Below the pieces are notes generated by a model that worked only from the letters and a program-made list of their open reading frames with translations, was not told the DNA's origin and did not search any database. Positions 1 through 64,000 of a DNA stretch of 64,000 nucleotides are shown in pieces. A program made the translations under genes and the position numbers. The DNA comes from a virus. Each line of letters opens with the position of its first letter. Position 1 is the stretch's first letter. Where the stretch lies: positions 32,001-96,000 of IMG/VR virus record IMGVR_UViG_3300022833_000005; one strand, given 5' to 3'.

Positions 1-2
1 AA

Positions 3-2357
3 ACTGTATACAACACAGATTTACGTCAAGCAACTAATAATAAAGAAGGAGACTTTTGGCCTCATGTAAGTTCTGGTATTCCAGATGATTGGTTACAAGA
101 AACAAACGTAACTATTGCTCAAGACAACACGTATAATTATAATGTAACTTATTCTAAACAGAACAAAGAGAATTTATTTACACACTTACCTGCTGATTGG
201 AAAAAAGATTTATGTTTTACTTATTATCCTTTTAGAGCTATTTATTCTGATGCAGCTACAGATAATTCTGATATTAGCATAAATAACTGGTTGATATACA
301 GAGCTCTGTCATTTCATAACTTTCCACAAAATTATGGGGCACTTGTGTCATTAGATGGTATTCAAAATAAAGCAATACTTGCTAGATTTGAAAATAAATC
401 ATTACTATATAATAACTTACTAACTATAGATACAAGTAATCCTCAAGCTGCATACTTAGGCAACTCTAGATTATTTGATTCATCACCTCCAATTGATTTC
501 GCTGAAACAGATCTTGGATATGTAGGTAGTCAAAATAAATTTTTATTAAAAATACCTCAAGGTCAAGTAACAATTGATTCTAAAAGAGGTCAAATATTTT
601 TAATACAAGGAACCCAAATTCAAGATTTAGCAACATTTGGTTCCGGAGTGAATAGATTTATGACAGAACATTTACCATTTGAAATATTAAATCATTTTCC
701 TGAAGTTAAAATAGATAATAATTACAATGGTATTGGATTACATGGAGTATATGATAGTAATTTTGAAAGAATTATTATAACAAAACTTGATTATATTCCA
801 ATTAAAGCTGGAGTGTTTTATGATAATTCAATTCAGCAATTTTATGTAATGAATGGTGAGATTAAACAAGAAGTATTTTTTGATGAAAAAGAATATTTTT
901 GTAATAAATCTTGGACAATGTCTTTTAATTTCAATACAAAATCTTGGATATCTTTTCATAGCTACATACCTAATTTCTACATAGGAGAAAACAATTTCTT
1001 TTATTCTGGAATGAATGCATGTTGCACAGATGGTGATTTAATAGTATTAGCCGGTGTGTTAGATCCGGTAGTAATAATACCAACGACTACTACTACTAGT
1101 ACTACAGAACTTTTTCCTCAAACAACCACTACAACTACAACTTTAGATTGTATTATAAGTGGTGGAACTTTTATAGGTACAGATTGTACTATAGTAGCAG
1201 GTACAGGATATATAACAATTCCACCAACTACTACAACTACAATATGCCAAAGACCAAATAACTTAATAGAGTTTGGTTTAGGTGGAGGTTATCAAGTTTC
1301 AGGTTCTGCTGCAGTAATAAGTACAGGTAGTGCAATAGATGCATGTAACGCTAGTGAGTTTGTAGAAAATAATTATAATCCAGAAAATCCTTCAAACAAT
1401 GTATCAGTAATTGAATTTATTGTTTCAGCAACATCATTAAATCTAGGTTCAGTCTTGTACCTTGGACAATTTACAGATTGTACACAGGCTCCAGATGGTT
1501 GGTATTGGATTTCTGACTATTCTATTATTTATGTACAATATGGTATAGTTCAAGAAATTTATGATTGTGATTCTCCAGTAACAACTACTACCACTACTAC
1601 CTTTAATGAAAACTGTATTGAGTTTTATTTAAACAATGAAACACAGATTACTGTAGGTTATTCGTACACCGATTGTAATGGTATATTCATTTCAGATGCT
1701 TTTTTAGTTGGACTTGAAGAAATTTCAATTTGTGCTATTTCTGGAACACTTGATCCAGAAAGCGGTATAACTGTAAGTATAGTTGGTGATTGTAATATAA
1801 CAACAACTACTACCACTACTACTGATACACCAATAACAACTACTACCAGTACTACTTCTGCACAAATAGCTTGTAATAGTTTTGTTCAATCTGGTGGTCC
1901 TGGTATTTCGGATTATTTCGTAACAATGGCCAATCCAAATGGAGGGCTTATAACATTTGATTTTAACGCACAAAGTATTCCAGATAAGTTAGAAATAATA
2001 CACATGTTACCTTCAAATGTTTTTATTAAGAAAGCAACTTCTAGCATGGATGCCAATAATAATTCAAGTAGTTTTGATAATGTTTACGGAACAAGAACAA
2101 GTAATGTAATACCTTCTGGAAACCTAGGAAGTATAAATCAATTTATTGGATCAAGTAAAGGATCGATACCTACTAGGTATAATGAATTCGTGGCAGCAAC
2201 AGGCGTTACAAATTTACCATTTACTTCAGGAAGTCAACAAAGAATATGGTGGGTTTATAGTGCTGCTGATTATGCAAATTCAAATCAAGTAAACATACGA
2301 GTTACAGGAGATAATGGCACACAATGGGATTTTAATAGAGTTTGTGAAATTCCTTAA
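3..2357 (+). CDS. Tail/muzzle (stabilisation-like) structural protein, 5'-truncated by the window; C-terminal part is Cys-bounded modules joined by poly-Thr linkers
   Basis: The frame is open from nt 3 (TVYNTDLRQ...NNWLIYR), so the start is upstream of the window. It lies just before the cargo/RNAP genes, as in crAss-like phages. Motifs YNVTYSKQN, YVGSQ, WTMSFN..W.SFHSY.P. Five Thr tracts after about nt 1080. Confidence 0.65.
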   Translation, partial: TVYNTDLRQATNNKEGDFWPHVSSGIPDDWLQETNVTIAQDNTYNYNVTYSKQNKENLFTHLPADWKKDLCFTYYPFRAIYSDAATDNSDISINNWLIYRALSFHNFPQNYGALVSLDGIQNKAILARFENKSLLYNNLLTIDTSNPQAAYLGNSRLFDSSPPIDFAETDLGYVGSQNKFLLKIPQGQVTIDSKRGQIFLIQGTQIQDLATFGSGVNRFMTEHLPFEILNHFPEVKIDNNYNGIGLHGVYDSNFERIIITKLDYIPIKAGVFYDNSIQQFYVMNGEIKQEVFFDEKEYFCNKSWTMSFNFNTKSWISFHSYIPNFYIGENNFFYSGMNACCTDGDLIVLAGVLDPVVIIPTTTTTSTTELFPQTTTTTTTLDCIISGGTFIGTDCTIVAGTGYITIPPTTTTTICQRPNNLIEFGLGGGYQVSGSAAVISTGSAIDACNASEFVENNYNPENPSNNVSVIEFIVSATSLNLGSVLYLGQFTDCTQAPDGWYWISDYSIIYVQYGIVQEIYDCDSPVTTTTTTTFNENCIEFYLNNETQITVGYSYTDCNGIFISDAFLVGLEEISICAISGTLDPESGITVSIVGDCNITTTTTTTTDTPITTTTSTTSAQIACNSFVQSGGPGISDYFVTMANPNGGLITFDFNAQSIPDKLEIIHMLPSNVFIKKATSSMDANNNSSSFDNVYGTRTSNVIPSGNLGSINQFIGSSKGSIPTRYNEFVAATGVTNLPFTSGSQQRIWWVYSAADYANSNQVNIRVTGDNGTQWDFNRVCEIP

Positions 2358-2570
2358 ACAACTACTACCATTACTTTATCAAATTGTTTAGACTATTTGG
2401 TTCAAGGATTGTCAGGCACTATTACAATTAGGTACACAGCATGTAATGGTTTTGTTGATGAAACAACATTTAATGCAGCAACTGGACTATCAATTTGTAC
2501 ACAACCAGATTCGATAGATATAATAGAAGGGCAAGGAACTATAAACCTTCAGGGAAATTGTCTTAGTTAA
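2358..2570 (+). other. In-frame 70-codon continuation behind the TAA: Thr linker plus Cys module, no start codon
   Basis: Translates as TTTTITLSNCLDYLVQG...YTACNG...LSIC...QGNCLS*, resembling the module NCIEFY...YTDCNG...ISIC...VGDC inside the gene. Confidence 0.75.
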
Positions 2571-2607
2571 TTATTAAGTTCAGAATTTATATAAATAAAA
2601 TAAAGAG

Positions 2608-3474
2608 ATGTCAAAAACTATATCAATAAAATTAACAAAAACTGGACCTAATGTAGGACCTTTTAATATTCTTGACTTAGCTGGAAATATTTTAGCTTCA
2701 TCTATTTTACTGTCATCACTAATAGATGGCATTGCAATTGTTGTAGATGATGATGTTGAGTATATAGTTTTGGAATCATTAGAAGGTTGTACGTTTAAAA
2801 AAACTATTCAACTAGAAAATATAAATCAACAAGATTGGATAAATGAAAAATATGTTGAAGATAACACAGGTTGTATTTGGACACATTTAAAAAACACCAC
2901 TTTATATAATTATTATTATGGTAAAATAGAACCTTACATAATTGAATATCCTTTTTCATATAACTTCCAAGATGAAATATTACAAAATATAAAAGATTAT
3001 AGTGAAGTATTTAAATATTTACCATCAACAGTTGGAGTGTTTGATAATAATAGAAAAGTTCAAACAAACAAAAATTGGTTTAATAAAGCTATTTTATATA
3101 ACGGACAACAATGTTCCGGAGTGTTAGAGTTAGTTCCAAAACCTGAAAATAATTTATTTGAATATTTAAAATATCCTTTATTTAATTCAGATAGTAAAAC
3201 TATTACATTTACAAAAAGTGATAGTTTCTATCAATATAATACTTTTTGGTCAGTAGAGGTAGATTCTGAAATTCCAATGTTCACAACATCTTGTGAATCA
3301 TTATCTATAGATAAAGTGATTAATCAGTCTAATATGGATTATGGACAAAGATCATTTAAGAAATCTCCTCTTAGAGCTAGAGAATTAAAGGTGAGGCATA
3401 TATTAGATAACTCATCTACAACACATATAGTAAGTCAGTTTATTATTACACCTGCACAAATAAGTTATAAATAA
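2608..3474 (+). CDS. Tail structural protein, probably the separated C-terminal half of the muzzle-like protein
   Basis: 288-aa ORF. IWTH...YNYYYG..EPYIIE is the segment I would expect directly after SFHSY.P in unsplit homologues (recalled, not searched). Confidence 0.5.
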   Translation: MSKTISIKLTKTGPNVGPFNILDLAGNILASSILLSSLIDGIAIVVDDDVEYIVLESLEGCTFKKTIQLENINQQDWINEKYVEDNTGCIWTHLKNTTLYNYYYGKIEPYIIEYPFSYNFQDEILQNIKDYSEVFKYLPSTVGVFDNNRKVQTNKNWFNKAILYNGQQCSGVLELVPKPENNLFEYLKYPLFNSDSKTITFTKSDSFYQYNTFWSVEVDSEIPMFTTSCESLSIDKVINQSNMDYGQRSFKKSPLRARELKVRHILDNSSTTHIVSQFIITPAQISYK

Positions 3475-5222
3475 TGAAAGGTTGGTTAGATACATTTGAT
3501 AAAGCACAAACAGGAGCAAGTCTTCCTGGTGCTACTGGTATGATGTATTCTCGTTCATCTACATTAGATTACACTAAAAAAGCACAAGATGGTGATAAGT
3601 TTAAAAAAGACTTGTATGAAAAAACTAGAGTTAAAATAGATAATACAGCAGTTAAAAAACCTTTTATTTTACCAATTTTATCAAAAGAACAAATAGCTGA
3701 AAAAGCTGAAAAAAAAGCAGAAGAGATAAGAAGAAATCAACCAGTGTTTTCTTCAGATGATAGATCTCCTGAAGAAAGAAAAGCTGCTATAGAGAGAGCT
3801 GACCAAGTAAAAAATGCAAATTTATCAATAGGTGAAAAACTTTTACCTTACCTTGCAAATCCTTTTCGTGCAATTGGGGATGTTGTTGAACCTATGATAA
3901 ATTATGTAAGGCAAGGTAATATAGGTGGTAGTTCAGGATGGCAACATGCAACAAATCCTTTTCCTACCACTCAAGAAATAGCCCAAGAAGTAGAACTAAA
4001 TAGAACAGATCCTAATTTAAATTGGGGAGATAAGTTATTAAATAAAACTAAAATAGGATTAGGAGAAGTTCCTGCAGCAGCAATTAACTTAGTTACAGGA
4101 GCAGCTTTTGCACCTACAGGTTCTGGAGTTAAGGGAATGTTGAATTATGCATTAAACCCAATTGCTGGAACAAATTCAACAATATCTCCAATTATAAATA
4201 AACTTAAAAAAGATTTAAAAGCATCAGGAAGAAAGTTTGTTGCAAAAAATATACCAAGAAAAGTAAACACTCTTGTAGAAGGAACAGATATGACACTTAT
4301 AACTAATTCTAAAATAGGTGAATTATTTGACAAAACTGGTATACCAAAAGCATTAGGTTGGGAAAGGGGTTTTAATTATGGACCTAACTCAGAAGGTAGA
4401 AAATTTGTTGCATCTGCAAGTAATCCAGGTAAAGATGTTGTAGACTTATCTAGTTACACTGATGAAGTTGGTAAGTATTTTTCTTTTGAGAATGCATTTG
4501 TAAAAAACCCAATGACTGCAGGAAGAACCATGAAAGCAATGGAAAATGTTATTCCAAAGTATGGTATAATAAAACAAAACCCAGCATCAGGTTCGTTAAG
4601 CCAAGACTCTTTTAATATGATGGTTCAACGTTTAAAAAACCCTAGTAAATATAAAGATGTAACAAATTACGGTGATGATTATATATTTTTAAATAGGTTG
4701 GCTAATTCTAAAAGAATGATAAACCCAATAACAGGTAAGCCACATATTACTAATAGAACACTAAAAGATCAAAATTTATTTGATGGGGTTGAATTAAATG
4801 CTTTAGAAAAAAAATATAGTGATGTTTTCAACAAGCTTAGTGATAAAGGTATAGTCAATGGTGAATATAAAGGTCTAACTAATAGAGCTATTAAAATACC
4901 AGGTTTAGCAGATGATGTTTATCAGATTGGAATACCAAATATATCATTGAAAAAATTATATAAAGATGGTGGTTGGTTGTCTAAATATGAAAATGGTGGA
5001 GTGATAGAAGATGACAGAGGCCAATGGGCTCATCCAGGAGAAGTAACAAAAATAAACTCCAATAACATAACAATGAAAGGAGTAAACTATCCCGTCCTTG
5101 GGGTTTCAAATACAGGTGATGAACAATTGATGATGCCTGGAGAAAATTACAAGTTTGATGGGAAAAGTGTTACAGAGTATCCAATAATAAAAAATGGTGG
5201 ATGGTTATCTAAATATAATTAA
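3474..5222 (+). CDS. Putative internal virion/ejection protein
   Basis: 582 aa in the cargo cluster; repeated KAQxG and GGWLSKY motifs at both ends. Confidence 0.5.
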   Translation: MKGWLDTFDKAQTGASLPGATGMMYSRSSTLDYTKKAQDGDKFKKDLYEKTRVKIDNTAVKKPFILPILSKEQIAEKAEKKAEEIRRNQPVFSSDDRSPEERKAAIERADQVKNANLSIGEKLLPYLANPFRAIGDVVEPMINYVRQGNIGGSSGWQHATNPFPTTQEIAQEVELNRTDPNLNWGDKLLNKTKIGLGEVPAAAINLVTGAAFAPTGSGVKGMLNYALNPIAGTNSTISPIINKLKKDLKASGRKFVAKNIPRKVNTLVEGTDMTLITNSKIGELFDKTGIPKALGWERGFNYGPNSEGRKFVASASNPGKDVVDLSSYTDEVGKYFSFENAFVKNPMTAGRTMKAMENVIPKYGIIKQNPASGSLSQDSFNMMVQRLKNPSKYKDVTNYGDDYIFLNRLANSKRMINPITGKPHITNRTLKDQNLFDGVELNALEKKYSDVFNKLSDKGIVNGEYKGLTNRAIKIPGLADDVYQIGIPNISLKKLYKDGGWLSKYENGGVIEDDRGQWAHPGEVTKINSNNITMKGVNYPVLGVSNTGDEQLMMPGENYKFDGKSVTEYPIIKNGGWLSKYN

Positions 5223-5266
5223 ATTAAAAAAAATCCACTAACTTTACAAAATATAATACAATCAAT

Positions 5267-8200
5267 ATGAAAGCTGAAATCTTAAAAATAGCAAACGTTA
5301 AAACTGAAAAAGAGTTTTATAAAAAGTTTCCAAATGAAAAAACCTTTATGGCAAAACATGGGAAAGCTGTAAAGAAACTAATGGTTAAAAAAGCACAAGT
5401 TGGTTCTATGATTAAAAACATAGACACACCAACAGGTAATGTTTCACCTACTCGTATAGATAATGATTATTTAAATGATCATGTTGCTTCACTTACAGGA
5501 GGTAAATCACAAGAACAGCTTAGACAAGAAGAAATGTACAACGCTCAATTGTCTAAACTTCAAGAACAATCAGGTGGAGGTGGTGGAGGTGGTTTATCAG
5601 GACTTATATCAATGGGTCAAAAAGCATATGCAGCATATAATGCTCAAAATGCTAAAGGTGCTGAAGGTGCTATTGATGTAGAAGGTGTTGATATTGGTGG
5701 TGCTGATGTTGGTAGTGGTCGTAATGGTGAAACACTTAGTAAGTTTTTTATGGGTGCACCTTTACCTAATGCTCAAACAGGTAAAACATTTGGTCAAAAG
5801 GCAAAAGATGTATATAATTCAAAAGCTGTTCAAGACTATGGAATTCCTATTATTGATGATATAGTATCAATTAATGATACACTCAAGGCTCAGAAAGAAG
5901 CAAAAGCTGTAGCTAAACAATCTAGAATGGTTTCTGATGTAGCACTGCAAGCTTCTAAAACTCAACCAGAAAGAATAGAACGTGATTATGTTCGTCCAGA
6001 AGATATAGAAATGACAGGGGAAGAATTCTTTCCTATATATGGGGTTGGTACAAATGTACTTGCTAAAAATGGTGGTATGTTTAGTGATCAAACTTATGCT
6101 TCTTTAAATAATGTTAATCAAGAAAAAATATTTAATCAAGGTGGTTATTTAAAGAAAGCTCAAGATGGAGCTAGTTTTAGTGACATGTCATATGGTGGTG
6201 GAGCAATGGGAGGGTTTGGTATGCAAGCAGGTCAAGTAGTTGGATTTAATAATGATGCTGGTTCGCAAATAGGTGGAAAAATAGGTGGAACTATAGGTAG
6301 TATATTTGGACCTGTTGGTGGAGCTATTGGTGGTTTTATTGGAGGTGGTATTGGAGATATGTTAGATAGAGATGATAGAAGAATTGAAATAGATAATGAT
6401 AAAGCTGAAAGAAATAATAAAGAATTAAGTTATAGTGCAGTGGCTCCTTCAGTTCAGGCTGGGTATGCTTCTCATGTACGTAATGGTGGAAATGTTGTAT
6501 CAGACTTATTTAAAGATGGTGGTAACTTACCATCTAACCCATCTGCATTAGATACAATGGCTATGGGAGGAGATATCAAAACTTTATGGGGTGGTAGTGT
6601 TGATACTGTTTCTTATAACCCTTATGCTGGTGGAGAGAGTATTGAATTTAAAGGAAACTCTCATGACAATTATGATCCTAAAACAAGACAAACTGGAATA
6701 GGTGTTGCTTATGGGGAACAATCAGTTGCTAATAATGAAGCGGTTGTAGAGGTAGAGAATGAACCTGCACAAAAATTAAGAGATGGTGGTGGTGATGAGA
6801 ACTTAGTTATATATGGTGATTTAAAAATTCCAGATGAATATGTAGATGAAATTGGTGATAACAGAGCAAAAGGTATGAAGTTTAAAAATTACGTAAGTAA
6901 ATTAAATAAAGATGAATCTAAAATTAATAATAAGATGGGTAATGCTGCAGATGTGGGGTTAGAATCTGACCAAACTATTTGGGGTCAATTAGAAAGAGCT
7001 ACATCAAATGTTATTATTGATGGAGGTGATGAGAAGTTAAAAAATATTGCTACAAAGAAAAATATACTAGCTGATTTACAAAGTGCTTTAAATGATACAT
7101 TTGATGACTTTCAAATTAAAGGTAATGAATTTATTAATAGAAGTAAAATAGTAACAGATCCTGAAAGAGTTGCAAATGCTAAATCTGGTAAGACTGTTCC
7201 CAAGGCACAAGATGGTAATGAGTCAGAAAATGAATTTGTATTAAATACTCTACCTAAAGATAAAAAGAATTATAAAAATGCAGCAGAGGCTAAAAAAGAT
7301 GGGTTTGAATTTAATAAAAAAACTAATAATTGGGAACGTGGTAATGAAACAGCTGCTATAGAAGAAAAAAAATCATCATCTTCAGCATTGGATAATGTTC
7401 GTAAAGGACAAAAATCTGGAGAAAAGTTTTCTGGTAATGTAACTGAAGAGCAATTTGAAACTCTTAAAACAGAAAACCCTTGGTTTGATTGGAGTAATTT
7501 TGATCTATCTAAAAAAGTTAAATATAATGGTAAAATGGTATCTGCTGATACATTAAGGTATCAAAAAGAATTTAATAAAATATCAGAAGATTCTGGATCT
7601 GATGTTAGAATTAAGGCAGATGGATATTTTGGAGAACAAACAGCTAGTGCAAGATTTAGCGAAAGGATTGAAGGTGCACCTGCTAGTAATGTTATTGAAA
7701 CAGCTACAGTAGATGAACCTACTACCACTGCAGAAGAAACAACATTAACTCCTAAGATTCCAAATATTCCTAATTTTATGAATAGAACACAAGGTGAAGG
7801 TCTTGACGGGAATCAATTACTTGCAGAACAATATGCAATGGCTACTAACCAAGTTCAACCTGTGTATGCTCAATCGTATACACCGAACTTAAATGTACCA
7901 TATGACATATCGTTACAAGATCAAATGAATGAAATCATTGCTCAAAGTAGAGCATTAAGTAGAAGTACAGCTTTTGAAGGAAATCCTGCTGCTGCTGCTC
8001 TAATGGCTGCTCCTATGTATGAAGCTATAAATAAAGTTAAAGCTGATGAGTTTAGAGCTAACCAAGCAATGAAAAGTCAGAATGTAATTGCAAACAATGC
8101 AGAACTTAATAGAGCTCAGTTAACAAACTTAGAAATATTTGATAAACAACAAGATAAGCAAGCTGAAGCTACTTCTAAAACTAGAACCCAAAATATAGAT

Positions 8201-8629
8201 ATCCTTAGTTCTATTTCTGACAAGTATTCACAAAGAAGATTAGAAAATAGATTAGAGCAAACATATCAAAATCTATATCCAACATTTGGGTTTGATAGAA
8301 ACTTTCAAACAAGAGTACAACAACAAGCTACCTTTAATACAGGTCAAGGTTCTAAGGGGGGTCAACCATCATTATCAACACCAGGTTTTAATGGGAATGC
8401 TAATAATTTTAGCCAAGGTTTTAATGAAATTAATTCATGGATTGATTATTTTAGAAATTCATCTAAGCAAGATCAAGAAAGAATAAAAAAAGAAGAAGAG
8501 GCTAAAAAATTAAAGGAACAAGAACTTACACCTATAACTCCAGAAAGTAAAAATGGTAGAGTTGTAAAAAACAACACTAAAAAAAATAATAAAAATAGTA
8601 ACATTCTAAGAGCACTACGAGATTTATAA
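5267..8629 (+). CDS. Cargo/ejection protein (C1-like) with glycine-zipper membrane segment
   Basis: 1120 aa; GSQIGGKIGGTIGSIFGPVGGAIGGFIGGGIG, FKGNSHD..VEVE motif, many xxxGG motifs; position before the RNAP cluster. Confidence 0.6.
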   Translation: MKAEILKIANVKTEKEFYKKFPNEKTFMAKHGKAVKKLMVKKAQVGSMIKNIDTPTGNVSPTRIDNDYLNDHVASLTGGKSQEQLRQEEMYNAQLSKLQEQSGGGGGGGLSGLISMGQKAYAAYNAQNAKGAEGAIDVEGVDIGGADVGSGRNGETLSKFFMGAPLPNAQTGKTFGQKAKDVYNSKAVQDYGIPIIDDIVSINDTLKAQKEAKAVAKQSRMVSDVALQASKTQPERIERDYVRPEDIEMTGEEFFPIYGVGTNVLAKNGGMFSDQTYASLNNVNQEKIFNQGGYLKKAQDGASFSDMSYGGGAMGGFGMQAGQVVGFNNDAGSQIGGKIGGTIGSIFGPVGGAIGGFIGGGIGDMLDRDDRRIEIDNDKAERNNKELSYSAVAPSVQAGYASHVRNGGNVVSDLFKDGGNLPSNPSALDTMAMGGDIKTLWGGSVDTVSYNPYAGGESIEFKGNSHDNYDPKTRQTGIGVAYGEQSVANNEAVVEVENEPAQKLRDGGGDENLVIYGDLKIPDEYVDEIGDNRAKGMKFKNYVSKLNKDESKINNKMGNAADVGLESDQTIWGQLERATSNVIIDGGDEKLKNIATKKNILADLQSALNDTFDDFQIKGNEFINRSKIVTDPERVANAKSGKTVPKAQDGNESENEFVLNTLPKDKKNYKNAAEAKKDGFEFNKKTNNWERGNETAAIEEKKSSSSALDNVRKGQKSGEKFSGNVTEEQFETLKTENPWFDWSNFDLSKKVKYNGKMVSADTLRYQKEFNKISEDSGSDVRIKADGYFGEQTASARFSERIEGAPASNVIETATVDEPTTTAEETTLTPKIPNIPNFMNRTQGEGLDGNQLLAEQYAMATNQVQPVYAQSYTPNLNVPYDISLQDQMNEIIAQSRALSRSTAFEGNPAAAALMAAPMYEAINKVKADEFRANQAMKSQNVIANNAELNRAQLTNLEIFDKQQDKQAEATSKTRTQNIDILSSISDKYSQRRLENRLEQTYQNLYPTFGFDRNFQTRVQQQATFNTGQGSKGGQPSLSTPGFNGNANNFSQGFNEINSWIDYFRNSSKQDQERIKKEEEAKKLKEQELTPITPESKNGRVVKNNTKKNNKNSNILRALRDL

Positions 8630-8694
8630 CTAATTCAATTATAAAGAATTAACAACACTTGTTATAACAGTTAGGATAATAGAATAAATCATAT

Positions 8695-8702
8695 TACATT
8701 TG
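8695..8702 (+). promoter_or_regulatory. Bacteroidota sigma-A -7 box TACATTTG
   Basis: Matches TAnnTTTG in an intergenic gap just before the ATG at 8710. Confidence 0.6.
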
Positions 8703-8709
8703 TTAAATT

Positions 8710-11364
8710 ATGGCATCATACAAAGACCCAGCAAACCTTAAGTTTAATCCTTATGTACAACAACGCCCAGTTGAGGCGATGATGAAAGTCGGTGTGTACA
8801 AACAAGAGAAATATAACGAAGGTGTACAGAAAATACAAACTAGCATTGATAACATTGCTGGATTAGATGTTGTTAGAGATGTTGATAAAGCATATCTTCA
8901 ATCAAAACTTAATCAATTAGGAAGTAACCTCAGCAATGTAGCTGGTGGAGATTTCTCCAATTTCCAATTAGTTAATTCTGTAAATGGAATGACTAATCAA
9001 ATAGCTAAAGATCCAAAGATATTAAATGCTGTAGGATCATCTGCTAGATATAGAAAAGCTTTAGAAAGTAAAGATAAAATAACAGGTGAAGGAAAAGGTT
9101 CTGCGTCTAATGATTTCTTATTTAAGAAAGGTGTAGATACATGGCTTATTGGGGATGCTAATGCTACATATAACGATACCTACAAACCTTATACTAATTA
9201 TAAGAAAAATGCACAAGATGTAGTAAAAAATCTTGTAAAAGATACTACACAACAAGATGTTGCTTTTGACTTTAATGCAAATGGAAATATTATAGGTATA
9301 CGTGATGCTATAACACGTACAAAAATTGAAGGTATTACACCAGGAAAAATACAACAAGCTTTATTAGCAGGTCTTAGTCCTAATGATTGGCAACAGTTAC
9401 AAATTGATGGTCAATACCAATATTCAAATGTAGAAGATTCTGCTTTTGTAAATAACATTAACAGTTCTTACACAAATACATTTACTAAATATTCTGAGGA
9501 AAGAAATAGATTATCTGCATTAGTGAATACAACAGGTGATCCAATTGAACAACAAAAATTACGTGATCAAGTTGAACAGTTAGATGATGTTATAAAAAAA
9601 ACCAGAAGTGAATATAATAATATATCTAAAGGTTTTAGTAATGGTGATGTTGAATCTGCAAAATCTCAATTATATACAAATGATTGGATGACTAATTTTT
9701 CTAATTCTTTTTCTAGTTCAAGTGTAACTCAAACTTATGAAAATAATCCTTTTGCTAAAATGCAAATGGATAGAGATAAGATGCGTCAAACTAGGGATAT
9801 AGCTGAGGCAAAGATGAATCAATTAGAAAGATTTAATAATAATAAAATTGAAATAGAAAAAGAAAAAGCAAGACAGTTAAAATTAAATGGGGGTTATGGT
9901 GAAATAGGTTTACCTACAAGTAAGGATGCTACAGATATTGATGTAATTGCTACATCTGAAATTCAAAGAGATAATACTAAACTTCAAGTAGATAATGAAA
10001 CAGGAAAAATTGCATCTAAATATCAACTTGATGAGGTTGCTTTACTAGAAGTAAAAACTTTGTATTCACAAGGTGCTGCCATAAGATGGGATTTAAAAGA
10101 AGATGTAAGTAAATTAATAGAATTAGAAAGACAACTTGATCTTCAAAATAAAACAATAGATAGTGCTAAAGGTGAAGCTAATACTTTATATCCAAATAAT
10201 GTAAATTCAACAAAAGCTATAGGAAACTTAGCTGGAAAAGTATTCACATTTCAAGAAGGGGGAGATACTTATGAATATGATTATCCTGTTGCCTCTGAAT
10301 TATTTAGAAAGTTTGATAGAGAATACTCATCTCTTACAGGATTTAGTTCAACACCTGCTGGTATGCCTTCTGGTAGTGGTAGTATACCAAAGCATAAATT
10401 TCATGATGACATTGCTAAACAAGAACTTAGTGCTGGTGATTTTAAATTATATAATATTTGGAGAACCCAGGGAGAAAGTGAAGGAGATAGTGGTGAAACT
10501 CTTTATAAAAATATAAATAGTGTTCGTAATAGTGTAAAAAGATTTACTGACGAAAGAGATGCAAAAGTAAATAAATATGTAGCTGATTATTTAAAAGATT
10601 CTCAAGTGATTAATCAACAAAGAGCATATTCAATACCTACAGGAAAGGAAGAAGAACGAGCTGCATTTAGACCAGTGCTTACTAGCATTGCATCAATTGT
10701 TGAAGATGTAGGATTACCTAATGATAAAAATTCTGCTGATGGTATTAGATCAGCAGCAGCTGATTTACTAAGTGCTTCTGTATATACAGACGATAATGGT
10801 AATTATAGTATCGAGGTGTTAAAAAAAGATAAGACTAGTATAAGTATAAATATTCCTCAAGATGTTTATGATCAAGCATTTCAGGGTAGATTTGATCAAA
10901 ACCCTGGAGTTAAAGCTTTTAATCAAACTTACTTAAGACAAATGTTATCTAATCAAAATGATTTATTTCAAAATCAAGAAGGTACCTTTGAAAAGAAACC
11001 AAAAAACTTCTATACTACTTCTACCAATAATGAATATAATACCACTCCAGAAAATTCACATTTAGAAGGTCCAATAGATTTTCCAAATGTTTCTATGTAT
11101 GGAGTATCAGGAAATATTGTAAGTAATAATAAACCAACAGGAGAACAATCATCTTTTATATTACAATTAAATGTTTTTGATCCAATTCTAAAAAAGCATG
11201 TATTAGTTAATCATCTATTTGCACCAATGGATAAAAGTAGATTAATTCCAACTATGCAAATGTTAAGTGATACAGCAATCTTTCAGTTACTTAATAATAC
11301 TGATAAACCTATGCCTTTAGAATATAAAAAACAATTAGAAGACGCTTCAAAACAATTGCAATAA
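8710..11364 (+). CDS. Cargo/ejection protein (C2-like)
   Basis: 884 aa, helical/coiled-coil; FNPYVQQRP N-terminus; directly upstream of the giant RNAP gene. Confidence 0.55.
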   Translation: MASYKDPANLKFNPYVQQRPVEAMMKVGVYKQEKYNEGVQKIQTSIDNIAGLDVVRDVDKAYLQSKLNQLGSNLSNVAGGDFSNFQLVNSVNGMTNQIAKDPKILNAVGSSARYRKALESKDKITGEGKGSASNDFLFKKGVDTWLIGDANATYNDTYKPYTNYKKNAQDVVKNLVKDTTQQDVAFDFNANGNIIGIRDAITRTKIEGITPGKIQQALLAGLSPNDWQQLQIDGQYQYSNVEDSAFVNNINSSYTNTFTKYSEERNRLSALVNTTGDPIEQQKLRDQVEQLDDVIKKTRSEYNNISKGFSNGDVESAKSQLYTNDWMTNFSNSFSSSSVTQTYENNPFAKMQMDRDKMRQTRDIAEAKMNQLERFNNNKIEIEKEKARQLKLNGGYGEIGLPTSKDATDIDVIATSEIQRDNTKLQVDNETGKIASKYQLDEVALLEVKTLYSQGAAIRWDLKEDVSKLIELERQLDLQNKTIDSAKGEANTLYPNNVNSTKAIGNLAGKVFTFQEGGDTYEYDYPVASELFRKFDREYSSLTGFSSTPAGMPSGSGSIPKHKFHDDIAKQELSAGDFKLYNIWRTQGESEGDSGETLYKNINSVRNSVKRFTDERDAKVNKYVADYLKDSQVINQQRAYSIPTGKEEERAAFRPVLTSIASIVEDVGLPNDKNSADGIRSAAADLLSASVYTDDNGNYSIEVLKKDKTSISINIPQDVYDQAFQGRFDQNPGVKAFNQTYLRQMLSNQNDLFQNQEGTFEKKPKNFYTTSTNNEYNTTPENSHLEGPIDFPNVSMYGVSGNIVSNNKPTGEQSSFILQLNVFDPILKKHVLVNHLFAPMDKSRLIPTMQMLSDTAIFQLLNNTDKPMPLEYKKQLEDASKQLQ

Positions 11365-11365
11365 T

Positions 11366-14300
11366 ATGGCAAATAATAATTTATTAGAAAAGGCTCAAAA
11401 AGGAAAAGCAATAGCTAAACCATTAATTCCTGCACCTACACAAGTATCTGCTCCCAACCCTATGGTTGATGAAGCATATATGCAAGAACGATATGGTAAT
11501 CATAGTGGCTCACGTCAAGTGACTGACTTACCTTCTATTAATTATCGAAGTCCTAACACAAGTATTGATATATCAGATGGTGGTGGATCTTCTGCGTTAC
11601 AAGATCTTTTAAAATTTGCATCTGGTAAAGATGAAAGTGGAGGAGGTATAACAAGAACTCTTGATGAATATGCTCAAAATGAGTCTGGTAGATATGATTT
11701 CTTTATGCCAGGAAGTTTTGATAATGAAGATGCTGCTGGACAACAGCAAGGTTTTGGTTCTAAAATGGTAAATGGTATAGGTAAGGGATTATTACTTACA
11801 GGTACAACTTTTTTACAAGGTACTGTAGGACTTGTCAATGGTACATTCCAAGCAATTAATGATGGTAAATTTTCTTCATTTTACGATAATGAATTTAACA
11901 GATCATTAGATGAAGCTAATAAGTGGAGTGAGGATGCTATGCCTAATTATTATACTGCTCAAGAAAGTAATGCTAATTGGTATTCACCTAAGTACTGGGC
12001 AACTGGTAACTTTCTATGGGATGGTGTAGTTAAAAATATGGGATTTGCAGCAGGAGCCTATTTTACTGGAGGTGTTTATACATCTGCATTAAAGGCTTTG
12101 CCTTATGCTTCTAGATTATTCTCTGTAGGAAAAGCAGCAGAAACTTTAGCAGCAACTGAGGCTGGATTAGCTGGTACTAATAATGTGGCAAACGCTTATG
12201 GTAAAATAAGAAAATTATCTGATACGTTTTTAAAAGACTACAAATCACTTAATCTTGGTGGTAGAGTTTTAGTTGCTGGTTTATCTACAACAGGTGAAGC
12301 TGGTATAGAAGCTTTACATAGTAGTAATGAATTTAGACAAAAATTAATTGATAAACACATTGAACAATTTGGTGTTACACCAGTGGGAGATGATTTGGAA
12401 GCAATTGATATAGCTACAGAAGGAGCTGGTAATGCTACGTTCTTTACAAATGTTGCATTGTTAACTGCAACCAATTACATTCAATTTCCTAAAATACTAG
12501 GAAGTTCTTATAAAGCAGAAAAAGGAATAATCAATGGACTAGTTAGAGAGATAGATGACATTGCATATAATGCAGGTAAGTTTACAAGTGTAGTTTCTAA
12601 GTATCCAAAACTTTCTAAACTAAATAAGATTAGACCTTATACATTTTCTATATCAGAAGCATTTGAAGAGGTGAGTCAATACTCTGCAACTGTAGGTACA
12701 CAAGATTATTATAATAAAAAATATAACGGTGAGGCAACTAGTTGGATGGAGTCAATTGGTGTTGGTATTACAACAGGTGCGTTTAGTGATGAAGGTGCTA
12801 AGAATGCTCTTATAGGTGGTTTATCAGGAGCTCTAATGTTAGGTAGAGGTAAGTATAAACAAAGTAAAGCAAAAACAGCTAATACAGCTAAGGCTATCGA
12901 ACTTCTTAATAAAACATCACTTTCTGATTTTACAAAAGAAACTATAAACTCTGTAAATAGAGGAACTGTTCTTCAACAAGATAGAGAAGCAGCTCTTAAG
13001 ATTGGCGACATTCTTAATAGTAAAAATATAGAAGCTGATTATATTATTAATTATCTTACTCCTAGAATTAAGTATGGTAGATTTGATTTAGTAAAAGCTG
13101 ACATTACAGAATATCGTAACCTTGCTGCCACTGAAGAAGGGTTTGCACAATTACAATCTGAAGGAAAAGCTCTTGAATCAGATACTAAAGAAGCATATAT
13201 AGCTAGACTTGATAGATTTGAAGAAACTGCAAATAATACTAATTCTTTATGGCAATCACTTAACTTACGTTATAGTGGACAACTAGGTGAAGATGGGAAA
13301 CCTACCTACACAAGTGACGTAATGAATAAGATGTTATATGCAGCTGCTAAAGTTGCAGACTTTGATGTTAGGATACCAGAACTATCTGGCCCATTAGCCT
13401 CAGCAGGAATTGATACTATAGGTATAGTGCAATCCCTAATTGATGGAAATGTTGAAGCTTTTAATGAAGCAATCGTATCTATTAAAGGTATGGACATTCT
13501 TGCTGATGAAAAAGAAATACTTGCTACTCAATTAGAAGATCTTTCTGAAATAGCATTAGAAAGAAAAGATTTTATAAAAGCATATGAGGATATTAAAAAC
13601 AACCCTAAAGAATATGCAGAAGCTCCATTAAGTGGAACTACTGGAGAAGCTGCTACACACTCTTCAGAAACTATTAAAGTTAAGACTAAACAAGGTGAAA
13701 TAGAAGTTGAATTAGGAACTGAATACTTTGTTGGGAAAGGTGTGGATTATTCAAAAGATCCATTAGATACTCCTGTAACTATTTCTCAATTTGTAGTAGA
13801 AGGTGTAAATGAAGATGGCACTCTTAAAATAAAAACTCAAGATGGGAATATAAAAGATGTATCACCAGATGTTCTTGAGAATTTTAAAATAGGAAAAGTT
13901 TCTACATTAGAAAATAATAAAACTGCTAACTTTTTCTACAATAATAGAAATGATATCTTTGAATTTAACTTTGGTAAAAACTTTGGAGGTAGAAGAAGAG
14001 GTAGACTTGAGTATCAAGATGGTAAACTTTACTTTGTATATTTAACTCCTAAAGGAAAGGTTGCAAAAAAAGAACTTAATAACTCTCATTTTATTCCACA
14101 AAAGGATTTTAAAATGCCAAGGGTATCTAAAGTGGGGAATGTAAACAGTCCACAACAACAGGAAGCTAGAGAACAATTTTTATCACCTGCTGAGGTAGCT
14201 GCACAAAAAGCTACACTTGCTAAAAATAGAGATGCTCGTCTTGAGGTTCTTTCACAGCTTGGTCAAGAAGCTACAGAAAGCCTTGAAGAAATAAATAAGA

Positions 14301-17300
14301 ACTTAGAAAAACAAACTAGTGAATTAAATAAAGTTAAAGAAGATTTAGAAAATATAGAGAAAATGAAAGTGGCTGGTCTTAATGGTCCAAAAATTAAATT
14401 AAACTTCTCTAAAGCAACTAAAGTATTTACACAAGCTTTAAATAAACTTACTAAATTACAAAATATTATTGAAGCTGATATAGCTGACCTTAATAATCAA
14501 AAAGAAGAACTAGAACTTAACATAGCTTATTTCCAAGATTTTACAAATGAGATAAGTGATTTACCAGAAGATAGTGATGAATTTTTACAAGAACTTAAAG
14601 ACCAAGTGAGTCTATTAGTTGATAATGGTAAAAATTTAAATAATGCATTGTCTGCAGCAAATAAATTAGCTAAGGGTGTGGATAAGGCTATTAAGGATGT
14701 CACTAAGTTATTTAGAAAAACATTAAAGGGTGCATACATTGTTGACCAAGACTATTCACAATATTTAAGTGAGTTATTAGATTTAGTAGCTGCAGGTGAA
14801 AACTTAGCAGTAAACTGGCCACTTCTAAAAATAGAAATGGCAAACTTTGCTCTTACTAGTGATCTCTCTAAAGATGCTACAGTAAATGATAATTCATTAA
14901 TTAATGCAATTGATTCTGTAAAAAAATTAACTAAAGACTTAGCTGATATGAGAGCTGAGTACAAAGCTAGAAAAATTATTACAGATAGGTTTCAAAAGAT
15001 AATGAATGAGTATAAAGCTCAAGTTAGTCAGGAAGAAAAACTTACTAATAATAATAAATTAGTCAATCAATTATTATCTACTGCTGATAATGGTCCTGTA
15101 ATTGATTCATCTAACTCAGTGGCATTTGAAGCTGAGTCTAAAAAATCAAATGAAATAATACCTAGAGCAACAGTACCTGTAGATGAGGATAAAGCACATC
15201 AAGTTAGAGCTAATTTATTTGGATTAAATCTAAATTCATTTTCTAACAGAGATAGTATACGTGGTATATTTGTTACAGCTAATACACAAGATCAACTATT
15301 ACCTGGTGTAATAGAAAGAATGCTAGATAATAATGCAGAACTTATTGAAAAGTTCAAGGATGGTATGATTATCATGGTAATGATTGATGAAAGTGGGGCT
15401 CTTGTAGGTGTTGATGGAAAACCTATACCTAAAGAATCAATCCTTTTAGATAATGCAATTTATCAAACAATGCCTTCACAAAGTTTAACTAGTGGTGGAA
15501 TGTTTAGAGAATCTACAACTCAAGAAGTTAAAGATAGTGTTATTGAACAATATAAAGCTTGGCAAAAAGAAACATTAAGTCAAACCACATTAGGTATACC
15601 TCAAGAAATAGATGCCTCTTTTGGGTCAACTGAATCTAATCAAAATAATACAACATCTGCACAAGATGCAGGATTAATTACAGAAGATGATTTAGAAATA
15701 CAAGATTTAATTTATATTCCTACAACAAACAAGGCTGCATCTAAAGGTACAGTTGCTTTCAATTCTCCATTTGGAAGTGTGTTTTTAGAACTCCCTAATG
15801 GATATGTAAAACTTAAGAATAGAATACATACAAAGGCTGAAGCTACTGCAATATATGATTCAGTGCTACAACTAGCTAAAAATATGTTAGATGTTTCTAG
15901 TGGAGGTATCAACAGTGATAGCTCTGTAAGAATTTTAAGTTTTTTAAGAGGTGTTGTATATTGGGGAATTCCAAAAGATCAACAAGGTAATAGAAAAGAA
16001 ACTGGAAACAATAGTGTATTTTTTGAAAAAGATAAAGCTACTGGTTCATTAATGTTAGTATTGTCAAAGGATGGTACTACTTTTAAATTTACACCAAGTC
16101 AATTAGAAAAAAATAAAGTATTGATTATTAATAAGTTAGAACAGATGTATAATAATGCAACTGGATCTAAATCAAAAGATATAAATAAGAAGTTTGAACA
16201 AATAATATCTATATCTATAGATGGAGAATTTAAATCTGTAACCTGGTTAAATTATCAATCATACTTATTATCAAATAAAAACCCTGATGGTTCTCAAAGA
16301 GAAGGGTATCAAGTACCATTGTCTACAACAATCAATCCTGAAGAAGAAGGTAAGGTAAATAGAAAAGGTATATACTTTTATACTACTAATACTGCTGATG
16401 ATTTTATTATCCCAGAACCTAAAGCAGTAGTTAAACCTATAGTTCCAAAAGTTCTATTACCTAAAGGGGCACCAACAGTTGCTTCAACTGATACAGAATT
16501 TGAATTTACAGTGGGTGGAGCACCTACTGGAAAATGGAAATTAGATGGAGTTTCAGTGAACACATATGTTTCTCCAGATGGAAAACAAATAATGTTTACA
16601 GCTTCAGCTGATACTAATATGGATAATTACACTGAAACAATTTCAATATTGAAAGGTGGTGATTTAGATGCTGTTATCAAAACAATAACAGATGCAGGAA
16701 AAGACTTTAAACAGATACTAAAACAAACAGTATATAACGCTATTGCATCAGAACTTACTGTTGATGCATCACAGGCAGCATATATAGAAGCTATAACACC
16801 TGCTCCTGAAGTAATTGCTCAAGATTCTGAATTTGAGTTTACAGTTGTTGAACAATCTGCACAAGATCAAATAGATGCACTTGAAGATCAGATTAATAAC
16901 ATGATGTCTGATATTAATTCAGAAGATCTTCGTATTGCTATTGAATCAGAAGCTGATAGAATTAAACCAGAAAATTGGAATAAGGTTGAAGCTTTCTTAA
17001 AGAAAAACTTTCCAAATCTTCCTGTATATAGAGTGAAGAATATTATTCAAGCTACTAATGGAAGACAAGCTTGGGGTATGTTTAAGGATGGAGCTATTTA
17101 TGTATATGAAAATGCAGAAACTGGTACAGCTTATCATGAAGTGTTTGAGGCTGTTTGGAAAATGTTTACAGATGTTAAAGAACAAGGTTCTGTAATTAAT
17201 GAATTTAAATCTAGACAAGGAACCTTTGTAGATAGACCTACAGGGAAAACAATTAAATACTCTGATGCTACTGCTGCTGAAATAAAAGAAGAACTTGCTG

Positions 17301-20300
17301 AAGAATTTAGAGATTATATACAAGATAAAAAGATTCCAGGTAAATCAAAAGGTGGATCATTTATTTCTAGGCTATTTGCAGATCTTAAAAACTTTATTTC
17401 AAAATTTCTTTTGGGTAAAGATGCACAGTCTAAAACTGAAGAGTTATTTTCTAAAATAGGAAATGGCTATTATAAAAAACATATGCCATATGCTACAAAG
17501 CTATCTATGGCTAAAGAAGGAATAATAAGTATTGATGATGCATTTGCTACATCTGAATCTGAATTTAGATTAAAAACTCTAAGTGATAGACAAAGTGCAG
17601 ATGTTAATGATGAAATGACCTTTCTTCTTATAAATAGTTTGATTAAAACAGATAGAAGTTTATTTAATATACCAAGTCTTTCATCAACAGAAGTTTATGA
17701 TAACTTAAAGGTGGGTGTTCTAACAACTATTAGAAAAAAAGAAATAGCAATTAATAAGTTACTTAAAAATGGAACTGATCTTCCTGTAGGTACTTTGTTA
17801 TCTATGGTTGAGCAAAATCAACAATTAGAAAGAGATGTTGTTTCTGACTGGACAAGACTTGTAGAAAGACATAAAGAATATATTAGATCTTTTGAAATTA
17901 CATTTGATGAAGCTGATAATGTTCAATTAGGTGAAGAAAATAAAATTAAAGAAAGTAATAAATTTGATGCAACAAAAATAGATAGTTTTAAAAAATCAAA
18001 TGTTGCTATTAGATTATTATTAGCATCAAATCCAACATATAGTGAAAATGGTAAACCTGTTTTATCATCAATAAACGGTAGGAAGTTAATGCCTGTAAGT
18101 AAAACATTTATAACTTTAATGAACAGACTTCATAAGTCTACTAGTATAGAAGATATGATGTCTAAGTTGGGTAGTATGGCAATGGAAGATCCTGCATATA
18201 AAACTCTTTACAAGCGTATAACTAAAACAGATGCTACACCTGGTGCAGTAGATTTAAGTAAAATAGATACTACATATGGAGCATCTTTACTTTCTGGAAT
18301 GTGGAAAACATTTAAGAAACAAAATCCAGATGTTAAGAATGTATTTATTTTTGATAATGGGGAAGTAGCTGTAGGTGATGCTGCTCTTTCTAGTGCAGCT
18401 AATCAATTAAGATCTGAATATATTAATTCTATTGCTACATTAGCTAAAGCTGGAAAAGGTTTCTTTACATACGATGTTAAACAAAATGCATACTTTGTAA
18501 GTAAGAAAAAGTTAGGAGCTGCTCCTACTAATACATATACAGAAATGGTAAGCTTTCTTGCACAGATGGGTATTCCATTTACTGTAGCAGAAGTTAAAAG
18601 ATTAAAAGGTTCTAATCAAAGAGTATTTTTTAATGCTGTAAATGGTATTAAAAGAAGTCTTGCAATATCTGGTAAGATTACAAGTCTTTCTAAAAAAACA
18701 TTAGATATAAATAAAAGATTATTAGAATTAGGTATTTTAAAAACAGCAATTGCTAACCCAGAATTTAGTAGTACATATTTTAATGTAAGTGGTGAGCGTA
18801 CACAATCATTCATAGGAACTAATGCCGCTTCTGACTTACACAATGCACTATCATCTATACAAAACTTAAGTGAATTAGCAGGAACTCAATATGAATATAT
18901 ATTAACAGATAGTTTCTCAAAAGGTTCTAATATAATAAATAGAATGTTTACTTCATCTGGACAACGTAAACCTGATATTGATTTATTTAATGTTGCATAT
19001 GCTGGTGGTACAATAAATGAGGCTAAAGGTCAACAAAAATCATCTGCTAATCTTACATTTACACAAAGACTTGCTCAAGAATTAAATATGAACTTAAGTG
19101 GTCAATATTTAAACTTGATACCAGGAGATGCTTCTATTGAATGGATGTTAAATATGGGTAACCCTATTCATGCAAATGATTTTAGTAGAGGTTTTACAGA
19201 TGTGCATGATATATTTAAAGGGTATTTTTTATCTGAATTTGAATTATCTAAAGAAGATAGATCGATAGCTAATGTAAAGAATAGAGAAACTAAAGATTTA
19301 CGTTTCTTCAAAGGTATACTGGGAGATAGCTTACATGCTGATGTAATTACAACAGAAGGTACAGCAGAAGAGGTGTATATTATGTTTGAAACTAAAATTA
19401 AAGAAGCTACTGAGCAATTTATAAAAAAAGATGTAGGTAGATATATAAAATATTTACAGGCGTATGGTGTATTATCTAATATCGATGGGACATATACATT
19501 TAAAAATGTAGACCTTGCTGCAGACATGGATGCAAATCAAATGATTAGACAGCTTACAGCTATCAATGTTAATTATATGATTGCTAACATTGAAATGCAT
19601 AAGTTACTATACTCTGACCCGTATCAATATAAAGATGAACTTAAACGTACAAAGAGTTTTAACTCTCCTCGTCAGGCAATTGTAAGTAATTCACCTAAGA
19701 TGAATGTTGCATTTAATAATGTATGGAATGAAGGATTTAAAAAAGGAGACGTTGGTTATACTAATTTTACACAAGATTATTTTCGTACAACTACTCATAA
19801 AGATGTAATAGGTATTGTAGATTTACCTGGTTATGGTTCATATGAAGAAACTGATGGTGGTGGTATAATATCACAGAAATCATATCGTGAGTTTAGAATT
19901 AGAGCTAGTGATTGGAATGAGAATGAAGAGTTGCAATACAGGTATGATGTAGCTTTTGAAAAACGTGATAAAAAAATAAAGTTAAGTAAATCTGAAATTG
20001 AAATTCTTAAAAATAAAAATCCTGCAATTAAAAGTGCTTATACATCACTTAAGCCTATTGTGTCAGGATCTAAACTTGGTAAAGATGGGAACTCTTCTAA
20101 ATTCAATAATGTTGTATTAGATAAGTATGCACTATACCCTCTATCTTATAGAATCTTAAAAGAACTTAATGCTGATTCAAATGCATTAAAGTTATATAAT
20201 AAGATGCAAAATGAAGATGTTGATTATATTGTATTTGACTCTGGTAGAAAAGTAGGTGCTGAAACATCACATGATACATATAATAAAGATGGATCATTTA

Positions 20301-23300
20301 ATGATGGTGAATATATAGATATAGTTAATATACCATTTTCAATAATGAGCTTACAATCTGAAGTTCCATCTAAAGGATCGGCATTAGTTACTAGAGGATC
20401 TCAAGTGACAAAGTTGATTACCATGGATTACATGGATAATGGAGTTCCTTCTGATTTCTTTTCTGGTAAAGAAATTAGTGCTAGATATAAAGCTTGGCAT
20501 AAATTAACTGAGAAAGATAAAAAACAAAGATCTCCTTTATATAAAGAGATAGTTCACAATCAAGAATTATTAGTAGAATTAACCAATGAAGGATTTAGCA
20601 CAATGCTTGTCCGTCTAGGTATTATTGAAAAAGATGGAGAGTATATTGTAGAAGATTTTTCAGAAGCTACTAAAACATTACGTGATGAATTATTTAAAAG
20701 AGAAATTAATGATAACATAAGTGACGCACTAACTGGATTTTTAGATGGTAAGTCTGTATTAGAAGCTACTCCAGCGTATCAACAAATTAAAAATATACTA
20801 TATTCAATTGTAGATAAACAAATTGTTTCTCCAAAAATATCAGGAGGATTAAAAGTACAAATACCTTCTGCACTACTTGAATCAACTCGTACAGAAGAAA
20901 CTACAATTAATGGGAAGAAAGGTTACACATCTGATGTTCTTAAATTTTATGAGGATAAAGATGGAGAAAGGGTAATGGAGATAATGGTTGGACGATGGTT
21001 TAAAAGCCCAAAGTCTGATGCTGAATTATTAGAATATTTTAATAATACAAAAGAAGGTCAAAAAATATTATCTGGATTAGCTTTCCGTATACCAACACAA
21101 AAACAAAATTCTATTGATGCAATTAGAATTAAACAATTTTTACCAGAGGAGTTTGGTGATAATGTTGTTGTTCCTGCTGGAATAGTTGCTAAGGTGGGAT
21201 CAGATTTTGATATTGATAAATTATCTATTTACTTAAAGAATGTCTTTATGAATAAAGGTGATTTAAAACTTGTACCATTCTTTGGGTTTGGTCAACAAGC
21301 TAAAGATAAATTTGCTGCTATATTTGATCAAGGAGGTTTATTTACTAAAGAACAAAAACGTCAATTAGATTCTCTTGGTGCATTGAAAGCTTTTGAAGTG
21401 GAAGGATTGTTTGATACAGAAGAAGGAGAAACTTTTAAAGATTTACTTGGCCAGATGGGTATAGTTGATCAAGAAGACACACTGGTTACTTTTGTAAATG
21501 AGATGTCTGAAATAGGAGTAAAGGATGCAGTGGTAAATAGATTATATAAACAATCTTTAGAGAATGAATTTATTCAATCATCTGAGAATTTAGTAACTCA
21601 TCCATCAAACTTTCAGAGATTAATTACACCTAATTCTGCGGAGCAACTAAAAGCTCTTGGTAAATTTATTGCTGAAAAAACTACAGGTGGTACTTTTGAT
21701 TATACTGATGTGTCAAACATGTTAGATAGAAGGTTCATGGCTAGGCTTAGACATTCATTTGTTATAGGTAAACAAGCAATTGGTATTGCTGCAGTAAATC
21801 AAACTAATCATTCTTTAAATCAAAGATCTGCTGTATATGTAGATAAAGATAGAATGTCTAATGTTTCCATAGAAGATGCTGCATGGTTAACGGTAGGTAA
21901 TGGTGATGTTAATTTTGAAAAATTTAATACAATTAATATAGATGGAAGAAACCTTCCGTCATTATCAGGTGTAACTAATTCAGATGGTCAATTGATATCT
22001 GATATACTTGGTCAATTTATTGATGGTTATGTAGATATATCTAAAGGTCCTTGGATTATGGAACTTGGTGCTAAACCAAATGTTGCTGCCACATTTATGT
22101 TTTTAACAAAAATAGGAGTGCCAATTGATACAGTTTCATATTTCATGAATCAACCTATAATTCGTGAATACTTACAAGCAATTGAGAATAAAGGATATTC
22201 TTATTTGTTTATCCAGGATATAGTTAATGAAACATTAGAAGAGTATGATAATAGAGACACATCTGTTATAGAAAGAATCCCTACTAAAACTCTACTTAGA
22301 GGTAATGTAGGTAAAGAATCTTTTACTGCTAAAGAAAAGAACGAACAACAATTTATGTTATTAGAGTTCTTGAAGTATGCTAAAATGGCTAGTCAGTTAT
22401 TTGAAGTTACACAAGGAACAAACTTTGATACATCAAACTTTAATGATCCTTATTTAATATTTAAAAAAGGTGTACAGTTAGAAAGAGCAAAAAATACAAT
22501 AATATCTTCAGTTGATGAAATTCTTGAAAATTCTTTTATAGGAAACTTAGCTGGTAAATTAAACCAGAGTAGAGATGCAATGGCTAATTTTCTAGTATCA
22601 GATAGAGGTACAGTGAGAGAGATTATACAAAAAGTTTTATTACCATACACAGGTGGAAATATAAATAATAAAAAGTTTGTAGGTATAGCAAGAAAAGTAG
22701 TCAATGATTTATTTGATTATGTTGTACAAACAGACCAGAATTTTAATTTAGCTTTACAAAAAATGTTATTGAGTGACAAAGGTGTTGCTTCTCAATTAGT
22801 TACATTTCTTAATCAAGTTAAGAAAAATCCAAGACATCCTTTATTTCACAATCATGTAATTAATTTACTTGAAGTGAGAGCTCCCATTAGAGGTGGTGAT
22901 TCTCTTCCTACTAATATAACTCTTAAGAATACTGACAATAAAGTGTATGATCAAAATAGTATCATATATGGATTTCGTGAATTAAAAGAAGCATTAGAAG
23001 GTCAAAGTGATTTATATGATAATATAGTTACATTATCTATATTACAATCAGGATTAGGTAATTCACCTATATCTTTTACATCACTTCTTCCTTATGAAGA
23101 CTTTGAAAAAATATACAATAAATCCTTGTCTAAGATTGAGAATATTCCTAACTTGAACGAATTTTACACCATTGGTGTATTTGAGAGAAATAATTGGAGT
23201 AAAAGTGATATAGTCCCTAGTACCAGTCTGTTTTCAAAGTTTGATGATAGGAAACAAAAGTTTGTTTATCCTAGTATAGAATACCTTCCGTCAAATGTAA

Positions 23301-24373
23301 AAGCTGCTATAACTAAGGGTACTGTTCCACAAATTGCAACCCAATCAGTATCGAGTGGTCAAGTTAATGATGATTACAAAGTGATGAGTTGGAGTAAGGA
23401 TATTTCAAAATCAGCAAAAGCTGAAATGCGTAAAGCTGGAGATTATTCTTATATCAATAAAGGTTTGTTTAAAAAAGTATATCAATTAGATGGTACACCT
23501 TTAATTCATTCGTATGAAGATACCAAAGGTTTATTAAGGGAATACTTTGTATATAAAATGATAAATGCTTGGGGAGATAGTTTTAGAGCTCAAGAGTTTT
23601 ATACAGAAGCTAAAGAGTCTGTTATTGATAATGGGTTTATAAAAGTGCCAAATGAAGTTTCAGATGCTACAGTTGTAAGTTTATATTCAAAAGAGAAACA
23701 AAAAAAAGTTACTAAATCTAATAGTATAACAGTTGATCAAGCTAATAGTATAAATAATTTAAAAGATATAGAGCCTGCGTATAATCAATTTTCAAATTTT
23801 GATATACAATATGCAATTAATAGGCTAATACCTAATAGTGAAAATAAAAATGTATTGTTTCATGGAACTGGTTTTGAAAATAAAATAACTTCTTTCAAGA
23901 AAAATAAGATAGGTATCTTTGCAAGTGACTTTACTACTGCTGGAGAATATGCAAATTGGGATTCTACAAATAGAGTTAAGGATAACAATGATTCTTTAAG
24001 TAAACCACAAGTGATACCTGTTATTTTTAATTTACAGAATTCAGTTAAATTAGATAGTAAACCTTATGAAGATATTGCTAATGTGTCTAGTTCAAATAGT
24101 ATAATTTCTACAAACACAATAGATCCAATAAATGGTGGTACGCAATATATAGTTAAAGATCCTTCTCAAATAATAATATTAAATTCTGCAACAACAATAA
24201 GTAAGATAGCAGATATAATTAATAAGAAAAATAAAGTATCTTTACCTGCTTATAAAACTATTTCATTACGAGATAAAAAAACTTACAACGCTGAAGATGT
24301 AAATGCTAAAATGCTAGAAGCAATGGGATACAGCCCAGAGCATGCAGGTGCACTTCTTAAAAAATTATGTTAA
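11366..24373 (+). CDS. Giant virion-packaged RNA polymerase (crAss/phi14:2 gp66 type) fused to further domains
   Basis: 4335 aa; AFRIPTQ and catalytic GSDFDIDK (nt 21203-21220); degenerate zincin AYHEVFE (about 17135); N-terminal hydrophobic Gly/Ala helices. Confidence 0.88.
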   Translation: MANNNLLEKAQKGKAIAKPLIPAPTQVSAPNPMVDEAYMQERYGNHSGSRQVTDLPSINYRSPNTSIDISDGGGSSALQDLLKFASGKDESGGGITRTLDEYAQNESGRYDFFMPGSFDNEDAAGQQQGFGSKMVNGIGKGLLLTGTTFLQGTVGLVNGTFQAINDGKFSSFYDNEFNRSLDEANKWSEDAMPNYYTAQESNANWYSPKYWATGNFLWDGVVKNMGFAAGAYFTGGVYTSALKALPYASRLFSVGKAAETLAATEAGLAGTNNVANAYGKIRKLSDTFLKDYKSLNLGGRVLVAGLSTTGEAGIEALHSSNEFRQKLIDKHIEQFGVTPVGDDLEAIDIATEGAGNATFFTNVALLTATNYIQFPKILGSSYKAEKGIINGLVREIDDIAYNAGKFTSVVSKYPKLSKLNKIRPYTFSISEAFEEVSQYSATVGTQDYYNKKYNGEATSWMESIGVGITTGAFSDEGAKNALIGGLSGALMLGRGKYKQSKAKTANTAKAIELLNKTSLSDFTKETINSVNRGTVLQQDREAALKIGDILNSKNIEADYIINYLTPRIKYGRFDLVKADITEYRNLAATEEGFAQLQSEGKALESDTKEAYIARLDRFEETANNTNSLWQSLNLRYSGQLGEDGKPTYTSDVMNKMLYAAAKVADFDVRIPELSGPLASAGIDTIGIVQSLIDGNVEAFNEAIVSIKGMDILADEKEILATQLEDLSEIALERKDFIKAYEDIKNNPKEYAEAPLSGTTGEAATHSSETIKVKTKQGEIEVELGTEYFVGKGVDYSKDPLDTPVTISQFVVEGVNEDGTLKIKTQDGNIKDVSPDVLENFKIGKVSTLENNKTANFFYNNRNDIFEFNFGKNFGGRRRGRLEYQDGKLYFVYLTPKGKVAKKELNNSHFIPQKDFKMPRVSKVGNVNSPQQQEAREQFLSPAEVAAQKATLAKNRDARLEVLSQLGQEATESLEEINKNLEKQTSELNKVKEDLENIEKMKVAGLNGPKIKLNFSKATKVFTQALNKLTKLQNIIEADIADLNNQKEELELNIAYFQDFTNEISDLPEDSDEFLQELKDQVSLLVDNGKNLNNALSAANKLAKGVDKAIKDVTKLFRKTLKGAYIVDQDYSQYLSELLDLVAAGENLAVNWPLLKIEMANFALTSDLSKDATVNDNSLINAIDSVKKLTKDLADMRAEYKARKIITDRFQKIMNEYKAQVSQEEKLTNNNKLVNQLLSTADNGPVIDSSNSVAFEAESKKSNEIIPRATVPVDEDKAHQVRANLFGLNLNSFSNRDSIRGIFVTANTQDQLLPGVIERMLDNNAELIEKFKDGMIIMVMIDESGALVGVDGKPIPKESILLDNAIYQTMPSQSLTSGGMFRESTTQEVKDSVIEQYKAWQKETLSQTTLGIPQEIDASFGSTESNQNNTTSAQDAGLITEDDLEIQDLIYIPTTNKAASKGTVAFNSPFGSVFLELPNGYVKLKNRIHTKAEATAIYDSVLQLAKNMLDVSSGGINSDSSVRILSFLRGVVYWGIPKDQQGNRKETGNNSVFFEKDKATGSLMLVLSKDGTTFKFTPSQLEKNKVLIINKLEQMYNNATGSKSKDINKKFEQIISISIDGEFKSVTWLNYQSYLLSNKNPDGSQREGYQVPLSTTINPEEEGKVNRKGIYFYTTNTADDFIIPEPKAVVKPIVPKVLLPKGAPTVASTDTEFEFTVGGAPTGKWKLDGVSVNTYVSPDGKQIMFTASADTNMDNYTETISILKGGDLDAVIKTITDAGKDFKQILKQTVYNAIASELTVDASQAAYIEAITPAPEVIAQDSEFEFTVVEQSAQDQIDALEDQINNMMSDINSEDLRIAIESEADRIKPENWNKVEAFLKKNFPNLPVYRVKNIIQATNGRQAWGMFKDGAIYVYENAETGTAYHEVFEAVWKMFTDVKEQGSVINEFKSRQGTFVDRPTGKTIKYSDATAAEIKEELAEEFRDYIQDKKIPGKSKGGSFISRLFADLKNFISKFLLGKDAQSKTEELFSKIGNGYYKKHMPYATKLSMAKEGIISIDDAFATSESEFRLKTLSDRQSADVNDEMTFLLINSLIKTDRSLFNIPSLSSTEVYDNLKVGVLTTIRKKEIAINKLLKNGTDLPVGTLLSMVEQNQQLERDVVSDWTRLVERHKEYIRSFEITFDEADNVQLGEENKIKESNKFDATKIDSFKKSNVAIRLLLASNPTYSENGKPVLSSINGRKLMPVSKTFITLMNRLHKSTSIEDMMSKLGSMAMEDPAYKTLYKRITKTDATPGAVDLSKIDTTYGASLLSGMWKTFKKQNPDVKNVFIFDNGEVAVGDAALSSAANQLRSEYINSIATLAKAGKGFFTYDVKQNAYFVSKKKLGAAPTNTYTEMVSFLAQMGIPFTVAEVKRLKGSNQRVFFNAVNGIKRSLAISGKITSLSKKTLDINKRLLELGILKTAIANPEFSSTYFNVSGERTQSFIGTNAASDLHNALSSIQNLSELAGTQYEYILTDSFSKGSNIINRMFTSSGQRKPDIDLFNVAYAGGTINEAKGQQKSSANLTFTQRLAQELNMNLSGQYLNLIPGDASIEWMLNMGNPIHANDFSRGFTDVHDIFKGYFLSEFELSKEDRSIANVKNRETKDLRFFKGILGDSLHADVITTEGTAEEVYIMFETKIKEATEQFIKKDVGRYIKYLQAYGVLSNIDGTYTFKNVDLAADMDANQMIRQLTAINVNYMIANIEMHKLLYSDPYQYKDELKRTKSFNSPRQAIVSNSPKMNVAFNNVWNEGFKKGDVGYTNFTQDYFRTTTHKDVIGIVDLPGYGSYEETDGGGIISQKSYREFRIRASDWNENEELQYRYDVAFEKRDKKIKLSKSEIEILKNKNPAIKSAYTSLKPIVSGSKLGKDGNSSKFNNVVLDKYALYPLSYRILKELNADSNALKLYNKMQNEDVDYIVFDSGRKVGAETSHDTYNKDGSFNDGEYIDIVNIPFSIMSLQSEVPSKGSALVTRGSQVTKLITMDYMDNGVPSDFFSGKEISARYKAWHKLTEKDKKQRSPLYKEIVHNQELLVELTNEGFSTMLVRLGIIEKDGEYIVEDFSEATKTLRDELFKREINDNISDALTGFLDGKSVLEATPAYQQIKNILYSIVDKQIVSPKISGGLKVQIPSALLESTRTEETTINGKKGYTSDVLKFYEDKDGERVMEIMVGRWFKSPKSDAELLEYFNNTKEGQKILSGLAFRIPTQKQNSIDAIRIKQFLPEEFGDNVVVPAGIVAKVGSDFDIDKLSIYLKNVFMNKGDLKLVPFFGFGQQAKDKFAAIFDQGGLFTKEQKRQLDSLGALKAFEVEGLFDTEEGETFKDLLGQMGIVDQEDTLVTFVNEMSEIGVKDAVVNRLYKQSLENEFIQSSENLVTHPSNFQRLITPNSAEQLKALGKFIAEKTTGGTFDYTDVSNMLDRRFMARLRHSFVIGKQAIGIAAVNQTNHSLNQRSAVYVDKDRMSNVSIEDAAWLTVGNGDVNFEKFNTINIDGRNLPSLSGVTNSDGQLISDILGQFIDGYVDISKGPWIMELGAKPNVAATFMFLTKIGVPIDTVSYFMNQPIIREYLQAIENKGYSYLFIQDIVNETLEEYDNRDTSVIERIPTKTLLRGNVGKESFTAKEKNEQQFMLLEFLKYAKMASQLFEVTQGTNFDTSNFNDPYLIFKKGVQLERAKNTIISSVDEILENSFIGNLAGKLNQSRDAMANFLVSDRGTVREIIQKVLLPYTGGNINNKKFVGIARKVVNDLFDYVVQTDQNFNLALQKMLLSDKGVASQLVTFLNQVKKNPRHPLFHNHVINLLEVRAPIRGGDSLPTNITLKNTDNKVYDQNSIIYGFRELKEALEGQSDLYDNIVTLSILQSGLGNSPISFTSLLPYEDFEKIYNKSLSKIENIPNLNEFYTIGVFERNNWSKSDIVPSTSLFSKFDDRKQKFVYPSIEYLPSNVKAAITKGTVPQIATQSVSSGQVNDDYKVMSWSKDISKSAKAEMRKAGDYSYINKGLFKKVYQLDGTPLIHSYEDTKGLLREYFVYKMINAWGDSFRAQEFYTEAKESVIDNGFIKVPNEVSDATVVSLYSKEKQKKVTKSNSITVDQANSINNLKDIEPAYNQFSNFDIQYAINRLIPNSENKNVLFHGTGFENKITSFKKNKIGIFASDFTTAGEYANWDSTNRVKDNNDSLSKPQVIPVIFNLQNSVKLDSKPYEDIANVSSSNSIISTNTIDPINGGTQYIVKDPSQIIILNSATTISKIADIINKKNKVSLPAYKTISLRDKKTYNAEDVNAKMLEAMGYSPEHAGALLKKLC

Positions 24374-24374
24374 T

Positions 24375-27300
24375 ATGGCTACATGTCCAAATAAAAATTT
24401 AGAGTCTTGGAAATTACTTATATCATCAAGAGGTGATGATATGGCTTATTACCTATGGGATAAATACGATGGTGAAGTTCCTAATGCTGAGATGACTCCT
24501 GCTATTGTAAAGTTTAATTTAAAAGCATTAGATATTCTTAATTCTGATAAAGCTATACAAGTTTTTGAAAAAGGTAAGAAGAATGGTTGGGATATTAATA
24601 AGATCTTAACAGAGCTTCAAGTACCTAAAGAGCAAAAGCAGATTATACTATCTAAAAATATATCAACTAGAGAGGAAATCATAACATCTCTATTAGCTGA
24701 AAATAGTTTTACTGTTGAGGTTAATGTAGGAGTAGATGGGAATAAGTTTAAAAGTGATGTGTCACCTGAAAATATAAAAAGTATTAGTTTAGAAGAATAC
24801 AATTCTATAAAAGTAGAAGAGATTGAAAACGGAACTAATAAATTAAAACCTGTTAAAAATGGAATGTACTTTAAAAATAAAAAAGGAGATACTTTTTTTG
24901 AACCAACAGTTGTAGAAAATAGTTCTTTTTACCGAGATTTAACAGTTCCAGGTGGTGCTAATTATACAGAAAATGAAATATCTACACCTGCTATTACACC
25001 TAATATTAAAAGTCATGCACAATTTAGTACAGATAATGGTATAGGGTGGTTTAGAAGTGATGAACAACTTAATGATTTAACAGATGAAACTAAATTTAGA
25101 CCTGTTTATTCTTTAGATAAAATAGTTAGTTATATAGAAATTTCAACAGGATTAGAATATAATAAAAATAGTAAAAAACAAAATACACGTAGAATTTTAG
25201 AAGTACAATCTGATTTATTTCAGAAAGGTAGAGATAAAAAATCTTTAGTAAATAGTATGCCAGAAAAAGGAAACTATAAAATGTTTAAATATGGTGATTT
25301 TAATTATTTTACTGTAGATAATAAATTTTTTAAACAACCTTTAGAAGATAAAAATGATCCCTATGGTGTACCTAAAGAAATTGAAATTAATAAATCTGAA
25401 TATGATTTAGTAGTAAACAAAGAAATTAAAGAAAACAATTTTCTTCAACTACTAAACAAAAAAGGTAATTGGGTAAACTTCTTTATACAATCTATAGTAC
25501 AAGATAGTGTTAAAAAAGGTTATGAGAAAGTATTATTTCCTACAGGTGAAACTGCTGCTAAGGTGGAAGGGCATCAAACTTTAGTTGAAGATATTGCTAA
25601 ATGGGATAAAATTATAAATAAAGATTACAAAACTTGGAAATTAGAAGCTATAGATAATAATTTAGATGAAATTAACGAAAATGTTTGGAAAGGTAATATT
25701 ATATATGCTAAAAATAAAAAAGAAGAATTAAAAACACAAGGTATAGAAAAACTTAAACCTATTGAAGCTTTTTATACCAATACAGTTACTAATATACTTA
25801 ATAAGTTATATGATGTAAATGAAATAACTGATGAGCATGGTAACACTTGGAATGAAGTGACATTAGATCAAAGTTCTGTACAAGGGCAAAATATCTTATT
25901 ACAAAAAGAAAACCAATCTTCAAATAAAACTAAAGCATCTCAAGAAATTTTAAGTAAAGTTAAATTAATTATTAAGAGAATGGGAATAGATATTCAAACA
26001 ATGATTGAATATTCTAAAAATAATCCTAATGTTGATGTAACAAATGTTAATGGTTTAGCTGATTTAATTAATGGTATCATTGCTATATCTGAAGGTAAAG
26101 AAGACATTGCTCTTACAGAAGAGATGGTTCATATTGCTACAGCAATAATAGAGCAGAAAAATCCAAAATTGATTACAGAAATGATATCTAAAGTGGATAG
26201 GTTTAAAGTGTATAAAGAAACCTTTGAACAATATAAAGACATAGCTGCATATCAATTACCTAATGGTAAGCCAAACATTCGTAAAATAAAAAAAGAAGCT
26301 GTAGATAAACTTATAGCTGATCTTATTATTAATGATGGTCAATCTTTTTCAGAACTTACAGAAGAAGAAAACAGATCTATCATAAGAAGAATGTGGGATG
26401 CAATTACAGATTGGTTTAGAGGACAACATAAAGCTAGTAATATAGATTTATTTCAAGAAAGTGCTACTAGAATTATACTAGGTAATTTTGAAGGGAATGT
26501 ATTAGATTTAACTAGTAAAGAAGTTTACTATCAAGCTACAGATGCTCAGAAAAAATTACAACAAAAAATAATAGAGACCAGAGAAAGCTTAAGAAAAATA
26601 GAATCTAAAGAACCTATCAATCCTTTATTAATGGATGAAGAAGGTGCTACTAGTTACTATGAAGTGTTAGTTGATGGTGAATATCAAAGAGTTACTAAGA
26701 GGGTAACTGATAGAGTTAAAGCTTGGTACACACAAAGGTTTGGAAAAAATAAAGATTGGACTGCTCAAGAAAAAAGAGATAATGAAGTTAAACGACAATT
26801 AGGAGTTGATTTTCATAATTATTTTGAGGAGATACATGATAGATTTTTCAATACTGATGGTACAAGAAGAGAAAACTTTGGCCCACGTCCTAATATTCAA
26901 GATGCTACTAAAGATGCAGTGTATACTAAACTAGAAAAGTATTATGTAGATTTAATTTCTCAATTTTCTAGAGATGGAAAAAATCCATTAGTGTTTTCTG
27001 AAGTGATGGTGTATGATCCTAAACTTAAAGAGGCAGGTACAATTGATCTTCTTATCGTAGATCAAGATGGTACATCTCATATATATGATTGGAAGTTTAT
27101 GAGTGTTGCCCAGGGTGCTGAAGATGTTGCTTGGTATAAACAAGGAGCATATAATGTACAACTTGGTAGATACAAAGACATATTAAGATCAGCTTATGGT
27201 GTAAAACAAATAGGAAAGAATAGAGCTGTTCCTATTATAATGGATTTACAAAGAGAAAATCCAAAAGACTTAAAAACTAATTTAAAAATTAAAGGAATTA

Positions 27301-30300
27301 AAATTGGTTCTGTAAACCCTAAAGAGATTCAAGATCTTAAACTTGTTCCAGTATCAGAAGAATCAGAATCTACAGGAATTAAAAAATTAGATGAGTTACT
27401 AGTAAAACTAAATGGTGTATATAAACAAATTACTAAAGATAAACCAATCACTGAAGAAGATAAAACTTTTAAAAGAGAGCGTTTAAATATTCTTAAGAAA
27501 GCTATTCGTACAGCACAGAGTACATTAAATATTGCTCCATTAGTTGATGTAATTAGAGTGATGAGGAAAGAAGGAGAGAATATAATTTCTGAATATAAAA
27601 CTACATATGAAGGAAGACCTGCTACATCAGAAGATTTTAACGATGAGCAACTATCAGATTTTGCAGATAATATAAGAGAGTATGGTGATTTAGCTTCAGT
27701 GTTTCAAGATATAAACATTGACTTAAAGGATTTAATTGAAGAAAAAGAAATTCTTGATTTAATACGTGCTGAGGCAGAAGCAATTAAAATATCCCTATAT
27801 GAAATTAAAGAAATAGCTGGGGAATTTGCAGATAAATTTATTGGTGAGAAAAATCTTGTGACTGGTTTAACTAAACCTGAAAAAGTAGTAAAAGGTTTAA
27901 GTTCTTTATTTAGAGGATTATCAGATTTACCACTAGCATCATTAAAACTTTTATACAAACTTGCTAATCGTGCAATGGGCTTTGCTAATGAAGATGCATT
28001 ACAAGAAGTGAATGACCTTCTCGCAATAAGAGATAAACTAAAAGCTAGAGGTGGAGATTTAAGAAAAACTGTACAGCAAATTTATCAAAAATCTAGTGAA
28101 GGTGGATTAGTAAATAAATTAATATACAGATATAAAAGAGAATTCTTCCAAGAGGTTGATGCAAATGCTGAAGAGGGAAGAAGAAGTAGACAGTGGTTAA
28201 AAGATAATGTTGATTTAAAAGGATATTCAATTGAAGCTTCTAAAATATTAAAAGAAAGACTTTCAAAAATTAATAAAACTTATGATGACGGTGAATTAAA
28301 AGAAAAACTTTTATTAGATGAAATGAGAAAGTGGGATGTTTCTCGAAAAGATTTTAATGGTTTTAATAATTATGTAATCAAAAGACACCCTTTATTAAAA
28401 TGGGAATCTACTGAATATATTAATCTTGCAAAAGATCCAGAGTTATTTGAATTATATAATTATATAACTAAGATAAATAAAAAAGCACAGTCTGTAGGAT
28501 ATATAGAAAATAAAGTGCAATCTACATTTTTACCATTTGTAAGAAAGACTATGGCTGAAAGTTTAGCTTGGGATTTTAGTTTAAGTTCAATAAGTAATTT
28601 TAGTGATAACTTATCAGTAAGAACTTCAGATGTAGGATATGGGAATATTAATGAAGTTACTGGAGAGGTAGAAAATAGTATACCAAAATATTACACTTCA
28701 GATTTTACCAAGGGAGAAGATGGTGTAAATGATTATTCTGATGTAAGTGAAGATATATTTAAGAACATGATAATGTACATTAACCATATGGAGAAGTACA
28801 AATACATGTCTGAAATAGAAGGTCAAATAAAATTAGTTCGTTCAATAGAAACATTCAAAGATCATTTACAAACTTCAAAATTTAGTAAGGTTGTAATGGA
28901 TAGTAATGGTAAACCTATTATTGAAAAAGGAAATGCTGACAATGTAAAAATATTTGATTCATTTTTACAAACTGTTATATATGGTCAAAAATACACTGCT
29001 GATAATACAGATATTGCATTAGGTGATGGTTTACTTACTAGTATTAAAAAAGGTATCAATTCTGTTGCAGGTAAAGAAGTATATAAAATTGGGGATAAAC
29101 CTGGAAGTCTATCTCTAATTAAAACTATTGATGCGATGAATAGGGCCTTTCAATTAAAGACTTTAGGATTTGAATTTATATCAGGTGCTGTAAATATATT
29201 TGGTGGTAACATACAAGTTGCTACTCAGGCAGGAAACTACTTTAAAGCAAGAGAGTTTGCTAAAAATGAAATGATGTTAGTTGGTAATCGATTTAAGAAC
29301 GATGATGAACGAAGTATGTTTATTCAACTTATTGATAAATTCATGCCATTAAAAGATGATCCTACTTATGAGAAGATGAAAGCTGCAGGAATGTCTAAAC
29401 TTACTCAGCAAAACTTTTCTGATATGTTATTTGTATTCTTTAGAGAACCTGAACAACATTTAGAAAAAACAATATTCTACACATTGTTAGATAATATGAT
29501 GGTTGAAGATGGTAAGGTTGTTAGTATTAGGGAGTTTGTAAAGAATAAATATAAAGATAGGTATAGTTCTGCAAGTAATTTTAGAGATTCTAAACAATCT
29601 ATAGATGCAGAAATAGAGTCACTTAAAAAAACAAGATCTATAAATTCTACTAAAAAATTAGTAGATGGTGAATTAGTTATACCAGGATTAGATTTAAGTA
29701 ATAGAGAAGAGTTACAGCGTCTAACTAATTTATCAAGAAGTATTTCTAGAAATGCTACAGGTAACATGACAGATTTTGATACTAGTAGAATGAACATGAG
29801 TGTTTGGACTAGATCTATGATGGTGTTTAAAGGTTGGATTCCTAAACTTTTAGATACTAGATTTGGAGAATTTAGAAAGATAGCTGATGATTTCTCTGTA
29901 GAAATTGGAGAAGATGGAATGACTACTGGAGATAAATATGATGTTGGTAGAGTTAGGTTATTTGGATCCTTTTTAAGTTTAAATATTGCTAAAACAGTTA
30001 AAGAAATAAATGATGTACTTATTGTAAATGATTCTGGTATTCTTAAATTAGATGAAATGTATGCACAATATGCACAATCTTATTTTGAAAGAACAGGTGA
30101 TGAGTTACAAATGACTGCAGAAGATTTCAATGACTTAATAAGAAACAATTTACGTAATCAACTTAAAGAACTTGCAATTCTTATGTCATTATTTGGAGCC
30201 ACCTTAGCTTTAGGGTTTATGGAACCAGAAGATGATGAAGATAAAGCACATAAAAACTTTTATAGATTTGCACAAAGAGTTGTAGATAAATTTACAAGTG

Positions 30301-30599
30301 AATTGATGTTCTTCTATAATCCTATAGAAATGAAAAACATCCTAGATGGGGGAATATTCCCTGCCATAGGATTAATAACAGATGTAGGAAGATTTACAGA
30401 TCATTTCTTTATGGAGACTACAGGATTAGATTGGTCAAACACAGATCTTACAGCAGTTGAAGTGAGAAAAAAAGCTCAACCAATAAAGAATTTAATGAAA
30501 ATGCTTCCTGTAAGTAAATCATTAGTTACATATCTTGCTATATCCAACTCTAAATTTGCTAAAGAGTTTGATGTAACTATTCAGAAACAAAGTAGATAA
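24375..30599 (+). CDS. Large cargo/ejection polyprotein with PD-(D/E)xK nuclease-like and degenerate zincin domains
   Basis: Probable start is MATCPN at 24375 (track gives 24342). SEVMVYD..AGTIDLL...IYDWKF..Y..QL..Y; EEMVH. Follows the RNAP gene. Confidence 0.7.
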   Translation: MATCPNKNLESWKLLISSRGDDMAYYLWDKYDGEVPNAEMTPAIVKFNLKALDILNSDKAIQVFEKGKKNGWDINKILTELQVPKEQKQIILSKNISTREEIITSLLAENSFTVEVNVGVDGNKFKSDVSPENIKSISLEEYNSIKVEEIENGTNKLKPVKNGMYFKNKKGDTFFEPTVVENSSFYRDLTVPGGANYTENEISTPAITPNIKSHAQFSTDNGIGWFRSDEQLNDLTDETKFRPVYSLDKIVSYIEISTGLEYNKNSKKQNTRRILEVQSDLFQKGRDKKSLVNSMPEKGNYKMFKYGDFNYFTVDNKFFKQPLEDKNDPYGVPKEIEINKSEYDLVVNKEIKENNFLQLLNKKGNWVNFFIQSIVQDSVKKGYEKVLFPTGETAAKVEGHQTLVEDIAKWDKIINKDYKTWKLEAIDNNLDEINENVWKGNIIYAKNKKEELKTQGIEKLKPIEAFYTNTVTNILNKLYDVNEITDEHGNTWNEVTLDQSSVQGQNILLQKENQSSNKTKASQEILSKVKLIIKRMGIDIQTMIEYSKNNPNVDVTNVNGLADLINGIIAISEGKEDIALTEEMVHIATAIIEQKNPKLITEMISKVDRFKVYKETFEQYKDIAAYQLPNGKPNIRKIKKEAVDKLIADLIINDGQSFSELTEEENRSIIRRMWDAITDWFRGQHKASNIDLFQESATRIILGNFEGNVLDLTSKEVYYQATDAQKKLQQKIIETRESLRKIESKEPINPLLMDEEGATSYYEVLVDGEYQRVTKRVTDRVKAWYTQRFGKNKDWTAQEKRDNEVKRQLGVDFHNYFEEIHDRFFNTDGTRRENFGPRPNIQDATKDAVYTKLEKYYVDLISQFSRDGKNPLVFSEVMVYDPKLKEAGTIDLLIVDQDGTSHIYDWKFMSVAQGAEDVAWYKQGAYNVQLGRYKDILRSAYGVKQIGKNRAVPIIMDLQRENPKDLKTNLKIKGIKIGSVNPKEIQDLKLVPVSEESESTGIKKLDELLVKLNGVYKQITKDKPITEEDKTFKRERLNILKKAIRTAQSTLNIAPLVDVIRVMRKEGENIISEYKTTYEGRPATSEDFNDEQLSDFADNIREYGDLASVFQDINIDLKDLIEEKEILDLIRAEAEAIKISLYEIKEIAGEFADKFIGEKNLVTGLTKPEKVVKGLSSLFRGLSDLPLASLKLLYKLANRAMGFANEDALQEVNDLLAIRDKLKARGGDLRKTVQQIYQKSSEGGLVNKLIYRYKREFFQEVDANAEEGRRSRQWLKDNVDLKGYSIEASKILKERLSKINKTYDDGELKEKLLLDEMRKWDVSRKDFNGFNNYVIKRHPLLKWESTEYINLAKDPELFELYNYITKINKKAQSVGYIENKVQSTFLPFVRKTMAESLAWDFSLSSISNFSDNLSVRTSDVGYGNINEVTGEVENSIPKYYTSDFTKGEDGVNDYSDVSEDIFKNMIMYINHMEKYKYMSEIEGQIKLVRSIETFKDHLQTSKFSKVVMDSNGKPIIEKGNADNVKIFDSFLQTVIYGQKYTADNTDIALGDGLLTSIKKGINSVAGKEVYKIGDKPGSLSLIKTIDAMNRAFQLKTLGFEFISGAVNIFGGNIQVATQAGNYFKAREFAKNEMMLVGNRFKNDDERSMFIQLIDKFMPLKDDPTYEKMKAAGMSKLTQQNFSDMLFVFFREPEQHLEKTIFYTLLDNMMVEDGKVVSIREFVKNKYKDRYSSASNFRDSKQSIDAEIESLKKTRSINSTKKLVDGELVIPGLDLSNREELQRLTNLSRSISRNATGNMTDFDTSRMNMSVWTRSMMVFKGWIPKLLDTRFGEFRKIADDFSVEIGEDGMTTGDKYDVGRVRLFGSFLSLNIAKTVKEINDVLIVNDSGILKLDEMYAQYAQSYFERTGDELQMTAEDFNDLIRNNLRNQLKELAILMSLFGATLALGFMEPEDDEDKAHKNFYRFAQRVVDKFTSELMFFYNPIEMKNILDGGIFPAIGLITDVGRFTDHFFMETTGLDWSNTDLTAVEVRKKAQPIKNLMKMLPVSKSLVTYLAISNSKFAKEFDVTIQKQSR

Positions 30600-30607
30600 T
30601 AGGTTTA

Positions 30608-30672
30608 ATGCTATATTATAATCCTATATTTCTTATAATATTTGTAAAATACATATATAAAACATAAATTTG
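30608..30672 (+). promoter_or_regulatory. Promoter: ATGCTATATTAT motif plus -7 box TAAATTTG
   Basis: TAnnTTTG at 30665-30672; the same 12-mer recurs at the same spacing at 40471. Confidence 0.55.
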
Positions 30673-30677
30673 TACAC

Positions 30678-31076
30678 ATGAGAACAGCTGAAATTTGCCC
30701 AACTTGTGCCACATTCCAAAATGCTGAATGCATTATTTACAATGGCCCATACCTTTCTAATATTATTGTAAACCCTTTAGATAGTTTACAAACTATATTA
30801 ATTGCAATTAATAATAACTTAATTCCTTTAACAGGAATAACTGCAACACCTCCAGCAGGTGTACCTGCAACTTTTGTAGGTCAGTTATATTTAAGTCCAA
30901 ATAGTCCATTAGTATATTATGCATCCACTTCGGGTACTGCTGATGATTTTGAGGTATTAATAACTGCACCAAAAACAGGAGTTCCTCAATTTTCAAATAA
31001 TGCAGCTGCTGTATTTGCAGGTTTAATTCCTGGACAAATATATAGAACAGCAGACTTTCTTAAAATAGTTTATTAG
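30678..31076 (+). CDS. Short fibre-like structural protein, paralogous at both termini to the next gene
   Basis: N-terminus C..YNGP.L.NI and C-terminus AGLIPGQIY...LKIV mirror those of the 1181-aa ORF. Confidence 0.5.
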   Translation: MRTAEICPTCATFQNAECIIYNGPYLSNIIVNPLDSLQTILIAINNNLIPLTGITATPPAGVPATFVGQLYLSPNSPLVYYASTSGTADDFEVLITAPKTGVPQFSNNAAAVFAGLIPGQIYRTADFLKIVY

Positions 31077-31100
31077 AGAAATAACAAAATTCAATATTAT

Positions 31101-34100
31101 ATGAACAAATTAGTTTGTGCAGCAAATCCTTGCCCAATTATACTTAGTAGTGCATGTGTCTTTTACGAAGGCCCTAATTTATTATGTGCTAATATTTTAA
31201 CAAATCAAACTGTTGAAGAAGCTCTTAAGAATATTGATGCTCTCTTGTGTGCTGGTAAAGGTTTAGATGGTTCATCTGGTACATCTGGTACATCTGGTAC
31301 AAGTGGCACAACTGGTACCAGTGGAACGTCTGCTACATCAGGAACATCAGGTACAAGTGGTACAAGCGGAACATCAGGTACAAGTGGTACAACAGGTACA
31401 TCAGGTAGTAGTGGAACATCAGCTACAAGTGGAACATCAGGTACGTCAGGTACTAGTGGTACATCAGGTACATCTGGTACAACAGGTACAAGTGGTACAA
31501 CAGGTACAAGCGGTACTTCTGCTACTAGTGGTACAAGTGGAACAACAGGTACATCAGGTACATCTGGTACAACAGGTACGAGTGGTACAACAGGTACAAG
31601 CGGTACTTCTGCTACTAGTGGTACAAGTGCTACATCTGGCACTAGTGGTAGCTCTGGATATGATGGAGATAAATATAAAACAACATCTACTGATTCATTT
31701 TTATTATGCAATCCAGGATGTTTAACAGTTGATCTAGGATTAGCATTCACTCCTGGTCAGTCTATTGTTGTAGCTCATGATATAAATAATTATCAAGAAT
31801 GTACAATAATAACATACAACTCTGCTAATGGAGAATTATGTTTTACAGAACCAATAACTTGTGTAGGAAGTGGTACATATAGTGAATGGTATATAAATTT
31901 AGATGGATCAACCGGTGGTGATGGGTCTTCTGGTACTAGTGGTACTAGTGGAACAACAGGTACTAGTGGTACGTCTGGTACAAGTGGTACTAGTGGTACA
32001 TCAGGTACAACAGGTACAAGTGGTACAAGTGGTACATCTGGTACAAGTGGTACGACAGGTACATCTGGTACGACAGGTACAAGCGGAACATCTGCTACCA
32101 GTGGAACAACAGGTACAAGTGGTACAACAGGTACAAGTGGTAGTAGTGGCACAACAGGTACAAGTGGTACAAGTAGTACATCAGGTAGCAGTGGTACAGT
32201 TGGTACATCTGGTACATCTGGTACATCAGCTACATCTGGTACAAGTGGTACATCAGGTAGTAGTGGTACAACTGGTACTAGTGGTACAACAGGTACAACA
32301 GGTACATCTGGTACAAGTGGATTAAATGGTTCGTCTGGAGCAGCAATAGCAAATTGGTATGCAAGTTTTTCTGATAGCACTACTCAATCTCTTTCAGCAT
32401 CAAATGTTTCAACAGCAATTACATTTAATACAATAGAATTAAACAATGGAGTTGCCTTAGATTTTAATCAAGAAATAAGATATCCACATGCAGGAATATA
32501 TGAAGTAGGTTATTCTTTACAACTAAAGCAATCTGGAAGTGAAACTTCGTATTCTAGCGTTGATGTATTTTTAAGAAAAAATGGTAATGACATTATAAGG
32601 AAAGATAGATTAATTGATATTGAACCAGGAGGTAGGGTTAATTTACCTTTTGCTTCATTTATATTGAATTTAGAAGCAAATGATTATTTAGAATTAATGT
32701 TTGCTTCTACTAATCCAAATATTCAAATTTCAGCAGTTGCAAGTTCATCTTCTCCTTATACTAAACCTGCTGCACCTTCAGTTATATTTATTACAAAACA
32801 AATAGGAGTGTCCGTAGGATCAACTTCTGGAATATCAGGTACAACAGGTACAAGTGGTACAAGTGGTACATCTGGTACAAGTGGCACAACTGGTACAAGT
32901 GGCACAACTGGTACATCTGGTACAAGTGGTACAAGTGGTACAAGTGGTACTTCAGGACTTCTTGGATCCGCAGCAGTTCCTTTAGTTATTACTGGTACTA
33001 ATATTTCTATCAATCAATCTAGCTCAATTGCTAATGGTTTTTTAAGCTCAACAGATTGGAACAATTTTAATAATAAAGCAAACACAGCTTCTCCTACATT
33101 TACAGGAACAGTTGGCGGTATAACAAAAGAAATGGTAGGACTTGGAAACGTAGACAATTTGCCAAGTCTTTTTATAGAAAACGCAACTGGAGGTAGCCAA
33201 TCAACACAAAGAGTTGGAGCGGGTACTGCAACAGGAAGTCAATCTACTATAAGTGGTGGTGAAAATAATAATTCAAGTGGCGATTATTCAACAGTTGGTG
33301 GTGGTCGTACTAATATTTCGAGTGGTAATTATTCAACAGTTGGTGGTGGTCGTATTAATACTTCGAGTAGTTTTTATTCAACACTTAGCGGTGGTCTTAG
33401 TAATATTTCGAGTGCTAATTATTCAACAGTTGGTGGTGGTCAGACTAGTACTGCGAGTGGTTTTTATTCAACAGTTAGCGGTGGTTATATGAATGTTGCA
33501 AGTAACACTAACTCTACAGTAAGTGGAGGGGTTAGCAATACAGCAAGTGGTGGTTATTCAACAATAAGCGGTGGTAAATCTAATACAGCATCAGCTGGTC
33601 TTTCTTCAATACTAGGTGGTGCCTATAACAACACATCAACATTTGTTAACTCACACATTATAGGTAGTAATATAATAGCATCTGTAGCAAATACTACTTT
33701 CGTTGAAGACTTATCTATTAAGAATATTCCAATTGGCTCAACTTTAGAGGTTGGAGCAAACAATGTCTTGATAGCGGGTTCAGCGGGTGGAGCAAGTCTT
33801 TTTGAAGAAAACGCAACAGGAGGAGTTGGTTCAACACAAAGAGTTGGTTCGGGTACAGCATCAGGTAATACTTCAACAGTTAGTGGTGGAGATACTAACA
33901 TAGCATCAGGTGATAGCTCAACAGTTGGTGGTGGTATAGCGAACACAGCATCAGATAATAAATCTACAGTTGGTGGTGGAAGTAATAATCAAGCTACGGG
34001 TAGTTATTCTACAATTGGTGGTGGTAAGAACAACGCAGCTAGTGCATTCAGTAGTTTTATGGGTACTACTAAGGGTTCTACGGTAAGTGGAGGTGGAAAT

Positions 34101-34646
34101 AATACCGCAGGTGGTGTCGGGGGTAATTCGGGCTATGAAACAATTGGCGGTGGACATCATAATATAGCAAGTGGGGATGTGTCTACCATTAGTGGTGGAG
34201 ATACTAACATAGCATCAGGTGATAGCTCAACAGTTGGTGGTGGTTGGAATAACACAACAAGTACTCGATTTACAGTAATAGCTGGTGGTGGTATAAATAC
34301 TGCAAGTGCTCCTTACGGAGTAGTAAGTGGAGGTAAGGACAATATAGTAAGTGGTAATCATTCTACAATAAGCGGTGGTCGTAATAATACTGCGAGTAGT
34401 TTTTATTCAACAGTTGGTGGTGGTTTTAGTAATATTTCGAGTGCTAATTATTCTTCAATAACGGGTGGAAAATTAAACAACACATCAACATTTGCTAACT
34501 CACACATTATAGGTAGTAATATAACTTCTAACAGAATAAATACTACATTTGTACAGAATTTATCAATTACAACTATTCCAACAGCAAGTGCGGGATTACC
34601 TTCGGGTTCAGTTTGGAGTAACGGAGGGGTTTTAAATATAGTATAA
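31101..34646 (+). CDS. Fibre protein: Gly-Thr-Ser collagen-like stalks, C1q/BclA-like domain, duplicated beta-repeat (STVSGG) tip
   Basis: 1181 aa; three G-X-Y blocks; AITFNT..AGIYEV.YSLQL..LEANDYLEL domain; roughly 13-residue STV(S/G)GGxxNxAS repeats. Confidence 0.75.
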   Translation: MNKLVCAANPCPIILSSACVFYEGPNLLCANILTNQTVEEALKNIDALLCAGKGLDGSSGTSGTSGTSGTTGTSGTSATSGTSGTSGTSGTSGTSGTTGTSGSSGTSATSGTSGTSGTSGTSGTSGTTGTSGTTGTSGTSATSGTSGTTGTSGTSGTTGTSGTTGTSGTSATSGTSATSGTSGSSGYDGDKYKTTSTDSFLLCNPGCLTVDLGLAFTPGQSIVVAHDINNYQECTIITYNSANGELCFTEPITCVGSGTYSEWYINLDGSTGGDGSSGTSGTSGTTGTSGTSGTSGTSGTSGTTGTSGTSGTSGTSGTTGTSGTTGTSGTSATSGTTGTSGTTGTSGSSGTTGTSGTSSTSGSSGTVGTSGTSGTSATSGTSGTSGSSGTTGTSGTTGTTGTSGTSGLNGSSGAAIANWYASFSDSTTQSLSASNVSTAITFNTIELNNGVALDFNQEIRYPHAGIYEVGYSLQLKQSGSETSYSSVDVFLRKNGNDIIRKDRLIDIEPGGRVNLPFASFILNLEANDYLELMFASTNPNIQISAVASSSSPYTKPAAPSVIFITKQIGVSVGSTSGISGTTGTSGTSGTSGTSGTTGTSGTTGTSGTSGTSGTSGTSGLLGSAAVPLVITGTNISINQSSSIANGFLSSTDWNNFNNKANTASPTFTGTVGGITKEMVGLGNVDNLPSLFIENATGGSQSTQRVGAGTATGSQSTISGGENNNSSGDYSTVGGGRTNISSGNYSTVGGGRINTSSSFYSTLSGGLSNISSANYSTVGGGQTSTASGFYSTVSGGYMNVASNTNSTVSGGVSNTASGGYSTISGGKSNTASAGLSSILGGAYNNTSTFVNSHIIGSNIIASVANTTFVEDLSIKNIPIGSTLEVGANNVLIAGSAGGASLFEENATGGVGSTQRVGSGTASGNTSTVSGGDTNIASGDSSTVGGGIANTASDNKSTVGGGSNNQATGSYSTIGGGKNNAASAFSSFMGTTKGSTVSGGGNNTAGGVGGNSGYETIGGGHHNIASGDVSTISGGDTNIASGDSSTVGGGWNNTTSTRFTVIAGGGINTASAPYGVVSGGKDNIVSGNHSTISGGRNNTASSFYSTVGGGFSNISSANYSSITGGKLNNTSTFANSHIIGSNITSNRINTTFVQNLSITTIPTASAGLPSGSVWSNGGVLNIV
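31269..31657 (+). repeat. 9-bp tandem coding repeat (GGT ACA TCT/AGT; Gly-Thr-Ser), block 1, about 43 units
   Basis: Direct reading; synonymous variation between units. Confidence 0.95.
31924..32340 (+). repeat. Gly-Thr-Ser 9-bp repeat, block 2, about 46 units
   Basis: Direct reading. Confidence 0.95.
32818..32957 (+). repeat. Gly-Thr-Ser 9-bp repeat, block 3, about 15 units
   Basis: Direct reading. Confidence 0.9.
33880..34244 (+). repeat. Exact 56-bp direct repeat (33880-33935 and 34189-34244) within the fibre tip repeats
   Basis: ttagtggtggagatactaacatagcatcaggtgatagctcaacagttggtggtggt occurs twice. Confidence 0.9.
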
Positions 34647-34671
34647 TAATAATAATAAATAAACAGAAAAG

Positions 34672-34986
34672 ATGGAAAACAATTTTACAGTTCATATTTT
34701 TGGGTACGGAGAAACTCAATATATAACAAAAGACGTTAATTTTAAAACATTAACAACAGATTTAACAAAGGTTCAGCCTTTAATTGATGCAATTTGGGCA
34801 GAAAAACCCGAAGACGTAACGGGCGGAGATGAATATCACGCAGTAAACATATTTAATTACAACAACAAAAATTGGCAAGGAAAAGGAAAAGAAAATGCTT
34901 CTTTTTATATTAGAGAAAATGATAACTTAGTGGATTTAATTGATGCTTTAATTACAGAGATTAAATACTTAGTTCCAAGTAAATAA
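34672..34986 (+). CDS. Hypothetical protein, possibly a fibre chaperone or accessory protein
   Basis: 104-aa acidic ORF directly after the fibre gene; function inferred from position only. Confidence 0.4.
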   Translation: MENNFTVHIFGYGETQYITKDVNFKTLTTDLTKVQPLIDAIWAEKPEDVTGGDEYHAVNIFNYNNKNWQGKGKENASFYIRENDNLVDLIDALITEIKYLVPSK

Positions 34987-35005
34987 AACAATTCATTGAT
35001 ATAAT

Positions 35006-35051
35006 AAGAGCGATAATATAGTTAATATTTATCGCTTTTACTATATATTTG
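35006..35051 (+). promoter_or_regulatory. Inverted repeat (possible terminator) followed by -7 box TATATTTG
   Basis: aagagcgataa...ttatcgctttt hairpin, then TATATTTG at 35044-35051 before the sulfotransferase gene. Confidence 0.55.
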
Positions 35052-35067
35052 TTAAAAACAAGAAACA

Positions 35068-35886
35068 ATGAATAAAAAAATCTTTTACAATTCTTCTTTG
35101 CCAAGGGCGGGTTCGACTTTAATATCTAATATTATTGCTCAAAACCCTAACTTTTATTGCACTCCAACTTCGGGTGTTTCTGATTATCTTTTAGGCAATA
35201 GAGCGACTTTTATTAATTCCCAACCTATTAAGGCACAAAATAAAGAAAATATGGAAAAATCATTCTTTAATTATGCTAAATTTGGTATTCAAGGGTATTT
35301 TAGTGAATTAACTGACAAGCAGTTAATACTTGACAAAAGTAGAGATTGGGCGATTAATTATAGGTTGTTAGATGAAATCTATGCAAATCCTAAAATTATT
35401 TGTATGGTTAGAGATGTTAGGGCAATCTATTCTTCTATGGAGAAAAACTTTAGAAAAAATCCTCACAAAGAAAATCATATACAAAATGTATCACAGTTAG
35501 TTGGAACTACTTTAGACAAAAGAGTTGATATTTGGGCAGATGGTTTACCCGTAGGTGTTGCAATGGATAGGTTAAAAGATATTTTTCAACAAGGGCTAGA
35601 TAAACATATTTTATTTATTCGCTATGAAGATTTAATGTCAAACCCAAAAGAAACAATGAATAGGGTGTATGACTATTTTCTTATTGATAGATTTGAACAT
35701 TCATTTGATAAAATAGAACAATTAACACAAGAAGATGATGGCGTTCACGGAATATATGGCGACCATAAATTAAGGCAAAAATTTAATATGTTACCAAATG
35801 ATTTTGAAGAAATTTTAGGAATAGAATTATCTGAAAAAATTAAAAATACTTATCAGTGGTTTTTTAATAAATTCTACACGCTATGA
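35068..35886 (+). CDS. PAPS-dependent sulfotransferase
   Basis: 5'-PSB loop SLPRAGSTL, 3'-PB MVRD....YSS, RYEDL. Confidence 0.88.
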   Translation: MNKKIFYNSSLPRAGSTLISNIIAQNPNFYCTPTSGVSDYLLGNRATFINSQPIKAQNKENMEKSFFNYAKFGIQGYFSELTDKQLILDKSRDWAINYRLLDEIYANPKIICMVRDVRAIYSSMEKNFRKNPHKENHIQNVSQLVGTTLDKRVDIWADGLPVGVAMDRLKDIFQQGLDKHILFIRYEDLMSNPKETMNRVYDYFLIDRFEHSFDKIEQLTQEDDGVHGIYGDHKLRQKFNMLPNDFEEILGIELSEKIKNTYQWFFNKFYTL

Positions 35887-36332
35887 TATATTGGTTCACA
35901 GGGCAACCATCCCACGGAAAAACAGTTTTAGCAAATTTGTTAAAAGATATATTTAAGGACAAAAAAGTGTTTCACGTTGACGGAGATGATTTAAGAGCCT
36001 TAACTTTGAATAAGGACTATTCCAAACAAGGTAGGTTAGATAATGTAAGAGGTGCGCAAAAAATAGCCCATTATCTACACAACGAAGGTTGTACGGTGGT
36101 GGTTTCATTAGTTTCTCCTTACAGAGAGCAAAGAGAACAGTTAAAGAGTGTTTTAGGGGAAAACATTATTGAAATATTTATACACACAACAGAAGCAAGA
36201 GAAAGAGATTGTTATAGGGTTGAAGACTATGAAAAACCGTTAGAAAACTTTATTGATATTGATACGACTTTTGATACACCCGAACAATCACTTAAAAAAA
36301 TAATAGAAAAATGTCAGATAGAAAATATTTAG
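35883..36332 (+). CDS. cysC: Adenylylsulfate (APS) kinase-like protein
   Basis: WFTGQPSHGKT P-loop, VDGDDLR, SLVSPY...R, YEKP. Confidence 0.82.
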   Translation: MIYWFTGQPSHGKTVLANLLKDIFKDKKVFHVDGDDLRALTLNKDYSKQGRLDNVRGAQKIAHYLHNEGCTVVVSLVSPYREQREQLKSVLGENIIEIFIHTTEARERDCYRVEDYEKPLENFIDIDTTFDTPEQSLKKIIEKCQIENI

Positions 36333-36715
36333 TCCAATCCGCAACTCAGTCTTCATTTAGTGAAGTAAAATTCTCTATGTATATTGGAAGATGGCAACCT
36401 TTTCACACAGGTCATAGATGGTTAATCGACCAAAGATTAGACGAGGGAAAAAATATCTTAATTTGTATTAGAGATATAGCACCCGATGAAAAGAATCCTT
36501 GGACAGCAGAAGAGGTTACATTGAACTTAAATAAAGTATTAAAGGATTTAATTGAAGAGGGTCGTGTTAAAATTATAACTATTCCCGACATAGAATCTAT
36601 TAATATTGGTAGGGGTGTTGGATATGATATTATAGAACACTTACCACCTAATGAAATTAAAGAAGTATCAGCTACTAAAATTAGAAATCAAATGAAAAAA
36701 GATGGTAAATTATAA
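36311..36715 (+). CDS. HxGH nucleotidyltransferase (cytidylyltransferase fold); candidate minimal ATP sulfurylase
   Basis: IGRWQPFHTGH and SATKIR motifs; overlaps the cysC-like gene. Confidence 0.75.
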   Translation: MSDRKYLVQSATQSSFSEVKFSMYIGRWQPFHTGHRWLIDQRLDEGKNILICIRDIAPDEKNPWTAEEVTLNLNKVLKDLIEEGRVKIITIPDIESINIGRGVGYDIIEHLPPNEIKEVSATKIRNQMKKDGKL

Positions 36716-36911
36716 AAGGCATTTAGGCAAAACTATTTCTTGGAGAATTATAGGCACTTTAGATACTATTATTTTATCAGGATTAATAACGGGAGATTTT
36801 ATGATTGGCTTATCTATTGGAGGTGTAGAAGTCTTTACAAAAATGATATTATACTTTTTCCACGAAAGAGCTTGGTATAAATACTCTAAATTTGGATTAG
36901 ATAAAAAATAA
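36702..36911 (+). CDS. DUF2061-like small membrane protein
   Basis: R.L.KTISWR..GTLDT...K..LY.FHER.W pattern; this family is often next to cysC in Bacteroidota. Confidence 0.75.
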   Translation: MVNYKRHLGKTISWRIIGTLDTIILSGLITGDFMIGLSIGGVEVFTKMILYFFHERAWYKYSKFGLDKK

Positions 36912-36946
36912 ATTACAAAATACCAAAGAGGTTTAATAGCATTATA

Positions 36947-39900
36947 TCAAAATCTAAACCATTTTTCTGAAATTAATAAATTAATTTTTTCTATTACTTG
37001 AACTGATTTAATACTCCTATGGCATTCAAAATGTCTAGGAGTATTTTTATGTTCAGGGCACCAATTCCAATCTCCCTTATCGAATGTATGTTCAGTTTTA
37101 TTCCAACAACTGTTACATACAGATAAATCTTTTACTCTATAGCATTTAAATTCATGACTTTCTTCAGTGAAGTTTGATATCATAATAACTTCTTTATCTA
37201 AGGCCCAAGCTAACCAACTCAATCCTGAAGACAATCCTATAAAGAATTCACTTTGTGTGATCCATTCTATAGTGCTTTCTAATGATTTATTCTGAAGAGG
37301 TTCACAATTATCAAAAGGATTATCTTCTAATGAAACATTCTTAATAATATAGCCTTCTTTGTGCAAGTAATTAATTACATCTTGCCATCCTTCTCTGGTC
37401 CAATATTTACATCCTGCTGTACTATTTGTAGCTATTGTAACTAGTTTATAGTGTGCTTTATTTCCTGATTTATATATTTTTGGTTTTATTTCTACATAAC
37501 TCAATCCTAATATATTTGTAGCTGTTTTTTGTAATGGTATTGTATTTGGTAATTCAGGTTCTTTATTAGTATTATAGAACCATCCTATTTTATACATTGC
37601 ATATAAATTAGGTGCAACCTCTCCAGGTTTAATAAATTCTAATTCAGGATATTCATTTTCAAATAAGAAATTTTTATAAGTGCTAACAATCATCTTACAT
37701 TTATGCTTTTTACGAAACTCTTCAACATAGGGTATCCATGCAATTGTATCTCCTAAAGAAGAGCTATCAAAAGCTATGTAAACACGTTCATTTTCTAAAT
37801 TAAATTCTTTAGTATATACAACCTTTCCATCTTCTGTCTTTATTATTGTTTTCCAGGCAGTATAATATTCTCTATCAAGTCTTATCCAAGAATTAACACC
37901 TATTGTGTTATTATATATAAGTTTTTCACCATCATACATTTCAACAGTAAATTTTTTATTAGATGTACCTTTTATTTCTAAATACGGTTTACCTACAAAA
38001 TGTTGTATAACATAAAAGTCTTCTTTAATTTTATTTTGCATCACATCAATATTTAATACTCTGTTATATAAACTTTTATGATTGCCTCCAAATGTAATAT
38101 TTGTATTATTACTAGGAACTTCATAGACATCTTTACTATCTAATGCTTTTTTTAATTGATCATCTATGTTTGATAATCCAACATTTTCAATTGCATGTAT
38201 GTACTTTGTAAACATATTTCCATACTGAGGTAAGTTGCGTGCAATTATTGGAAGATTATAAGATATAGCTTCTCTCAACACTAGAGGATTGCATTCCCAA
38301 GTGCTATTAAACATAAATACATCTGCAGCTAACATAAATAAATGTGTATCTGATCTTTCTCCCCATATGTGTACATTAGAAGGTACATCTTTCATAATTG
38401 GTTCCCAATATTCACTAAAGTTTACTGCTTGATTACCTACAAAATGAAAATCTACATTTGGAAAGCTTCTTGCTAGTTCTACACCTTCTCCCTGATTTTT
38501 TCCTTTAGTCCACAGTCCTATATTTACTACATGTTTTCTATTATTATCAAAACCTAATTCATATTTTGCTTCAACTTTTGATTTTAGATTATTTACAACA
38601 GGTTCTATTGGAAATTCAATTACGTCTTTGTAAGAAGGTGTATCTTTAAATGTTTTTAAATGATAAGAAGTGCAAAAAGCATAAGCTTCTGGATGATATT
38701 TTTTTTCTGTATCTGGAGAAAAAGATATGTTATGACATGTTTCTATAATTTTCCATGTTCTATCGTTTGCATACAATAAGTTAAGTACTTCTGCTGATCC
38801 ATTTCCTAAGTGTTCAGACATTTCATCTATGTGTACAATATCAATTTTGTTATTTCTTATAATATCAATGAGTTCTGTTTTATCTTCTCCTAATGTATAG
38901 ATGTTTTTTACTATTTCTCTTATTTGATTTTTCTGTACAACATACTCGTCACTGTAATTAGCCCACTCTACTACATAAATATTAAATCCAACTAATGATT
39001 TTATTCTTCTAAGTAAGAATTCAGGCATACCACCTGTAGATAAATGTGGAGCAATGAATAAAACTTTTTTTGAAAGTTGGTTTATTGTGTCTTGCATTAT
39101 ACTAATGTCTTTTTCTCCATGAAAAGCTAATAGATGTTCTTCTTTTGCAGGTGTGGCAACCCATTCTGATATATGATTTACCTCACCCGTAAATTTAAAA
39201 CTACTTACATCTACTTTACCCTTATAGTTTATATACATTAGAGGAAGTCCTATGTGGATATTATGTTTCCACAATAACACATTCATTATAGTTTCTTCGT
39301 GATAAGGGGCATACAATTGTGGGTTTTTCACTATAGCTGGATGACTGCACATCCAAGACCATTCATCAATAAAATTACGAGAATTCTGACCAGCTACAAA
39401 GTAACCACTTTGTCTATACTTATTTCTAACTGATTGATCTACATTAAAAAGTTTACATGCAGCATGTTCTAAACTTTCATGTAAATCATCTCTAGTTTCT
39501 ACTCCACCACGACCATTAATAAATAAATAATCATATACACCTTCTACAAAGTATGGATGTGTAGCTTCATTAGGTAGATAATCAAATATAGTATCTATAT
39601 ATTTAGTTACTACAGTGTCTGAATCTATATAAGCTATTGTCAAAGCATGCTTATCTAAAGCATCTGCAACAATTAAAGGTCTTTGTATTAGTAATTTATA
39701 AATCTGAGAGTTATTTCTATCTAAATAGTTATTTTTTTCTATGTGTACACCTTCTAAATTCCATTCAATTGTTTTGTATGCACCTTTTATTTTTATATCA
39801 GAGTTTATCATATACACTATTACAGGTATATTGCTAACATTATTGATACTTTTTACAGCCATTGTTACTATTTCACTATAAGATGCATTTGCATATAATA

Positions 39901-40423
39901 TGTATGATTTTTCCAATTTCATATGTATATACGTATAATACCCATAATACTCGTTAGAGAAAATACATTTAAGTTTTGGATAACGTTCTGTCATTACATC
40001 TGGTGTAAGATCAAGTTGATGGTGAGTTTCGTGTATATTCCCTTCATGCTCTCCCTGCTCCATTTCATAAGGAATAGCAACTAAACAGTCTTTACCTAAT
40101 TCAATAATTTTATCAATTAATTCTATAGCTTGATCTTTATGTAAATGTTCTAAAACATCTCCTAGAATAATAAAATCATAGTCTACTATAGAGAACTCAA
40201 GTATGTCTTTACAATATACATTATCATACTTTTTGATTAACCCATATTTATAGATGTAAGGACTATATATCTCCACTGCATCTATATTATAGCTTTCTGA
40301 TTCTAATAAATCTGCGTAAGTTCCTATACCAGGACCTACATCTAATAGTCTTTTATGAGTTGGGACATTGTCTTGAAACCACTGTTTTACTTCAGTTTTA
40401 AATAAATAAAAGCTAATAGGCAT
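36947..40423 (-). CDS. Multidomain enzyme: SAM methyltransferase + GT-A glycosyltransferase + GT-B (GT4-like) + TibC/Aah-like protein O-glycosyltransferase
   Basis: LDVGPGIG; YIDSD; HLSTGGMP..GKNQ..D.FMFNS.WECNPLVLREA; SSSLGDTIAW..FIGLSSGLSWLAW..CNSCWN..WCP..FEC. Start is probably MPISF at 40423, because the track's TTG lies inside the promoter box. Confidence 0.8.
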   Translation of the reverse strand: MPISFYLFKTEVKQWFQDNVPTHKRLLDVGPGIGTYADLLESESYNIDAVEIYSPYIYKYGLIKKYDNVYCKDILEFSIVDYDFIILGDVLEHLHKDQAIELIDKIIELGKDCLVAIPYEMEQGEHEGNIHETHHQLDLTPDVMTERYPKLKCIFSNEYYGYYTYIHMKLEKSYILYANASYSEIVTMAVKSINNVSNIPVIVYMINSDIKIKGAYKTIEWNLEGVHIEKNNYLDRNNSQIYKLLIQRPLIVADALDKHALTIAYIDSDTVVTKYIDTIFDYLPNEATHPYFVEGVYDYLFINGRGGVETRDDLHESLEHAACKLFNVDQSVRNKYRQSGYFVAGQNSRNFIDEWSWMCSHPAIVKNPQLYAPYHEETIMNVLLWKHNIHIGLPLMYINYKGKVDVSSFKFTGEVNHISEWVATPAKEEHLLAFHGEKDISIMQDTINQLSKKVLFIAPHLSTGGMPEFLLRRIKSLVGFNIYVVEWANYSDEYVVQKNQIREIVKNIYTLGEDKTELIDIIRNNKIDIVHIDEMSEHLGNGSAEVLNLLYANDRTWKIIETCHNISFSPDTEKKYHPEAYAFCTSYHLKTFKDTPSYKDVIEFPIEPVVNNLKSKVEAKYELGFDNNRKHVVNIGLWTKGKNQGEGVELARSFPNVDFHFVGNQAVNFSEYWEPIMKDVPSNVHIWGERSDTHLFMLAADVFMFNSTWECNPLVLREAISYNLPIIARNLPQYGNMFTKYIHAIENVGLSNIDDQLKKALDSKDVYEVPSNNTNITFGGNHKSLYNRVLNIDVMQNKIKEDFYVIQHFVGKPYLEIKGTSNKKFTVEMYDGEKLIYNNTIGVNSWIRLDREYYTAWKTIIKTEDGKVVYTKEFNLENERVYIAFDSSSLGDTIAWIPYVEEFRKKHKCKMIVSTYKNFLFENEYPELEFIKPGEVAPNLYAMYKIGWFYNTNKEPELPNTIPLQKTATNILGLSYVEIKPKIYKSGNKAHYKLVTIATNSTAGCKYWTREGWQDVINYLHKEGYIIKNVSLEDNPFDNCEPLQNKSLESTIEWITQSEFFIGLSSGLSWLAWALDKEVIMISNFTEESHEFKCYRVKDLSVCNSCWNKTEHTFDKGDWNWCPEHKNTPRHFECHRSIKSVQVIEKINLLISEKWFRF

Positions 40424-40441
40424 AATCTTTGATTTTAAATA

Positions 40442-40449
40442 CAAATGTA
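40442..40449 (-). promoter_or_regulatory. -7 box TACATTTG for the multidomain glycosyltransferase
   Basis: Reverse complement of caaatgta, about 20 nt before the ATG at 40423. Confidence 0.6.
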
Positions 40450-40470
40450 GATAAAAATAATTACATGTTT

Positions 40471-40535
40471 ATGCTATATTATGTCAATATTTTAATATAA
40501 TGATGTTCATCTTATAATTAGAAGTGTTATATTTG
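40471..40535 (+). promoter_or_regulatory. Promoter: ATGCTATATTAT plus -7 box TATATTTG for the lysis cassette
   Basis: Same 12-mer and same 57-bp offset as at 30608. Confidence 0.55.
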
Positions 40536-40634
40536 TTACATATATTATGTATCATCAAGCAAATTGCGTTACTTATAGATTCTGTAGATAAGCATAAAGT
40601 TTGAACATATCATCTTAAAATACTCAATGTTAAC

Positions 40635-40955
40635 ATGAGCAATCCTACATTTCAACAACAAATAAAATCAGAGTTACACAGTATGGACCAACGTTTACAC
40701 GAATTGGAAGAAAAAATGACTTCTATAGATACAAAATTAACTCAAGTTGTGGAGGCGATATTGGGTAATGCTTTAACAAAAACAGGAGGTTTTGTTAGTG
40801 ATATTGATGAACTTAAACAAAAAATAAAACTTTTAGAAGCTCAAATTGCAAAACAAGAAGAGTTTAAAAAGAAATTTTCATGGACAGTTGGGTTAATCAC
40901 AATAGCAGCTCTTATTATACAATATATAACTAATGTTTATCCTAAAATTAAATAA
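40635..40955 (+). CDS. Coiled-coil protein with C-terminal TM helix (lysis-associated)
   Basis: Heptad pattern then FSWTVGLITIAALII; first gene of the lysis cassette. Confidence 0.5.
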   Translation: MSNPTFQQQIKSELHSMDQRLHELEEKMTSIDTKLTQVVEAILGNALTKTGGFVSDIDELKQKIKLLEAQIAKQEEFKKKFSWTVGLITIAALIIQYITNVYPKIK

Positions 40956-40956
40956 T

Positions 40957-41151
40957 ATGAGCACAAAAGAAAAAATAGACATATATTTGAAGAATTGGAT
41001 TAGTAAAAAACTCCTAGCTTTTATAATTGCATGCTTTGCTTTATTTTCAGGATCTTTAACTTCTGGTGATTGGGTAATAATTGCAACAGTTTATATTTCT
41101 ATACAAGGAGCAACAGATATTGTTGAACGACTTATGGTTGCTAGAAAATAA
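40957..41151 (+). CDS. Putative holin (2 TM)
   Basis: SKKLLAFIIA..W..IATVYI..QG..D; immediately before the amidase; start at MSTKE. Confidence 0.6.
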   Translation: MSTKEKIDIYLKNWISKKLLAFIIACFALFSGSLTSGDWVIIATVYISIQGATDIVERLMVARK

Positions 41152-41152
41152 A

Positions 41153-41590
41153 ATGAGGGAAATAAATAAAATAATAATTCATTGTACAGCTACTCCTGAA
41201 GGAAGACATACTACTGTTGAAGATATCCGTAGGTGGCATGTTAATGAGAGAGGTTGGAGTGATATTGGATACCACTATGTAGTTTATTTAGATGGATCAG
41301 TACATAAAGGAAGACCTATTATTAGATCTGGAGTTCATACTAAAGGTTATAATAGAAATTCAATAGGTATTACATACGTTGGGGGTATTGATAAAGATAC
41401 TTTTAAACCAAAAGATACAAGAACCTGTGAACAAAAAGAGGCTTTACACAAGTTACTTATGGAATTAATGTGCACTTATGAAAAGGCTACATTACATGGT
41501 CATAATGAATTTGCTAGTAAAGCTTGTCCAAGTTTTATTGTAGCTGATGAATACAAAGATGTAATCAATTTTTATAATGATGATGTTTAA
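41153..41590 (+). CDS. Endolysin, N-acetylmuramoyl-L-alanine amidase (T7 lysozyme-like)
   Basis: IIIHCTAT, GWSDIGYHY, GVHTKGYN, SIGITYVGG, GHNEF..KACP; start at MREINK. Confidence 0.93.
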   Translation: MREINKIIIHCTATPEGRHTTVEDIRRWHVNERGWSDIGYHYVVYLDGSVHKGRPIIRSGVHTKGYNRNSIGITYVGGIDKDTFKPKDTRTCEQKEALHKLLMELMCTYEKATLHGHNEFASKACPSFIVADEYKDVINFYNDDV

Positions 41591-41894
41591 AATATTAAAA
41601 AATCAGTGGTTCGGAATCCTAATCATTTTTATACTACTTTGGATGCAGTGTAAAACAGATAAATCTATAATCTTATACAAAGAACAAGTAGAAACTCTAA
41701 AAGAAAAAATTAAAGAGTATCAGGAAAAAGATAAAGTGCTAAATTTAAAAATAGATAGTTTATCTAATTTAGAAGTTGCTGTGGTGGAAAGAATAAAAAC
41801 CATCAAACAAAAAGAATATGTACAAATTAAAATGGTTGATATTTTGCCTACTAGTAAGCTTCAAAAGTTTTTCACAGGCAGATATCCAGATTAA
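41577..41894 (+). CDS. Putative spanin-like protein (N-terminal TM plus coiled coil)
   Basis: TM helix then coiled coil; follows the endolysin. Confidence 0.5.
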   Translation: MMMFKILKNQWFGILIIFILLWMQCKTDKSIILYKEQVETLKEKIKEYQEKDKVLNLKIDSLSNLEVAVVERIKTIKQKEYVQIKMVDILPTSKLQKFFTGRYPD

Positions 41895-42297
41895 GAAAGA
41901 TTCAGTTGTTACATTATCTGAAAGTCAAGCTAGGAGAGTTATTAAAGATCTAATACGATATGAAGCTCTTATACTTGTTTCTTCTGAATTAGAAGACCGT
42001 ATATCTATTTTAGTAAAAAAAGAAAATGTATTTGTACAAAAAATCATAGTTAAAGATTCTATAATATCTATACAACAACAGTATATTGATATACAAGATA
42101 AGGTAATAAATACAAAAAAACCTTTAAGATTTAATGGTTTTATAGGAATTCAAACACAACAGATATCTATAGAAAATCCTATATTGTATTTTCAAACTGA
42201 AGTGGAATTTAGAAAATTTAACATTGGTGCTAGAGTATTTGTTAAACCAGATAGCTTTGCAGGATACGGATTAATAATTGAATATAAAATATTTTAA
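41818..42297 (+). CDS. Putative second spanin-like exported protein
   Basis: Signal-peptide-like N-terminus, coiled coil, beta-rich C-terminus ending in F; overlaps the previous gene by 77 nt. Confidence 0.45.
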   Translation: MYKLKWLIFCLLVSFKSFSQADIQIKKDSVVTLSESQARRVIKDLIRYEALILVSSELEDRISILVKKENVFVQKIIVKDSIISIQQQYIDIQDKVINTKKPLRFNGFIGIQTQQISIENPILYFQTEVEFRKFNIGARVFVKPDSFAGYGLIIEYKIF

Positions 42298-42298
42298 T

Positions 42299-42460
42299 AT
42301 GAGAAATTTAGAAATTGTAGATTGGAAAATAGTAATAGCTTTTCATTGGCCTCACCATAGATTTGCTTTAGGTTGGGATTTTATAAATCCTAACAAAGAG
42401 TTTAATTACACCACTATCAATTTATATTTATTGATAGCAACTGTAACAATAGATTTCTAA
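42299..42460 (+). CDS. Small hypothetical protein
   Basis: ORF track, trimmed to the ATG of MRNLE. Confidence 0.45.
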   Translation: MRNLEIVDWKIVIAFHWPHHRFALGWDFINPNKEFNYTTINLYLLIATVTIDF

Positions 42461-42571
42461 TTAAATTAATTAGCTTAAGTTTAATTATTCTAGTTATTTT
42501 AATTTTATTATAAGTTAAAATAGTGTTGAGAATATTCATACTTTTGTAATATATACTAAAAATAAAATAAA

Positions 42572-42706
42572 ATGGCTGTACCTTCTAAACAAATAAGTTG
42601 GGGAGCAACAGAAAACTTGTTATGGAATATTTCTAAACAATTAGAAAGATTAATACAAGTAACTGGAACCCCAGCAACAACAACAACTACTACAACAGTA
42701 GTATAG
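42572..42706 (+). CDS. Unlisted 44-aa micro-ORF with poly-Thr tail (MAVPSKQISWG...GTPATTTTTTTVV)
   Basis: ATG after an A-rich leader and a TACTTTTG box (42539-42546); Thr codons varied (aca/act); tandem stops TAG TAA. Confidence 0.8.
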   Translation: MAVPSKQISWGATENLLWNISKQLERLIQVTGTPATTTTTTTVV

Positions 42707-42748
42707 TAACTAGTCGCAAATTGCGACCACAAAACCACCAACTACATA

Positions 42749-43768
42749 ATGAAAGACTTAAAATTTATTTGTGCACAGCCAGATGATATATACTATACAT
42801 GGCAAGTACATCTTTGGTTAGAAAGTTTAAAAGAGATAGGTCAAATAAAGAATGCTATAGTTCTAGTATTTATACCTGCATATAGACCATTCAGTGACAA
42901 ATGGCAAAAGATTCAAGATCTTTATCCTGATGCTGAATTTAACTTTTATAAAGATGAAGAGAATGAAGTGGGTAAACTACTTTCAATATACATTCCTATA
43001 CTTAGACCTTGGTTACTTTGTAAGTATTTCAAAGAAAATCCAGCAATGTCTGATAAAGCTGTATTTTATTGTGATAGTGATATTTTATTTACAGACAAAT
43101 TTAATATAGAACAATTTATAGAAGATGAAGTTTGTTATTTATCTGATACAAATAGCTATATAAATGCTAATTATTTTGATAGTAAAGTGAATCAGGTGTT
43201 ACCTGAAAAACTTGAAGAGTATAAAAATAAAGATGTTCTTTCTGAAATAGCAAATATTATAGGAATAACTAGAAAGATTTGTGAAGATCATAATGATCAT
43301 TCTGGAGGAGCTCAGTATCTTCTTAAGAATATAGATCATACATTTTGGAGTAAAGTGATGAATGATTGTATTCTAATAAGAACATATTTACAACAAGTAA
43401 ATAGAGAATTCTTTAAAACTGAAAACGATGGATACCAATCATGGTGTGCAGATATGTGGGCAGTTCTTTGGAATTTATGGATGAGAGAGCAAGAAACTAA
43501 AGTGGTTCCTGAATTAGCATTTGCATGGGGTCCAGATCCTATAGTTAAACTAGATACACATACTATATATCACAATGCTGGTATTATAGGAACAGAACAA
43601 CAAGGAATGCCCTGTTTTTACAAAGGTAAATATCATTCTGGAATAGATCCTACAAAGGACCCTCATTTAGATGTAGTCTTGAATGATGAAAAAACTAAAA
43701 ATTATTGCACTTGGTATTATGCCAAAGCATTAGATAATATAAAAAATAAATATAACCTTAATTACTAA
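42749..43768 (+). CDS. GT-A glycosyltransferase resembling plant HPAT/SERGT peptide O-glycosyltransferases (GT95/GT96-like)
   Basis: Ordered motifs YYTWQ, YIPILRPW, YCDSDILF, SGGAQY, WCADMWA parallel Y..WQ, Y...N(R/K)PW, D.D/EPD and W..EMY of HPAT/SERGT1 as I recall them. Confidence 0.62.
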   Translation: MKDLKFICAQPDDIYYTWQVHLWLESLKEIGQIKNAIVLVFIPAYRPFSDKWQKIQDLYPDAEFNFYKDEENEVGKLLSIYIPILRPWLLCKYFKENPAMSDKAVFYCDSDILFTDKFNIEQFIEDEVCYLSDTNSYINANYFDSKVNQVLPEKLEEYKNKDVLSEIANIIGITRKICEDHNDHSGGAQYLLKNIDHTFWSKVMNDCILIRTYLQQVNREFFKTENDGYQSWCADMWAVLWNLWMREQETKVVPELAFAWGPDPIVKLDTHTIYHNAGIIGTEQQGMPCFYKGKYHSGIDPTKDPHLDVVLNDEKTKNYCTWYYAKALDNIKNKYNLNY

Positions 43769-43786
43769 CCCTTTAATTATAAACAA

Positions 43787-43966
43787 ATGGGAAGCCCAAT
43801 TGACAAACGTCCATTAAAAGCTTTTGTTAGATTCGATGGATCTGGCAGAGTAGTACCAAGTAGCTTAGTTCTACGAAGAAATAAACCTAAAGTAGGAAAA
43901 TGGCAAGAAATTGTAGCATATGAATGTTGCAATCCTACCACTACTACAACTACCACTACAGTGTAA
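43787..43966 (+). CDS. Unlisted 59-aa micro-ORF with poly-Thr tail (MGSPIDKRPLKAFVRFDG...ECCNPTTTTTTTTV)
   Basis: Clean ATG to TAA; Thr codons varied (acc/act/aca); followed by a hairpin. Confidence 0.8.
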   Translation: MGSPIDKRPLKAFVRFDGSGRVVPSSLVLRRNKPKVGKWQEIVAYECCNPTTTTTTTTV

Positions 43967-43980
43967 TGAATAAATAATAT

Positions 43981-44016
43981 AGTAAAGGGTCAAGAGTTAA
44001 TTCTTTTGATCCTACT
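43981..44016 (+). terminator. Imperfect hairpin after the poly-Thr/GT cassette
   Basis: agtaaagggtcaagag...cttttgatcctact. Confidence 0.4.
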
Positions 44017-44042
44017 GTATTATAACTAACAATAACTATTAC

Positions 44043-44330
44043 ATGCAAATAAGTAGAAAGTTTTTTCCTGAAATAATATTAGAGAATGAAAAAACATACT
44101 TTGCACACTTAGAAGGTGTAATTAGTTCTGTTGATGAATATTCTACATTGCAAATAACAAAAAGTGTAAATTCTTATATATTTAGATTAGCACCAAGTGT
44201 TCCAAAATATAATAATTTGTTATTAGAAGAAATTTTCAAATTGCATAAATTATTCAGAATACACCTAGATGTATCTAAAAGCATTAAGTCTACAGGAACT
44301 ATAGTATTTAGGATAAATTTGGAAGATTAG
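44043..44330 (+). CDS. Hypothetical protein
   Basis: 95-aa ORF. Confidence 0.55.
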   Translation: MQISRKFFPEIILENEKTYFAHLEGVISSVDEYSTLQITKSVNSYIFRLAPSVPKYNNLLLEEIFKLHKLFRIHLDVSKSIKSTGTIVFRINLED

Positions 44331-44381
44331 TAAATATTTTCATATCTTTGTTGAAATATAAACTAATAAATTAAAATAATT

Positions 44382-44642
44382 ATGGCACATTACGATTCTC
44401 AAAAAAGGTACACTTGGACTCCTGAAGACAAGTTTGAAATTACAGGACAAGAATTTGGACTAATTCTTAATACAGTTAGATCTTATTTAGCATCAGAAGA
44501 TGCAGCACGTTTTCAACTAATGCAACAAACTAATCAAGTAATTGAAAAGATTATGAAAGCTGGTGTTGAAAATGATGTTATTAAAGAAGCAGTTGATGAA
44601 GTACAAGAACCTGTAAAGAATTCAATGGAGGTGGTAAATTAA
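44382..44642 (+). CDS. Hypothetical protein
   Basis: 86-aa ORF; TATCTTTG box at 44343-44350. Confidence 0.6.
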   Translation: MAHYDSQKRYTWTPEDKFEITGQEFGLILNTVRSYLASEDAARFQLMQQTNQVIEKIMKAGVENDVIKEAVDEVQEPVKNSMEVVN

Positions 44643-44651
44643 AACATTTAA

Positions 44652-44810
44652 ATGTCAGCAAAAAAAATGATAAAACGTGCAGATGGGTCCTACAGCAAAC
44701 GAGGTTTGTGGGACAACATCCGTGCAAACAAAGGTTCTGGTAAAAAACCTACTAAATCAATGTTGGCACAAGAAAAAAAGATTAAATCTAAAACTAGTAA
44801 AAAGAAATAA
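44652..44810 (+). CDS. Unlisted 52-aa Lys-rich protein (MSAKKMIKRADGSYSKRGLWDNIRA...)
   Basis: Manual translation; tightly packed with its neighbours. Confidence 0.75.
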   Translation: MSAKKMIKRADGSYSKRGLWDNIRANKGSGKKPTKSMLAQEKKIKSKTSKKK

Positions 44811-44812
44811 TT

Positions 44813-44935
44813 ATGGCTGCAACATTCAAACCACATAAAATGTATAGTAAATCTGGAGCTGTTAAAATGGCTAATACCATGAAAGATCATTTAGATTTAA
44901 AAAAGAAAGGTTGGGGCCACACTAAAAAGAAATAA
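44813..44935 (+). CDS. Unlisted 40-aa Lys-rich protein (MAATFKPHKMY...GWGHTKKK)
   Basis: Manual translation. Confidence 0.7.
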   Translation: MAATFKPHKMYSKSGAVKMANTMKDHLDLKKKGWGHTKKK

Positions 44936-44964
44936 ATCTTACACTTAATAAAAATTGAACGTCC

Positions 44965-45219
44965 ATGGCTACACCACGCAAGGGAAAAGCGAAAGTAAAA
45001 ATAACTTCAGCAGGAAAGAAGGTTAGTTACGGTCAAGCAGGAAATGCTAAAGGTGGTGGATCAAGAGTTAAACCAGGTACTTCTAAAGGTGATAGTTATT
45101 GTGCTAGAAGTTTAGGTATTAAGAAAGGTTTATCAAAAAGTAAGCAAAACGACCCTAATACTCCAAACAACTTATCTCGTAAAAGATGGAAGTGTTCAGG
45201 AGCTAAATCTAAAAAATAA
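44965..45219 (+). CDS. Small basic protein (SYCARS...SRKRWKC)
   Basis: 84 aa, Lys/Arg-rich. Confidence 0.7.
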   Translation: MATPRKGKAKVKITSAGKKVSYGQAGNAKGGGSRVKPGTSKGDSYCARSLGIKKGLSKSKQNDPNTPNNLSRKRWKCSGAKSKK

Positions 45220-45235
45220 CAAAAAAAGTAAAATT

Positions 45236-45418
45236 ATGAAAGCAATGAAAGTAAAAAAAGCTATGTCTGGTAAAAAAATGACATACAAATCAGGTGGATC
45301 CTTAGGAATGAAATCAGTAAAATCTGGATTTGACAAAAACAAATCAATTACAAGAGCAGATATTATTGCAGCTTCTAAGAAAAAAGCTAAAATGGGTGGC
45401 AAAGTGAAAAAGAAATAA
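45236..45418 (+). CDS. Small basic protein with xKxGG motifs
   Basis: 60 aa; last plus-strand gene before the convergent junction. Confidence 0.65.
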   Translation: MKAMKVKKAMSGKKMTYKSGGSLGMKSVKSGFDKNKSITRADIIAASKKKAKMGGKVKKK

Positions 45419-45420
45419 GT

Positions 45421-46065
45421 TTACATTTGCTTTAATTTATTACCCCAAGTAGAAATACCACTTGCGTGATCTAAATAGTATTGCCATTCTTCTGGTATAG
45501 ATGTTACATCTAAATACCAGGGTGTATGTTTAATACAATAAGGTTTATCAAGTCTAATAGCATCATAAGAAAATACTGAGTGTGGTTTGTAGAGAGCAAA
45601 TGTAGTATCTACATGAGCTTCCCAACCATACTCATTTTCTTTTTCCCAATATTTTGATTCATGGGTATGTGCTTGTATTCCTATTTCAGTATTAGGTAAG
45701 TCTTCTATATCTAATGAAAACCCTATTTTAAATGCACCTGATTTATCTAAAACATTTATCATAACATCCAACCAATCTGAAGGTACATTATCATATGTAC
45801 AATCTGGATCTGCTACAATAAACATACCTTCTCTTAAGTGATCAATTGATGCATCCCATGCAACATAAGGTCCACTGTTGTTTTTTGAATAATGAACAAT
45901 TTCAGGTATTGTCTTATACCATTCTAATAAAGGAGGATAAGTAGAAGATTGATCCAATATATGGATTTCTTCCACCCTAACCTCTTTTCTTAAAAATTCT
46001 ATAGTAGCTTTAAGTGTAGTTAATAGATTTCTATTTACTATTATTGCTTTTACTAACATACACAT
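45421..46065 (-). CDS. GT2-like (GT-A) glycosyltransferase
   Basis: IIVNRN, ILDQSSTY, FIVADPD, VDTTFALY. Confidence 0.65.
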   Translation of the reverse strand: MCMLVKAIIVNRNLLTTLKATIEFLRKEVRVEEIHILDQSSTYPPLLEWYKTIPEIVHYSKNNSGPYVAWDASIDHLREGMFIVADPDCTYDNVPSDWLDVMINVLDKSGAFKIGFSLDIEDLPNTEIGIQAHTHESKYWEKENEYGWEAHVDTTFALYKPHSVFSYDAIRLDKPYCIKHTPWYLDVTSIPEEWQYYLDHASGISTWGNKLKQM

Positions 46066-46801
46066 CTAACATTTTTTGATAATCTTTTTGCCAAGCAGGA
46101 ACTAAATCAATATCTCCTGTAGGTATTTTACCTGCTAATCTTAATCCTTCTATGTGTGCTGAATGTCTTTGTATGATGTTTGGTTTAATTTCATCATCTG
46201 TACCTTGGCCAGATTGATGATAACCTCTACCACCCCACATATAAAACCAAGAAGCTTCTGAATCAGGCATTTTAGCATCAATAACAAATTGTCTACCTAA
46301 AGCATGAATTCTACTAGTAAGTGTTGTATCACCCCCAGCGTTCTCCAGAGGGCTTTTCCCGATCTCTTCCCAAACTTTCTTACTATATACTATTCCTGAA
46401 TTACCAATGCCTGTAATGTTAGTAATTGATGGTTCGTTATAGAAAATACCTGTTTCCCAATGAATAATATTAGTGTCAGCTTTCCAAAATTTAGCAACAT
46501 TAGATAAATGATTAGATAAAGCTACATCATCATCATCCCAAACAGCAATAAGTCCATCTTTACATCTTTCAATAGCATAGTTTTCTTTTTCACCTATTGT
46601 TTTAAATGTTTCATTAAGATTATATATCTTTACTTGAGGATGATCAAATACTAATTTTTGTTGTGGGTAATCATTTACTATAATTAACTCACATCTATCT
46701 TTAGGATAATCTTGTATTAGAAAACTATGTAGGGCTTCCACTAATGTGTCAACCCTTCCATATGTTATACATTTACAAGATATAAATGGTAAAATTTGCA
46801 T
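46031..46801 (-). CDS. GT2 family glycosyltransferase
   Basis: ITYGR..SFLIQDY..ELIIVND..WDDDD. Confidence 0.85.
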   Translation of the reverse strand: MQILPFISCKCITYGRVDTLVEALHSFLIQDYPKDRCELIIVNDYPQQKLVFDHPQVKIYNLNETFKTIGEKENYAIERCKDGLIAVWDDDDVALSNHLSNVAKFWKADTNIIHWETGIFYNEPSITNITGIGNSGIVYSKKVWEEIGKSPLENAGGDTTLTSRIHALGRQFVIDAKMPDSEASWFYMWGGRGYHQSGQGTDDEIKPNIIQRHSAHIEGLRLAGKIPTGDIDLVPAWQKDYQKMLDVYVSKSNNSK

Positions 46802-47112
46802 TACCAGATATGTATTATATCAAAAGGAGATAAAAGTAAAACATCTTTATCAGGAGTTAATGGAATTAACATTGCTTCTTTTAATTTAGATGGATCTACT
46901 AGTACTATATCTCCTGGTTTACAGAAATTTACTGAATTTCCAACATCAAAAACTGTAAGTTTAGACATCTTCTTTAACATTTCTCTCTGTAAATCTTCTT
47001 TTGTAGCTGAATCAACTATAATTTTACTTTTTTCATCTTTTTTAGGAACACTAACATAAATTCTGTTTCCTATAAGTTCTTTGTACGGTTTTTTAATTTC
47101 CATTTTCTTCAA
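46801..47112 (-). CDS. GroES/Cpn10-like co-chaperonin
   Basis: LIGNRIYV, mobile-loop IIV, VFDVG..V...KPGDIVLV, DII; about 100 aa. Confidence 0.65.
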   Translation of the reverse strand: MKKMEIKKPYKELIGNRIYVSVPKKDEKSKIIVDSATKEDLQREMLKKMSKLTVFDVGNSVNFCKPGDIVLVDPSKLKEAMLIPLTPDKDVLLLSPFDIIHIW

Positions 47113-47404
47113 TGTTTGTTAATTTATTAAATCGTTTTACGTCTTCTCCATGTAAATATGCTTCAGTTTGAAAGATCTCTGTTTTTTTTCTGATACCAAT
47201 AACTTTATTTGTCTTAGTGTTGATATTAGGTACTTCTTGAGTACGTTCATGCATGTCATCTAATAGTATTACTAATGTATCATCATTCATTTGTACACTT
47301 CTGATAACCTTATTTAGATTAATACTATCTGTGTATTCTTTGTATTCTACAGGATCTGTATCTTGTATTTCTTCTTTACGTGTGTAAAAAAATTGGTTTC
47401 TCAT
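47093..47404 (-). CDS. Hypothetical protein
   Basis: 103-aa ORF. Confidence 0.6.
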   Translation of the reverse strand: MRNQFFYTRKEEIQDTDPVEYKEYTDSINLNKVIRSVQMNDDTLVILLDDMHERTQEVPNINTKTNKVIGIRKKTEIFQTEAYLHGEDVKRFNKLTNIEENGN

Positions 47405-47422
47405 AATTATTAATATTTAATG

Positions 47423-47692
47423 TTAGTCGTTTTCCCAAAGTTCTTTGGAGTTTTGTATTTCTTTTATTAATGATTTGTATTGTTTTTTAGTTAATAAACC
47501 TGCTTGCCTGTGAACTATTTTATCATTCACTTTAAATATTATAATAGGTATATTCCTTATATTATATTCTACAGCTAATTTAGGTTGTAAGTCTATGTCA
47601 ATATTTGTTATTCCTTCTATTCCTTCTAATGCTTGACTTAACATTCTACACGGTCCACACCAGGTAGCACTAAATTTTAATACTTCAATCAT
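47423..47692 (-). CDS. Thioredoxin
   Basis: FSATWCGPC and the NIP cis-Pro motif. Confidence 0.92.
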   Translation of the reverse strand: MIEVLKFSATWCGPCRMLSQALEGIEGITNIDIDLQPKLAVEYNIRNIPIIIFKVNDKIVHRQAGLLTKKQYKSLIKEIQNSKELWEND

Positions 47693-48099
47693 TCTAATTT
47701 ATGTTTATTTAATAAATATTTACGTATATCATTGATTTTTTGATATCTATATATATCAGCTTCTACATTTGCATGCTCATTAATTGTCAAAAGTATAATA
47801 TTTTCTTCATCCATCCTACCTTCTGGATACTTATTTTTTGGTAGTATGTGATGAAAATATGAGCTCAAAGCTTCAGTACCTAAAAAATCACCACTAATTT
47901 CAGAAACATGAGATCTTTCTCCCCAAATCTTTTTAAATAATATGTGATTTTTATTTGGTTGGGATTTACCAACATTAGCCTTGAATTTCTTAGCTAATGC
48001 TGGTGATTGTAATCCTCTTGTACTAAGTAATTGTTTTCTAGGTTTATGTAAAAAACAATATTCAGAATCTGCAGTTTTACCACAAGTTAAACATTTCAT
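47689..48099 (-). CDS. HNH-like nuclease-fold protein with N-terminal Cys/His knuckle
   Basis: CLTCG..C..H; FHHILPK..NIILL...EH. Confidence 0.55.
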   Translation of the reverse strand: MKCLTCGKTADSEYCFLHKPRKQLLSTRGLQSPALAKKFKANVGKSQPNKNHILFKKIWGERSHVSEISGDFLGTEALSSYFHHILPKNKYPEGRMDEENIILLTINEHANVEADIYRYQKINDIRKYLLNKHKLE

Positions 48100-49217
48100 T
48101 CAGATGCGTCAACAATTAATTCCTTATAATGAAGTCCATCATTACCATTTTGACCAATAATATTCATACGATTATCATCATCCTCATCAATTTCTATAGG
48201 TGGTGGTACCTCTTCTACAACTTCTTCTATACCTTTGATTGCATTTATTATTTTACGTTTAATTGCATCAAAGAAATCTGGTTCTTCAAGAATCATTTGT
48301 TTAAATTCTTCTAAGTCATATTTGATATCATCAAATGTATATGTTTTACCATATTTACGACCTAATTCAAATTCATGTAATAATTGAAGTGCTTCACCAA
48401 CTCTATCTATACCTATTCCATATATAATTTCAAAATCTACTTTTTTATATGGTGGTGTCATTTTGTTTTTAGTACATCTAACTTTAGTTATGTTACCATA
48501 AACCTCTTGACCTTCTTTAGCTAAACTTCTACTTATTTCTATTCTAACATCTGAATAGAATTTTAAAGCATGACCTCCTTGAGTTGTAGTAGGGTTACCA
48601 AACATTACACCAATCTTTTCTCTATACTGAGATATAACAATTATGCATGTGTTTGTATTATGTGCTATACTTTTTAGCTTTGGATAAGCACTACTATTTA
48701 ATCTAGCTTTCTTACCAATTGCATAATCTCCCACTTCACCATCTAATACAGCTTTAGGGATTAATGAACTATCTGAATCTATAACAATTAGATCTACTTC
48801 ACCACTAGTCATAAGTTCTACAGCAATATTAAATCCTTCTTCACCACAGGATGGTTGAGCTATTAGCATACTTGATGTATCAACACCTAGTTGTTCAAAA
48901 TAGTTTTTATCTACAGCATGTTCACCGTCTATATAAACCACTTTACCACCACTGGCTTGACAACTAGCTACAGCATGTCCACACACTGTAGATTTACCTG
49001 TACCTTCCCAACCCATAAGTTCATACATTTTTCCTTTTACAAAACCACCAACTCCTAATGCAATCCAGTCAAACCCAATGGATCCTGTACTAATTACATC
49101 ATAATCTCCTCCTGTTTTGTCACCTAATGATAATACAGTACCATTACCATATTGTTTGTTTAATCTGTCTAATGCATCTTGAAACTTGTTTCCAGTTTCC
49201 ACTTGTTTTTTTGCCAT
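48096..49217 (-). CDS. recA: RecA recombinase
   Basis: ISTGS, Walker A GWEGTGKST, YIDGEH, IVIDS, GVMFGNPTTTQGGHALKFYS, KNK. Confidence 0.96.
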   Translation of the reverse strand: MAKKQVETGNKFQDALDRLNKQYGNGTVLSLGDKTGGDYDVISTGSIGFDWIALGVGGFVKGKMYELMGWEGTGKSTVCGHAVASCQASGGKVVYIDGEHAVDKNYFEQLGVDTSSMLIAQPSCGEEGFNIAVELMTSGEVDLIVIDSDSSLIPKAVLDGEVGDYAIGKKARLNSSAYPKLKSIAHNTNTCIIVISQYREKIGVMFGNPTTTQGGHALKFYSDVRIEISRSLAKEGQEVYGNITKVRCTKNKMTPPYKKVDFEIIYGIGIDRVGEALQLLHEFELGRKYGKTYTFDDIKYDLEEFKQMILEEPDFFDAIKRKIINAIKGIEEVVEEVPPPIEIDEDDDNRMNIIGQNGNDGLHYKELIVDASE

Positions 49218-49282
49218 TTTCTGTTGTTTTAATTATTAGTAAATATACAATATTTCAGTCTGTTTTTTTAATTTTAAAGCAT

Positions 49283-49315
49283 AAAAAAAGACCCTAGATT
49301 ACTCTAAGGCCTTTT
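49283..49315 (-). terminator. Intrinsic terminator
   Basis: Minus strand ggccttaga-gtaa-tctagggtc followed by T7. Confidence 0.7.
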
Positions 49316-49389
49316 ACAATTAAAAACAGAACAGAAATATTGTAAATTCAAACAAGGTAATAACTTTCGTTATTCATTGTTCAAATGTA
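49283..49389 (-). ncRNA. Candidate sRNA or attenuated leader, about 95 nt
   Basis: TACATTTG box (49382-49389), GAAA tetraloop hairpin, U-rich segment, then a terminator; no ORF. Confidence 0.45.
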
Positions 49390-49459
49390 GATAATGTAAA
49401 ACAAACATCAAAATAATTATCAATGTTTGTTTTATCTTTTTTAATTAAATTACTTATTT

Positions 49460-51088
49460 TTATCCTTCACAACTTGAACATTCTAAAATATTTCTTGCAA
49501 AATCTTGAGCTGAACTCTTACTAAATTGGTAATATAAGGTTTTAACTCCTTCTTCATGTGCATATAAATATAATGAATTAATGTCTTTAGCAGATACAGA
49601 TGGGTCAATCATTAAATTTAAACTTTGAGATTGATCTATAAACTTTTGTCTCTGAGCTGCTTGTAACACTATTTCTTTAGGAGATATCTCAACAAATGAC
49701 TTAAACACCTCTTTAGTAGGAAAATCTAAATGTTGGACTGATCCATCTTTTTGTAATATACTTTTCCAAATAGTAGAAGTATTTAAACCATATTTTTCTA
49801 ATTCCTCTTGTAAATAAGGATTTTTATAAGCAGTTTTTATCTTAGCTAAATCTTTAATAAAGTAATTAGATTTGATTGGTTCAATACCCATAGATGTAGC
49901 ACCTAGTATAAATGAACTTGACTTAGTAGGAGCAATAGCAATAAGAGTGGTATTAGCATACCCATCTCTTAATGACCTCACTTCTCTATGATCATGTAAC
50001 CATTTAGACCCTCTTTCAGTCTTTTCTTTTAGTGTAGTAAATATCTCATGATTTAATCCTTTAGCTTGCAATGAGTCAAACTCAATAAGCTTAGATTGAA
50101 ATAATGAATGATACCCAAGAACACCAACACCAATTGCTCTATGTCTTTCAGCAAATCTATATGCTCTTTTCATTCCTGGCATGTGTTCAGATTTTAAAAT
50201 AAATTCATCCATCACAGCATTTAAGAATAATGTATATGTTTCTATTGCATCAGTGTCTTTAATTTCATCCCAGTGTAACAGGTTGATAGATCCTAAACAA
50301 CAAACAAATGAATGATATGTATCTGTAGGTAATTGTATTTCAGAACATAGATTAGAAGCAGTTATCTCTAAACCTAACTCTTTATAAGGAGAAGTATCAT
50401 TATTAGAATTATCCTTAAACATTATATAAGGAAAACCAAACTCACTTCTTCTTTGAATCACCTTGGCCCATATCTTACGTTTAATTTTATCACCTTTTTT
50501 CATTTCAGCTATCCATTTATCAGTAACTGTAACACCATATTGTAAGTTTTGTATTGGATTACCTTCTGTGCCCATATCTAGAAAATCTAGAATATCTGCA
50601 TGTTCTAATGGTAAATATACAGCACACGCTCCTCTTCTTGCTTCAGATTGTTTACACACATCTACAACAGTATCATATATATTAGCATAATGAATGGGCC
50701 CATCTGCGTGACCACCTGTTGAAATCTTTGTACCTCTAGGTCTAATGTTACCTAAATAAGCAGAAGTTCCTCCACCATATTTAGACATCATTCCTATTTC
50801 ACGTCCTGCATTTAATATGCTATCTAATGAATCATCAACATTACTTCCATAACAACTGATTGGTAATCCCTTTGCTTTACCAAAGTTAATCCAAACAGGA
50901 GTAGATAAAGAATAGAAACCACGTGACATGTAGTCTTCAAACTTTAAAGCAAAACCATCTATCTTTAAATACTTTTCTGCTATAGTAGCAATGTCTTTAA
51001 TTCTTTGTTCAGGTGATTCAGTTATATATCCTCTTGACAAGAATTTACGACTATCATCATTTAGCCAATAATATTTTTTGTATTCCAT
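49460..51088 (-). CDS. nrdA: Ribonucleotide reductase alpha subunit, short form without ATP cone
   Basis: PISC, GGGTS, SNLCSEI, VCCLGS, APTKSSS, DQSQSLN, KTLYY, C-terminal CSSC. Confidence 0.96.
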   Translation of the reverse strand: MEYKKYYWLNDDSRKFLSRGYITESPEQRIKDIATIAEKYLKIDGFALKFEDYMSRGFYSLSTPVWINFGKAKGLPISCYGSNVDDSLDSILNAGREIGMMSKYGGGTSAYLGNIRPRGTKISTGGHADGPIHYANIYDTVVDVCKQSEARRGACAVYLPLEHADILDFLDMGTEGNPIQNLQYGVTVTDKWIAEMKKGDKIKRKIWAKVIQRRSEFGFPYIMFKDNSNNDTSPYKELGLEITASNLCSEIQLPTDTYHSFVCCLGSINLLHWDEIKDTDAIETYTLFLNAVMDEFILKSEHMPGMKRAYRFAERHRAIGVGVLGYHSLFQSKLIEFDSLQAKGLNHEIFTTLKEKTERGSKWLHDHREVRSLRDGYANTTLIAIAPTKSSSFILGATSMGIEPIKSNYFIKDLAKIKTAYKNPYLQEELEKYGLNTSTIWKSILQKDGSVQHLDFPTKEVFKSFVEISPKEIVLQAAQRQKFIDQSQSLNLMIDPSVSAKDINSLYLYAHEEGVKTLYYQFSKSSAQDFARNILECSSCEG

Positions 51089-51097
51089 AATGTTAAT

Positions 51098-52078
51098 TTA
51101 AAATAAGTCATCAGCTGTGATGCTTTTGTTTTTCTTGTTATAATCCACTTGTTTTTTATAAAAGAAATCACCTTCTTTTGTTGCAGTGATTTCTATATTG
51201 AACCATTCAGTCTGTTCTAATAATTCATGGTTCACATCAAATATGGTTTCCATTCCAATTTTAGTAAGTGAATTATTAAATCTATCTCTAATAAAGTGTT
51301 GAATAGTTTCTTTAGATAGAAAGCTTAATTCCCCTTTTTCAAAAATCCAATCTAATATATCACATTCAGCTACGTAAGCTTTCATGCATGCAGAATAAAT
51401 TAAGTCTTCAAATTCTTTATCAAACCATTCTGGGTTCTCTTTCTTAATAATGTTAATTATCTCTGCTCCAAAGTTACCATGAATTTCCTCTTCTTTAGAT
51501 GTTGCCTCTACAACATTAGAAATTCCTTTAAAAAGGTTTAATTCCTTATTGAAAGACATCATTATAAGAAATTGACTAAACAAGCTTACATGCTCTATAA
51601 ATAGAGAAAATAGCAATACAGATTTTGTATACATCTTATCATCTCTACTTCTTGTACCATCTAGGTACTTCTTTAAATATTTTATTCTACCAGCAATAGC
51701 AGGTACATCAACTACAGTTTCAAATTCTTTTTCAAGTCCAAGTATTCTTAATAATTGTGCATATGCATCTTTATGTCTTACTTCAGATTCTGCAAATGTC
51801 ATTCCAACATCCCCAACTTCTGTAATAGGCATACGTTTATACATATCAGCCCAGAAAGTTTTAACACTAACTTCTATTTGAGCAATTGAAAGCATTGTCT
51901 TTTTAATAACATCTCTTTCTTTAGGCGTAATAGTAACTTTAAAATCTTGAATGTCCTCTGTAAAATTAAATTCTGTGTGTATCCAATATGAATGTCTTAT
52001 TGCATTTTTATATGCTAATAATTGTGGATATTCATAAGGTAAAATATTTACTCTTGGTTTAAATATGTTTTTGCTCAT
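51098..52078 (-). CDS. nrdB: Ribonucleotide reductase beta subunit, class Id (NrdBi)-like
   Basis: AQIEVSVKTFW, ESEVRHKDAY, IEHVSLFSQF, KEEEIH, DFF. Confidence 0.93.
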   Translation of the reverse strand: MSKNIFKPRVNILPYEYPQLLAYKNAIRHSYWIHTEFNFTEDIQDFKVTITPKERDVIKKTMLSIAQIEVSVKTFWADMYKRMPITEVGDVGMTFAESEVRHKDAYAQLLRILGLEKEFETVVDVPAIAGRIKYLKKYLDGTRSRDDKMYTKSVLLFSLFIEHVSLFSQFLIMMSFNKELNLFKGISNVVEATSKEEEIHGNFGAEIINIIKKENPEWFDKEFEDLIYSACMKAYVAECDILDWIFEKGELSFLSKETIQHFIRDRFNNSLTKIGMETIFDVNHELLEQTEWFNIEITATKEGDFFYKKQVDYNKKNKSITADDLF

Positions 52079-52419
52079 ACTTCTATAGTGTTTCCGTATT
52101 TATCTAAGTTTAAGGTTAATAATCGTTGTTCCACTTCAAATTCCACTTTTAAAATAAGAATAATATCTTTTTCTATCTGCTCATGTATAATTCTTCCTAA
52201 CATAGGGCTAAATAAATAATCAAGATTTGTGTCCATTCTAGGTATTCCATGAATAGTTGATATTTCTTTATATTTAAAACCTTCTATTTTTCTAAGATCT
52301 TTAAATATTTGATTCAAATATTGTACTACTGAGGGAACTTCTATATTAAGACCATCTCCTGAATCTGATAGATCTAATAAATCTATATGAGCTTCGTTAA
52401 ATTCTTTAGTTGTTTTCAT
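52075..52419 (-). CDS. Hypothetical protein
   Basis: 114-aa ORF, stop overlaps the nrdB start. Confidence 0.6.
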   Translation of the reverse strand: MKTTKEFNEAHIDLLDLSDSGDGLNIEVPSVVQYLNQIFKDLRKIEGFKYKEISTIHGIPRMDTNLDYLFSPMLGRIIHEQIEKDIILILKVEFEVEQRLLTLNLDKYGNTIEV

Positions 52420-52422
52420 AAT

Positions 52423-52587
52423 TTAAGTTGTTGTTTGATACCAATAATCTAAAGTTAATGTACCTTCATGTTCTAAATTTAAAGGTTTGTTATTCTCTGA
52501 AATTTTGGTAATAATTAAATCAGCTTCTTCTGATGATATATGATTTTGACTTAGCAAATCTACTATAATTTTTCCAATTGTTCTCAT
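52423..52587 (-). CDS. Unlisted 54-aa hypothetical protein (MRTIGKIIVDLL...)
   Basis: Manual translation fills the gap exactly. Confidence 0.6.
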   Translation of the reverse strand: MRTIGKIIVDLLSQNHISSEEADLIITKISENNKPLNLEHEGTLTLDYWYQTTT

Positions 52588-52991
52588 GGTTCAGGTTCTA
52601 ATTCGTTAAGTTTTATAACTTCTTCAACTTCAGGAGTTAATTGTAACTCAAGCATTGAAAGGCCTTCTAACATTGCTAATTCTTCTATAACAATTCTTGG
52701 AAGCCATTCAGATTTTGCTCTAACATCATTCATTGTATACTTAAATAAACCATCTTTAGATACAAATCCTATATATATATTACTTGCATCAAATAAATCT
52801 ATTAAACTTCTAGGACTTCCATTAATTAAAATTTCTAATTGAGAATCATTTATACCTAAACTTAAAACAGCTTCTTTATAATGATCATCTTCTTCAAATC
52901 CTTCAAATGATTTTATCATTTTATTTAGAAACCATTCTCTCATGGCTTCTTTACCCAATGGGTATTTTTCTAATACTTTTTTTGCTTTCAT
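52584..52991 (-). CDS. Hypothetical protein
   Basis: 135-aa ORF. Confidence 0.6.
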   Translation of the reverse strand: MKAKKVLEKYPLGKEAMREWFLNKMIKSFEGFEEDDHYKEAVLSLGINDSQLEILINGSPRSLIDLFDASNIYIGFVSKDGLFKYTMNDVRAKSEWLPRIVIEELAMLEGLSMLELQLTPEVEEVIKLNELEPEP

Positions 52992-54152
52992 AATTTATTT
53001 CTTTCTAGTATATTAATTAATGTAATAACATCTTTAATGTCTGTTATTGCAATATCTTCATTATAAAATATTTGAACATTCCAATTATCATTTTTATACT
53101 CATTATTAGCATTAGTCATTAAACACATGCTACCAATATTATAAGTATAATAATAATAAGCCTCAGCTCCTGATTCTTCTATAGTTACATCAGTTCTATT
53201 AAATTTCAAGTCTATTAAATCCTGTTCTTTCATTTTATTATTTTTTACAAGTACATTTTTTTCCACAATCAGCATATTCTTGCATCCATTCTGCAATTTT
53301 ACTATTCACATCAGCATACACTCCAAATGTTATAAAGTGTTCATTTTGTTTTTTGTCTAAAAATTCTTTTGCTGTCATAATTTATTTATTCTATTAAATC
53401 ATCCATATTAATACCATATTCTTCCATTAGTTCACCTAATGCTTCTTTGTAGTTGCTTAAATTAAAAGCATCTTCATCATGTTTCCATTTCCTCCAAAAG
53501 TTATGTTTTAGTTCCCAAATGAAACTTGCCATGTCTGAAGATTTAACACATCTAAGGTGTGATTTTAAATCTTCTGGATTATCTAAATCAAATTCTAATA
53601 TTGCTTTCATAATTTATTTATTTCTTGTTTAACTTCTTGCCAATATTTAATTCCTTTAGGATATCCCTCACATTCTTCTAACATTAAGTCTACAAAAATT
53701 AAAGCACATTCTTTAACAAATCTTTTAGGTGTTGAATATTCCAACGCATTATCAATTTTATCTAATAATTCTTTTACTTTGTCTTTTGCTTCCATAATTT
53801 AGTCTAAAAATATCTTTAATGTTTGACCATCATCCTGTACTGAGAAATCTAAATTATTAAAATGTCCTAGCTTTTTATATAAAGTTAATAAGCGTCCAAC
53901 CGGTTTATCATTTTTAGCATGATTTATAATTTCTAATCTATTTAATTTTTTTATATCTATTTTCATAAGTTTATTTTATTAAGTATATACAAACTATTAG
54001 TTTGTAAATTGAGTTATTTAAGTAATAATTAATTCCCATTTTAACCAACCCACAATAAATTCATAATTACCATTAAGAAATTTATTATGAGTTATTTTTA
54101 TAAAGGGAAAAATATAAACCTGTCCGTATACTAAACTTGTTTCTATTTTCAT
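52988..54152 (-). CDS. Cluster of six small, tightly packed hypothetical genes (52988-53233, 53238-53378, 53386-53610, 53607-53795, about 53799-53966, about 54018-54152)
   Basis: ORF track plus manual translation of ORFs under 60 aa, each with an AT-rich leader. Confidence 0.55.
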
Positions 54153-54164
54153 AATTTATAAATA

Positions 54165-54425
54165 TTAAGTTAGAAGAGCTAATGCTTCGTATAAAACTTT
54201 TAAGGGAACCATTATATTATTTCCAGTTCTTGGATCTGTGATTAGAAAACCAAAACTCCCTTCTATTTTCGGGTTTTCAATTGTTTCTATCTCAATGCCA
54301 AATTCTTTACTTACATACATTATTGGGTTTAATTCTCTATACCCTTCCATAAAAGCAGTAGCTTCTTTTTCTTAAAATGGGTATTTTTCTTTTGCCATTG
54401 TGTTAAGTCTTTCTTTTGAAATCAT
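54165..54425 (-). pseudogene. Small gene interrupted by an in-frame TAA (54372-54374)
   Basis: MISKERLNTMAKEKYPF*EKEATAFMEGYREL... in a single frame. Confidence 0.55.
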
Positions 54426-54454
54426 AATTTGTTATTTATTTGTTTAAGTTATTA

Positions 54455-54761
54455 GCACCATCTATAATAGCATACTCACACTGTCTAAAAAATAGAGCTT
54501 GTGCATAACTTCTATTATAAATGGTCACGAGATAATATCACGTTTTCACAACCTCTTTCAGAAGGTCTATTATCTCTTGCTGTAAACTCCTAAGTGTATT
54601 ACTGAGAGGGTATAGTTTTCACACTAGTTCTATAACTTCAAGCTTTTTATCCAACATATTACAATACAGTTGGTACATTTGATAGATTTAATATGTGTTA
54701 CTAGGACACATTAGCGAGTAACTTAAAAGCTTATCCATACTTATAATTTTATATTCTATCT
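54455..54761 (-). ncRNA. Candidate multi-stem structured RNA
   Basis: ORF-free about 300 nt with at least five stems; a plus-strand C/A mismatch becomes G-U on the minus strand. Confidence 0.5.
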
Positions 54762-54787
54762 TCTAATATTTTACGAGCTGGTCGGTT

Positions 54788-55018
54788 TCAGTTCTCTTTA
54801 AACCCTATAATATTTTTACTTTCTAAGGATATTGCTAAAATAGTTTTGTCATTTTCATCTTTTCCTATTTCAGTATTTAAAGTTAAGTTTTTACTTTTTA
54901 AAAAGCTTAAAACTTCAGTTAATTCACTGTTCATGTGATTAATAAATAAATCTTTAAAAATTAACTGATGTTTATGATTTTTCATCTCATCTGATGATAT
55001 TAAAAGTACTAAAGCCAT
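54788..55018 (-). CDS. Hypothetical protein between two copies of an RNA motif
   Basis: 76-aa ORF. Confidence 0.5.
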   Translation of the reverse strand: MALVLLISSDEMKNHKHQLIFKDLFINHMNSELTEVLSFLKSKNLTLNTEIGKDENDKTILAISLESKNIIGFKEN

Positions 55019-55046
55019 AATGTTTAAGTTTAAAAATTAATAAAAA

Positions 55047-55194
55047 ACTACACTCATTTTTCAACCTGTTGAGTGTAGTATAATAGATTTAATATGTAGA
55101 GCTAACTGTTCAATGGGCCTTATTCAGGTAACCAATTATAGTAGTTAGTCTTAAAAAGAGTCAATTCTCTGATACTACAATTTATATTCTATCT
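55047..55194 (-). ncRNA. Second copy of the structured motif plus a terminator-like hairpin
   Basis: Ends shared with 54682-54761; hairpin actacactca...tgagtgtagt followed by a T tract on the minus strand. Confidence 0.5.
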
Positions 55195-55287
55195 TTATTT
55201 AGTGATTATTTTTACTCAGACTATTACTTACGCTTTTACTCTGACTATTCTTCATCACTTGGTCATAGGTTTAACCATTTTAATTCT

Positions 55288-55851
55288 TTAATATGGATAT
55301 TTTAAAATTTCTTTTACATCTTCTATACAAAGAATTTCTTCTTCTTCATAATAACCTGACCATACTTCTTGATCATCTTCCCAATCAACACCCACTTTAC
55401 TTTCCCAATATTCTATTAAGTCAGGAGATCTAGTGAACACTCTATGTTGAAGAGATACTTCATCTCTATGTAAACCGTTCTTTTTAATCTTAATCACCTT
55501 TGGAAATAGTTTTTGAAAATCTTTAGAAGTTTTAGAATATAAACCAGTTTTAACAATGTTAAAATCTTTTCTATATTTTGGATCTAATTTATAGATAATT
55601 ACAACAAAACCTCCAGAATAATCATAGTCTTCTATAATTTGTTCTGATCTTTCATATTCATTATCTATAAACTCTCTAAACTTTGGTATATCTGTAGGAA
55701 GAAACAAGAGATAAATAGCATCTTCATATTGAATATCTCTATCTACATCTTTAATGTAAGCATTTACAAAATTATTTTCCCTAAGTTCCCCACTGGGTAT
55801 CTTTAATGTAGGGACTGCAAATATACTAGTTATTGTTTTCTTTATGTTCAT
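55288..55851 (-). CDS. Hypothetical protein of the replication module
   Basis: 187-aa ORF coupled to the exonuclease gene. Confidence 0.6.
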   Translation of the reverse strand: MNIKKTITSIFAVPTLKIPSGELRENNFVNAYIKDVDRDIQYEDAIYLLFLPTDIPKFREFIDNEYERSEQIIEDYDYSGGFVVIIYKLDPKYRKDFNIVKTGLYSKTSKDFQKLFPKVIKIKKNGLHRDEVSLQHRVFTRSPDLIEYWESKVGVDWEDDQEVWSGYYEEEEILCIEDVKEILKYPY

Positions 55852-56695
55852 CTATATCTAATATATTTAACTCTTTTTGAGTGTATAACTTTAAAATCTT
55901 ATAATAAAGCCTAATTTGTTTCTTAGCCTCTATAAAATCTCCTTTATTTGATTTCAAATAAGCTTGAAATACAGCTTTAGTAAATTGATAATCTGTCATA
56001 TCTAAATGCATATTATCTTTACACCAAGCTTGTCCAACTCTATAAGCTCCAGAAACTCCGTCTGAACTATCTCCAATTACTATTTGAGATGCAATTGCTA
56101 GTCTACTTTCTTTCTTAGATATATTTTTAAATTCACCTAATATTTCACCATAGCTTCTATAGTTATAATAAGGAACATCAGGGCAATTATAAAATACATC
56201 TTTATCAATAGAGGATACTACACAATTACCTTCACTTAGAATCATAGCATCATAAACATAATCATCAGCTTCAGCTCCATGAGAAGGAATAGCTTCTAAT
56301 TCTTCTAACATATAATCTTTAATAATAGGAAGCAGTGGACTTTTGATAGTTTTTGCCCTGTTAATTTTGTAATTTGGAAACACTTTATATCTAAAGTTAT
56401 TCTTACCTGCTACAAAAATATATGTTTTCTGTATGTTAAACCATTCTTCTACATTATTTTGGATCTCTTGAAGTTTAGTTCTAGTTCTATATTTAGCTTC
56501 TTCTAATTGTTCAATCTCAGTAGGGAATTCTATTAAAGAATCTTCAGGGAAATATGTAGCAAAATACATAATACTATCTGCATCAATTATCAATACTCTT
56601 TTAGTATCATCAAATTTAACAGGAGCCCCTTTAACAGATTTAGTAATTATATCAGCTAATTCTACATTACCTTCTCGTTTTATACCAGCTATCAT
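55826..56695 (-). CDS. 5'-3' exonuclease (T7 gp6/FEN-like)
   Basis: IIDADS, NFRY...YKINR, EADD, SIDKD, GDSSDGVSG. Confidence 0.88.
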   Translation of the reverse strand: MIAGIKREGNVELADIITKSVKGAPVKFDDTKRVLIIDADSIMYFATYFPEDSLIEFPTEIEQLEEAKYRTRTKLQEIQNNVEEWFNIQKTYIFVAGKNNFRYKVFPNYKINRAKTIKSPLLPIIKDYMLEELEAIPSHGAEADDYVYDAMILSEGNCVVSSIDKDVFYNCPDVPYYNYRSYGEILGEFKNISKKESRLAIASQIVIGDSSDGVSGAYRVGQAWCKDNMHLDMTDYQFTKAVFQAYLKSNKGDFIEAKKQIRLYYKILKLYTQKELNILDIDEHKENNN

Positions 56696-56934
56696 AATTG
56701 CTTTTTTTCAAGATGTTCGATTTCTGTTTGTAAATAGATTAAAGCTTTATTTAAATCTAATAATTTATCGTTGTTATCTTCTTTACCTGCATCAATAACA
56801 TATTTAATTACACTTCCACTAGCAAAACGTACATTGAAGAGATGACATATATCAATCACTTCTAAATTCTTAGAGGAAGGTCTGTGATATTTTGGTTCAG
56901 TTAGATTTCTTATTGTTTTTATATCTAATTCCAT
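56692..56934 (-). CDS. DUF3310-like protein
   Basis: PKYH..EVIDI..F..G.VIKY...AGK...DLNKA..YL. Confidence 0.7.
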   Translation of the reverse strand: MELDIKTIRNLTEPKYHRPSSKNLEVIDICHLFNVRFASGSVIKYVIDAGKEDNNDKLLDLNKALIYLQTEIEHLEKKQL

Positions 56935-56952
56935 AATTTAGGTTTTTAATAA

Positions 56953-57486
56953 TTAATATGATACTACAGCAAATATTTCCCATTCACCGTCTTTTTCAGT
57001 GGTTGAAGGTTTATACTTAATTTCAGCCACTTTAGCTTCTTGTTTAATAAGATGTTTCTCAATAACAATTGTAAGTTTAGCTTTTGGATTGTTTTCTACG
57101 TGAATCCTTGCCTTTCTTATTACCTCTGCTTGACTTTCATCTTTAATTGACATATAATGTTCAGTTTCATAACGACTGCTTTTAGCTACGTACATAGTAA
57201 CCCACTTTCTTGCACCTTTATTAGGAAATCTATCAACAGTAGTTTTAACTGTATTGGTGTTAACTTTTGGTTGTCTGATGCATTTTGCTATAGCACCACT
57301 ACCTTTACTAAGGTCATCTGTATCATCATAACTTTTAGATGATACTTCTCTTACACTAGGACAATTGTTCCAACCACCACTGTAATAATCATTACCATGT
57401 TCTTGTCTATCTATTTCTTGTAATCTTTTGAAAGCTTCCTGTAGAGTTCTTCCACTAATTGTCTGTCTTTTTAATATTCCTCCCAT
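56953..57486 (-). CDS. Hypothetical protein
   Basis: 177-aa ORF. Confidence 0.6.
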   Translation of the reverse strand: MGGILKRQTISGRTLQEAFKRLQEIDRQEHGNDYYSGGWNNCPSVREVSSKSYDDTDDLSKGSGAIAKCIRQPKVNTNTVKTTVDRFPNKGARKWVTMYVAKSSRYETEHYMSIKDESQAEVIRKARIHVENNPKAKLTIVIEKHLIKQEAKVAEIKYKPSTTEKDGEWEIFAVVSY

Positions 57487-57883
57487 TTTTAAGTTTTTTT
57501 AATTGTTTTTCTAAATTTGTTTTTTCATCATGACATTTTGTACACAACACCTGTAAATTTTCTTGTTCACAAAACAATCTTTCAATAAAGCCTGGTAGAT
57601 CTCCAGAAGAGTTTAAAGAACCTGCTGGTATTATGTGATCTACATTTATAAATTTGTCAGCAAAATACTCATTACAGCTGTTACATTTATATTCAAACTT
57701 TTGACGTTTATTTAATCCTTTGTACTTTCTTTTTACAAGTTGTTTACATTCACTAATTGGTTTCCACCATCTACTTTTTTGTCTAAGTGCACTTCTAATC
57801 ATAGACCAGAATGCTGATTCTGTCATTGTTCCAGCATTTCTTACTTTAGGTGTTTTTGATTTTACTACTTTTTTTGGATTCAT
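57455..57883 (-). CDS. HNH endonuclease
   Basis: CNSC, VDHIIP, NLQVLC..CH..KT. Confidence 0.88.
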   Translation of the reverse strand: MNPKKVVKSKTPKVRNAGTMTESAFWSMIRSALRQKSRWWKPISECKQLVKRKYKGLNKRQKFEYKCNSCNEYFADKFINVDHIIPAGSLNSSGDLPGFIERLFCEQENLQVLCTKCHDEKTNLEKQLKKLKNGRNIKKTDN

Positions 57884-57900
57884 AATTTTATTAATTAAAA

Positions 57901-57936
57901 GAAGGTAACAAATTTAACGAAAAAAATGTTACCTTC
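57901..57936 (-). promoter_or_regulatory. Inverted repeat enclosing a minus-strand -7 box (TAAATTTG)
   Basis: gaaggtaaca...tgttaccttc; caaattta at 57909-57916. Confidence 0.55.
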
Positions 57937-57946
57937 CTATTAATTA

Positions 57947-59440
57947 TTAATCCACAGAAACTACTCGTTTACTAATTTCCTTCTTCATATCTTCCAAACT
58001 ACCAACTATTGCACGTATGTCTATTGTAGACACATTTGGTAAATTGAATTCATACTTAGAAGTCTCAGCTACAAATCCTTGTTGCACTTTAGCTTCAAGA
58101 TCTTCAAGTTCACGAATAGCATAATCTTCATCTAACTGAAGAGTATCAAATGCAACATCATGTAAAATAGATGTAGCTTCTGATCTTGGTACAGTCATGA
58201 TTGGTAAATATTCATAACATCTACCTTTATGTTCTCCAATACCAACCACCTTCATAGGGTTAATAAGAACAAGAACAGATTGATCACCACATCCTACATA
58301 ATGTATTTGATCTGCTGTAAAATGTAAACCTGCAGCAGCACAATCTTGTGTAGACCAATTACAATCTTCTTTAGGCATAGTTGTTACTTTTCCTACACGA
58401 ATATCAAAAGTTTTAGTCCAATCATCTGTAAACCGGTTCTCTGCTCTATTTGGTAAGTCTAAATATAAATCAGTTAACATACCTATTTCTGAACCATGAT
58501 CCACTTTAGTTTGTGAAGTCCATTCATATTCTTCCACTTCACCTGTACCATCACAATTTTCACATAACATGTTTTCATCTTCATAATCATCATAATTAAT
58601 ACCTTCTCCTTCACAATCTTCACAATTTGTAGATGTATGAATTTCTTCTGTAAATAGTTTATCAGCATGTACTAATTTATACTCACCTGGACTTGTTTCA
58701 AATACAGTGTAATCACTTGGGTTCTTTTTCCAAACAGCTTTCACTTTATTATAAGTGTTAGAAACAAAATGTACAAGCTCTGGACTTCCATGTAATGTTA
58801 CAACATTACGTAAAGCTACAAAGAAACCTTGTTTAGTGATACGAAAACTATTATTCTTTAAGAATCTGTATAATTCATGAGCCACTTCAGCTCTAGGATT
58901 AAGAGCACACCACATAAAGAATCTTTTTAGTGATTGATATGGTTCATGATCAATTAGATGAACACCTAAATCATTAGCTGCACTCACTTCATTAATTAAC
59001 TCCTCCACTAATAATTGTGGAAGAGATCTAGAAATACCTTTAAAATAAACTGAGGTACCTTCTACAATAAACTCTTCACTCTCTGAAAGAATTACTAAAC
59101 CTTTCTTAAGTGCTTTTATTTTAGATTCTTCTCTTTGCTTCTCAGCAAGTTCTGAAACTACATTACTATTACTAACTATTCTATATAGTTCTGCAATAGT
59201 TGATGCTTCACAAGCTGCAGCAAAATCATCTTCTGTTGCATTTGGCTTTGTTATAATGGAGGCATCTTGTAAAACAATAGTCAATGTATCATTTACCATT
59301 TTAATGTTGGTAAAAGGTTGTTGACCTTTAGTTTGGTTATCTTCTTCATCAATAAGACTATTGATTCTTTTCTCGATAACTTTTTCAATTGAATGGTCTA
59401 CTTTTTCTTTGAACCAATCTAAACTTAGAAATTTACTCAT
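57947..59440 (-). CDS. rIIB-like protein with a DnaJ-type zinc-finger insert
   Basis: NPR..ELYRFL..IT..GFFVA, CAAAGLH, INP..VV, KGRCYEY; follows the rIIA-like gene. Confidence 0.75.
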   Translation of the reverse strand: MSKFLSLDWFKEKVDHSIEKVIEKRINSLIDEEDNQTKGQQPFTNIKMVNDTLTIVLQDASIITKPNATEDDFAAACEASTIAELYRIVSNSNVVSELAEKQREESKIKALKKGLVILSESEEFIVEGTSVYFKGISRSLPQLLVEELINEVSAANDLGVHLIDHEPYQSLKRFFMWCALNPRAEVAHELYRFLKNNSFRITKQGFFVALRNVVTLHGSPELVHFVSNTYNKVKAVWKKNPSDYTVFETSPGEYKLVHADKLFTEEIHTSTNCEDCEGEGINYDDYEDENMLCENCDGTGEVEEYEWTSQTKVDHGSEIGMLTDLYLDLPNRAENRFTDDWTKTFDIRVGKVTTMPKEDCNWSTQDCAAAGLHFTADQIHYVGCGDQSVLVLINPMKVVGIGEHKGRCYEYLPIMTVPRSEATSILHDVAFDTLQLDEDYAIRELEDLEAKVQQGFVAETSKYEFNLPNVSTIDIRAIVGSLEDMKKEISKRVVSVD

Positions 59441-59489
59441 GTTTTTAATTTATTTAATTATTAATATTACTGTTTGTTTACTCGTTTTC

Positions 59490-61739
59490 TTATAATTCAA
59501 CCTCTACAAAAGGAATATGACCTTTTAAATTATAAAATTTCATCATATCAGATATTATTTTTTGTATTGATGATGAATTGTTATAATGTATCCTACTTAT
59601 TAAAACATCTATGTAATAATGTTTACTTAGTATTGCTGAAACTTCAGTGTAAGTTCCCCAAATACTAGAATCCATTAAATATTTAGTTTTAGCTATCTCA
59701 AATATTTCTGCACATATAGTATAATTAACACCATTCTTTGGCATATATTTATTTTTATAAATATATAAATCTTTAAGATTAATAGTAAGTGCATCATGAA
59801 TCTCTTTTATTTCATCTGGATCATTAAAAGCACTAGGATATTTACCTATTAAACTATTTATTGCATAACTTGTTGCTAATTGACTAAATATATCTGAACC
59901 ACCTTCCATAAATTGTTCATATGATAATAAATTACTTAATTCTAAATCAGCTAAACCAAGTAATTCTCTATTTGAAACAGTAAATAATTTAACATTATTC
60001 CATTTAGCAACATTATATAACACATCCAATTTCATAAAATCATCATGACATACATAAATATGCATAGTATCAACATTATCTTCTATTGACTCAATGTTGA
60101 TTTTACTTGCTACAAACTTACATTGTTTACCTTCCACGTATCTTAATGAATCTTCTGCTATCTTACAACTAACATCTCCTGCTATTCTGGGTGCTCTGCC
60201 AGCAATAGTCACCTTGCTTTTAGATTGCATCAAAGCTTTTTTATCATCTAACCAATCTTGATCTATTTCAATATCATCTACAATAGGTAGAGGATTTATG
60301 AATTCATTAATCATCCATTGAAACTCTTTAATTACATCTCTCCATTGGAATTTAGGAAACTTTTTTAATTCAAGAATTTGATGATATGTATCCATACCTG
60401 TACTATTTCTATGACCCAATTCATTAGATTTAACTTTCTTAATAAACTTTGTTCTATCTTTACAAATAGATCTAATGAATTGCTTTTTATTTCCTCTCAT
60501 AGACTCATCAAATAAATAATAAGGTTCTCTAGGATCTTGTAATGAATCCCATCTTACATCTCTACCCCAATGATTACTTTTTATTTCATACATTCTATCA
60601 TTATCTAATTTATAACGAATGCTATACTCATTAAGCAAATATCTAACATTACCTTGTTTACAGAATGCTTCAAGATTAATAAGATTCAATTCATCAATCG
60701 TAGGTTTCTTAATAGGAATTGTAGAAAATTGAAGTATTTTACGTATATCAAATTCAGTATCTCCTATATTAATGTATCTACATTGCTCTGAGTAATAAGA
60801 AAGAGCTTCTTTTAAACCATTCCCTATTTCTATCTTTTCATTATATTTAAGAACACAGTAATTTGCTAATTCTCCAATTCTTTTTAACAAAGTATCTTTC
60901 GCAGCTCTTGTATATATTAAAGACTCTCTATTTGGTGTAGGAAATAAACCATCAGATAACTTAAATCTTAAACCTACAGGTAATTCAATTCTATCTACAC
61001 CTAATTTACCAAAATCTATAGGATAATAAACATCATCTAAACATACATGTAAATTTCTATCACTAGCTAATTCTGAAAATTGAAAGACATTAGATCTGTG
61101 TATAAGAAAATCATTATCTATACCATCTACATTAAAGAATACATTCTGAAAATATGCAAGTTGTTCTTTGATCTTATTAATAAAATCATATCTATCGTTC
61201 CAATTTACTGGTACAATAACTTTTACACCATTTGATTCTTTTGTAGAAGCTGTGTGAAGAAGATCAATTGAATTTACTTCTTCTCCCTCATACATCATAT
61301 ACTTACGCTCTATTCCATCTTTTCTTGCAATGAAATAGAAACTAGAAGTATAAGCTAATGGTGCTTTAAAACCTAAGCCCATCATTCCTAATTCTGTATC
61401 ACTATCTCTTTTGGTAGATTTACCATATTTACTAATAATGTTTCTAACATCATCATCGTCTAAACCAGTACCAAAATCCTCTACAGAGAATTCATAGTTA
61501 TTAGCCTCATTGCGTACAAGAGATATAATAATAGGTTTGTCCACTTTTAATCTCCTATGACTATCCAGAGCATTACTTGCACACTCTCTAATAGTAGAAC
61601 CTATTGAATCTGAATACAAATTCTTACTTAACATCTGCATTAATACTTGTGCAGAATCTAAGTCTAAGGACATTCCTATACTCTCGTTTTGTGTTCCTAC
61701 TTGTAGAACATGTGATTGTTTTTGTTTTTCTAAAATCAT
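59490..61739 (-). CDS. rIIA-like protein (N-terminal GHKL ATPase)
   Basis: LYSD..IRECASNALDSH, VEDFGTGL, YGKSTK, GMMGLGFK, PNRESL. Confidence 0.85.
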   Translation of the reverse strand: MILEKQKQSHVLQVGTQNESIGMSLDLDSAQVLMQMLSKNLYSDSIGSTIRECASNALDSHRRLKVDKPIIISLVRNEANNYEFSVEDFGTGLDDDDVRNIISKYGKSTKRDSDTELGMMGLGFKAPLAYTSSFYFIARKDGIERKYMMYEGEEVNSIDLLHTASTKESNGVKVIVPVNWNDRYDFINKIKEQLAYFQNVFFNVDGIDNDFLIHRSNVFQFSELASDRNLHVCLDDVYYPIDFGKLGVDRIELPVGLRFKLSDGLFPTPNRESLIYTRAAKDTLLKRIGELANYCVLKYNEKIEIGNGLKEALSYYSEQCRYINIGDTEFDIRKILQFSTIPIKKPTIDELNLINLEAFCKQGNVRYLLNEYSIRYKLDNDRMYEIKSNHWGRDVRWDSLQDPREPYYLFDESMRGNKKQFIRSICKDRTKFIKKVKSNELGHRNSTGMDTYHQILELKKFPKFQWRDVIKEFQWMINEFINPLPIVDDIEIDQDWLDDKKALMQSKSKVTIAGRAPRIAGDVSCKIAEDSLRYVEGKQCKFVASKINIESIEDNVDTMHIYVCHDDFMKLDVLYNVAKWNNVKLFTVSNRELLGLADLELSNLLSYEQFMEGGSDIFSQLATSYAINSLIGKYPSAFNDPDEIKEIHDALTINLKDLYIYKNKYMPKNGVNYTICAEIFEIAKTKYLMDSSIWGTYTEVSAILSKHYYIDVLISRIHYNNSSSIQKIISDMMKFYNLKGHIPFVEVEL

Positions 61740-61746
61740 TATTTAT

Positions 61747-63119
61747 TTATTTTAATTTTTTAATAAAATAGTTTGTTACTTCTGGTATATGCTTTTTATA
61801 ATACGGTTGATTGTCCATACACCATTGTTTAACTTCTTCTTTTGTTTCAAATCGTTTATGCCAGGATGAACCTGACATAATCAATATGAATGATGGCTCT
61901 AAATCATCAATAAATGATTGAACTGTCCATCCTTCCCAAATGTGTTTATTTAAATTCATATTTATCTATTTACTTATTTATTTATTTTCTTTTTACTAAC
62001 CAAATAGCTTTATATTCAAAATCAAATCTTACATTTGGTTTATTGTCTGTGTATGGAGATGTGCTATTAGGATGAAATTTTGTTGTATTTAGTCTATTAC
62101 ATATTGATGCAGACCATCCTGGTATCATTGTACCATCATATCTTTTTACTTGTTTTTGTTTAGGAGGCCTTACAATTTGCATATAGTTAAGATCTACACC
62201 TCTTACAATAACTTCATCTCCCTCTAAAAGATCTTTCATTTCAATTAATCTGTTTACATTATTCATATCAATTTATTTTTATTATTTGTTTAAAATTAAG
62301 ATCTACAGATATTACAGCTGCATCATCAGCAGGTATCTTGAATTGAAACTCTTTCCATTTTCTTACATACGCTTTATTATTATAGCCTTTATTTGTGCTT
62401 GTTTTAAATTCTACATCCACTTGACATTTTACAGCAACATATCTAACTGTTCCATTGTAATAAGTCTTTAGTTTACTAATTCTAGGTAATTCCATCACTC
62501 TGTAGCATCTTAACTCAGCACTACAATTTGCAATAATTATATCACCTTTCTGTAACTTTGATTGATCTGTGATCAACATATCTTCTAATTGTCTCATTGT
62601 TTTTAAATTATTTAGGTTTATTTAAGTGCACAATAAATTTATTTGTATCTGTATTATACTTTGGTGATACTGATACATGAATGCCATTATGAAGAATAGA
62701 TAACCAACAGTAATGCTTTTTATCTTTTGCTCCAATTGATACTTGGCCTTTTTTAACAACTGCAAGTATTGCACTCATTGCATCTTCATCTGTAATATCA
62801 TTTCTAATATCAATTATTATTTTTCCCATTATATTATTTGTTTAGAACTATCTTCATCTACTTTGTATTTTGATTCCCAAACTGTTATGTCTTCCAATTT
62901 ATTATCATCTTCTGCATCAAAGTTTATTCCTATACTAATAACATTTACATCTGTGAATTGTTCTATTTCTATCCATGAAGCTGAGTTATCACTAAATTTA
63001 TCAGAATTAATTTCAACTTTATTACTAAAATTAGAATCTTTCTGTAAAGAATTATATATTAATTCCTTTAAAGTTATTTGTTTTGCTTTAATCTTGTTAC
63101 TACCTACATATATTTTCAT
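61747..63119 (-). CDS. Five small hypothetical genes (61747-61959, 61982-62266, 62268-62597, 62608-62829, 62829-63119)
   Basis: Tightly packed ORFs from the track. Confidence 0.6.
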
Positions 63120-63217
63120 AAGTTATTTAATCAAAAGGTTCATTATTTTTATTTAAGTTTATAGATATTACTGCAATAAACATTACAATAACAAAAAGTA
63201 GGATTAATTGGTCCATA

Positions 63218-63574
63218 TCATTTGCTTTTTTTAATTCGATTTAAAATCATTGCTTTTTTTATTAGTAAATAAATCATATTATCATTAAACTTTTCAATAA
63301 CTTTATCTTCAGAAGGTAGTATACCATCATCTATATCATTAGTCATGTCATTTATAGACACCTCATGTTTTAAAAGAAAACCATCTAAGGCTTTCTCAGG
63401 TGTAATACCTCTCATTTTAGAACCTTGATTGAAATTATGATATACATCATTATTTCTCACATACTCTTTACCTTTTACAAGAAGTAAATCTTTTAGTTCA
63501 CCCAATGTATTATGGATTATTTTAAAAAAGTCTTCATTTATTTGATCTTGTTTTGTTGCAATTTTCTTTACCAT
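63218..63574 (-). CDS. Alpha-helical protein, possibly nucleotide-modification-associated (DUF1599-like)
   Basis: K..EY...D..HNF..LLKH..S..D..IYL pattern. Confidence 0.4.
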   Translation of the reverse strand: MVKKIATKQDQINEDFFKIIHNTLGELKDLLLVKGKEYVRNNDVYHNFNQGSKMRGITPEKALDGFLLKHEVSINDMTNDIDDGILPSEDKVIEKFNDNMIYLLIKKAMILNRIKKSK

Positions 63575-63586
63575 GATTATTGTGTT

Positions 63587-64000
63587 TTAAAATGGAGTTT
63601 CAACATCTTTTAACCAAGATATACTATATCCATTATTTTCATAAATTAATGTATCTATTTTCTCAAATACCCCTTCTGAATTCCATTCAACTCCTTTATA
63701 AGAAGCACTTGCTGGATGACTAACTTTGAAGACATGTGAAAATATCCCTGTATATCTTTTGTATTTATAAGCATCTGTACCTAAGAAAAGAACTGGCACC
63801 CCTAAAGGATTAAGCACTTCTTCAAATAAGTATTTTGTAAAAGATTCCCATACCTTTATGTGACTACCAGCTTTATTTTTTTCTGTGGTTAGTGCTACAT
63901 TAAGCATAAGTACTCCTTGTTTTGCTAAATAAGTTACATCAGGACTTGGATCATAACTTAAGTTGAGTCCTCTGTGAAACTCATTCTCAAAAGCTTTATA
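63587..64000 (-). CDS. ung: Uracil-DNA glycosylase, 5'-truncated by the window
   Basis: Frame is open to the window edge; LAKQGVLMLNVALT, GSH..WE.FT, LFLG..A, SHPA. Confidence 0.85.
   Translation of the reverse strand, partial: YKAFENEFHRGLNLSYDPSPDVTYLAKQGVLMLNVALTTEKNKAGSHIKVWESFTKYLFEEVLNPLGVPVLFLGTDAYKYKRYTGIFSHVFKVSHPASASYKGVEWNSEGVFEKIDTLIYENNGYSISWLKDVETPF

Follow-up and report, generated by a model that had tools for sequence, protein, structure and literature searches.

A phage cassette for predicted PAPS synthesis and sulfation encodes a candidate minimal ATP sulfurylase related to NMN adenylyltransferases

Gene content and setting of the cassette

The window analyzed here is a 64,000-nt part of a 107,936-bp record from an uncultured phage, which is 93% complete. 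It contains four overlapping genes on the plus strand, set between a fibre gene and the gene of a very large enzyme:

31101..34646, plus strand: collagen-like fibre protein, 1181 aa
34672..34986, plus strand: conserved ORF between fibre and sulfotransferase, 104 aa
35009..35036, plus strand: hairpin after the 104-aa ORF (AGCGATAA, 12-nt loop, TTATCGCT, then TTT)
35044..35051, plus strand: TAnnTTTG box, Bacteroidota-type -7 (TATATTTG), 17 nt before the sulfotransferase ATG
35068..35886, plus strand: PAPS-dependent sulfotransferase, 272 aa
35883..36332, plus strand: APS-kinase-like P-loop kinase of a lid-less short subtype, 149 aa
36311..36715, plus strand: HxGH nucleotidyltransferase (NT), candidate minimal ATP sulfurylase, 134 aa
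36702..36911, plus strand: DUF2061 protein, 69 aa
36947..40444, minus strand: multi-domain enzyme convergent with the cassette, 1165 aa

Successive cassette genes overlap by 4, 22 and 14 nt in the ORF list, and Pfam matches to all four products uphold the original prediction that these are real genes of the kinds listed. That prediction also set the cassette directly behind the fibre gene, and here it needs correction, as the 104-aa ORF intervenes before the sulfotransferase. Family searches with this ORF, Pfam and PHROGs included, returned no match, and its homologues occupy the same position in five other loci (L019, L061, L096, L134 and L186). The fibre protein matches PF01391 (Collagen, 2.3e-34) and UspA1_rep (3.4e-6), and its sequence contains G-T-S triplets as well as a region of YadA/UspA1-like repeats; homologues of its C-terminus lie upstream of the cassette in nine related loci. 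It is a possible context for sulfation or glycosylation. The convergent 1165-aa enzyme combines methyltransferase, GT4 and GT9-like domains (PF13489, PF00534 and PF01075) and is probably the builder of a glycan. In L061, L186 and L032 the cassette is flanked by near full-length homologues of it (49–54% identity), and partial homologues occur in 11 further loci. Related phages keep the same block, from the fibre gene and 104-aa ORF through the sulfotransferase, kinase, NT and DUF2061 genes to the giant glycosyltransferase gene; no deposited phage matched the cassette in a DNA search.

A single promoter box had been proposed for the cassette. One TAnnTTTG match is indeed present ahead of the sulfotransferase, but the motif occurs at chance frequency in the window (113 matches, with 112.5 expected). 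It stands ahead of 4 of the 41 genes, where 1.9 would be expected (p ~0.1), and a sigma-70 scan of the window also stayed at chance level. One promoter shared by all four genes is nonetheless plausible because the genes overlap. The hairpin at 35009..35036 looks like a terminator and is missing from the terminator scan because its loop is longer than 8 nt.

Sulfotransferase and APS-kinase-like enzyme

The first cassette product has the profile and both motifs of PAPS-dependent sulfotransferases. It matches PF13469 (Sulfotransfer_3; 2.2e-17, 64.5 bits against a cut-off of 27), PF00685 (1.6e-11, 44.5 bits against 22) and PHROG 27463 (8.5e-42), and its translation includes a 5'-PSB-like PRAGST and a 3'-PB-like RDVRAIYSS. 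The best match to a named enzyme, the Nod-factor sulfotransferase NoeE, is weak (6.6e-6). The role of phage sulfotransferases was described as unclear in a recent phage paper (PMC10580990).

The second product carries the domain and the motifs of APS kinases, matching PF01583 (APS_kinase; 7.5e-20, 71.9 bits against a cut-off of 21.1) and the PDB structures 2gks (4e-13) and 3uie (4e-12). The P-loop, DGDxxR, R51, N54 and an SP motif are common to this kinase and canonical CysC, and the residues invariant across both are T6, G7, G12, K13, D33, G34, D35, R38, R51, N54 and P79. Its TIGR00455 score of 70.7 lies under the equivalog cut-off of 138.7, and it has neither the N-terminal extension nor an intact mobile lid: the 14-residue lid segment, KKARxGEIxxFTGI in canonical CysC, is absent.

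The nucleotidyltransferase and its relatives

PAPS synthesis needs an ATP sulfurylase as well as an APS kinase. Two types of ATP sulfurylase are known, Sat and CysDN, and Sat-type enzymes belong to the HxGH superfamily and are far larger than 134 aa.

NT matches CTP_transf_like in Pfam (1.4e-4), with its HxGH motif in the form PFHTGH and a second motif SATKIR. Across the family the HxGH/SxTxxR catalytic residues are all invariant, as is a second, family-specific arginine (R54), and members share the motif IPDIESxNxGRGVGYDIIEH. Most of the unfused members aligned are 112–140 aa long; 320-aa "long forms" are fusions to HNH or NUMOD3 homing endonucleases and offer no functional clue. The AF2 model of NT (pLDDT 90.7) is a single Rossmann-like domain, the nearest folds to which are NMNAT (1f9a; Z 9.9, 110 residues aligned) and PPAT (Z 9.6) by VIA-align, with Sat (1v47) lower at Z 7.5, though the same fold is expected of any HxGH transferase. 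The best sequence match is the NadM-type NMNAT 1ej2 (6e-8), and the closest relatives are the NadM and archaeal NMNATs (TIGR01527; 1f9a, 1ej2, 2qjo), with 32–35% identity over the N-terminal 75 residues. Both groups have GRxQPxHxGH (GRWQPFHTGH in NT), an NP motif, a DIE strand and SxTxxR. The profile alignment with NMNAT extends no further than "DIE" (NMNAT residue 82), beyond which about 24 NMNAT residues are missing from NT and the NMNAT part is replaced by an invariant GRGVGY loop (YGRDVGY in distant members); this loop and R54 are specific to the NT family. By sequence and fold, NT is a shortened NadM-type NMN adenylyltransferase minus the C-terminal half.

Here the original prediction, which took the 134-aa protein for a stripped-down sulfate adenylyltransferase, does not stand, as NadM-type NMNATs are nearer than Sat by both measures. 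When the NT profile was aligned by hhalign with two real Sat sequences, only the HxxH helix aligned (probability <3%), and descent from a cut-down Sat was therefore rejected; the Sat Z score also falls below those of NMNAT and PPAT. NT has no match to PF01747 (cut-off 24.3 bits) at E<=0.1, the scores for its fused relatives P0149 and P0146 are 18.4 and 17.2 bits, and the top Foldseek rows contain no Sat. Some likeness to Sat is nevertheless apparent. Both belong to the HxxH/SxTxxR nucleotidyltransferase superfamily, and 116 of the 134 NT residues can be superposed on the catalytic domain of Sat (Z 7.5, rmsd 3.8). Between the two motifs each has a GR[D/G] loop, which in real Sat sequences (L104, L105) reads LIVGRDHAG; its position is analogous to that of GRGVGY, a correspondence that may or may not reflect homology. 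While HxxH and SxTxxR are present in NT, the Sat QTRNP is replaced by GRWQP, and NT has neither the PUA-like N-terminal domain nor the ~200-residue catalytic domain of Sat proteins, which are 397–570 aa long.

This ancestry brings up the reading that NT is a small NMN/NaMN adenylyltransferase and the kinase a nicotinamide-riboside-type enzyme, together rebuilding NAD+ in infection, for example against NAD-depleting defences. NadR is likewise an NMNAT–kinase fusion, the best sequence and structure matches of NT are archaeal and NadM NMNATs, and many homologues are publicly named "nicotinamide mononucleotide adenylyltransferase". However, NT scores 42.3 with TIGR01527 against an equivalog cut-off of 181.2, covering profile positions 2–82 of 167 only, and the residues lost after DIE are on the acceptor side. 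The adjoining kinase matches APS_kinase and not the NadR kinase family, and the recurrent partners of NT are sulfotransferases, DUF2061, capsule genes and genes of sulfate activation rather than NAD genes. Bacteria that carry NT also keep a separate NadD: the canonical enzyme was present in 5/5 NT-bearing 1-Mb Marinimicrobia genomes tested (174–181 bits against a cut-off of 112), so NT is not the NAD enzyme there. We consider a role in NAD synthesis very improbable.

Association of NT with APS kinase

Gene neighbourhoods bear out the pairing of NT with APS kinase. Of 80 viral loci, 79 have the kinase gene immediately upstream of NT; among 19 cellular loci the kinase is close to NT in 17, mostly in the immediately upstream position. 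It is present in 147 of the 160 viral and metagenome loci, the 80 metagenome loci being mostly phage-like. Longer homologues of NT number ~2000, and most of the 120 matches listed carry the PF01583 APS_kinase domain; these NT–kinase fusions are 250–360 aa long and occur, for example, in loci L015 and L020. The partner of NT can be the lid-less kinase or, as in L004 and L017, a canonical CysC of 199–206 aa.

Fused kinase–NT homologues are also found in cultured phages as PHROG 10255 "kinase" (Xylella phage Salvo gp32, Stenotrophomonas phage DLP6 gp227, and Xanthomonas phages Seregon and AhaSv). They have 30–37% identity to NT and the YGRDVGY form of the loop, and are annotated as "kinase", "adenylylsulfate kinase" or hypothetical.

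Distribution of NT relative to Sat and CysDN

In a sample of 276 Marinimicrobia genomes at least 85% complete, NT was detected in 11, with an adjacent APS kinase in all 11 and Sat or CysD in none. Eight NT-free genomes have a strong APS kinase; Sat or CysD accompanies it in six of them, and in another a CysN-CysC is cut by a contig end. The difference (0/11 versus 6/8) corresponds to a hypergeometric p of ~0.001, which is uncorrected for shared ancestry, and the ten small NT-bearing genomes are probably one clade. Kinase, Sat and CysD are all absent from nine NT-free Marinimicrobia genomes that are comparably small. Six Bacteroidota genomes also encode kinase and NT without Sat or CysD, and NT was found in 1 of 301 Flavobacteriales genomes sampled. 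Across all 27 NT-bearing genomes tested, Sat occurs in two (G005, G581) and CysD in none, so the exclusivity of NT and Sat is not strict, and these absences are soft, since SAGs or MAGs account for many of the cellular genomes.

These distributions bear on the possibility that NT acts in the PAPS pathway as a kinase accessory (for example an APS- or ATP-binding lid substitute, a regulator or a PAP/APS-handling enzyme) while a host Sat or CysDN supplies the APS. The usual kinase partner does lack the 14 lid residues, fusion and adjacency demonstrate coupling and are silent on which reaction is coupled, and two NT-bearing genomes encode Sat as well. Yet the 11 Marinimicrobia and six Bacteroidota genomes would have no Sat or CysD with which to make APS, NT is found beside full-length canonical CysC as well, for which a substitute lid is unnecessary, and in genome G370 a lid-less kinase sits beside CysD without NT. 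Invariance of all the HxGH/SxTxxR catalytic residues also counts against this reading. We therefore regard an accessory function as unlikely, if the least unlikely of the alternatives weighed here.

DUF2061 as a partner of sulfate activation

The last cassette product has two hydrophobic helices and matches PF09834 over 49 of 52 positions (6.6e-22, 78.1 bits against 23.1). Of the 80 viral loci, 35 have a DUF2061 gene downstream of NT. In Flavobacteriales they fall within cysD/cysN/cysC/cysH/cysQ clusters; a count over gene maps placed CysD within ~6 kb of DUF2061 in 17 of 19 loci, and two loci (L110, L113) encode DUF2061–CysC fusions. The gene order in G370 is lid-less kinase, DUF2061, CysD, with CysD filling the slot that NT has in the phage. 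Such arrangements suggest that DUF2061 is a partner of sulfate-activation genes, a link that is independent of NT. A literature search returned nothing relevant on DUF2061, for which this would be a first functional context.

Proposed pathway and relation to known systems

From this combined evidence, we think it likely that the four genes form a phage-borne module for PAPS synthesis and sulfation with NT as its ATP sulfurylase. Four lines of evidence give good support to the proposal that NT makes APS for the adjoining kinase: gene fusions, gene order, a phyletic distribution complementary to that of Sat and CysDN, and the DUF2061 link. In the first step, the HxGH/SxTxxR site of NT would move AMP from ATP onto sulfate to give APS and PPi. 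The lid-less kinase, judging from its family and conserved APS-binding residues, would then phosphorylate the 3'-OH of APS, and the formation of PAPS may pull the unfavourable APS-forming step forward. The Sulfotransfer_3 enzyme would transfer the sulfate to an acceptor, and the DUF2061 protein may serve as a small membrane-associated accessory of sulfate activation.

NT is probably a very small ATP sulfurylase of a kind not described before, taking the place of Sat and CysDN in some bacteria. With somewhat less confidence, we favour a broader view in which the family is a third ATP sulfurylase class, derived from NadM-type NMNATs and the smallest known (~115-aa core). Joined by DUF2061 and the lid-less kinase, such an enzyme would make up a portable PAPS synthase, abundant in phages of marine and fresh waters. 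It would be the only sulfate activator of streamlined bacteria such as pelagic Marinimicrobia, and would permit autonomous glycan sulfation by this phage. A literature search found no paper on the NT family and nothing relevant on small or non-canonical ATP sulfurylases.

Sat (PF01747; 1v47 of T. thermophilus, yeast 1r6x/1j70, and the Sat of G005 and G055) catalyzes the reaction proposed for NT, ATP + sulfate to APS + PPi, and like NT often adjoins or is fused to APS kinase. An architectural parallel is offered by the Sat-CysC PAPS synthases (Aquifex 2gks, human PAPSS1 1x6v and a 570-aa protein of G055), which also couple an APS maker to an APS kinase, whereas in the NT–kinase fusions the sulfurylase module would be replaced by a ~115-aa NMNAT-derived domain and the kinase is often lid-less. 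CysDN takes the same neighbourhood slot as NT, beside CysC and DUF2061 (G370 and the Flavobacteriales clusters), and the two are mutually exclusive in the genomes examined. In fold, however, CysDN is unrelated, consisting of a PAPS-reductase-like ATP pyrophosphatase and an EF-Tu-like GTPase, and it is driven by GTP hydrolysis, whereas NT has no GTPase partner.

If this assignment is right, a type of ~130 residues would join the textbook Sat and CysDN. Pathway annotation would change, since genomes scored as negative for sulfate activation, including those of abundant ocean lineages, may make PAPS, and there would be an explanation for the APS-kinase genes that are frequently described as orphan auxiliary genes of viruses. 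The module would also be a very compact source of PAPS for biotechnology, such as enzymatic glycan sulfation.

Possible uses of PAPS in phages and bacteria

The original prediction that PAPS serves sulfation rather than sulfur assimilation, no reductase being present, holds up in a wider search. Neither PF01507 (CysH, CysD) nor PF01747 (Sat) has a match in the window or elsewhere in the whole 107,936-bp record, which argues that the PAPS is for sulfation. Glycan sulfation is also more likely than assimilation in view of the fibre, cassette and giant glycosyltransferase block that recurs in related phages. Judging from this synteny, the acceptor would most likely be a glycan made by the methyltransferase/GT4/GT9 protein and displayed on the fibre or the host envelope. 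The cassette also points to phages that make sulfated glycans.

Other phages carry the kinase–NT pair in different settings. In the largest group, comprising 53 of 160 loci, it adjoins an N6/N4 DNA methylase, with no recognizable sulfotransferase or DUF2061; a 359-aa neighbour (c7) in this group had no match in Pfam, PHROGs or Atlas. Members of PHROG 10255 have neither sulfotransferase nor DUF2061 nearby, and Salvo gp32 lies among DNA-metabolism genes. Sulfation may therefore not be the sole use of PAPS. A more radical reading of the same loci, by analogy with PPAT and dephospho-CoA kinase, is that kinase and NT make some other 3'-phospho-adenylylated compound for DNA, nucleotide or glycan modification, with sulfate either one acceptor among several or no acceptor. 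The similarity of NT to PPAT (Z 9.6), on a par with that to NMNAT, fits such a product, as does a small HAD/PNKP-like phosphatase that is a third recurrent partner. It is difficult to reconcile with a kinase that keeps the CysC residues DGDxxR, R51 and N54, with canonical CysC as an alternative partner, and with the DUF2061 and sulfotransferase genes that tie the cassette in the window to sulfate, and it leaves the complementarity with Sat and CysDN without explanation. We judge it improbable, and prefer APS as the product of NT. In Marinimicrobia, the NT loci are capsule clusters that include Sulfotransfer_5, Wzi, Wza and UDP-glucose dehydrogenase genes.

Cassette layout and setting

The parent IMG/VR record is 107,936 bp long with an estimated completeness of 93%, and the window (its positions 32001-96000; G+C ~30%) carries phage genes including an rIIB-like gene, ribonucleotide reductase, a virion protein and an Amidase_2 lysin. 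Open reading frames and profile matches confirm the four overlapping plus-strand genes of the original prediction, with overlaps of 4, 22 and 14 nt in order.

Features of the cassette and its flanks
31101-34646, upstream of the cassette: collagen-like fibre (Collagen 2.3e-34; UspA1-type repeats)
Upstream of the cassette: conserved 104-aa ORF
35068-35886, plus strand: sulfotransferase (PF13469 2.2e-17; PF00685 1.6e-11)
35883-36332, plus strand: APS-kinase-like protein (PF01583 7.5e-20)
36311-36715, plus strand: nucleotidyltransferase, NT (PF01467 1.4e-4; motifs PFHTGH and SATKIR)
36702-36911, plus strand: DUF2061 protein (6.6e-22)
Downstream of the cassette, opposite strand, convergent: 1165-aa methyltransferase/GT4/GT9-like protein

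The proposed promoter box, TATATTTG, is present at 35044-35051, but the motif does not occur above chance; a scan of the window for sigma-70 sites was likewise no higher than chance. The fibre has long G-T-S collagen-like triplet arrays broken by globular parts and a C-terminal YadA/UspA1-like repeat region; the repeats give rise to extended spurious ORFs on either strand. Two giant ORFs (11366-24373 and 24342-30599; 4335 and 2085 aa), of unusual size for a 108-kb phage, are located upstream of the fibre genes, the second with only a weak PD-(D/E)XK match.

Descent of the nucleotidyltransferase

The top sequence matches of NT are archaeal and NadM NMN adenylyltransferases (NMNAT), with hits to NCBIfam PRK01153 (5e-12) and PDB 1ej2 (6e-8). 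The match to TIGR01527 scores 42 bits (cut-off 181) and covers only profile positions 2-82 of 167. Alignment of the NT family profile with NMNAT ends at the 'DIE' strand, and the spacing from DIE to SxTxxR is ~49 residues in NMNAT versus 25 in NT. For a confident AF2 model (pLDDT 90.7), Foldseek ranked archaeal NMNAT first, followed by PPAT. VIA-align gave Z scores of 9.9 for 1f9a, 9.6 for PPAT and 9.0 for NadM, compared with 7.5 for the ATP sulfurylase Sat 1v47 (116 residues, rmsd 3.8) and 5.3-6.2 for yeast, soybean and Allochromatium Sat. With two real Sat sequences, hhalign aligned the HxxH helix alone. Together, the sequence matches, fold ranking and hhalign result rule out a truncated Sat, so that the ancestry originally proposed, a stripped-down sulfate adenylyltransferase, was wrong; on sequence and modelled fold, NT is a minimal HxGH transferase derived from NMNAT.

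Sixteen positions are invariant in an alignment of 61 NT sequences: G26, R27, Q29, P30, H32, H35, R54, P63, P92, G100, R101, G104, Y105, E109, S120 and R125. Neither R54 nor the GRGVGY loop has an equivalent in NMNAT. The loop, which becomes YGRDVGY in distant members (Salvo gp32, DLP6 gp227 and a protein of the Marinimicrobia genome G120), falls between HxGH and SxTxxR. The compared Sat sequences have LIVGRDHAG at this position, a loop that presumably contacts the sulfate of APS in Sat structures. We judge the functional interpretation, NT as a predicted ATP sulfurylase, to be probably right. No small or non-canonical ATP sulfurylase was found described in the papers searched, and the finding would be of high interest if enzymology confirms it.

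Association with APS kinase

The NT family comprises at least 8000 clusters (90% identity) of similar length and ~2000 longer forms, most of which, among the matches listed, contain PF01583. The gene-neighbourhood survey called for at the outset placed APS kinase directly upstream of NT in 79 of 80 viral loci. Cellular loci (19, from Marinimicrobia, several Bacteroidota families, a gammaproteobacterial MAG and a Saccharibacteria MAG) had the kinase nearby in 17 cases, mostly immediately upstream and in two of the 17 fused. Of 160 viral and metagenome loci, 157 contained NT, 147 the kinase and 81 DUF2061. The usual partner is a short kinase that has the P-loop, DGDxxR, R51, N54 and SP motif of canonical CysC but lacks its N-terminal extension and 14 residues of the lid; full-length CysC also partners NT (L004, L017, G056, G057, G066).

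Long NT forms of 320 aa were homing-endonuclease fusions and offer no clue to function. HNH or NUMOD3 homing endonucleases precede many of the NT genes in phages and are called as fusions with them (P0149, P0141, P0154, P0194, P0153), and homing into the NT gene appears to be frequent.

Complementarity with known ATP sulfurylases

NT occurs in 11 of 276 Marinimicrobia genomes (≥85% complete), and the NT-bearing ones probably form one clade. Each of the 11 has an APS kinase no more than ~0.5 kb away; Sat and CysD were found in none, although many cellular genomes are SAGs or MAGs and such absences are soft. One of the 11, G002, is a ~1 Mb record labelled 'chromosome: 1'. Nine similarly small NT-free genomes with neighbouring handle numbers had no APS kinase, Sat or CysD. 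Where a strong APS kinase occurred without NT, the genome carried a Sat-CysC fusion (G055), CysD (G007, G008, G013, G014, G015) or a CysN-CysC fusion truncated at the end of a contig (G012). In G010, where no Sat, CysD or NT was detected, a 4.3-kb contig (L022, G010:C49) has an orphan canonical APS kinase beside a B12-binding radical-SAM enzyme. Of the 27 NT-bearing genomes tested, two (G005, G581) had Sat and none had CysD. Canonical NadD was found in all five NT-bearing 1-Mb genomes tested. In Marinimicrobia, NT lies in capsule clusters that also contain Sulfotransfer_5, Wzi, Wza, UDP-glucose dehydrogenase and epimerases.

DUF2061 and sulfate activation

DUF2061 is linked to sulfate activation independently of NT. 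It occurs in 19 of 121 Flavobacteriales genomes, and by our count over gene maps 17 of these 19 loci have CysD beside it and 13 an APS kinase; CysN, CysH, CysQ and an Rrf2 regulator are also present in many. The family sits regularly within cysDN/cysC/cysH/cysQ clusters (L106-L124). L110 (5350-6204) and L113 encode it as an N-terminal fusion with canonical CysC (PF01583 1e-64, PF09834 3e-22), and BLAST revealed a similar fusion in a Marinimicrobia protein (L125). In genome G370, which lacks NT, the order is lid-less kinase, DUF2061, CysD, with CysD standing where the phage has NT. We found nothing functional on DUF2061 in the papers searched, and these clusters and fusions provide a first functional context for the family.

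Loci pointing elsewhere

In the largest phage group (53 of 160 loci), the kinase-NT pair adjoins an N6/N4 DNA methylase, and neither DUF2061 nor a recognisable sulfotransferase is present. The block (L036-L101 group, e.g. L172:4623-5477) runs DUF3310, kinase, NT, methylase, a 360-400-aa protein, DUF5856 and a PG-binding protein. The fused kinase-NT of Xylella phage Salvo, gp32, lies among DNA-metabolism genes; within L206 (Salvo 11590-19886), a MazG-like pyrophosphatase and an annotated cysteine dioxygenase are encoded a few genes away from it. A ~112-aa HAD/PNKP-like phosphatase gene (e.g. L023:4439-4798), absent from the window, separates kinase and NT in ~25 phage loci (among them L046, L074, L136, L155 and L197); it lies 3' of NT in G120, and in P0159 the two are fused. 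Its product may act as a PAP 3'-phosphatase (CysQ analogue) or as a pyrophosphatase pulling the sulfurylase reaction forward, and the gene also leaves room for the pair to make something other than PAPS.

Probable use of PAPS

The original prediction favoured sulfation over assimilation, no reductase being present in the window; this absence extends to the whole 107,936-bp record, which has no PAPS_reduct-family gene (CysH or CysD) and no Sat. Its one sulfotransferase is that of the cassette; the nearest named relatives of this enzyme are NoeE (6.6e-6) and CurM/OLS sulfotransferases (1.5e-3). Fourteen loci have a homologue of the giant glycosyltransferase beside the cassette, and in L061, L186 and L032 the match is near full-length with 49-54% identity. 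A fibre homologue is found upstream in nine loci, and the 104-aa ORF recurs in L019, L061, L096, L134 and L186. This conserved synteny and the absence of CysH favour use of PAPS to sulfate a putative glycan acceptor on the virion or the host envelope. In L128 (7585-11310) and L197 (7534-11286), the giant protein after DUF2061 combines GT4, GT9 and PIG-L de-N-acetylase domains, an arrangement that recalls the de-N-acetylation/N-sulfation logic of heparan, PIG-L being a GlcNAc de-N-acetylase.

A 132-kb contig of a Sediminibacterium MAG (L019) keeps the order of the window, from fibre homologue and 104-aa ORF through sulfotransferase, kinase, NT and DUF2061, at 46-56% identity, and probably represents a related phage or prophage that was binned into a Bacteroidota genome. 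This synteny, along with the TAnnTTTG box, hints at a Bacteroidota host.
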